Shown: positions 1 through 32,000 of the stretch, one piece after another
Layout of the letters: each line of letters begins with the position of its first letter
Position numbering within the stretch: position 1 is the first letter of the stretch
The notes under the pieces: generated by a model
Database searches by the model: none
The model's input: the letters and a program-made list of their open reading frames with translations, nothing else
What the model was told of the DNA's origin: nothing
Made by a program: the position numbers and the translations under genes
Assembly (NCBI RefSeq): GCF_000025925.1
Contig: NC_014033.1
Span: forward strand, 1,110,001-1,142,000
Direction of reading: 5' to 3'
Source: Xylanibacter ruminicola 23
Lineage (GTDB): Bacteria > Bacteroidota > Bacteroidia > Bacteroidales > Bacteroidaceae
Length of the DNA stretch: 32,000 nucleotides

Positions 1-468
1 CTTCAAATGCAGCTCACGCATACGATGAACGATATCCAGATTCTCTACATAGAGTGCCTGAACTTCCTCAGGAAGTGAGTCATGATCAGCGCGCTTACCC
101 GCTTTGAAGTCTGCGTATTCCGCTGATTTGTTGGGTGATACAGAATTATTATCTACTAATTCTGAAGCAACTACTGATGGAATAGCCAAATCTGGCTTAA
201 TTACAGATTTAGCGATTTCATCGACCTTTGCCTGCATGGCTTCCACCTCGTCATGGGTGAGCTTCTGCAGGCGGAAATTGAGGTATTTCTGCAGCTGACC
301 CTTGATGAATTCGGCTTTTCCCTTGGGATTAACCGAAATGTTATGGTACATGATACGGTTGCCCGAAAGCTGAAGCAGCATGAGGGCTCCGGCATCCCAA
401 TTCTTTTCACTGTCAGGTGTGTTCATCCAGGCCTGCAGGGTGTTCGTAAAAGTATTATCTTGTTTCAT
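1..468 (-). CDS. Hypothetical protein of the mobile element. It is partial: the C-terminal part runs off the left edge.
   Basis: An open frame runs from ATG (complement of 466-468) to base 1 with no stop (MKQDNTFTNTLQAWMNTPDSEKNWDAGALMLLQ...). The ORF track misses it because it is open-ended. It is co-oriented with and directly downstream of the structural operon. Confidence 0.6.
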   Translation of the reverse strand, partial: MKQDNTFTNTLQAWMNTPDSEKNWDAGALMLLQLSGNRIMYHNISVNPKGKAEFIKGQLQKYLNFRLQKLTHDEVEAMQAKVDEIAKSVIKPDLAIPSVVASELVDNNSVSPNKSAEYADFKAGKRADHDSLPEEVQALYVENLDIVHRMRELHLK

Positions 469-521
469 ACATTTAATATGTTTTGTACGGATTAATGTGA
501 ACTAAAATTCTATAATATACT

Positions 522-1163
522 TTAGAGTTTGTTGTTTATCCCGCTGAAAAACAGCAAGTTCTTGTTGTACGGCTCTAACGCTCGAAGCATTGCTTGAAGT
601 GTCTGACCTGTGGTAACAAAGTCATCAAAGCAGATAATATTCTGTTCATCTGGAACTTGTTGAACATTGAAGATGGCCCCTACTCGCTGTTTTGTCCTAC
701 AGGTACAAACATCCTCGTAAAACGGGATGTTCAAGAGGTGGGCAATCTGCTCGGAGATGCGAGTGGCAAAGTTCTTCACCAGGTGACGACGCTTCGGCGT
801 GGTAATGATGCACCAGGAGCCGCGTGAGAGGTCCGGACCGATGATATCAGAAATAAATGATTTCATCGTGCCGGCAAAGAACGGAACCATCGAATCATCG
901 GCTTTGATTTCGGTGAGAGTACGGCCATAGACGGACTTCTGCCAATACGAGAGGAAAAAGAGCCCGGAACGGCGTGTCAGGCGTGGGCGCGGTGTGAAGT
1001 CGCAACGCGCTTCCACCGTCTTATCCCATCCTTTGCGCTTCTGCTCTGCAAATATATCTTGCTCGCGCTTTGCCTGAATATCTTTTAGAGCAAGCTGCGC
1101 ACTCCCGATATCAGGGACTTCTATCTCTGATAGCAGTTCGCCCATATCTATTGGAGTGCGCAT
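522..1163 (-). CDS. Phosphoribosyltransferase-domain protein (ComF-like, type I PRTase fold)
   Basis: The C-terminal motif IICFDDFVTTGQTL matches the PRPP-binding loop of type I PRTases (acidic pair followed by T-T-G-x-T). The start is ATG. It lies 23 nt downstream of the preceding structural gene. Confidence 0.6.
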   Translation of the reverse strand: MRTPIDMGELLSEIEVPDIGSAQLALKDIQAKREQDIFAEQKRKGWDKTVEARCDFTPRPRLTRRSGLFFLSYWQKSVYGRTLTEIKADDSMVPFFAGTMKSFISDIIGPDLSRGSWCIITTPKRRHLVKNFATRISEQIAHLLNIPFYEDVCTCRTKQRVGAIFNVQQVPDEQNIICFDDFVTTGQTLQAMLRALEPYNKNLLFFSGINNKL

Positions 1164-1185
1164 CTTCTAGTGAAGTTTTAAAGGA

Positions 1186-2121
1186 TTAGTCGCCAATTGG
1201 CTCGCCGGCTTTAAGTATAGAGATTGTGAACCACAGCTCAATCGAATTTCCTGAAGCAGAGTCGCCTCTATAGACATCAATCGTATTTGGATAAGAGATA
1301 CTGCCGCTCCACAAAGCCTCTGAGCCTCCGTTAGATACTGGAATCTGGGCTTCTGACTCTTTGTTGTTATAAACGATAGACAAACCATTCATGTTTTTGC
1401 CGGTAATCTTGATTGATTTTATCGGGCCATAAGCGCTTTGATTGCCATGTTTACTTACGGTATATGGATAATTGTTTATATATACTGTGTTATCATACGA
1501 AGGCGTACCACCTGTGCTGGTATTGCCGCTAGACGAGCTACCAGTATTCTGATTCGGGTTGCCCTCAGGATTGATGGTACCCTCATCGGCTTCGATAGAG
1601 CCAGCATAGAAAGGCGCTGGGCACTCATCCGTAGCTTCCACATTAATAGTGGTGGAAGTACTGCCTGTAGCCCCCTGGCCAAGGTCCTGAGTGACAGTAG
1701 TCTTGGTAGGCCACTTGTCAGAGCCTACGACACGGAAGGCACCACGCATATCCTCGACAAGGAACACGTTGTCATTGTTATTGAGGTATGCTGCAGCTGC
1801 TGTAGCTTCGGCTTCGACACCAGGGTGAACGGCTACCAGCTTGTTCAACTGTGTCTGCGATGGGTACTCGCCCTGAGCCTCAGATGTCAGCTGTGACTTG
1901 TCGGAGATGATATCGATGAACTTCCACTTCACATCAGAGCGCAGAATGAAGTCGCCTGAGTAGGAAGCAGATGTCAGACGGCCGTTGGCATCATGCTGGA
2001 GCGTGGGCCACTTAACAATGTCATACTTAGAGATATAATAGATACGGCGTTTTACGCCTGGTAGCTCGGGGCGTCCTTGACACCAAGCTAGTGATTTTTG
2101 TATTGAAGAACAATTTGGCAT
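1186..2121 (-). CDS. Virion structural protein, paralog B. It may be tail-tube or decoration-like and has a divergent C-terminal domain.
   Basis: 311-aa ORF. The first ~190 aa are nearly identical to the neighbouring 316-aa ORF. A Gly/Ser/Thr-rich linker is followed by an unrelated ~100-aa C-terminal domain. It sits directly after the capsid gene. The function is inferred from context only. Confidence 0.55.
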   Translation of the reverse strand: MPNCSSIQKSLAWCQGRPELPGVKRRIYYISKYDIVKWPTLQHDANGRLTSASYSGDFILRSDVKWKFIDIISDKSQLTSEAQGEYPSQTQLNKLVAVHPGVEAEATAAAAYLNNNDNVFLVEDMRGAFRVVGSDKWPTKTTVTQDLGQGATGSTSTTINVEATDECPAPFYAGSIEADEGTINPEGNPNQNTGSSSSGNTSTGGTPSYDNTVYINNYPYTVSKHGNQSAYGPIKSIKITGKNMNGLSIVYNNKESEAQIPVSNGGSEALWSGSISYPNTIDVYRGDSASGNSIELWFTISILKAGEPIGD

Positions 2122-3111
2122 GATGTATTATTAGTAATGGTTATTGAAAATTAAAGCAGATTAGTCACCCCATGACTCATCTTCGTCATTGCTGCTTGAG
2201 CTTGTAACAAGTTCGATGGTAAACCAGACAACAACTTGTTTGTTATCTCCCTGGCCCTCAGTTCGACGAATAGTTATTGTTTTGGGAGCAGTAATATTTC
2301 CATTCCATGTGGCTACTGTGCCTGCTGGGTATTCAACGTCTATATCAGATTCTAATTCTCCTTGATATTCATAGGTAATAGAAGTCATGTTCTTACCAGT
2401 GAATTTCATCGAGCTCAGATTACCTGCGATAGTAAGCTTGCTTCCCTTGGTGATATTATATAACACGCCATTGAGATATACTCCTGAGTCATAAACAGGA
2501 ACGCTGCTACCGCCACCAGAAGAACTACCACCAGAAGACTGGCTAGAGTTACCATCCTCATTTATTGTGCCTTCGTCAACCACGATTCTTCCGGCATAGA
2601 ATGGAGCGGGACACTCATCGGTAGCTTCTACATTAATAGTGGTAGAAGTGGTACCAGTAACTCCCTGTCCGAGATCCTGAGTAACAGTAGTCTTGGTAGG
2701 CCATTTTTCTGAGCCAACGACACGGAAGGCACCACGCATATCCTCGACAAGGAACACATTGTCATTGTTATTGAGGTATGCTGCAGCTGCGGTGGCTTCG
2801 GCTTCAACACCAGGATGAACGGCTACCAGTTTGTTCAACTGTGTCTGTGAAGGATATTCGCCCTGGGCCTCAGATGTCAGCTGTGACTTATCAGAGATGA
2901 TATCGATTAACTTCCACTTCACATCTGCTCGCAGGGTAAAGTCGCCTGAATATGCAGCCGAAGCCAGACGACCGTTGGCATCATGCTGGAGCGTGGGCCA
3001 CTTTACGATGTCATACTTAGAGATATAATAGATACGGCGTTTAACGCCAGGTAGCTCGGGGCGTCCTTGACACCAAGCAAGCGATTTTTGTAGTGATGAG
3101 CAATCTGCCAT
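1551..3111. repeat. Tandem direct duplication of ~570 bp (about 1551-2121 and 2541-3111) covering the 5' halves of the two paralogous structural genes
   Basis: By eye, roughly nine in ten nucleotides are identical across the two segments. Similarity stops near the codons for DEGTIN. Confidence 0.8.
2161..3111 (-). CDS. Virion structural protein, paralog A, with the same N-terminal domain as 1186-2121 and a different C-terminal domain
   Basis: 316-aa ORF with an ATG start. I count about a dozen substitutions against paralog B in the first ~177 residues. It has a Ser/Gly linker (SSGGSSSGGGSS). Confidence 0.55.
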   Translation of the reverse strand: MADCSSLQKSLAWCQGRPELPGVKRRIYYISKYDIVKWPTLQHDANGRLASAAYSGDFTLRADVKWKLIDIISDKSQLTSEAQGEYPSQTQLNKLVAVHPGVEAEATAAAAYLNNNDNVFLVEDMRGAFRVVGSEKWPTKTTVTQDLGQGVTGTTSTTINVEATDECPAPFYAGRIVVDEGTINEDGNSSQSSGGSSSGGGSSVPVYDSGVYLNGVLYNITKGSKLTIAGNLSSMKFTGKNMTSITYEYQGELESDIDVEYPAGTVATWNGNITAPKTITIRRTEGQGDNKQVVVWFTIELVTSSSSNDEDESWGD

Positions 3112-3129
3112 ATAAAATAAGGATTAAGC

Positions 3130-3169
3130 GTTAAAAATGGGAGCCAGAGCCTTCACAAGTACTGGCTCC
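3130..3169 (-). terminator. Intrinsic terminator or attenuator hairpin just downstream of the capsid gene
   Basis: A 9-bp stem forms between GGGAGCCAG (3138-3146) and CTGGCTCCC (3161-3169). On the minus strand it is followed by AUUUUUAA (plus-strand A run 3132-3136). Confidence 0.55.
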
Positions 3170-3235
3170 CCAAAACTCAATATTATGAATACAGAAAATG
3201 AAAGAGTTCGAAACGAATTCAAGTAAAAGCGATGT

Positions 3236-4261
3236 TTAGTCGCCAATAGGGCCGCTTCCACCACCAGTGCCGGCATTGTTGTTGGTACTTGTTGGCTCAG
3301 TACCAGCAATCTCAATGACCTTCAGGCGGCGCTTGTCGATAGACTCGAACTGGCAGCCGAAGAACATGGTAGCAATATATGAGAGAATGAATGGCTCATA
3401 CTCCTTGACCATGACAGTCTCGGTGTCGCCCATCTGGTCGTAGCCCACGAGCATGTTGATCTTGGGTGAGACGTGAATGAACTTCGAGTCTGCCTTGTTC
3501 GCCAACGGACAGAGAATCAGTTTCCCGTTCGAGCCCTCGACGGCGGTCTGATTGTACTGGTTGTTGTAGTTGATACCAGCGTGGGACAAGAGGTAGCCCT
3601 CGTTGTACTTGTCAGCGAAGTCCTGCGAACAGTACATGTAACAGGTCTGAGCGCGGAGATGAGGATCCAGAGAGAAGAGAACGGCCTTGGCGATATCCAC
3701 GGCATTGGCGGTGGTGATTTCGTCGGTAAACTTCAAATAGTTGCCTTCTTCCTTAGAAATCTTTCCACTTGTGATTTCCTGGGCGGTGATGGTATCGAAG
3801 CCATCGAAGAGATCCAGAGTAGTATCACCAGAAGCATTGCGCTTACCTGCCCAGATGGCGTTGTTCAGATTCTCAGAAAGCGATTTGGCAATCAAGGCCA
3901 ATACATGCTTTGCGGTGGGTGCCTGCATCTGTCCGTCGCCCTTGGTGTCGCCGATGGCGCCAAGAAGGGTGCTGATGGCTGAGTTAGGCTCAAACTGGGC
4001 TACTACGGAACCGAAGAACGTCTCCAGTGTACGGAAATCCATGTCGAGATTGAAGTTAGAACGGCGTGCGGGCTTGTAGGGGGCGAACTGTGCGTTGCCA
4101 TTGAGAGCAGCCACGCTTTCCTTATAACGGATGCCTGGACGGCCTGTCATGAACTTCAGTGTGTCCTGAATGCCGATGATGGGCAACATGAGGAGGTCCT
4201 TGCGGTACTTACGTGCCGCGTCCTGGTACTCCTCGAGCGTAAAGTTAAGTTTTCCTGCCAT
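3236..4261 (-). CDS. Phage major capsid protein (HK97-fold type inferred)
   Basis: 341-aa ORF immediately downstream of the ClpP-like protease-scaffold gene, which is the canonical order. It is followed by a strong hairpin. The size and composition are typical of an MCP. There is no database confirmation. Confidence 0.65.
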   Translation of the reverse strand: MAGKLNFTLEEYQDAARKYRKDLLMLPIIGIQDTLKFMTGRPGIRYKESVAALNGNAQFAPYKPARRSNFNLDMDFRTLETFFGSVVAQFEPNSAISTLLGAIGDTKGDGQMQAPTAKHVLALIAKSLSENLNNAIWAGKRNASGDTTLDLFDGFDTITAQEITSGKISKEEGNYLKFTDEITTANAVDIAKAVLFSLDPHLRAQTCYMYCSQDFADKYNEGYLLSHAGINYNNQYNQTAVEGSNGKLILCPLANKADSKFIHVSPKINMLVGYDQMGDTETVMVKEYEPFILSYIATMFFGCQFESIDKRRLKVIEIAGTEPTSTNNNAGTGGGSGPIGD

Positions 4262-4300
4262 AGGATTCTTTTAGTGTTTAGTGATTGTTTGTGTTGATGT

Positions 4301-5398
4301 TTAAGGGAGCGAGTCGAAAAGCGACTGAGCATTAGCACGAGACTCAAAATACTGTTCGGCCTCCGATTTTTCGGCAGGCTGATCGGTATGCTTGTCATTA
4401 ACTACGTGGGCTGTAGTGTCACCGGGCTTCTGCTTCAAGGTGGCCACTTCTGCCTGCAGCTGTGTGTTAGCATCAGTCAGAGACTGCTTTTCACTCTTAA
4501 GAGTGGTAATCTGCGCGTTGAGGTCGCTGATGGTCTGCTTGTCTGCGCTAATAGCAGACTCGATGTCCTCCATCTGAGAGTCCGAAAGCGTGATTTTGCC
4601 TTCATTGCTCATCAGGTGCTCACAAGTCAGGATAGCACAGATAGATTTGAAGATCTTTTTCATTGGTGTTTGTGTTGAATTATTTGTGGATTGGATTTTC
4701 TGATTGCTGAATAACTGTCCCAATGCACCAAGGAACTTGGCGAATGCAGACTGCTCCTGGGCGGTGAGATGCATTGTGGGCATATTCGGGATGGGAATTC
4801 CTGCAGCAGACATTGCACAGGCCATTGTGTCGGTAAGGACTGGAGCTGATTCATCAGCGTAGTCCGTAAGTTCATCAACAAAGCCCCACTCCAGTGCCTC
4901 CTTTGCTGTGAGCCAACCGCCTTCTTTCATCAGTGCAAGAAGGGCCTCGGGCTCTTTCTTGCAACGTGTGGCATACATCTGGGCGATGTTAGCGTCCAGT
5001 TTGTCTAAGTCAGCCTTCTGGTGCTCGATATTGGCGATGAGCGCCTGCAGGCCGTCAGAGTTGAGCTGGCCCCACTCGAAGAAGCCTACGCTGCATTTAT
5101 GAACCAGGTACATGGCCGAAGAATCCATTGTGATGTGCTTGGCGCCGAGGCTGGCGATTGTTGCAGCCGAGGCGTTCATTCCAACGAAATGCACATTCAC
5201 ATTGCCATGGAGCTTGAAAGCCGAGAAAATACTCAAGGCGGTAGATGACTGACCACCGAGCGAGTCAATCAGAACGTTGACCTCTGTATCCTTATGCTTG
5301 GAGAGCACGTAGTCAACGTAATCAGCATCGAAGTCATATCCTCCGACGAAACCCTTCAGGTGAAGCTGATAAGTGTTAGTTTTTGTGTTGGATGCCAT
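4301..5398 (-). CDS. ClpP/S49-like prohead maturation protease fused to a C-terminal coiled-coil scaffolding domain
   Basis: The N-terminal region reads VNVLIDSLGGQSSTALSIFSAF...HFVGMNASAATIASLGAKHITMDSSAMYLVHK. This matches the ClpP-related head protease pattern InSpGG...G.aaSaa...lmiH. The C-terminal ~100 aa are heptad-like (DLNAQITTLKSEKQSLTDANTQLQAEVATLKQK). Confidence 0.75.
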   Translation of the reverse strand: MASNTKTNTYQLHLKGFVGGYDFDADYVDYVLSKHKDTEVNVLIDSLGGQSSTALSIFSAFKLHGNVNVHFVGMNASAATIASLGAKHITMDSSAMYLVHKCSVGFFEWGQLNSDGLQALIANIEHQKADLDKLDANIAQMYATRCKKEPEALLALMKEGGWLTAKEALEWGFVDELTDYADESAPVLTDTMACAMSAAGIPIPNMPTMHLTAQEQSAFAKFLGALGQLFSNQKIQSTNNSTQTPMKKIFKSICAILTCEHLMSNEGKITLSDSQMEDIESAISADKQTISDLNAQITTLKSEKQSLTDANTQLQAEVATLKQKPGDTTAHVVNDKHTDQPAEKSEAEQYFESRANAQSLFDSLP

Positions 5399-5417
5399 AA
5401 TTCAAATGATTATGGCG

Positions 5418-5425
5418 CAAAGATA
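5418..5425 (-). promoter_or_regulatory. Bacteroidota -7 promoter box (TATCTTTG on the minus strand) for the protease-MCP operon
   Basis: Plus-strand CAAAGATA at 5418-5425, about 20 nt upstream of the ATG at 5398. Confidence 0.5.
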
Positions 5426-5449
5426 ATTACCTTTTATATAGGGGGAAAA

Positions 5450-5479
5450 GACGGAAAAAGCGAAGATTTACTCTTCGCT
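5450..5479 (-). terminator. Intrinsic terminator downstream of the DKNYY gene
   Basis: The stem pairs AGCGAAG (5459-5465) with CTTCGCT (5473-5479). On the minus strand it is followed by a U run (plus-strand AAAAA 5454-5458). Confidence 0.5.
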
Positions 5480-5508
5480 TTCTCTATAGATTCTTTAGAA
5501 AAGGAACT

Positions 5509-6126
5509 CTATTCAAGACGTCTTCCTCTATAGTAATCATGAAATGCATCTTTGGCATAGCCGTCGCCAGTGTATTTAAACGAACCCGCAGAGGCCCCCT
5601 CTATCTTTTTACCATAATAGAACACATCAAAGGCGTCCTTGGCGTAACCTCCTTCCAACAACTTAAAACTACCGGCAGAAGCATCAATCTTTCTTCCATG
5701 ATAGAAAACATTAAATGCATCCTTGGCATAGCCCTCACCAATCTCCTTGAACGAACTAGGAGACGCGTCGATTTTCTTATCTCCGTAATAGACGTTGCGA
5801 TCTGATTTATAATAGTCATCGTACCTTCTGCCGTGGTCATAACTATCATAGTGGTCGCGGAAGTGTGATTTAGAGTGCGGTTTTAAACGGAAAGAAGATG
5901 GGTCGACATATTCCAAGACACGACCGTCGAGATATACATTGTCGCAGTCTTTTGCATAACCACAACCTAAATCCACGAACGTACGAGCATCGGCATATGG
6001 CATCGACTCTCTTTCGAAATATACTCTACCTCGGTCGATTCTATACGACTGTGCAAAGCTCGACATACTCCATCCAACTAATCCTATCACCATGAGTGAC
6101 TTAAGTGAAAATGCTATCTGTTTCAT
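5509..6126 (-). CDS. Secreted DKNYY-repeat protein
   Basis: The signal peptide is MKQIAFSLKSLMVIGLVGWSMSSFAQ. It has five repeats of the type GYAKDAFNVFYHGRKI, the DKNYY family signature. I chose the internal ATG at 6126 rather than the ORF-track start at 6180. It has its own promoter and terminator. Confidence 0.7.
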   Translation of the reverse strand: MKQIAFSLKSLMVIGLVGWSMSSFAQSYRIDRGRVYFERESMPYADARTFVDLGCGYAKDCDNVYLDGRVLEYVDPSSFRLKPHSKSHFRDHYDSYDHGRRYDDYYKSDRNVYYGDKKIDASPSSFKEIGEGYAKDAFNVFYHGRKIDASAGSFKLLEGGYAKDAFDVFYYGKKIEGASAGSFKYTGDGYAKDAFHDYYRGRRLE

Positions 6127-6242
6127 AACCTTTACAATTTTGAATCTTAAATTTCTGATGCAAAGGTATGACATTTCCATGAAAACACCATAAGAAAATC
6201 CCTATCTATCGATGGGGATATTCCTATTCCTCTTTGCGAAGC

Positions 6243-6662
6243 TTAAAGATTGTAGGGAATCAGAGCCTTGCGGGCGGTGAATGAAACCTCGTAGCGGTGA
6301 ACTGCGGCTTCAGCATCGGGCTTTGAGGTGTTCGAAGTAACCTTAATTGTCGGGTATAGCTTTTCGCGCGTACCTAATATATAGTGATTGCCAGCAGTAG
6401 TGGTAATCAGGAAAGCCAAGGGCATACTTGTGGGAAGCGTGTCCAAAGTGGTGAACGATAGCTTGGCCTTTTCAATTTGTGTGTTGTTATCTGGCGATTC
6501 CTCCAGTTCGCACGAGGGAATTGATTTCAGGGATATTTCTGTAGTGCTGGAGGATATGTTGACTGGAAAGCCTGTCAGGGCTTGATAAATCAAGTCCGCA
6601 GGTAAGCTATCACAAGGTACATAGCTAATGGCGGTGATGCCGGGAAGAGATATACAATTCAT
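6243..6662 (-). CDS. Hypothetical protein, possibly a virion structural protein
   Basis: The ORF starts at the internal ATG (MNCISLPGITAISYVP...). The N-terminal pattern C..LPGI....Y loosely echoes the N-terminus of the two paralogous structural proteins (C.GRPELPGVKRRIYYI). Confidence 0.4.
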   Translation of the reverse strand: MNCISLPGITAISYVPCDSLPADLIYQALTGFPVNISSSTTEISLKSIPSCELEESPDNNTQIEKAKLSFTTLDTLPTSMPLAFLITTTAGNHYILGTREKLYPTIKVTSNTSKPDAEAAVHRYEVSFTARKALIPYNL

Positions 6663-6707
6663 AATCAAACAAATCAAACAATACCATAATTAGGACAAAT
6701 ACAGGCT

Positions 6708-7193
6708 TCAAGTCGGAATATTTTTCTTCTTTTTTCTGTTTTGGGCTGTTTTGTAGCTGTTCCGCTTGCGCTGGTATATCTTCTTGATGGTGTCCGATGA
6801 CGTGCCGTCCTCCTTGATGCCACGCAGCTCCATGAACTGATATATGAGCCCGTTGAGCTCGCTGCCGCAGCGGTCGATGTCGTGTAGGTATTCCCAAAGA
6901 TCGACCTTGAAGTCGTTCTTTAGCATTTCCAACAGGCAGCTTTTGCCGTTTTTGGAAAGGTAGTTGTAAGTGCGCGGGTCGTGGCACTTATAATAGGGAA
7001 TACAGATTGCCAGTTCCCCTTCCTGCTGACGTGGCGGCATAACCCCGTCTGGAAGCTTTGATGTTGACTTCTTCAGGAAATCACTTTCAGCCGAACCACG
7101 CACGAGCGAGATTGGTTCACTTCCTCCATGTCGATGGATTAACCACTGTCGGAGATACGAAGGCATTTTCAGATAAATACAAATTTGGCTCAT
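6708..7193 (-). CDS. Hypothetical protein with a basic C-terminal tail, possibly a DNA-binding protein or regulator
   Basis: 161-aa ORF with an ATG start. A TATCTTTG promoter box lies upstream on the minus strand (plus-strand CAAAGATA near 7220). The C-terminus reads KKIYQRKRNSYKTAQNRKKKKN. Confidence 0.5.
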   Translation of the reverse strand: MSQICIYLKMPSYLRQWLIHRHGGSEPISLVRGSAESDFLKKSTSKLPDGVMPPRQQEGELAICIPYYKCHDPRTYNYLSKNGKSCLLEMLKNDFKVDLWEYLHDIDRCGSELNGLIYQFMELRGIKEDGTSSDTIKKIYQRKRNSYKTAQNRKKKKNIPT

Positions 7194-7327
7194 TGCAGTA
7201 ATACTTTTTATTCTGCTGCAAAGATACTAAAAATCAATTAGATAACAAAAAGACAAATCAAATATTTCAAACGAAATCGATAAAATTAAAAAAAGGATAA
7301 AACCTCGATGAAGTCGGAGAAATTTTG

Positions 7328-7335
7328 TAACTTTG
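7328..7335 (+). promoter_or_regulatory. Bacteroidota -7 box TAACTTTG for the DUF1294/zinc-ribbon operon
   Basis: Exact TAnnTTTG match 22 nt upstream of the ATG at 7357. Confidence 0.5.
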
Positions 7336-7356
7336 CCAGCGAAAAAGAAATTAGTA

Positions 7357-7614
7357 ATGACAGAGACGATAATATATATACTCATCGGCATCAATGTCCT
7401 AACCTTCTTTGTCTATGGTTGGGACAAGTGGAAAGCCAAGCATGGAAAATGGCGTATATCCGAAGCCACTCTTCTGATGCTGGCTCTTGTTGGCGGCACT
7501 ATAGGTGCACTCTTAGGTATGCAGGTCTGGCACCATAAAACGATGCACTTGAAATTCAAGTACGGGTTGCCATTGATATTGTTGGCTCAAATTGCTTTGA
7601 TTGCTTTATTATAA
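7357..7614 (+). CDS. DUF1294 family small membrane protein
   Basis: The sequence YGWDKWKAKHGKWRISEATLLMLALVGGTIGALLGMQVWHHKT is the DUF1294 signature. I prefer the ATG at 7357 to the TTG at 7333, because the TTG lies inside the promoter box. Confidence 0.75.
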   Translation: MTETIIYILIGINVLTFFVYGWDKWKAKHGKWRISEATLLMLALVGGTIGALLGMQVWHHKTMHLKFKYGLPLILLAQIALIALL

Positions 7615-7907
7615 TGGCTTGGAAACTCAAATATCGCTGTCGAGAATGTGGCTACGAAGCCGAGGTGTACGAAGGCAGAGGACTCTTCCGCCAGGAGATC
7701 CGTGCCGTGTTGTGTCCTGACTGCAAGACCATCCAGAACATTGTGGTGGGTGGGATTATAGCCGACGTGGCACCTTCCTATAGAAGCGAGGTCGGCAGGC
7801 TCTGTTTGCAGTGCGGCAGCGATAAAATCAGAGTGTGGGATGGGCATACCTGTTCCAAGTGCCAGGGTGAGATGGAACAGACTGGCGAGAAAGAGTTTTG
7901 GACTTGA
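7614..7907 (+). CDS. Double zinc-ribbon protein with four CxxC pairs
   Basis: The four pairs are CRECG, CPDCK, CLQCG and CSKCQ. The start overlaps the upstream stop (TAATG), which suggests translational coupling. Confidence 0.6.
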   Translation: MAWKLKYRCRECGYEAEVYEGRGLFRQEIRAVLCPDCKTIQNIVVGGIIADVAPSYRSEVGRLCLQCGSDKIRVWDGHTCSKCQGEMEQTGEKEFWT

Positions 7908-7930
7908 AGACTGACAGAATTTTTGGCCAA

Positions 7931-8011
7931 TGTTTAAGGGAGTTTAAAGAAATGTCAGTCATGTTTAATTGAGTTTAAGGGATTGTCAGTATCGTTTAAG
8001 CGAGTTTAAAA
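7931..8011. repeat. Three 31-bp-phased direct repeats, each GTTTAA-N4-GTTTAA. This is a putative protein-binding array.
   Basis: The three units are TGTTTAAGGGAGTTTAA (7931-7947), TGTTTAATTGAGTTTAA (7962-7978) and CGTTTAAGCGAGTTTAA (7993-8009). Units 2 and 3 are each preceded by TGTCAG. Confidence 0.7.
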
Positions 8012-8154
8012 TCCTTGCCATCTTGACAAGGTAACGAGCGCTTTCTCCTGTAGGCATGTACTTTGCTTTTCAGTAAGTGAAAGCTGAAGCAAATAAGCCG
8101 AAGCGATCAAGAACAATTAAGTTAAACTAAAAATATAATTAGGAGGTAAAAGTT

Positions 8155-8580
8155 ATGTTGAACGGATTAATGAAAAACAACAGTTGGTTCCCAACAATGT
8201 TTGATGATTTCTTTAACACTGATTTTATGCCTCGTGCCAACAGTACAGCACCTGCAGTCAATGTCAAGGAGAGTGAGAAGGCCTACACGATGGAACTTGC
8301 AGCTCCAGGCATTAAGAAAGAATATTGCCGTGTAGGTATCAATGACGAGGGCAACCTCACCATCGCTATTGAGAACAAACAGGAACACAAGCATGAGGAC
8401 AGTCATCGCCATTATCTGCGTCGTGAGTTCAGCTATTCTAACTATGAGCAGAACTACATACTTCCAGATGATGTGGTACGCGACAAGATTTCTGCCAAGG
8501 TTGAGGACGGCATCCTGACCATCACGATGCCGAAGACCGAACCGAAGGAGAAAGTGACGAAAGCCATTGAGGTGTCATAA
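8155..8580 (+). CDS. Small heat-shock protein, Hsp20/alpha-crystallin family
   Basis: The sequence shows an alpha-crystallin domain pattern (PAVNVKESEKAYTMELAAPGIKKEY...REFSYSNYEQNYILPDDV...AKVEDGILTITMPK). An AGGAGG sits 8 nt upstream of the ATG. Confidence 0.85.
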   Translation: MLNGLMKNNSWFPTMFDDFFNTDFMPRANSTAPAVNVKESEKAYTMELAAPGIKKEYCRVGINDEGNLTIAIENKQEHKHEDSHRHYLRREFSYSNYEQNYILPDDVVRDKISAKVEDGILTITMPKTEPKEKVTKAIEVS

Positions 8581-8608
8581 GGATGATGCTTCCTAATATG
8601 TAGAAAAG

Positions 8609-8646
8609 CCCTGGCTTGCTGATGCAGGCCAGGATTTCTTTTTTAT
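8609..8646 (+). terminator. Intrinsic terminator after hsp20
   Basis: The stem pairs CCTGGC with GCCAGG (8609-8632) and is followed by ATTTCTTTTTT. Confidence 0.6.
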
Positions 8647-8698
8647 ATATGTTATGCAAATAGATAGTGATGAAAGTTGAGGTGTGGCGTTTTGCGTA

Positions 8699-8979
8699 TT
8701 GTGCGTATGTATATGGAATGAGCGCACAATGGTGCACACAGTCGCTGCTATTTTGTTAAGTTGTTGATACTTAATGTTTTATGTTTTCTATTTAATTGCA
8801 CAAACCCCTAATATTGTTGTGCATTTAGATACTTATTTGTGCAAATCATTTTATTTGTGCAAGATTTGTGCAGCGTTGAGCTGGATTTGTGCAGAAGTTA
8901 AAGCATCTTTGCAACCGGCTTAGTGCCTGATCTTTAGTAACATACAGATTCCTTGTGCAGTCTTGTGCGGTGTTGTGCA
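8699..8979. repeat. Iteron field of about 9 direct and 2-3 inverted copies of TTGTGC(A/G). This is a candidate replication origin.
   Basis: Direct copies start at 8699, 8817, 8837, 8855, 8866, 8887, 8953, 8963 and 8973. Inverted copies lie at 8723-8729 and 8797-8803. The region is non-coding and lies just downstream of the primase-helicase gene. Confidence 0.7.
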
Positions 8980-9020
8980 TGGATATTCTCGCGCGTGCGC
9001 GCATATAAAGGAAAAATGTA

Positions 9021-9065
9021 AAAGCATAAAAATAGGCCTCGAGTGCTTCACAGCAGTCAGAGGCC
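9021..9065 (-). terminator. Possible terminator of the primase gene
   Basis: The stem pairs GGCCTC (9035-9040) with GAGGCC (9060-9065). On the minus strand it is followed by UAUUUUUAUGCUUUU. The loop is long (19 nt). Confidence 0.35.
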
Positions 9066-9092
9066 CTTCGCTAATGAATAACTAACCAAAAT

Positions 9093-12000
9093 CTAAAAAA
9101 CAATTTCTTCTTTTCTTTCAAGTTCATCTGCCTCAGTGGCAGAGAAATGTTCCAAATGCAATCCGTAACGATTCTGAAGTATTTCGTAGTCGAAACAGAG
9201 ACAGCGGTCAAACTTGTATGCAGTCTGTCCATTAACGGTCTCTTTTATACCATCTTTGATGGAAATAAAGCGTTCGGACGACTTCTGTCCGAGATAAGCG
9301 TTTCCTATCGTCAGGTAATAACGAATTGAGTCACGATCCATGATTATCTTCTTTTCACCTTCACGCTGGGCCAACTGCTTGTACTGAGAAACGAAGTTAA
9401 TCAGACGCAGCATAAGCACGCGATGGTTTTCCTTGAATTCCCTTTCACCTTTGTCCGTCTTTAGCCTTCTCAATACTTTAATCTTAAAGTCGCAATCGAG
9501 ATAAATCTTTCCCTGGTCGTAAAGTGTAGAAAGCGCGTTCCAAAGATTTCCAAGCTCATTGTTAGATGTCACCTCACTGTTCTGGCGTTTAATACCCTCT
9601 ATACATAGCCGCTTAATATCGTCGTACTCAAAAGGCAGATTAAGCGTGGACTTCAGAGTTTTGTAACAAGTTAGCATGATAGACCAGTTACGCCAAAGGC
9701 GGTCTTCCACATTATTACCATCGATGCTGTCACATACCTCATTAGTAACATCGTTATATGTATCATAGAAAGCACTTTCAAACAAGGCTCTGTGTGAGAG
9801 AATCTCCATGGTCAGGTGCTGCAGCCCAAGTTTACGGATATCAGACAACCTATTGAAACGATCCTTTGCTTCGCGGTCATGAACCGTAGAGTCAGTAGGT
9901 AAATAAATCATTCTCGAGAACATCGCGATATCGAGTGTTGGCATCTCCTGTCCGCAGACGATTACACCGCAGTCGACAGGTGTACGCTCAATTTGTTTGC
10001 CGCGGTCCATATCCATTCGTGAGCGGCCGACACCGTCGTACGCCCCTTTGATAATTTCCACAATCCTCATGTCCAGCGTATTCTTATATTCGTCCAGCAG
10101 TACCAGTGAGTTAGCTGCCATCGAGAGCATTTGTGAAAGAGATGGAGCTGTTGTGTTTCTTAAGTTAAGGGGCTTGTCGCCGATTGTAAAGAAACGCATT
10201 AACGTGATGCCCAATTCTGTTTTACCACTTCCCTTCGGGCCAAAGAGATTGAGGATTGGGAAGTTTACCGTGTATGAGGTGATAATATCCCTATGGAGAG
10301 CAGCTAAAAGGTAACAGATACCTATTTTAGCGTTGTCACCGAAGACAGAAGCCATCAGACTGGCCATATCTTTTAATTCTATGCTTGCATGGGTAGATGG
10401 GAGAACAAACTGCCGCTCGAAAGAAAAGTAGCTTGTGTCGGCTGCATAGATTTCCGAGGCCCCCTGCAGATAGTAATTGTCCAAATGAGATTCTGCATCA
10501 TGTAAGTGTACAATTCCCATGGCATCGGCCGGATACCATTCGTTCTGATAGATGCATCCGTTGCCAAAGGTAAAGAAACCGCTGTGATGCCAGCCATACT
10601 GCCGGATGCGAACAGCCGTTTCTGTCTGCTCGAAAAGGTATGTCTTTAGCTTGGTCAATTCTGGCATACCTACCTTCCAGATAAAGTTGCCTATGGACTC
10701 AACCTTCACCATGAACTTAGGCTGTGAGACCAGCTCTTCAGCAGCTAATTCGAGGATACGTGTGGTGCCGTCGATATTCGTAATTTCATAGAGACGGCGT
10801 GAATCATCGATACCCATTACATGATAGAGGGGACGCATCTTGAAATTCGACCATTGCTTCTCGTTACCTTCGTCATCGCGGCTCCAGTAACAGTTGTGAT
10901 CCTCGTAGAAACCATATATAAGCGGGTCGATGCCCGTCCTTTTTGTCGTCGCCTTTGCTTTTTCTTCTGCCCGGCGGTGCTTAGCTTCGTTAACTGCGTT
11001 TTTCCAAAGGCCTTTATGGCCGTTGTGTTGCTTAACCAAGGCATCCAGGAGCGCCTTTTGCGTATATTCATCTTTTTCCAGGATAAGAACATCACATATC
11101 TGTTTGACGATATCAGAAATGTCTGTCTCGGTAGAAGATTTGCGCTCGATGTCATCAAATAGCTTGTTGGCATACCAGAGCACAAAGTCCTCTTCAGCTA
11201 GCAGTTTAACCTGCTCTCTGTTCTGGAAGTAACTGTCTGCATCCTGCTTTCCTCCACCCTCCTCCTCTGGCTTTGGTGGAATCTCCTTGACAGTGACACG
11301 GAAGCCTTCTTCCATGGCTGTACGACCGTTTTTGATGACCGCCTTTATGCCAGGAGCATCAGCATCGGGGATGAAGCACAGTTTTGGATGGAACCGCTTA
11401 AGTGTGTGCAGATGCTCCTTTGTGAGCGCTGTACCCAATGGCGCTACAGTATTTACCACACCAATCTGCTGCATTTTCATAACGTCGGGGCCTCCCTCTA
11501 CCAAGTAGAAGAGCTCCTCGCGTGCCCCCACTTTCATTGCTGTATCCAAGCCGAATAATACGCTTGATTTATGGAATAACAGCGAGTCGCGGCCGTTAAG
11601 ATACTTTTGAACATCCTTATTATCAGAAAGAGTGCGAGCTGTATAGTTAATTACATTGCCCCACCGGTCGCGTACGGGAATCATCAGACGGTCGCGAAAG
11701 AAGGCATATTCGCTTCTATCGTCGCTTTCAGCTATGAGTCCTGCTTCCTTACAAAGTTCCCAGCTCAGGCCTGTTGATTTGATAAAGTCAAAAAAACGTT
11801 TATTACCCTTTGGTGCATAACCCAGTCCTCGCTCCTCGATGGCCTCTTCCGACCAACGATGTTTAGCATAAGCCATCATAGCCTTAGCTTCTGGTGTATC
11901 TTCGTGGAGGCACTTTACGTAGAACTCCTGCACCCGAGAATAGATGACCTGCATGGACTCTTTTTTCTGTTGCTCCGCCAACTCTTCGGGTGTAGGATCC

Positions 12001-12287
12001 TTTTCTTCAAATTCTATATTGAACTTGTTAGCAATTATCTTGCAAGCTTCATAGAAATTGACATGCTCGTGCTCCATGATGAAATGGATGCCGTTGCCTC
12101 CTTTTCCACACACAAAACAATGGCAGATTCCTTTGGCAGGACTCACCATGAAAGAAGGATTCTTGTCGGCATGAAAGGGGCAAATGCCTTTATAATTGAC
12201 GCCAGCTTTCTTTAGCGTGATATAGTCTGATACTATATCAACAATAGGCTGATCGTTTATCTTATCTAATGTTTCAGGCTTTATCAT
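9093..12287 (-). CDS. DnaG-type primase (CHC2 zinc finger plus Toprim) fused to a C-terminal P-loop NTPase or helicase-like domain
   Basis: The CHC2 finger is CPFHADKNPSFMVSPAKGICHCFVCGKGG. The Toprim region is YLVEGGPDVMKM...CFIPDADAPG. The Walker A motif is FGPKGSGKT and the Walker B-like motif is LVLLDEY. I use the ATG at 12287 (MIKPETL), because the ORF-track start at 12302 is a TTG. Confidence 0.85.
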   Translation of the reverse strand: MIKPETLDKINDQPIVDIVSDYITLKKAGVNYKGICPFHADKNPSFMVSPAKGICHCFVCGKGGNGIHFIMEHEHVNFYEACKIIANKFNIEFEEKDPTPEELAEQQKKESMQVIYSRVQEFYVKCLHEDTPEAKAMMAYAKHRWSEEAIEERGLGYAPKGNKRFFDFIKSTGLSWELCKEAGLIAESDDRSEYAFFRDRLMIPVRDRWGNVINYTARTLSDNKDVQKYLNGRDSLLFHKSSVLFGLDTAMKVGAREELFYLVEGGPDVMKMQQIGVVNTVAPLGTALTKEHLHTLKRFHPKLCFIPDADAPGIKAVIKNGRTAMEEGFRVTVKEIPPKPEEEGGGKQDADSYFQNREQVKLLAEEDFVLWYANKLFDDIERKSSTETDISDIVKQICDVLILEKDEYTQKALLDALVKQHNGHKGLWKNAVNEAKHRRAEEKAKATTKRTGIDPLIYGFYEDHNCYWSRDDEGNEKQWSNFKMRPLYHVMGIDDSRRLYEITNIDGTTRILELAAEELVSQPKFMVKVESIGNFIWKVGMPELTKLKTYLFEQTETAVRIRQYGWHHSGFFTFGNGCIYQNEWYPADAMGIVHLHDAESHLDNYYLQGASEIYAADTSYFSFERQFVLPSTHASIELKDMASLMASVFGDNAKIGICYLLAALHRDIITSYTVNFPILNLFGPKGSGKTELGITLMRFFTIGDKPLNLRNTTAPSLSQMLSMAANSLVLLDEYKNTLDMRIVEIIKGAYDGVGRSRMDMDRGKQIERTPVDCGVIVCGQEMPTLDIAMFSRMIYLPTDSTVHDREAKDRFNRLSDIRKLGLQHLTMEILSHRALFESAFYDTYNDVTNEVCDSIDGNNVEDRLWRNWSIMLTCYKTLKSTLNLPFEYDDIKRLCIEGIKRQNSEVTSNNELGNLWNALSTLYDQGKIYLDCDFKIKVLRRLKTDKGEREFKENHRVLMLRLINFVSQYKQLAQREGEKKIIMDRDSIRYYLTIGNAYLGQKSSERFISIKDGIKETVNGQTAYKFDRCLCFDYEILQNRYGLHLEHFSATEADELERKEEIVF

Positions 12288-12308
12288 ATTTTTTTCTTGC
12301 AAAAATAG

Positions 12309-12491
12309 CTATACCTTTTCTTCTTTTGGAAGACATGGCTCTATACGTGGATTTTTCCAAGACTGATGGTGCTTCCGACTGGATTCTTTGAATTTTTCCA
12401 TCAGCTCAGTAGCTAATTCCAGTGAACGAGGGGGCGAAATGACCTCCCGTTCACCTGTCAGTCTGTTGATTGCAGAGATAATATACATCAT
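12309..12491 (-). CDS. Hypothetical small protein
   Basis: 60-aa ORF with an ATG start. Its stop is 22 nt upstream of the primase start, on the same strand. Confidence 0.4.
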   Translation of the reverse strand: MMYIISAINRLTGEREVISPPRSLELATELMEKFKESSRKHHQSWKNPRIEPCLPKEEKV

Positions 12492-12659
12492 ACTACCCTT
12501 TCTAAGGATGTAGCCCCTAGCCTATCTAACACCAGAAGGTAATCGAGGAACAGCTGAAATTCTTCTTCGTTTCTGAATCTCAACTGTTTTTTCTGGCAAC
12601 TCCCATAAAATGTCAGGATTATATGACCTGTATCTGTTTTCTTTTTCTGTATTACCGGC

Positions 12660-12854
12660 TTACTCATTTTCTGTCAACTCAGTGTTAATTGTTACTTCTT
12701 TAATCATAGGGAACCATTCCATTAAAAGCTCAGCCGCCAAGATTGGAGCTGCTTGGCTTCTTCGATAATGAATGATAGCCCTTATATAGTCCTTAATAGT
12801 CCATTGTTCTTGGACCTTAATCTTATCTTTGTATCTTTGAATTCTGATTTTCAT
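12660..12854 (-). CDS. Hypothetical small protein
   Basis: 64-aa ORF in the same operon orientation. Confidence 0.4.
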   Translation of the reverse strand: MKIRIQRYKDKIKVQEQWTIKDYIRAIIHYRRSQAAPILAAELLMEWFPMIKEVTINTELTENE

Positions 12855-12960
12855 TACAAATAATTATTTTTAAATATTCAACATACTGTTTGTTTCTCTC
12901 GCAATAACGTCCGTTGATGCAGTTGCATCCTTGATTGCATGTTCGACATTTATCCGGCAT
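12823..12960 (-). CDS. Possible Cys-rich micro-protein (45 aa)
   Basis: My own translation gives MPDKCRTCNQGCNCINGRYCERNKQYVEYLKIIICNENQNSKIQR. There are five Cys in the first 20 residues. It overlaps the start of the 12660-12854 ORF by 32 nt. It is below the ORF-track size cutoff. Confidence 0.25.
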   Translation of the reverse strand: MPDKCRTCNQGCNCINGRYCERNKQYVEYLKIIICNENQNSKIQR

Positions 12961-13028
12961 AGTAACTTAAAAATATGCCCTGGCTACGGTCTTCCCAGAA
13001 AGTAACTCAGGGACTTTACCAGTTCGAA

Positions 13029-13226
13029 TCATTTTGCTTTCAAGCCTGCAATCAGCTCTTTCTTAAAGAAGTAGAGTCTTCTTCCATCTTTGTGGAATTG
13101 AACCATCTTTCGCTGAACTCTCTTGTACATAGCCTGCACATCAACCTTAAAGAACTCAGCTGCTTCTTTAATAGTCATTGGTTCGTCGCTCATGTCAATT
13201 TCGACTTGTCTGTCTGACTTTCTCAT
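13029..13226 (-). CDS. Excisionase-like / MerR-type HTH DNA-binding protein (HTH_17-like)
   Basis: MTIKEAAEFFKVDVQAMYKRVQRKMVQFHKDGRRLYFFKKELIAGL fits the excisionase-family HTH pattern. There is a 4-nt ATGA overlap with the upstream ORF. Confidence 0.65.
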   Translation of the reverse strand: MRKSDRQVEIDMSDEPMTIKEAAEFFKVDVQAMYKRVQRKMVQFHKDGRRLYFFKKELIAGLKAK

Positions 13227-13510
13227 TGCTTTATCAGTTTACGCCATTCATTTTTATAGTCCGGGTCAGTAAGTTCCTTTCTTCTCTGTGCGAGGGTAAC
13301 ACCGACGAGTATCACACAAAGCTCGTCATAGAGATATTTGGCATGAATAAAGACGCCTTTCTCCTTCCCGATAGATCTATTGAATCGTGTCAACTGAACG
13401 TTGAGAGAAGTTATTGAACCATACGTAGGAAACTTGCCTTTTGCCACATCACCTGGTTTGATTGTCCTGAACCAGTATTCCTTATTCCTAATTTTCTCTG
13501 CCTTATACAT
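13223..13510 (-). CDS. Hypothetical protein, first gene of the minus-strand regulatory/replication operon
   Basis: 95-aa ORF with an ATG start, coupled to the HTH gene. Confidence 0.5.
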   Translation of the reverse strand: MYKAEKIRNKEYWFRTIKPGDVAKGKFPTYGSITSLNVQLTRFNRSIGKEKGVFIHAKYLYDELCVILVGVTLAQRRKELTDPDYKNEWRKLIKQ

Positions 13511-13886
13511 ATTATATATTATATATATTGGCCATTAGTAATGTTGGACTTAAATGCGTTACCTACTCTCTTTCCAGTTGGAATTAATTTTTTGATAATT
13601 TGTTTCATTTCGTAATTTATAATTTTATTAGTTAATATAAGATAGTACAACTCCTTTAGAATTGCGGCACAAAAATATAGCAAATAAATCCAATAGAATT
13701 GCATCTTTTTCAAAAAGGCTACTAACTAACTAAGTCTTTAACATGCGCAACTAACAAAATTAAGAATATAATACATTAATTAACTGTTAACTAACTCACA
13801 AACCAACTTACTGACCCATAAACTTGTCTGCAAATGCTCTCTATATAATAAAATAGGTGTTTTTTGCAAATTATGTAAGAAATATA

Positions 13887-13918
13887 TTTGGTGGTAACAA
13901 AATAAATACGTACCTTTG
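13887..13918 (+). promoter_or_regulatory. Bacteroidota promoter of sRNA copy 1
   Basis: TTTG (13887-13890), a 20-nt spacer, then TACCTTTG (13911-13918). The same arrangement precedes copies 2 and 3. Confidence 0.7.
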
Positions 13919-13924
13919 CATCAA

Positions 13925-14174
13925 CAAATAGTAAACAAACTAACTAACATAGTTCTACGAACTTGTTGGAAGGTTAGAGATATAAAGTACGATATAGAGA
14001 TATCGACATGGCTGCTCATCTTAAGTCGTTTGTTACCAGTTTGAAAAGAATTTGTTACCACATGCGGATTAGTAACAAAATAATTCGCAACTTGCTGATA
14101 ATCAGCATGGGTTCGACTTTCTGCGGGTGTACGAAATCTAAAAAAGGTAGACATTCAAGTCTACCTTTTTTTTT
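13925..14174 (+). ncRNA. Unclassified structured sRNA, long form, copy 1 (about 250 nt)
   Basis: A consensus promoter lies upstream. The terminator is GGTAGAC/GTCTACC (14146-14165) followed by T9. Internal hairpins are CAACAA/UUGUUG (13922-27/13963-68), CGAUAU-AGAG-AUAUCG (13990-14005), UUUGUUAC/GUAACAAA (14051-58/14072-79) and UGCUGA-UAA-UCAGCA (14093-14107). Copy 2 is near-identical but carries a 1-nt indel, which excludes a conserved ORF. Confidence 0.7.
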
Positions 14175-14226
14175 GTACAATCCATAAGAAATCTATATAA
14201 AACTAGCAATTATCCAAAACTTTTCG

Positions 14227-14234
14227 TACCTTTG
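14227..14234 (+). promoter_or_regulatory. -7 box TACCTTTG for cassette-1 genes
   Basis: Exact TAnnTTTG match 24 nt upstream of the ATG at 14258. Confidence 0.5.
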
Positions 14235-14257
14235 CAGCGGTTTAATTAATCTCAATT

Positions 14258-15124
14258 ATGAAGTTTACAATCATAATAACTACATTACTTTTCATGGTCT
14301 GCAACTCGGTCCAAGGACAGCCAATAACCGAGTGGAAGACAGGTCAGATACACGAAACGGGTACCAACGATTTCGATTATCGTCATGTTCGAATTACTCC
14401 TCAAGCCTATCTACATACCATTAGGATTGGAGTTGAATCGCTTGGCGATGGACATTATCACGATTCGCTCATCAGCCGTTTCGATAAAATAGTAGAGTAT
14501 TATCCACAGATAGAAGACACAGTGAGTAACCGCTATTATCATGCAATCTTTAATGGCGACACACTCAGCTATCGAGAACGTAAAACCATATTCATCAATA
14601 CTTATTTAGGCCGCAAGATACTCGAGGTTGAGAGCCTACTGTCTCCACATCAGCGATTTGGCGCTAATGTTTACAGCCTTGATACCGTCCAGATAACTGC
14701 ACTCACCGATTCTATGCGCTACATGAAGACCTACGATAGTCTACTTAACAACGAGCAGACCTGCCTGTTTTATGCCCTTAACTGCTTTCTCGATGCCAAT
14801 GGCATAAATCCAGCGCCAGTCATCACCCGCAACACCAACTTCACCAATGGCAATCAGCTAAACGCCTTCTTCAATCACATTCTTAAGCTTAAGGCAACCT
14901 ATAAATGCCGATATAGCGTGATGAAGAAAGCCAATCTCCCTGATCAGTGCGTGATTGTGTTTCAGGATACTGACAAACAATACATTCATGCGGTATATTA
15001 CCGCAAGGATCGCAACGAGTATTATACCAAAAATGGCTTCTGGTGCCCCGCTGTACTCAAAAGTCTCCGTCCCATAATCAAATGCTATAAACAAGCTGAT
15101 GCATTACTGATATACAGTTTGTAA
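14258..15124 (+). CDS. Secreted protein with a possible transglutaminase/papain-like cysteine peptidase core in its C-terminal half
   Basis: The signal peptide is MKFTIIITTLLFMVCNSVQGQ. The segment QTCLFYALNCFLDANGINPAPV resembles the C-x2-[FY]-A...G-I-P-A-R core of transglutaminase-like peptidases. A candidate His sits in YIHAVYY. The region has lower GC than its surroundings. Confidence 0.45.
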   Translation: MKFTIIITTLLFMVCNSVQGQPITEWKTGQIHETGTNDFDYRHVRITPQAYLHTIRIGVESLGDGHYHDSLISRFDKIVEYYPQIEDTVSNRYYHAIFNGDTLSYRERKTIFINTYLGRKILEVESLLSPHQRFGANVYSLDTVQITALTDSMRYMKTYDSLLNNEQTCLFYALNCFLDANGINPAPVITRNTNFTNGNQLNAFFNHILKLKATYKCRYSVMKKANLPDQCVIVFQDTDKQYIHAVYYRKDRNEYYTKNGFWCPAVLKSLRPIIKCYKQADALLIYSL

Positions 15125-15153
15125 TAATGTTAAAAAGTAATGAACCATAGATT

Positions 15154-16089
15154 ATGAATAGGAAAGCCTTTTTCGCTACACTTCTTACTATCATTGCTAT
15201 AACTGCAGATGCTCAACAGAGATTTTTCGTAAAGGATAGTCTTACACAAGATCCCGTAGCATTTACAAGTGTATGGTTCGGAAATAATACAGGAGGATAT
15301 ACTAATGAATCTGGAATGATAGTGATTCCTGAAGGAACAAAACAGATACGGTTATCACATATCTGCTATGAGACGAAAAATATATCAATCGTTGACTGCA
15401 GTCGAAATACGGTATTACTTGTCCCCAAGAGCGTTATTCTCGAAGATGTCTGCATTAGTGCTAAGTCTCCTAAAAGAATGAAAACTACAACAGTTGGCAT
15501 GATAAAGGAGAAAACACAGATATGCCATAGAGGTTCTACCGGATTTGAGATGGCTTTATTCATTCCGTACGATAGTACATGGACGAATGCTCCTTACATT
15601 CATTCCATTCTGGCTAATCTCGACTATTCTACACACTGGCTTGCATTTACAATTATCAAGACTCCAATTTATGCTACTCTTCGCTTTGACCTTCGCCTGC
15701 CTGATTCCCAAACTGGTTCACCAAGAAACGAGTCAATTATAAATGGTGGTATTATTATTCAACCAAGTCAAAGGGTCAGCAAAGAAGGAGTAAAACTCGC
15801 CACTCCTTTGGTATTCCCGAAAACAGGTGTATTCGTTGTGATGGAATGGATAACCACAGCAGCTATTTCCGAGTCTCAAAACCTTGTGCCAGCTATTAAC
15901 ATGACACTGAGTATTAAAGAGAATCAAACCTGGAATAAGAAAGCCTTTCGTGGTAAAGACTGGATGCGGGAAGAAGACGAACCAATCAATCAGGACAAAT
16001 CAGCAAGAGAATTATATAAGGGTAAAACTCCTTGCGCCAAGTTGGGCTTGGAAATTTCAAAATATGAAGTATTTCAATCAGACAATTGA
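15154..16089 (+). CDS. Secreted protein containing a carboxypeptidase-regulatory-like (CarboxypepD_reg) domain
   Basis: A signal peptide is followed by FFVKDSLTQDPVAFTSVWFGNNTGGYTNESGMIVIPEGTKQIRLSHICYETKNISI. This matches the CarboxypepD_reg beta-sandwich pattern. Confidence 0.6.
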   Translation: MNRKAFFATLLTIIAITADAQQRFFVKDSLTQDPVAFTSVWFGNNTGGYTNESGMIVIPEGTKQIRLSHICYETKNISIVDCSRNTVLLVPKSVILEDVCISAKSPKRMKTTTVGMIKEKTQICHRGSTGFEMALFIPYDSTWTNAPYIHSILANLDYSTHWLAFTIIKTPIYATLRFDLRLPDSQTGSPRNESIINGGIIIQPSQRVSKEGVKLATPLVFPKTGVFVVMEWITTAAISESQNLVPAINMTLSIKENQTWNKKAFRGKDWMREEDEPINQDKSARELYKGKTPCAKLGLEISKYEVFQSDN

Positions 16090-16118
16090 CAAGTTTTGCA
16101 AGAATAACATAAAAAACG

Positions 16119-16158
16119 TTCACAAATTTGTGAATATCAAAATAATATTGTATCTTTG
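16119..16158 (+). promoter_or_regulatory. higBA promoter with a perfect 16-bp palindromic operator
   Basis: The palindrome TTCACAAATTTGTGAA (16119-16134) covers the -33 TTTG (16127-16130). The -7 box TATCTTTG lies at 16151-16158, 20 nt downstream. Confidence 0.6.
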
Positions 16159-16176
16159 CCCCCAAAATAAGAAAAT

Positions 16177-16494
16177 ATGTTAGTTATCTTTGAAAGAGAT
16201 TATCTAAAAGAGCTCTATGATAATGGTCAGGCCAGCGATAAGAAGCATCGCTTCCAGCCACAGATAGTCAGAAAGTACACTCGCGTCATCGACTTGATGA
16301 ATGAGGTACAGAATGTACAGACGCTGACTCAATATGGCAGTCTTCACTACGAGAAACTTCATGGTGATAAGGCAGGACTTTCATCTGTCAGAGTGAACGA
16401 CCAATACCGAATAGAGTTTCGTGAAATTTTAAAAGGCGAGCAAACAATCGCCGAAGTAGTAAGTATAACAGAATTGTCGAACCATTATAAATAA
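16177..16494 (+). CDS. higB: HigB-like toxin of the RelE/ParE superfamily (plasmid maintenance system killer type)
   Basis: KLHGDKAGLSSVRVNDQYRIEFRE matches the HigB pattern L.G.r.G..S.rvn.q.Ri.F. It is followed 9 nt later by a HigA-type HTH antitoxin gene (toxin-first order). Confidence 0.75.
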   Translation: MLVIFERDYLKELYDNGQASDKKHRFQPQIVRKYTRVIDLMNEVQNVQTLTQYGSLHYEKLHGDKAGLSSVRVNDQYRIEFREILKGEQTIAEVVSITELSNHYK

Positions 16495-16502
16495 GGTACA
16501 TT

Positions 16503-16847
16503 ATGAAACATATAGAAGGCGTAAACGACAACATGATTGCCAACAACCTGGAGCCACATTACTTGACTCATCCTGGTGAGGTAATTAAAGACGAACTGGA
16601 GTTTCGTGGTATTAGTCAGCGACGACTGGCTAAAGAAATAGGTATTCCTGCAAGCCAACTTAACGAGGTGCTTAACGGCAAGCGTTCGCTAAGTGCAGAA
16701 TTAGCTCTGCTGATAGGCAAGGCACTTGATCTAGATGCAGCTCCCCTACTCTCACTTCAGATGAAATACAATCTCCTATCGGCCAAACGTAATAAATCGT
16801 TTATACAGCGCTTAAAGGAGATTCCTAAAATCGCTGCAGTATTCTAA
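16503..16847 (+). CDS. higA: HigA antitoxin, XRE-family HTH
   Basis: HPGEVIKDELEFRGISQRRLAKEIGIPASQLNEVLNGKRSLSAELALLIGKAL is the canonical HigA motif. Confidence 0.8.
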   Translation: MKHIEGVNDNMIANNLEPHYLTHPGEVIKDELEFRGISQRRLAKEIGIPASQLNEVLNGKRSLSAELALLIGKALDLDAAPLLSLQMKYNLLSAKRNKSFIQRLKEIPKIAAVF

Positions 16848-16863
16848 AAAAGTGGGTTCGATA

Positions 16864-16895
16864 TTTGGTGGTAACAAAAAAAATACCTATCTTTG
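16864..16895 (+). promoter_or_regulatory. Promoter of sRNA copy 2
   Basis: TTTG (16864-16867), a 20-nt spacer, then TATCTTTG (16888-16895). Confidence 0.65.
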
Positions 16896-16900
16896 CATCA

Positions 16901-17151
16901 ACAAATAGTAAGCAAACTAACTAACATAGTTCTACGAACTTGTTGGAAAGTTAGAAATACTAAGTACGATATAGAGATATCGACAGGCTGCTTATCTTAA
17001 GTCGTTTGTTACCAGTTTGAAAAGAATTTGTTACCACATGCGGATTAGTAACAAAACAATTCGCAACTTGCTGATAATCAGCATGGGTTCGACTTTCTGC
17101 GGGTGTACAAAGAATAAAAGAGATGAGTTCAAAGCTTATCTCTTTTTTTTT
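16901..17151 (+). ncRNA. Unclassified structured sRNA, long form, copy 2
   Basis: It aligns with copy 1 from 16861 to 17108. I count about 9 differences in the ~210-nt transcribed part, including one 1-nt deletion. Its terminator has an unrelated sequence: a 9-bp stem at 17119-17143 plus T9. Confidence 0.7.
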
Positions 17152-17169
17152 ATACAGAATTAAACAATC

Positions 17170-17301
17170 ATGAGTATGAATAAGATAGTAGACGAAAAGT
17201 TTAGCGATGAAACGATTGCTGCCATTAATGAGGCTAAGTCAGGTAAGAACCCCAATAAGGTTTATGATAGTGTTGATGAACTCTTTGCTGATATGGATTG
17301 A
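17170..17301 (+). CDS. Small antitoxin-like protein (43 aa)
   Basis: My own translation gives MSMNKIVDEKFSDETIAAINEAKSGKNPNKVYDSVDELFADMD. It is directly followed by, and overlaps, the remnant of a YafQ/RelE-type toxin gene. It is below the ORF-track cutoff. Confidence 0.45.
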   Translation: MSMNKIVDEKFSDETIAAINEAKSGKNPNKVYDSVDELFADMD

Positions 17302-17362
17302 CGAAGAGATCGACACCATTGAACTTGTAAGACTTGGCTCCCACTCTGAGCTATTCAAATAA
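17285..17362 (+). pseudogene. 3' remnant of a YafQ/RelE-family toxin gene. Only the last ~25 codons are retained.
   Basis: The frame reads LLIWIDEEIDTIELVRLGSHSELFK-stop. This resembles the conserved C-terminus of YafQ-type toxins (..LLIY......L.LVRTGSHSDLF). There is no room for the N-terminal ~65 residues, because the upstream sequence is occupied by the antitoxin-like ORF in another frame. Confidence 0.5.
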
Positions 17363-17405
17363 GAGTATTTATATCAATTACAATCAATAATAAATCCATC
17401 AATAA

Positions 17406-19796
17406 ATGAAGAAACTTTTATCAACTATTGTGCTGGCCATTGTTGCAACTGCCGGGTGGGCACAAACTCGAATATGGAATAACATTGTTACAGGCTATTC
17501 CAATGTACCATTTGTTAAAATAACCAAGGTTGTACTGAGTGCCGACAGCACTGAGGTGTTCATGCATTTCGACATGCCAGAACGTGCTGCAGGCCAGGAA
17601 GGTGTATTGGCTGCGAAATCGCTACTCCAGGCCGACGGTAAGACCTACGAAGCAAAGAACGCCGTAGGTATGAAACTGGGGCAGCCCGTCAAGATACCTA
17701 AGGACTGTAAGGTAGACTTCTCGCTGGTGTTCGATGCCCTGCCAGCATCTACATGGCTGTTTTCTATAAGTGATCCCGGCATATGGATAATTAATGCTGT
17801 ACGCGATGCTGATGCGAATGCTGATGTTGATGTAACCCCCGTTGGCATCACCGACACCTATTGGCGCAACACGCTTACGGGCGACTGGTTGATAGGATTC
17901 GCCCAGCACCACGTTATATATAATAATAAGGTGTGGGATATCCTGAATCAGACCGAGCAGAAGGACACCTACGTGCTTACTCTTAACGACGGACTAACCA
18001 TCAAGGTGGGCAAACTCAAGAAAGGCATCCGTCCCATCACCATCGGTACCGGAAAGGCCATTGCCTGCAATCCGATAACCCAAGAAGCCCTACCCGACTA
18101 TCCTACCAAAGACACTCGCAAGGGATTTGTTGACAATGGCTATCGTGAGGGCGACAGCGTAACCATCGTAGGCTGGCTGAAGGATATGCCCGAGCAAGCT
18201 TGGAAACAGAGCGGCGAATTTGAAGTCTGGACAAGTAATTTTATCACCGATAAAACAGAAAGCTTTACAGCAAAGCTCGACTCGCTAGGTAGATTCACCC
18301 TCCGTATGCCCCTGCTCAATTCTGCAACCGTTACGCTCGCCCCGCGCCAATCATGGGTACATCCTGTATTAGAGCCAGGAAAGACCTACTTCTTCCTCAA
18401 CGACTTCAATACTGGTCAGAAACTGTTTATGGGCGATGACGTACGCCTGCAAAACGAGCTTGTGGCTTGTCCTGCAACATGGCCGGAGACACGCATCAAT
18501 CCAGGCGAGAGCGCCATGCAATTCATGGAACGCGCGAATAAAGTCTTTGATGCAATCATAACCAAGATGCAGGCGGATATCACTCATCGCCCCAACCTAT
18601 CGCAGCGCTTTATTGATTATATTAAAGGTCTGTGTATGGCTGGGCAGGGCTATTCGATGATGCAGGCCCGCTTTGATGTACCAGGCCGAAGTCTGCCCAA
18701 GGAGTATATGGATTATGTCAACACCAAGTTGTGGCAGCCCGCACCTAAACCCTATACGCTCTATTCTGAATTCCCGCGATTTATGCGCGACTATCTTGAC
18801 CAGCTGAGAGATGAGCGCCACTCTGTGAGCATTGATCCTTACAGAATAACGTTGAACGACGGTGCCTATCCCATCATTTTGCGCCAGGCTAGGGCTGATG
18901 GCAAGGTATCGATTACCGACGAGGAGCTTGCCCTAATGGAGCGTTATGCAGTGGAATTTCACAAGGAGTATGCCAAACAAGCCAAGAACCAGAAGATAGA
19001 TAGTCTAAACATTGATTTGGCTGGTACCGATTTAGATAAGCTTGGCATTGCGGAGCAGTATCTTGCCATTATGGAGCGTCCTGATGTGAAGAAGGAGATA
19101 GAGCAAGAATTCTCGTTGATAGATTTGTATTACCAAAAGCAGGCTATCGAATCGGCAACTACCGATAGGGCATTGATTGATCTGGCCTTGGCTCGCAAAT
19201 TCTATTGGAAGCTTAACTCGTTCCGCAAGTCGCTTGACCCTTCTGATTTGAATTTCGCCAATAAAGAAATCAAGTTGGCATCGGCACTAAACTTTGTTTT
19301 GACCGAAAACGATAAGTATGTAGCTTTGGAGCATCAGGACTTGGCTAATGCAGCCAGTCTGCGACCGTCAACCGATGTGGCGAACATGACCGATGGCGAG
19401 AAGATGCTGCGTAAGATCATCGAACCCTATAAAGGTCGCGTCATCTATCTCGACGTGTGGGGCACATGGTGCGGCCCTTGCAAGCAGAAACTCAAGGACT
19501 CGTGGAAAGTAAAAGAGGCACTCAAGGATTACGATATCGTGTATCTTTACCTATGTAATGGCAGCAGCGATGAATCATGGAAGAATGTGATTAAGGAGTA
19601 CAATCTGACAGGACCAAACTGCGTTCACTATAATCTGCCAAAAGAACAGCAGAGTGCTATCGAGCATTACCTGAGTGTAAACAGCTTCCCCACATATAAG
19701 ATTATCGATAAGCAGGGAAACATTCACGACCTAGGTTGGCTCGACGATCAAAATCTGGAGGCATTCAAACAGACTATGGGCAAGTTCTGCAAGTAA
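17406..19796 (+). CDS. Large secreted protein with a C-terminal TlpA-like thioredoxin-fold domain
   Basis: The signal peptide is MKKLLSTIVLAIVATAGWAQ. The C-terminus reads VIYLDVWGTWCGPCKQKL...FPTYKIIDKQG, giving a WCGPC active site and the cis-Pro region of TlpA/ResA-type thiol-disulfide oxidoreductases. I do not recognise the N-terminal ~650 aa. Confidence 0.7.
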   Translation: MKKLLSTIVLAIVATAGWAQTRIWNNIVTGYSNVPFVKITKVVLSADSTEVFMHFDMPERAAGQEGVLAAKSLLQADGKTYEAKNAVGMKLGQPVKIPKDCKVDFSLVFDALPASTWLFSISDPGIWIINAVRDADANADVDVTPVGITDTYWRNTLTGDWLIGFAQHHVIYNNKVWDILNQTEQKDTYVLTLNDGLTIKVGKLKKGIRPITIGTGKAIACNPITQEALPDYPTKDTRKGFVDNGYREGDSVTIVGWLKDMPEQAWKQSGEFEVWTSNFITDKTESFTAKLDSLGRFTLRMPLLNSATVTLAPRQSWVHPVLEPGKTYFFLNDFNTGQKLFMGDDVRLQNELVACPATWPETRINPGESAMQFMERANKVFDAIITKMQADITHRPNLSQRFIDYIKGLCMAGQGYSMMQARFDVPGRSLPKEYMDYVNTKLWQPAPKPYTLYSEFPRFMRDYLDQLRDERHSVSIDPYRITLNDGAYPIILRQARADGKVSITDEELALMERYAVEFHKEYAKQAKNQKIDSLNIDLAGTDLDKLGIAEQYLAIMERPDVKKEIEQEFSLIDLYYQKQAIESATTDRALIDLALARKFYWKLNSFRKSLDPSDLNFANKEIKLASALNFVLTENDKYVALEHQDLANAASLRPSTDVANMTDGEKMLRKIIEPYKGRVIYLDVWGTWCGPCKQKLKDSWKVKEALKDYDIVYLYLCNGSSDESWKNVIKEYNLTGPNCVHYNLPKEQQSAIEHYLSVNSFPTYKIIDKQGNIHDLGWLDDQNLEAFKQTMGKFCK

Positions 19797-19819
19797 TGAG
19801 AATCATTTTCATTCATAAA

Positions 19820-19851
19820 GGGAGTTAGAAATTGTTCTAACTCCCTTTTTT
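19820..19851 (+). terminator. Intrinsic terminator after the TlpA-like gene
   Basis: The 11-bp stem pairs GGGAGTTAGAA with TTCTAACTCCC and is followed by TTTTTT. Confidence 0.75.
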
Positions 19852-19905
19852 ACTAAATGGGTACAATATAATAACGTCTCTAAAATCAAAAAACTAAGTT
19901 CAATA

Positions 19906-19937
19906 TTTGGTGATAACAAAATAAATACGTACCTTTG
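19906..19937 (+). promoter_or_regulatory. Promoter of sRNA copy 3
   Basis: TTTG (19906-19909), a 20-nt spacer, then TACCTTTG (19930-19937). Confidence 0.65.
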
Positions 19938-19942
19938 CATCA

Positions 19943-20019
19943 ACAAATAGTAAACAAACTAACTAACATAGTTCTACGAACTTGTTGGAAGAAAGCAGAC
20001 CTTTAAGGCCTGCTTTTTT
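19943..20019 (+). ncRNA. Short form of the sRNA (about 77 nt): the 5' module plus a private terminator
   Basis: 19941-19991 is identical to 13921-13971 of copy 1. Similarity ends after CTTGTTGGAAG. Next comes the hairpin GCAGACC/GGCCTGC (19995-20013) plus T6. Confidence 0.65.
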
Positions 20020-20027
20020 CGTATATA

Positions 20028-20840
20028 TTAGTTCTCCACTTTATACCCTTTTACGATGATTGGTGGGCAGGCTGGAAGTTTTTTCATCTTACCCTTTACG
20101 GCGTTGCGGGCGTAGCTGCTTTTAAAGTTGGCTGGGAAGAATATACCACCATTACCTTTATGGTCAACCACACTCACACTGATACAATATTTCTTTTTAC
20201 CCTTAAGCACGATGTGTTCATCGGGACTTACGCTGAATTTCTTGCCATCGTCTGCGGGTGATATATGTTTGTATATGGGTTTGTTCATGATGTTGATAAA
20301 CTTTTTGCCCTGTAGCTCATAGACATTGAAACTAAGCACGCACTCATCATATTTACATTTAGCTATGGTCAGAAGCATCTCACTTAGTACATAGTCCTTG
20401 CTGTTCTTGAATATCGGCCCCCACTCCGTGTCGCCGTTTATGTTTCCTATGAATCCTACTGTCCCTATTCTTACAAGCGAACGCCCCGATAACGTGTTCG
20501 TTTTGTTTTTCTTGCCGATTACCACCTCAGCCAGTTCTATCACTTTATCCTTCAGTACTACCTTCAGATCATTTCCTTTGCTGTAGGTGGCATAAGGCAC
20601 GATAGCATCTTGATACGACACATGCGTGAACGATAAGTCCTTATTTCGTCCCGCAGGTATGGTGAGCGTAAAGTGCCCCTTCGCGTCGGAAATCACGCCC
20701 ACACTATCCTCATCAAAACCAATGCTGACATATTCTACAGCCTCGCCGCGTTCGTTTACTACGTTGCCTCGTACAATGGTCTGAGCACTCGCTGTAATCA
20801 TCAACTGCATAAATACAGTTAAGAGTATGGTCTTCTTCAT
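20028..20840 (-). CDS. Secreted CarboxypepD_reg-like domain protein
   Basis: MKKTILLTVFMQLMITASAQ is followed by TIVRGNVVNERGEAVEYVSIGFDEDSVGVISDAKGHFTLTIPAGRNKDLSFTHVSYQ. I chose the internal ATG at 20840. Confidence 0.65.
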   Translation of the reverse strand: MKKTILLTVFMQLMITASAQTIVRGNVVNERGEAVEYVSIGFDEDSVGVISDAKGHFTLTIPAGRNKDLSFTHVSYQDAIVPYATYSKGNDLKVVLKDKVIELAEVVIGKKNKTNTLSGRSLVRIGTVGFIGNINGDTEWGPIFKNSKDYVLSEMLLTIAKCKYDECVLSFNVYELQGKKFINIMNKPIYKHISPADDGKKFSVSPDEHIVLKGKKKYCISVSVVDHKGNGGIFFPANFKSSYARNAVKGKMKKLPACPPIIVKGYKVEN

Positions 20841-21013
20841 TTTTTTGTAATTATAAGTGTTGCAAATTCGCATGCAAAAGTAGTTATTATCCCTGAATTA
20901 CTCGTCGTTTTTCAAATTCTTTGTGATATGTTTTGATAGTTTCAGGTTTATGATGATGTTTTACCACGTTTTATTTGTACCTTTGCAGCCCGATATGTCT
21001 ATTACAATATGAT

Positions 21014-21655
21014 ATGAGTAATATAATGATTAGGAATATTGCATTTGATTTGGGCGGTGTGGTTGTAGCCCTGAGCTATGAACAGGCTGTTAAGCGATTC
21101 GAGGAGCTTGGTCTCCGCGATGCCAGGAAGCATCTGGATGCGTTTTGTCAGAAAGGCATTTTTGGCGATCTGGAGAAAGGCATGATATCGCCTGAAGAGT
21201 TCCGTGCAGAGCTGAGTCAGCTTGTGGGTCGTGAGTTGTCTCACGATGAGTGTAAGTATGCCTGGCATGGTTATGTTGAGGCTGTACCACAAAAGAATCT
21301 GCAGATGCTGTTGAGATTGCGTGAACTCGGCTACAAGGTATGTCTGCTCTCCAACACCAATCCGTATATGATGCAGTGGGCCAAGAGTAACGAGTTTGAT
21401 GGCAATGGCCACTCTATCGAATATTACTTCGACCATCTCTATCTGAGTTACGAGTGTAAACAGATGAAACCATCGGCAGAGATTTTCAGGATGATGCTCG
21501 ATGGCCAGCAATCTTCAGCCGAAGAAACGCTCTTTATTGATGATGGACAAAAGAATATCGAAGCAGCGAAAGCACTTGGTATTCATACGCTCTTTCCTGA
21601 GAATAATGAAGACTGGACAGAGCCACTCGAAAGATTATTAGGCATAGATAAATAA
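21014..21655 (+). CDS. HAD-IA family phosphatase (YihX-like)
   Basis: Motif I is IAFDLGGVVV, motif II is LLSNTN, and motif III/IV is K...LFIDDGQKNIEAAKALG. The promoter TACCTTTG lies at 20981-20988. Confidence 0.75.
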   Translation: MSNIMIRNIAFDLGGVVVALSYEQAVKRFEELGLRDARKHLDAFCQKGIFGDLEKGMISPEEFRAELSQLVGRELSHDECKYAWHGYVEAVPQKNLQMLLRLRELGYKVCLLSNTNPYMMQWAKSNEFDGNGHSIEYYFDHLYLSYECKQMKPSAEIFRMMLDGQQSSAEETLFIDDGQKNIEAAKALGIHTLFPENNEDWTEPLERLLGIDK

Positions 21656-21677
21656 TACTATATTACGAATATTAAAA

Positions 21678-21899
21678 ATGGAATATTTACCCAAAGATCC
21701 CGCTATATTGGTTTCGAGCGTGAACATGCTCCTGAGAGATGAGGAGTTTGACACGCTGGAATCACTTTGCTATAATTTTGAAACTGAACCCGCAGATATC
21801 AAAGATTACCTGTTCGGTCATGGATATGTGTATAGCGAAGAGCAACGTCAGTTCCGCCCTATTGGATATAACTCAGAGCAAAATGATAACAAAAGATAG
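21678..21899 (+). CDS. DUF4250 domain protein
   Basis: LPKDPAILVSSVNMLLRDEEFDTLESLCYNF is typical of DUF4250. Confidence 0.6.
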   Translation: MEYLPKDPAILVSSVNMLLRDEEFDTLESLCYNFETEPADIKDYLFGHGYVYSEEQRQFRPIGYNSEQNDNKR

Positions 21900-22128
21900 T
21901 ATCGAGACCGCCTATAGTTTCCTGCATCAAAAGCAGCGCATCTATGTTCACTCCACGCTCGACTGGCAGAAGGATGACATTGAGATGGCTATTGCTGCCT
22001 ATGCCGACGATATGAGTCAGGAACTGTTTGAGGCCATCAGTGGTGGCAGGGCTGATTTCTTACACGATCATAAGCAGTTTCAAGAAGATATCACCAAAGC
22101 GGTTGAGATACTCGAAAACATGCTATAA
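21883..22128 (+). CDS. Hypothetical protein (81 aa)
   Basis: I chose the internal ATG at 21883 (MITKDSIETAYSF...). It overlaps the preceding stop by 17 nt. Confidence 0.45.
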   Translation: MITKDSIETAYSFLHQKQRIYVHSTLDWQKDDIEMAIAAYADDMSQELFEAISGGRADFLHDHKQFQEDITKAVEILENML

Positions 22129-22147
22129 TTTTAATAAAATCAAGAAT

Positions 22148-22645
22148 ATGAGTTTTTTAGATTTAGTAAAGCAGAGATATAGCTGCAGAAGCTATCAGGA
22201 GAAAAGTGTGGAACAGGAGAAGCTCGACTACGTGATGGAGTGCGTACGCTTTGCTCCTTCGGCTGTGAACAAGCAGCCTTGGATGTTCCGTGTGGTTAAG
22301 AACGATGCTGAAAAAGAAAATCTGCGTGAGTGCTATAGTCGCGATTGGTTTAATACTGCACCTATGTATATTATCTGCAGTATCCTGCACGATGAGGAAT
22401 GGGTTCGCAAGGATGGCAAGCATCATGGCGATATCGACATAGCTATTGCTGTTGAGCATCTGTGTCTGGCTGCAACAGAGCAAGGTCTGGCTACCTGCTG
22501 GGTATGCAACTTTGATGCCGAGAAATGCAAGCAGCTTTTTACTTTTGCTGAGAATGAGGAGCCTGCCGTGCTGATTCCTATCGGTTATGCAGCCGACGAG
22601 GCGAAGGAAAAGAAACGCAAGGATATGGATCAGATTTGCAAATAA
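22148..22645 (+). CDS. Nitroreductase family protein
   Basis: The ATG is at 22148. RYSCRSYQEKSVEQEKLDYVMECVRFAPSAVNKQPW is the nitroreductase N-terminal signature. Confidence 0.8.
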   Translation: MSFLDLVKQRYSCRSYQEKSVEQEKLDYVMECVRFAPSAVNKQPWMFRVVKNDAEKENLRECYSRDWFNTAPMYIICSILHDEEWVRKDGKHHGDIDIAIAVEHLCLAATEQGLATCWVCNFDAEKCKQLFTFAENEEPAVLIPIGYAADEAKEKKRKDMDQICK

Positions 22646-22649
22646 TGAA

Positions 22650-22676
22650 TAGCCGCCATCGTTGGTGGCTATTTTT
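22650..22676 (+). terminator. Intrinsic terminator after the nitroreductase gene
   Basis: The stem pairs AGCCGCCA with TGGTGGCT and is followed by ATTTTT. Confidence 0.6.
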
Positions 22677-22890
22677 AGTATAACGAGAAAAGGCTCGCTT
22701 CACAGCGAACCTTTTCCGTACAATTACTTAAAAAACTAAATTAATCAACCATAAACCTTAACCATATTATCTATGCTGCAAAAGTACACATAAAACGGGA
22801 AATCAATGTTTGTTTATCGTTTATTTATGTTCAATCTACATTATTTGGCGCAGATTAAACAAAATTACACCGATTTTAAACATCGCCAGT

Positions 22891-23277
22891 CTATGCTACT
22901 ACATGCTTGATGTGACGCGCTGTAGTTTTGTTGGCATCGTAGAGAACGGTTATCTCACGAGTGCGTGGATTGTACTTGGTATCCTTCACACCGTTGATAC
23001 GCTCTGCCCGCGCCATCATCTTGGTAGGAGAATCGTGACGACTCAGCTTGAATGTGCAGATTCTCATCTCAGGATGATATGCATGTCTCTTGTCGAAGTG
23101 AGCAGTATGCTTATCAACCCTGTCGAAGTGCGTCTTTTTCTTGTCAACTACTGCAACCACTTTCTTATCGCGGTTGTTGTGATGCTTATTACCTGCCATT
23201 GCTGGCATTGCTGCTGTCATTGCCATCATCATCATGGCTGCTATCAGCCGATTAGTGCTAACTATCGTCATTTTCAT
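22891..23277 (-). CDS. Secreted His/Lys-rich protein with a C-terminal HMA-like (ferredoxin-fold) domain lacking CxxC
   Basis: A Met/Ala-rich signal peptide is followed by a His-rich spacer (KHHNNRDKK...HFDRVDKHTAHFDKRHAYHPE). The C-terminal part is ICTFKLS...INGVKDTKYNPRTREITVLYDANKTTARHIKHVV. Confidence 0.5.
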   Translation of the reverse strand: MKMTIVSTNRLIAAMMMMAMTAAMPAMAGNKHHNNRDKKVVAVVDKKKTHFDRVDKHTAHFDKRHAYHPEMRICTFKLSRHDSPTKMMARAERINGVKDTKYNPRTREITVLYDANKTTARHIKHVVA

Positions 23278-23386
23278 AATCGTAATCTTTAAATGGTTCA
23301 ACATTAAGTTATTATTCACATTGCAAAGATATGACGATTATGTGGGATATGAAAATGAAAACTCCTATACTTAATGGGGGAATACC

Positions 23387-23995
23387 CTATACTTGCGTAG
23401 GATATTCCCTCATGAGTGTTTTTATGAGTGGTACATACCATGTTTTTGTTTCCTGTTCGGTTGGCGTGTGGGCGCCGGGGAAATGGAATGCGTGCTGGTA
23501 GTGCTCTAAGAAGAGCGGTTCGAAGTGGGCCAAGGTATCTTGCTCGCCAAATAGGCCCCATATACGTTCGGGATTACGGCATGAATCGTTAGAGAACTGC
23601 TGGGTTTCCAGTTCAGCGAATTCATTGATAAGTGCTTCGTCGATAACAAAATCCTGATTACCATTGGCACGTGGCGATTTGTATTGCTGGGCGCCGATTC
23701 GGGGTTTCAGAAACTCGGTCATCTTGAAATGTGGATTACCAAGCAAAGCGGGAATGCCGATAGCAGGCGCAATCATCTGGGCGTAGAACGATCCGCAGCT
23801 GTTACCTACCAATACATCGGGCTTTTCGCGGTCGCACATATCGCGGATAAACGCCAAAGCCTCTTTGGGATGCAGGGGCAGATCGGGAGTCAGTACGATA
23901 GCCTCGCCATCGAATGCCTCCCTTAGTGCCTTTGCCGGCACGCATTGGCCACTGGCGTAGAATCCGTGTAGGAATAGAATCTTTGGGGTATCCAT
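23387..23995 (-). CDS. YqiA/UPF0227-like alpha/beta hydrolase (esterase)
   Basis: It has KILFLHGFYASGQ near the N-terminus and the nucleophile elbow VGNSCGSFYA. Its length of ~200 aa fits. Confidence 0.65.
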   Translation of the reverse strand: MDTPKILFLHGFYASGQCVPAKALREAFDGEAIVLTPDLPLHPKEALAFIRDMCDREKPDVLVGNSCGSFYAQMIAPAIGIPALLGNPHFKMTEFLKPRIGAQQYKSPRANGNQDFVIDEALINEFAELETQQFSNDSCRNPERIWGLFGEQDTLAHFEPLFLEHYQHAFHFPGAHTPTEQETKTWYVPLIKTLMREYPTQV

Positions 23996-24011
23996 CGGAT
24001 GCTTGATAGTG

Positions 24012-24410
24012 TTATGAGATACCTAAGAGTTCGATTTCGAAAATGAGTGTTGAACCACCGGGGATGCCAGGCTGCGAGAACTTACCGTAGCCCATTTCGG
24101 CTGGGATGTAGAGTTCCCACTTGTCGCCCACATGCATCTGCTGGATAGCGATGATCCAGCCCTCGATCAGGTCGCACAATCTGCAAGCCAGAGGCACACC
24201 ACCACGACTGCTATCAAACTTCTTGCCGTTAATCGTTCGGCCTGTATAATGTGCTGTGATGATACTGCGAACCGTTGGTTGGGCACTTGTCTGATCGCCC
24301 TCGCTTAATACCTTATAATATATACCCTTGGGCAATGCCTTTACGCCCTCCTCTTTTGCTTTAGCCTCCAGCCAATCCTTGTTGGCCTGGATATATTCAC
24401 GTTTTCCCAT
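24012..24410 (-). CDS. FKBP-type peptidyl-prolyl cis-trans isomerase
   Basis: HYTGRTINGKKFDSSRGGVPLACRLCDLIEGWIIAIQQMHVGDKWELYIPAEMGYG...IPGGSTLIFEIELLGI is the FKBP_C signature. Confidence 0.85.
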   Translation of the reverse strand: MGKREYIQANKDWLEAKAKEEGVKALPKGIYYKVLSEGDQTSAQPTVRSIITAHYTGRTINGKKFDSSRGGVPLACRLCDLIEGWIIAIQQMHVGDKWELYIPAEMGYGKFSQPGIPGGSTLIFEIELLGIS

Positions 24411-24509
24411 ATTTTATATCTTAATTTTTCTTGCAAAGATAGTAGATTTTGCTGAATATTCGAGTTTTATGTGTAATTTTGTGCCCAAAATTAACAAATT
24501 ATGGGATAC

Positions 24510-24650
24510 ATGGATAAATTCACGAAGTCGGAAGACTTTCGTCGAGAAGAGTTGATACGAATAATCGAGCACTCTGTAGAGCACTTGACTCTACAGGAGC
24601 TCGAGGCATTATATTATGATATGACCACCAAGAATTTTATTAATGATTGA
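24510..24650 (+). CDS. Possible small protein (46 aa)
   Basis: My own translation gives MDKFTKSEDFRREELIRIIEHSVEHLTLQELEALYYDMTTKNFIND. It fills an otherwise empty intergenic gap. Confidence 0.35.
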   Translation: MDKFTKSEDFRREELIRIIEHSVEHLTLQELEALYYDMTTKNFIND

Positions 24651-24674
24651 GGCGTTACCCCCAATCGCTGGTGG

Positions 24675-25850
24675 CTATTCTCTTCTTAAATTATAAGGAT
24701 ACGACAGTTTCCAAGGTGAATCTTCGAGTTTGAACTTCTTGGCGCCCTCTTGTGTGGCAGGAGTGCGTACAAGGGGAATGTCGGAGAGGTCCATCAGGTA
24801 ATAATAATAGGCGAACAGCTGGGTTAAGCCGCCTTTTACCGAATAGCGTGCCGAGATATATTCGGGTGTGATGGCATCGTTGCCACGTATGGCTTCTACC
24901 TCTTTATTGTAGGCTATCAGTTTGGCTATGGCATTTTTATAGGATGCTAAGGTTGCTGTTGGCGATTTCTGAATCCAGCGCTGTAAAAGCTTGCGGTTGT
25001 ACTGGGCTACAATCTCGCCTTCGCGCTTACGTCCCTCTATAAACCAGTCGGGTGTTTTCTTGGGGTTTTCGGCTGCTACGCGGGCACGCAGTTCGTCTTC
25101 GATGGCCTGCACCTGCTTGCACTCAGCCGACCCGAACCACTCTTTAATTATCTGCTTTACCAGTGGTGAATAAATATTGTAATAGAATCGTGGTGCACCG
25201 CCCTGTTTCTCGAGCAGCCACGATCCTCTGTCAAAATCTGCAGCCTCGGTATGAAGCACAATGTCGGTATTCATTTTGTAAAGCGATGTAATAACAGCTT
25301 TCATCTTGTCGAGCACCTTATTATATTGGGGCCATTTCTTGTCTACGTGAATGGTATCGAACGGCTGACCTTTGCGCGCTTTCTTGGCAATCTCCATTCG
25401 TAGCTTATTAAATCTGTCGCTTTCTGCTTTCAGTTCGGGTTCGGGCTCGTAATTATTCACGCCCTCGTTCAGTGGTCCAACTACACATACTGTATAGCGG
25501 GTCATTTTCTCACGTGTGTCAACTTCTGATGGATTAGGCAGTACGGGCAGATTCTTGTAAGCTTCCTCGTATGTGCTATACGAGTATTTCTCTACCAATG
25601 CCTTATGCTCCTCTTTACTGATTTTAAAGTCGGTTTGCAAGCCATTTCCTTCTTTGGCGGTATAGTCCCAGAACATGTGTCCACCCAGGTTCTGTGCGTA
25701 GTTACGCTCCTCGGGTTCTACATAAAGAATGTTAGTTTTTGTTGTTGTACCTTTGCCTTTGCTTTTGGCTTGGGTTTTCTTCTGTGCCTGCATGGGAGCA
25801 GCTCCCGCTAACAGTAGAGCAGCAACACAGATGTAGAGATGATGTTTCAT
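24675..25850 (-). CDS. Secreted hypothetical protein (391 aa)
   Basis: The signal peptide is MKHHLYICVAALLLAGAAPMQAQ. It is a long uninterrupted ORF with a promoter box upstream (plus-strand CAAAGATA near 25900). Confidence 0.6.
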   Translation of the reverse strand: MKHHLYICVAALLLAGAAPMQAQKKTQAKSKGKGTTTKTNILYVEPEERNYAQNLGGHMFWDYTAKEGNGLQTDFKISKEEHKALVEKYSYSTYEEAYKNLPVLPNPSEVDTREKMTRYTVCVVGPLNEGVNNYEPEPELKAESDRFNKLRMEIAKKARKGQPFDTIHVDKKWPQYNKVLDKMKAVITSLYKMNTDIVLHTEAADFDRGSWLLEKQGGAPRFYYNIYSPLVKQIIKEWFGSAECKQVQAIEDELRARVAAENPKKTPDWFIEGRKREGEIVAQYNRKLLQRWIQKSPTATLASYKNAIAKLIAYNKEVEAIRGNDAITPEYISARYSVKGGLTQLFAYYYYLMDLSDIPLVRTPATQEGAKKFKLEDSPWKLSYPYNLRRE

Positions 25851-26032
25851 AAAACTGATTAATTGATTCTTGTTTCTAAATATTTTTTATATCGACTGCA
25901 AAGATACTAATAAAAAGTGTAATTAAAATATCCTATGCCACCTGACGAACATAAAATATGAAACAAAGAACATTGATTTCTCATTTTTTATGTCTACTTT
26001 TGCACCCGACAACATGAAATATCGAATATTAT

Positions 26033-26935
26033 ATGGATATCAAGGACTTAAAACCAAGAACTGGAGCAGGCAGCTTACGAATAGCCGACAGCGACGAACT
26101 GGTGGTTATGGAGCACTTTGGTGGCGTTCCAGCTGGCAGGGTACGTCCCTTAGATCATGGTCTTGTTATTATCTGTACTGCCGGTGTGGCTCAATTTGAG
26201 TACGACGGTCATACTGTACAGTTAAGTAAGAACGACTTGTTTTTATTAATGGCCCACTCGGTGGTTGAGAAGTTTATGTCGTCGGTCGACTTTGATTGTC
26301 GCGAGCTATGGTTCTCGCGCGGTGAAATGTGGAATATGAATATGTATGTAAAAAATAGTTTGGCCGATCTGTTGCCGCTCAAGCATAATCCTAAGGTAAC
26401 ACTGAGCGACGTCGATGCAGCCCTGTTCGAGACTTACTTCAAGCAACTTAGTTACCACATACGTAACAGTTCGCAGCTACTTTATCCCGAGATTACGCAT
26501 TCTATTGTTGGTGCCTTCCTGCTCGAAGTTCTATCGGTACTGCGTCGCGGCAATAATATGCTGAAGGATAACCACCTAATTAATAATAGCGGACTGCACG
26601 GCAGGAAACTGGCCGACCGCTTTGTACAGTTGGTTGAACAGAGCGATGGACGCATACGTCGCGTGGATGAGTTTGCCCAGATGCTGAATGTTACACCCAA
26701 GTATCTGTCGAAACTGCTGATGGACACCATGCACCGTAAGCCCAGCGTGATAGTGGCCTTTTTTACGCTTCAGGCCATAGAGAACAGATTGCGATATACC
26801 GATATGACCATGCAGCAGATAGCCGATGATCTACACTTCGCCAATGCCTCGTTCTTTGGCAAGTACTTCAAGGAACACTCGGGCATGACGCCGATGGAGT
26901 ATCGCATCAAATATCATCAGGACGAGAAGAAATAA
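26033..26935 (+). CDS. AraC-family transcriptional regulator
   Basis: The C-terminal HTH is MQQIADDLHFANASFFGKYFKEHSGMTPMEYR. The N-terminal region is cupin-like. Confidence 0.8.
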   Translation: MDIKDLKPRTGAGSLRIADSDELVVMEHFGGVPAGRVRPLDHGLVIICTAGVAQFEYDGHTVQLSKNDLFLLMAHSVVEKFMSSVDFDCRELWFSRGEMWNMNMYVKNSLADLLPLKHNPKVTLSDVDAALFETYFKQLSYHIRNSSQLLYPEITHSIVGAFLLEVLSVLRRGNNMLKDNHLINNSGLHGRKLADRFVQLVEQSDGRIRRVDEFAQMLNVTPKYLSKLLMDTMHRKPSVIVAFFTLQAIENRLRYTDMTMQQIADDLHFANASFFGKYFKEHSGMTPMEYRIKYHQDEKK

Positions 26936-26974
26936 TCCTACACCTATTATATAATAATACACGAAAATTAATTT

Positions 26975-27886
26975 ATGGCTCTTATTAAACAGGATATCGA
27001 AACACTTTTGAATTTAAACTTAGTTGAGGCTGATGCCATTCGCGAGCGCAAGTTCCATGTATGTGTTGATGCAGTTAACTCTGACGATTGCATTGTTTTG
27101 GCAGAGTTGTTCCGCGCTCTTAACGTTGATTTTCTGATGCTGCAGAACGATAAGTATGGCATTTTGAATCGTACTAGAAAGGATGGGTTCGACCTTGGTT
27201 TGGTGGTTGATACTCAAACCTGCAGTTTGTCGATTATTTGCGAAGATGGCACTATGTTTGGTCAGGACTATACGCTGGTTGCTGTGGCCGACTACGTGCT
27301 TGGCCGTACTCCAGGTCATACTGTTAGCAGTCTTAATTGCACGCGGGCATTGCACGATATAACACTGAAACATGGTGGCATCCACTACACATCAGCCGTA
27401 GGTCAGACCAGCGTTGTGGAAAAGATAAAAGAGGTGGGCGCTGTAATTGGCGGCGAGGATAATGGTGGCATCATCTATCCCGAGTACAGTTACGAAAGCA
27501 GTGTACTGGTGGGCATTGTGCTTTTTCTCAGCAGCCTGGCTCAAAAGCAATGCACGGTTAGTCAGCTGCGTAGTACCCTCCCCAACTACCACATCGTAAA
27601 AAATCATATCGACCTTGCACCCAGTATTGATGTAGAATCAGTACTTAAGAGAGTTGAGAATCGGTTTGTACACGACGATAGCGCACAGATAAGCGATGTT
27701 GACGGACTAAAGATTGACTTCCCTGATCGTTGGGTATATCTTCACAAGTCGGCTGCCACGCCTGCTATTAGCGTATATAGTGAAGCCAAGAGCTTTGAGA
27801 ATGCTGATAATCTGGCCAACCAACTGCTGCTGTTTATCTACAATCTGCAGAAGGATATTCTGTTAATCCGTAAAATACATATATGA
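26975..27886 (+). CDS. Phosphohexomutase-superfamily protein that lacks domain I and has degenerate catalytic motifs
   Basis: It aligns by eye to domains II-IV of GlmM/PGM. VCVDAVNS corresponds to the vvDcanGa segment. GGEDNGGIIYPE replaces GGEQSGHiif. KSAATPAISVYSEA replaces RpSGTEPliRvyvEa. VVDTQTCS sits where DGDGDR would be. Confidence 0.55.
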   Translation: MALIKQDIETLLNLNLVEADAIRERKFHVCVDAVNSDDCIVLAELFRALNVDFLMLQNDKYGILNRTRKDGFDLGLVVDTQTCSLSIICEDGTMFGQDYTLVAVADYVLGRTPGHTVSSLNCTRALHDITLKHGGIHYTSAVGQTSVVEKIKEVGAVIGGEDNGGIIYPEYSYESSVLVGIVLFLSSLAQKQCTVSQLRSTLPNYHIVKNHIDLAPSIDVESVLKRVENRFVHDDSAQISDVDGLKIDFPDRWVYLHKSAATPAISVYSEAKSFENADNLANQLLLFIYNLQKDILLIRKIHI

Positions 27887-27967
27887 CATAAAAAAATTTA
27901 AGGGGTATTCTCACGAATACCCCAAAAATAGACTAACCAATTACTAACTAAAAACAAATATGAATTC

Positions 27968-28333
27968 TTACTTTATTATTCCACGGTTTTTGATCGTGGC
28001 ATTGAGAATGGCCATGTACTTACTCATCTGTTCGTCGTTAAGTACGTAGCTCATATGCTTCACATCAGTATCGATAGCGCGCTTAACCATAATCTCGCGC
28101 TCGCTACTGCTGTACTGTGTAGCATAACTCATCTCAGTATTAAACATGTTGTAGATGTTCTCTACAGCCTCTTTCTGATCGTTTGTCAGATTCAGAGCGT
28201 CTGAGAGTCTGTTGATATTGATGTTCAAATCATAAGCAGCAACGTTTGTTGCCTCGGGGGCAGCTGCTTCGTTCTTTGCAAAAGCTGTAGTCATACACAG
28301 CAAAGCAATCATTGTCAAAAATATCTTTTTCAT
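27968..28333 (-). CDS. Periplasmic Spy/CpxP-like (LTxxQ motif) small protein
   Basis: It has a signal peptide and the motifs LTNDQKEAVENIY and LNDEQMSKYMAIL. Confidence 0.5.
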   Translation of the reverse strand: MKKIFLTMIALLCMTTAFAKNEAAAPEATNVAAYDLNININRLSDALNLTNDQKEAVENIYNMFNTEMSYATQYSSSEREIMVKRAIDTDVKHMSYVLNDEQMSKYMAILNATIKNRGIIK

Positions 28334-28579
28334 CTTTTTACCCTTTCTTTTCTTTACTCGGAACGGTCTTTTTTGCCGCCCTACTTTTACCTATTGTAGT
28401 TATCCTTTATGTCTTTCGACGATGCAAAGGTACGACGTTTTTTGATAGATTGAGCATACTTTGTGTGTTTTGTGTGCGAACACAGTCCTTTTATTGACCA
28501 AAATCAAAACATTGATTTATCTCAACAGTGTGCTGAATACACAAAAAATCAGGCTTAAACGAAAAAAAAGGGCGTAAAA

Positions 28580-28611
28580 TTTGCAGGTACCAAATAAAAA
28601 TGTTACTTTTG
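28580..28611 (+). promoter_or_regulatory. Promoter of the tRNA pair
   Basis: TTTG (28580-28583), a 20-nt spacer, then TACTTTTG (28604-28611). Confidence 0.6.
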
Positions 28612-28630
28612 CACCCGCTAAAGGAGACCT

Positions 28631-28703
<73 letters not shown>

Positions 28704-28737
28704 CTCCTCAGCAAAATCAGAGATCTTATTCAGCATT

Positions 28738-28808
28738 GCGGAATTAGCACATCGGTAGTGCACGGGCTTCCCAAGCCTGGGAGGCGGGTTCGATTCCCGT
28801 ATTCCGCT
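28738..28808 (+). tRNA. tRNA-Gly (anticodon CCC)
   Basis: The acceptor is GCGGAAT/ATTCCGC, the D-arm GCAC/GTGC, the anticodon loop TTCCCAA, and the T-arm GCGGG-TTCGATT-CCCGT. Confidence 0.9.
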
Positions 28809-28815
28809 CATAGAT

Positions 28816-28847
28816 GTAGAGGGCACTGAGCCCCCTACTATTTTTTT
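28816..28847. terminator. Hairpin terminator between the tRNA pair (+) and the convergent LysM gene (-)
   Basis: The stem pairs GTAGAGGGC with GCCCCCTAC and is followed by TATTTTTTT. Confidence 0.6.
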
Positions 28848-29766
28848 ATCTTAAGCGCAGACCATCACCCACACGAATCTGGTAGTCGGGCGTCAGATGG
28901 TTCATCTTATACAGATTCTTCAAACGGATACCGTACTTCTGGGCGATAGTGTACATCGACTCGCCATCGCGCACGTAGTGCAGTCGACCCTTGTAATCCT
29001 TTGGTGCCTTGCGCTGTTTCTTCTTCAACCAGATAATCTCGCCCTCTTCCAACTTGTCCTTGCGATAACGCTCGTTGTATTTGGCTATCTTGCGGTAGCT
29101 GATGCCAACCTCCTCGCCTATCGACTTGAAGGTGTCGCCGCGACGGGCAATCATATAATAGTTCTTATTAAATATCTTGATGGAATGCAGCGAAGCACCG
29201 CCCACCTCCTGATCCTTGGTGCGCTGAGCCATAAAGTGATCGTAGCCCCTGGCGCTGTCGTATTGGTAGAGCTTATACATCTGTATAATCTCAATCAGCT
29301 TCTCGGCATAAATAGGATTGGTGGCATAACCGGCAGCCTTCAGTCCGCGAGCCCAACCCTTGTAATCGGTGGTTTTCAGATTAAACAGCGAACGGTAACG
29401 CTGGTTGGCTGCCAGGAATTTCGAGTGGTCTTCGTACGACTCGTAGGCATTGCTGTACACACGGAAACAGTCGTTACGTGCATCATCATCGTGATACGTA
29501 CGTGGACCCGTCCAACCGTTATTGCACTTAATACCAAAGTGGTTGTTACTGGTGCGGGTGAGCTCGCTTCTACCAGCGCCGCTCTCCAACAAACCCTGCG
29601 CCAAAGTAATCGATGCAGGTATGCGATAACGCTGCATCTGCTCGATGGCAATGTCCTTATATTGATCTACATATTGTTGATAAGCTTGATTCCATCTGAT
29701 CTGCGAAAACGCCGAAACCGACAGGAAAAAAGCTATGAAGACTATAAATTTTCTCATATTATGCAT
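28846..29766 (-). CDS. Glucosaminidase (GH73-like) with two C-terminal LysM domains
   Basis: The N-terminal region reads IPASITLAQGLLESGAGRSELTRTSNNHFGIK...YATNPIYAEKLI. The LysM repeats are YYMIARRGDTFKSIGEEVGISYRKIAKYN and HYVRDGESMYTIAQKYGIRLKNLYKMN. The start may instead be the ATG at 29757. Confidence 0.8.
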   Translation of the reverse strand: MHNMRKFIVFIAFFLSVSAFSQIRWNQAYQQYVDQYKDIAIEQMQRYRIPASITLAQGLLESGAGRSELTRTSNNHFGIKCNNGWTGPRTYHDDDARNDCFRVYSNAYESYEDHSKFLAANQRYRSLFNLKTTDYKGWARGLKAAGYATNPIYAEKLIEIIQMYKLYQYDSARGYDHFMAQRTKDQEVGGASLHSIKIFNKNYYMIARRGDTFKSIGEEVGISYRKIAKYNERYRKDKLEEGEIIWLKKKQRKAPKDYKGRLHYVRDGESMYTIAQKYGIRLKNLYKMNHLTPDYQIRVGDGLRLR

Positions 29767-29834
29767 TTTATTTGTGCAAAAGTAATGATTTCTCTCGAAT
29801 TATTTGTATTTTTGCAGAAAAATATAGGATTTTT

Positions 29835-30308
29835 ATGAGAGAACTGGAGCTAAAGTCGGTTATTAAAGTGTACGCCATGGAAGAACTGAGTGCTGAAGAA
29901 CGCCACTTGGTAGAGCTTGCTATCGAGGCTACAAGCCGCAGCTATGCCCCCTACTCTAAGTTTTGTGTAGGTGCAGCAGTACGTTTGGACAATGGTGTTG
30001 AAATTATAGGTTGCAATCAGGAGAATGCAGCTTATCCATCAGGCTTATGTGCCGAGCGTACCGCCTTGTTTGCAGCCGGCGCTCAGTATCCCGATCAGCC
30101 CGTACGTATGCTGGCCATTGCCGCTCGTGGTACTCATGGCGATCTGGAAGAAGAACCCGTTGGTCCTTGTGGCTCATGCCGTCAGGTCATCATCGAATCT
30201 GAGACCCGTGCCAAAGCCCCCATACGCATTCTGCTTTACGGAAAGAAGTACGTATATGTGATTGATGGCGTAAGAGAGCTGATGCCGCTCACTTTCTCAG
30301 AGTTTTAA
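29835..30308 (+). CDS. cdd: Cytidine deaminase
   Basis: YAPYSKFCVGAAV...CAERTALF...PCGSCRQVIIE are the zinc-binding CAE and PCGxCRQ motifs. I chose the ATG at 29835. Confidence 0.85.
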   Translation: MRELELKSVIKVYAMEELSAEERHLVELAIEATSRSYAPYSKFCVGAAVRLDNGVEIIGCNQENAAYPSGLCAERTALFAAGAQYPDQPVRMLAIAARGTHGDLEEEPVGPCGSCRQVIIESETRAKAPIRILLYGKKYVYVIDGVRELMPLTFSEF

Positions 30309-31633
30309 CGATAACATCCCAATCCCGCCGCTGTAGATAAAGCATCGAGGTGGAAATCGTAGTCAAGGTTGTCTTCATCAATCTTGATGAAATGGGCTTT
30401 TCCTTGAATCTCATCATTGGGCGATTCCCAGATGATATCGTTGAAATGGGCTGTATCGTCAATCTTTGGTGTTCGCAGCAGACTATGGGCAAACGTATAG
30501 TTAAACGCTGCACTATCTTTGGCCTGTTCGCCTATCAGCACATCATCGTCGTAACCTGTGATGATGGTTCCCTCGCACATTATATTATATAAAGGTGATG
30601 TTTGGTTGGTAAAACGCAAGGCAGCCCCGCGCCCACCTGTAAAGGGATAGAATTGCGCCAAGGTGCAATACACTATTTCTACCATTCCACCGTTAATATT
30701 CAGGCAGTCGCCCATCGCATTCGTCAGCTGACAGTTCTCCAAGCGCACGTGCGCATTGGTTAACTTTACGCCGTCGCCCTGACAATTATGTACCACACAT
30801 TGCTGCATTTTAAGGCGATAACTTACGCTGTCGATGGCTGTAGAATCGCAAATCAAACCTTGATTAGAATTACGTATCTGTGTGGTGTTCAATACGTTAT
30901 TGTTTGATGTGTTATAGAATCTGATACCCTTCCACTGACCAGGCACGCGATCGTATGGCAGATACGAGAACATACGATCCAGACGGTCGCCACGCATGGT
31001 GCAGTTGTCGGTATGCAGTGTTCCATATATCTCCATCCCAGCGTCGGCATGGAAGTAAAGTGTGGTGTTACGGATGGTGAGGTGTGCTCCTTCCTTTACG
31101 ATGAAATCTTCGTAAATCACCAAGGGCTTATCTGATTCTATCACCGAGTCGCGCTCAATCACAGGCTGCTCGCACTTGATGGCATCCCAAGCCCATGCCT
31201 TCAAACAAACGCTCTGTTCGGTACCGCTCTCCATTAAAAACACCAATTCATCGGTAATCTCTTTGGGCGCAGTCTGATAGGTTTCATACGGCGTTATCTC
31301 TACAACCACCAGAACGCTGTCGTTCTTACGAATCTCTACATCGTTGGTTTGCGAACCATTGTTGTTGTCCAGATACATGCCATCCACATTTACGCGAAAG
31401 CCGGTCTGGTTGCCGCGTTTCAAGCGTACGCTTTGCAGTTTTACGCCATTGTCATTGCGGTTGTTTACCCAGAAGGTATAGGTAGAAGACGCCGTACGAC
31501 TGAATACGGTATCGAGTTTGATAGTGTCCGAAGGAAAATCGAGGCGCAAGCCTGTACTGGTCGAGAACGAGTCGTCATCGGCGCAGGCCACCAGGCCTAA
31601 TATCAGTGGTATAAAAAAGAAAATCCGTTTCAT
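30305..31633 (-). CDS. Lipoprotein with right-handed parallel beta-helix repeats
   Basis: The lipobox is LILGLVAC. PbH1-like repeats are present (VVHNCQGDGVKLTNAHVRLENCQLTNAMGDCLNINGG). Confidence 0.65.
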   Translation of the reverse strand: MKRIFFFIPLILGLVACADDDSFSTSTGLRLDFPSDTIKLDTVFSRTASSTYTFWVNNRNDNGVKLQSVRLKRGNQTGFRVNVDGMYLDNNNGSQTNDVEIRKNDSVLVVVEITPYETYQTAPKEITDELVFLMESGTEQSVCLKAWAWDAIKCEQPVIERDSVIESDKPLVIYEDFIVKEGAHLTIRNTTLYFHADAGMEIYGTLHTDNCTMRGDRLDRMFSYLPYDRVPGQWKGIRFYNTSNNNVLNTTQIRNSNQGLICDSTAIDSVSYRLKMQQCVVHNCQGDGVKLTNAHVRLENCQLTNAMGDCLNINGGMVEIVYCTLAQFYPFTGGRGAALRFTNQTSPLYNIMCEGTIITGYDDDVLIGEQAKDSAAFNYTFAHSLLRTPKIDDTAHFNDIIWESPNDEIQGKAHFIKIDEDNLDYDFHLDALSTAAGLGCYR

Positions 31634-31674
31634 CTTAATGATAAAACGGATTATTCTTTAATTTATTGTGTAGA

Positions 31675-32000
31675 TTACTTGCCAAAATAGCGTTTCAGCA
31701 GTCCTGCAAAGCCTGCACCATGACGGGCCTCGTCCTTAGCCATTTCGTGAACGGTGTCGTGGATAGCATCGAATCCGGCAGCCTTAGCGTTCTTGGCAAT
31801 ACGGAACTTATCCTCGCAAGCACCAGCCTCGGCAGCAGCGCGCTTCTCCAGATTGGTCTTGGTGTCCCATACGCACTCGCCCAGCAGCTCAGCAAAACGT
31901 GAAGCGTGATCAGCCTCCTCGAAAGCATAACGCTTAAATGCCTCTGCAATCTCAGGATAACCCTCGCGGTCGGCCTGACGAGCCATAGCCAGATACATAC
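31675..32000 (-). CDS. Rubrerythrin-family (ferritin-like diiron) protein. It is partial: the N-terminus lies beyond the right edge.
   Basis: EEADHASRF and [10 protein letters not shown] are E-x-x-H diiron motifs. The frame stays open to the window edge. There is no C-terminal rubredoxin CxxC. Confidence 0.7.

Follow-up and report, generated by a model that had tools for sequence, protein, structure and literature searches.

The window analysed here is a 32,000-nucleotide stretch of the Xylanibacter (Prevotella) ruminicola 23 genome. Its left part (1..13883, minus strand) comprises the 14 kb at the right end of a PRU01-like prophage of ~61 kb, in which Pfam and PHROGs matches identified a head maturation protease (4301-5398), a DnaG-type primase (9093-12302), and a 65-aa HTH_17 gene with an excisionase-type fold (13029-13226); a leftward early promoter lies near 13755-13762. 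To the right of the prophage a repeat unit occurs in direct orientation at three places (window coordinates 13884-14132, 16861-17108, and 19903-19991), with similar spacing between successive copies (2977 and 3042 bp). A 35-mer from the common 5′ part was found exactly three times (at 13936, 16913, and 19955; 0 expected in 100 shuffles). Copies 1 and 2 align from 13884/16861 to 14132/17108, beyond which they split into two different hairpin-plus-T-run terminators; in islet-type copies the common sequence reaches ~18 nt further left (16843). Copy 3 resembles copy 1 over its first 89 nt only and then runs into a third terminator. The preliminary description of this stretch had placed the three copies at the same coordinates and given these extents correctly; over them, identity is ~91-95% for copies 1 and 2 and 98.9% for copies 1 and 3.

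Copy 1 consists of an arm (13884..14119, plus strand), which we read below from its sequence as the P arm of the prophage attR, and a 13-bp core, TCTGCGGGTGTAC (14120..14132, plus strand), equal to the last 13 nt of tRNA-Lys(CTT). The arm carries a promoter on the plus strand (-33 TTTG at 13887-13890, -7 TACCTTTG at 13911-13918), an imperfect-palindrome hairpin (13945-13968), four TTGTTACC-type repeats at 13893(-), 14030(+), 14052(+), and 14071(-), and a diverged remnant of the tRNA-Lys anticodon stem and T-loop (~14090-14119). Copy 2 (16861..17108, plus strand; core 17096-17108), the P arm and core of islet 1, has its TTGTTACC-type repeats at 16870(-), 17006(+), 17028(+), and 17047(-).

Between these copies lies islet 1 (14133..16860, plus strand), which is integrase-less; GC is somewhat lower here (0.38-0.41 over 14-17 kb). 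It begins with an element-supplied terminator (~14140-14174), followed by genes of 288 aa (14258-15124; with a promoter of its own) and 311 aa (15154-16089; weak CarboxypepD_reg-like match under the Pfam cutoff), HigB (16177-16494; a HigB-type toxin by Pfam), and an HTH-type antitoxin by Pfam, putatively HigA (16503-16847), which ends 13 nt before copy 2. The cargo is two secreted proteins and HigBA. Islet 2 ("E796"; 17109..19902, plus strand) is likewise integrase-less. Its P′ terminator (17113-17150), homologous to the one found right after tRNA-Lys where islet 2 is alone, is followed by a truncated antitoxin (17170-17301) and the remains of a YafQ toxin (17207-17362). Then come a 796-aa protein whose C-terminal domain is thioredoxin-like (17406-19796) and the terminator hairpin of the gene that encodes it (19808-19857). 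Copy 3 (19903..19991, plus strand), a remnant of the islet 2 attR, has kept of its P arm only the stretch with the promoter and the hairpin. Next come the native terminator of the tRNA-Lys operon (19992..20027, plus strand), which forms the B′ side of attB, and the chromosomal backbone, whose first gene on this side of the att site is a 281-aa CarboxypepD_reg-like gene (20028..20873, minus strand), followed by a HAD hydrolase gene. Pfam searches over the islet genes detected neither a recombinase nor integration or transfer genes. No attC-like inverted repeats were found at the cassette ends, the boundaries being 250-bp direct repeats. The cargo of both cassettes, the lower GC of the first, the distance from HigA to copy 2, the toxin-antitoxin modules adjoining the boundaries, and the lack of an attC-like palindrome had all been described correctly beforehand.

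The copies part ways directly after GGGTGTAC; the last 13 bp of the long unit are the copy of the tRNA-Lys(CTT) 3′ end. The 3′ end of the unit together with the copy 2 terminator matches a real tRNA-Lys(CTT) gene at 81.5% over 65 nt (E 3.6e-12), along the T-loop-to-terminator stretch, and for copy 2 the homology reaches the terminator. Direct repeats of the tRNA 3′ end mark the boundary distal to the intact tRNA (14120-14132, 17096-17108), and the intact target tRNA with an integrase gene was found at the opposite boundary of the element. This prophage left end (attL; window coordinates ~ -46877 to -45431) belongs to the same genome record (L040) and reads, in order, DUF5687, two tRNA-Lys genes, core, phage terminator, six TTGTTACC repeats in direct orientation, and a 381-aa tyrosine integrase (PRMUPPPA20_14220), called "Prophage PRU01 site-specific recombinase" in other sources. 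The two intact tandem tRNA-Lys genes and the integrase are located about 46-47 kb left of the window, with 61 kb between the integrase and the first repeat copy. The statement in the preliminary description that no recombinase is in view is therefore true inside the window but not beyond it. Pfam identified Phage_integrase and Phage_int_SAM_5 domains in the 99%-identical protein of strain D31d, and the precomputed Pfam marks of the L040 record give the same domains, with SAM_5 marked weak. The D31d locus (L038) has the same layout, continuing into a tape-measure gene; tail genes follow the integrase. In related phages the tyrosine integrase has the late genes on one side and the early/primase operon on the other. 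Joined att arms would lie there, in agreement with reading the unit as an att arm.

The TTGTTACC motif occurs seven times in the window (~1 expected), six of these inside copies 1 and 2, and nine times in the 9-kb attL locus (~0.3 expected). The pattern is present on both arms, with four TTGTTACC-type repeats in the unit and six beside the integrase gene, and we infer that these are putative arm-type binding sites of the integrase. In L032, the unit that has diverged most, the promoter is kept but the repeat overlapping it is not conserved; this repeat may not be bound by a protein. Because the unit bears four more TTGTTACC repeats, we interpret it as the P arm plus core of the att site of a ~61-kb "PRU01"-type temperate phage of Xylanibacter ruminicola, with a probability of about 0.9. 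The phage tyrosine integrase would target the last 13 bp of the second of the two tandem tRNA-Lys(CTT) genes. The array would then read, from the left, the two tRNA-Lys genes, P′ arm (six TTGTTACC), integrase, prophage, and P arm plus core (copy 1); in the middle, terminator, islet 1 (two secreted proteins, HigBA), and P arm plus core (copy 2); and on the right, terminator, islet 2 (toxin-antitoxin remnant, 796-aa protein), copy 3, native tRNA terminator, and chromosome. At the copy 1 core the prophage P arm meets the P′ side of islet 1. Scans of viral contigs with the unit and the tRNA end gave no match and no circular (excision) junction; neither an excised circle, an attP junction, nor a phage-free attB was observed in this strain.

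Loci with near-identical flanks were compared among related strains. Unoccupied sites, with the junction exactly at the core, are present in four of them (L030, L033, L046, and L051), in which two tRNA-Lys genes are followed by the native terminator and the 281-aa gene, with no unit. In L034 and L037 the order is tRNA, term2, toxin-antitoxin module, 796-aa gene, long unit, and native terminator, and in L036, L047, L050, and L052 the same islet ends in a short unit. Prophage plus one unit is found in D31d and L005, both of which lack islet 1, and L005 lacks islet 2 as well. A term1-like sequence lies immediately 3′ of tRNA-Lys in L053. Variant cargo is present at the site in L032, L048, and L054, and a different islet (DKNYY and HicAB) lies between tRNA-Lys and a unit in L007. 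In all, several small toxin-antitoxin islets other than the 796-aa one occupy this position in related strains. The unit itself gave one match among 185,579 species-representative genomes and a further three metagenome contigs; it was absent from the viral contigs and phage records searched. In all genomes and contigs recovered it was found at this locus alone, with cargo between copies that differs by strain.

These comparisons bear on two other accounts of the array. The preliminary description proposed that the chromosome originally carried a short RNA gene and that this gene served as a recombinase-less, integron-like scaffold, with cassettes inserted serially by recombination within the common 5′ module. 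The 5′ module and canonical promoter are indeed common to three direct copies, the predicted folds are stable (z-scores -4.6 to -5.6), and no integrase lies in the window. The unit alleles are also swapped, with copy 1 having the "islet-type" variant and copy 2 the variant of the prophage end in D31d, L005, and L006, which would suit one crossover near the left edge of the unit. Against this, the empty sites lack any unit, short or long; the point where the copies part is the tRNA-Lys core that closes the long unit rather than the 5′ module; the far end of the array has an integrase accompanied by matching repeats; the unit occurs at a single locus; and the short copy derives by deletion from a long unit seen at the same place in other strains. 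We regard the scaffold model as very improbable. A simple local origin, in which one segment was duplicated in tandem and the copies then diverged, is more improbable still, since the direct repeats at similar spacing that would favor it enclose unrelated cargo, the block boundaries fall on the tRNA core, and each block is alone or missing in other strains. Nor do the copies behave as a known IS or MITE end, being direct rather than inverted and at a single locus among the species-representative genomes. Confinement of the unit to one locus with identical content had been named beforehand as a finding that would reduce the array to a duplication; the confinement was observed, but the content varies by strain. 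What stands of the earlier model is that the repeats border independently acquired cargo stacked by serial, site-specific insertion at one site. Within the att-arm reading, the swapped alleles are at odds with the simplest history of crossovers at the core and indicate additional homologous exchange between copies.

By sequence comparison, copy 3 derives from a long unit through an internal deletion and does not represent an ancestral short RNA gene. Unit positions ~90-249 and 10 nt of flank are deleted, with loss of three TTGTTACC repeats, the tRNA remnant, and the core; the junction (19991|19992) has AG microhomology. The identical deletion allele is present in L036, L047, L050, and L052, and an undeleted long unit occupies the position of copy 3 in L034, L037, and L032. 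The terminator of copy 3, previously called private, is the one directly after the second tRNA-Lys gene in the empty sites.

With a prophage and two att-flanked, integrase-less islets, the layout is one of tandem accretion at a tRNA att site. The observations that directly support this are the tRNA homology, the exact divergence point, the integrase and the TTGTTACC repeats common to both ends, the empty and singly occupied sites, and the deletion in copy 3. Both tandem accretion and cis-mobilizable elements (CIMEs) are already well established (PMC5704250), and the array is a known genome architecture, not a new integron-like system. We infer that the two islets are CIME-like, lacking an integrase and P′ repeats but having a full P arm and core at their right ends. 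As with CIMEs, an att site belonging to a related autonomous element lies on each side of them: islet 1 has the cores of copies 1 and 2, and islet 2, as seen in L034 and L037, has the tRNA or copy 2 on one side and a long unit on the other. In L034, which lacks the prophage, islet 2 is bounded by tRNA|P′ and unit|native terminator. The P′ sides of the islets hold little beyond a terminator, with no TTGTTACC; the islets may be unable to move alone.

The islets, 0.7-3 kb in size, would have originated by decay of related elements and/or carriage in cis. In the latter case the phage attL would recombine with a more distal copy of P arm plus core, and the islet would be left behind once the phage later excised via the proximal copy. 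The evidence on islet mobilization is presence or absence across the population alone, and a 61-kb prophage plus islets may exceed the packaging capacity, which would limit transfer in cis. It is possible, although we lean against it, that the islets are fossils only, that is, full-size related elements that integrated successively and decayed in place, immobile and never phage-carried. In-place decay is the standard origin proposed for CIMEs (PMC5704250), and it fits the lack of TTGTTACC on the islet P′ sides, the loss of att sequence in copy 3 and L035, and the state of the islet 2 toxin-antitoxin module, which is intact in L037 and L050, decayed in the window, and deleted further in D31d. 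It is harder to reconcile with at least five different islets sharing one minimal layout (terminator, one or two cargo genes, toxin-antitoxin module, full P arm plus core), with precise islet presence or absence at the core among strains with identical DUF5687 and 281-aa flanking proteins, and with 93-98% conservation of the P arm.

All three copies contain the full Bacteroidota promoter motif TTTG-N20-TAnnTTTG, as the preliminary description had noted, and the promoter is retained in the diverged L032 unit though the flanking bases changed. The P-arm promoter probably fires, producing a ~250-nt transcript that ends at the terminator after the core (~77 nt from copy 3). The putative RNA lies outside known families, as had been supposed: Rfam 15 gave no match over 13600-20200 at the gathering score or at E<=10, and ARAGORN called no tRNA in the units. 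Such a transcript would accompany the att arm as a by-product or accessory feature rather than serve as the substrate of recombination; the promoter may make an RNA but is not required to explain the array. We consider it rather unlikely that the arm has a dual function, encoding a functional product besides its att role, either a phage or islet sRNA of ~250 nt or an outward promoter reading towards the integrase only in the circle. Persistence of the promoter in all copies and in L032 would be expected of such an arm; the core always has a terminator after it, the unit, tRNA genes, and integrase gene share one direction, and no canonical promoter was found from the P′ terminator to the integrase start codon. 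On the other hand, covariation is absent, the sole hairpin change being in the loop, there is no Rfam family or homologue beyond this locus, and the joined form has a strong terminator between promoter and integrase gene. Still more doubtful is the extended version, in which the arm would carry an RNA or circle-specific promoter and also serve as the handle by which the integrase of the PRU01-type phage picks up tiny integrase-less islets, stabilised by toxin-antitoxin modules, and carries them to tRNA-Lys for deposition.

Several known systems resemble the array read as tandem accretion. In a lambda-type attP the core lies between arms bearing arm-type integrase sites, and integration at tRNA 3′ ends is known for temperate phages and Bacteroides elements such as NBU1/NBU2. 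Here too the short core is a tRNA 3′ end, an 8-bp motif is repeated on both arms, the integrase gene adjoins the intact tRNA, and the element supplies the tRNA 3′ end and a terminator. Unlike lambda-type attP, the arm also has a complete host-type promoter aimed at the core, and its arm sites are putative. CIMEs take their definition from ICESt1/ICESt3-related islands of Streptococcus thermophilus (PMC5704250 and references 79, 80 therein). Elements are likewise arranged there head-to-tail at one tRNA or gene 3′ end with att repeats between them, one being autonomous and integrase-bearing, its neighbours having att sites but no integration genes, and composite excision is possible in principle. 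In our case, however, the autonomous partner, a tailed prophage, belongs to a rumen Bacteroidota species and is not an ICE, and the putatively cis-mobilizable islets are very small, each with the entire ~250-bp P arm and hardly any P′ arm. In Dehalococcoides, tandem islands are bounded by ssrA 3′-end repeats, and some, lacking integration modules, have been proposed to be cis-mobilizable (PMC3146451). Both cases involve an island series downstream of one small RNA gene, 3′-end direct repeats bounding each island, and strain-to-strain variation in content; Dehalococcoides has a serine recombinase and a 20-bp ssrA repeat, whereas the present array combines a tyrosine integrase with a tRNA-Lys core of 13 bp and a long arm that is conserved. 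Chromosomal integrons share serial insertion at one site by a tyrosine recombinase and toxin-antitoxin modules among the cassettes. In contrast to integrons, the locus lacks both an attC-type imperfect palindrome and an attI/Pc platform; the cassettes bring promoters and terminators of their own, a 250-bp att arm that includes a tRNA fragment makes up the repeat, and the integrase is that of the prophage.

The apparent sRNA-delimited cassette array is thus resolved into a well-understood mechanism. For a prophage of a major rumen bacterium the analysis locates the att site exactly, identifies its core and the integrase, and proposes candidate arm sites, and it describes a tRNA-Lys hotspot at which small toxin-antitoxin-bearing islets distinguish closely related strains. 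If the phage carries the islets in cis, the locus would offer a compact, naturally occurring system in which to study accretion-mobilization in Bacteroidota, and possibly a site-specific integration tool for Prevotella, which is genetically hard to manipulate. Were the arm also the handle by which the integrase moves islets, it would represent a phage-run cassette platform in rumen Prevotella, integron-like in its working but not an integron.

We show that the window holds a prophage, islet 1 (14133-16860) and islet 2 (17109-19902) arrayed in tandem at a single tRNA-Lys attachment (att) site, and that each boundary of the array consists of a P arm plus a 13-bp core, the last one crippled by deletion. 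The boundary unit was found in three direct copies by repeat search and MAFFT alignment, and a 35-nt piece of its shared 5' part occurs exactly three times in the window where zero occurrences are expected; the threefold repetition reported in the preliminary description is therefore real. Copies 1 (13884-14132) and 2 (16861-17108) are ~91-95% identical across ~249 nt and then run into different hairpin-plus-T-run terminators, while copy 3 (19903-19991) comprises the first 89 nt alone followed by a third terminator. The gene content given earlier for the DNA between the copies matches the annotation used here: two secreted proteins and HigBA in islet 1, and a toxin-antitoxin (TA) remnant and a 796-aa protein in islet 2. 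A 22-mer of the 5' hairpin was detected at one locus, in X. ruminicola D31d, in a scan of one genome per species, and in three metagenome contigs. No match to the unit was obtained among phage records (BLAST), and three exact-pattern scans of viral contigs (5' hairpin, unit 3' end, tRNA-Lys end) were empty, so the att arms are absent from IMG/VR.

The nature of the unit was revealed by a metagenome contig (L007) in which an intact tRNA-Lys(CTT) gene lies 1.5 kb upstream of a unit. The long unit ends in cttgctgataatcagcatgggttcgactttctgcgggtgtac, in which the anticodon stem, T-loop and acceptor 3' strand of this tRNA are present in diverged form; its last 13 nt, TCTGCGGGTGTAC, are identical to the tRNA-Lys(CTT) end. 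Homology also links the copy 2 terminator to the one that follows the real tRNA-Lys (81.5% over 65 nt, E 3.6e-12). Divergence among all units begins right after GGGTGTAC, which together with the tRNA homology places the att site in the tRNA 3' end; the crossover was thus at the tRNA-Lys core and not, as previously proposed, within the shared 5' module. The last ~75 nt of the unit were aligned by MAFFT to the whole tRNA-Lys. A complete pseudo-tRNA was considered, but neither ARAGORN nor the Rfam tRNA model made a call and the T-stem is unpaired by eye. Derivation from the tRNA is convincing only for the 3' ~45 nt.

No recombinase had been recognized in the preliminary description; however, the tyrosine integrase of the prophage sits beside tRNA-Lys at the other end of the array. 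A leftward walk via contigs L003 and L024 (to -18.6 kb) encountered no tRNA, unit or integrase, and the left end was reached only via the chromosomal flank gene DUF5687. In D31d this gene is followed by two tRNA-Lys genes, the core, a phage-supplied terminator, six direct TTGTTACC repeats and a 381-aa tyrosine integrase (Phage_int_SAM_5 and Phage_integrase domains); genes for a 649-aa product and a 1340-aa tape-measure protein come next. PRMUPPPA20_14220, from the genome of the window (Xylanibacter (Prevotella) ruminicola, locus tags PRMUPPPA20_), falls in the same 90% cluster as this integrase and is named 'Prophage PRU01, site-specific recombinase' in other sources; no publication on 'PRU01' was present in the literature collection searched. 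The locus of PRMUPPPA20_14220 (L040) has a layout identical to the D31d left attachment site (attL) and shares a record with the window (GCA_019973335.1, BPTT01000001.1; window at about 1,805,441-1,837,440). The last base of the attL core is at window position -46877, and the integrase gene spans -46576 to -45431, giving a prophage of ~61.0 kb measured to the copy 1 core. In related phages (primase 59-77% identical) a tyrosine integrase separates the late genes from the early/primase operon, the position in which joined att arms would be expected. A 391-aa ORF (24675-25850) was examined as a hidden integrase and rejected: it has no Pfam match and is unlike the 391-aa integrase of a related phage.

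Each long unit carries four TTGTTACC-type repeats, located in copy 1 at 13893 (-), 14030 (+), 14052 (+) and 14071 (-), with the same set in copy 2. The 8-mer TTGTTACC occurs 7 times in the window versus about 1 expected, and 9 times in the 9-kb attL locus versus about 0.3 expected. From this pattern, the repeats are putative arm-type integrase sites. The TTTGTTACC repeats could also have been read as replication iterons for the adjoining 1069-aa primase, but this reading was dropped because six copies were found directly upstream of the integrase gene.

A look-up of contigs with an exact match to the 281-aa protein (20028-20873), extended afterwards to the DUF5687 flank protein, yielded eighteen further loci. 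The backbone of the chromosome here consists of FtsK, LolA_2, DUF5687, a promoter, two tRNA-Lys(CTT) genes, a terminator, the convergent 281-aa gene and a HAD hydrolase. At empty sites (L030, L033, L046, L051) the second tRNA-Lys is followed directly by taagaaacagaaagcagacctttaaggcctgctttttt, the supposedly private terminator of copy 3, which is the native terminator of the tRNA-Lys operon (19992-20027). In L034 and L037, tRNA-Lys is followed by the copy 2 terminator (aaagaataaaagagatgag...), antitoxin/YafQ, the 796-aa gene, and a complete long unit with the native terminator. The 796-aa islet is accompanied by a short, copy-3-type unit in four loci (L036, L047, L050, L052) and has no unit left in L035. 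Other small islets sit at this position in further strains and carry a 537-aa thioredoxin-type variant (L032), TA alone (L048) or DKNYY plus HicAB (L007); a term1-like terminator, resembling that of copy 1, stands directly after tRNA-Lys in L053, and a terminator like that of the phage left arm (P') together with DKNYY was found in L049. D31d and L005, a metagenome contig, have the prophage end and one unit without islet 1, L005 also without islet 2. The tandem tRNA-Lys(CTT) count is one or two among near-identical strains (L046, L049, L050, L052, L053 versus L030, L047, L051).

Because empty sites lack a unit and a full long unit occupies that position elsewhere, copy 3 is a right attachment site (attR) with an internal deletion (junction 19991|19992, AG microhomology). 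An ancestral short RNA gene had been suggested; empty sites hold only tRNA-Lys and the native terminator, and copy 3 is a deletion derivative. Two segments are missing from D31d: 201 bp of the TA remnant (window 17200-17400), and a 1129-bp block (window 19799-20927; terminator, copy 3 and 281-aa gene) with 3-bp ATG microhomology at the junction. Both losses are ordinary deletions that erode the array. In L005 (600-660) the terminator next to the prophage-end unit resembles, by eye, the P' terminator of the phage; the HAD gene comes after it, lacking its usual promoter region, which could be due to deletion or misassembly. In L055 (10777-11079) an inverted unit lies right behind the tRNA terminator; where they meet, the sequence forms a perfect palindrome around the terminator hairpin, with one core on each side. 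A fold-back in the de Bruijn assembly is the most likely cause, rather than a real inversion.

The islets presumably begin with a terminator since an element replacing the tRNA 3' flank must supply one. They keep a full P arm and core and have no P' repeats, which would match the needs of cis-mobilization. The phage attL, with its complete P' arm, could recombine with the distal unit, excising the phage with the islet(s); later excision via the proximal unit would leave the islet behind as tRNA, terminator, cargo, unit and native terminator. The L034 state is exactly the one left by this scheme. The data are equally compatible with the islets being decayed full-size relatives, and this route and cis-mobilization are not exclusive.

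Identity among the units is 91-98%, and the hairpin differs only once, by a change in its loop in L032. Alignment revealed two variants, one comprising window copy 2 and the prophage-end units of D31d, L005 and L006 (a metagenome contig), the other window copies 1 and 3 and the units of L007, L034 and L037. One crossover at the core, starting from an ancestor like D31d, would give the opposite distribution; the observed one points to gene conversion or homologous exchange between unit copies. A 77-aa ORF (13921-14154, minus strand) wholly within copy 1 is an annotated gene in the public assembly (L001 6516-6749), but is probably spurious because the matching stretch of copy 2 contains an indel that breaks the frame.

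The full Bacteroidota promoter motif, TTTG-N20-TAnnTTTG, is present in all three copies. The L032 unit, the most diverged of all, retains it but does not conserve the TTGTTACC-type repeat that overlaps it. As the promoter is conserved and the core is always followed by a terminator, a ~250-nt transcript (~77 nt from copy 3) is plausible. Predicted RNA folds of the units are more stable than shuffles (z-scores -4.6 to -5.6). A structured RNA function found no support from covariation, from Rfam or from a second locus in the species scan; at gathering and permissive thresholds Rfam matched only the two unrelated tRNAs, and a known family was rejected. The stretch from the P' terminator to the start codon of the integrase gene (L040 3745-4000) contains no TAnnTTTG promoter, and the sole canonical promoter upstream belongs to the tRNA-Lys operon. 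Once the element is circular, the unit promoter may face the integrase gene, with a strong terminator between them.

The whole region to the left of copy 1 is phage-like with a leftward reading direction, and includes a head maturation protease (4301-5398), a 1069-aa DnaG-type primase (9093-12302) and, among small early genes, an HTH_17 protein (13029-13226). The prophage copy in L006 is otherwise 97% identical but has no counterpart of segment 7327-8702 (HSP20 at 8155-8580 plus neighbouring small genes), which looks like a moron-type indel. What amounts to a defence cluster lies further left inside the prophage (L024 10451-13264 and 20056-20441; window about -8.2 to -18.6 kb), where restriction enzymes of the NgoPII and HaeIII types are encoded together with a DNA methylase and a WYL-domain protein. 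A DKNYY-family gene lies among the head genes (5509-6180), a ~75%-identical relative is cargo adjoining tRNA-Lys in L007 (1159-1776), and a Pfam-annotated DKNYY gene occupies the equivalent position in L049 (11266-11883); their presence in both contexts suggests that cargo may pass between phage and islets. Tandem tRNA-Thr(CGT) and tRNA-Gly(CCC) genes (28631-28809) are unrelated to the array.

Of the original model, serial acquisition of cassettes delimited by a conserved element stands; it had to be revised as to what the element is, where crossover took place, what the ancestral state was and whether a recombinase exists. The array differs from integrons, which were rejected, in that attC and attI/Pc are missing and the cassettes have their own promoters. 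IS or MITE ends were likewise rejected, the copies being direct and the unit confined to a single locus in the species scan. Tandem accretion with cis-mobilizable elements (PMC5704250) shows a matching architecture, as do the Dehalococcoides tandem ssrA islands, many of which are without integration modules (PMC3146451). The tRNA-Lys array adds a new and well-resolved case to a type of structure already known.
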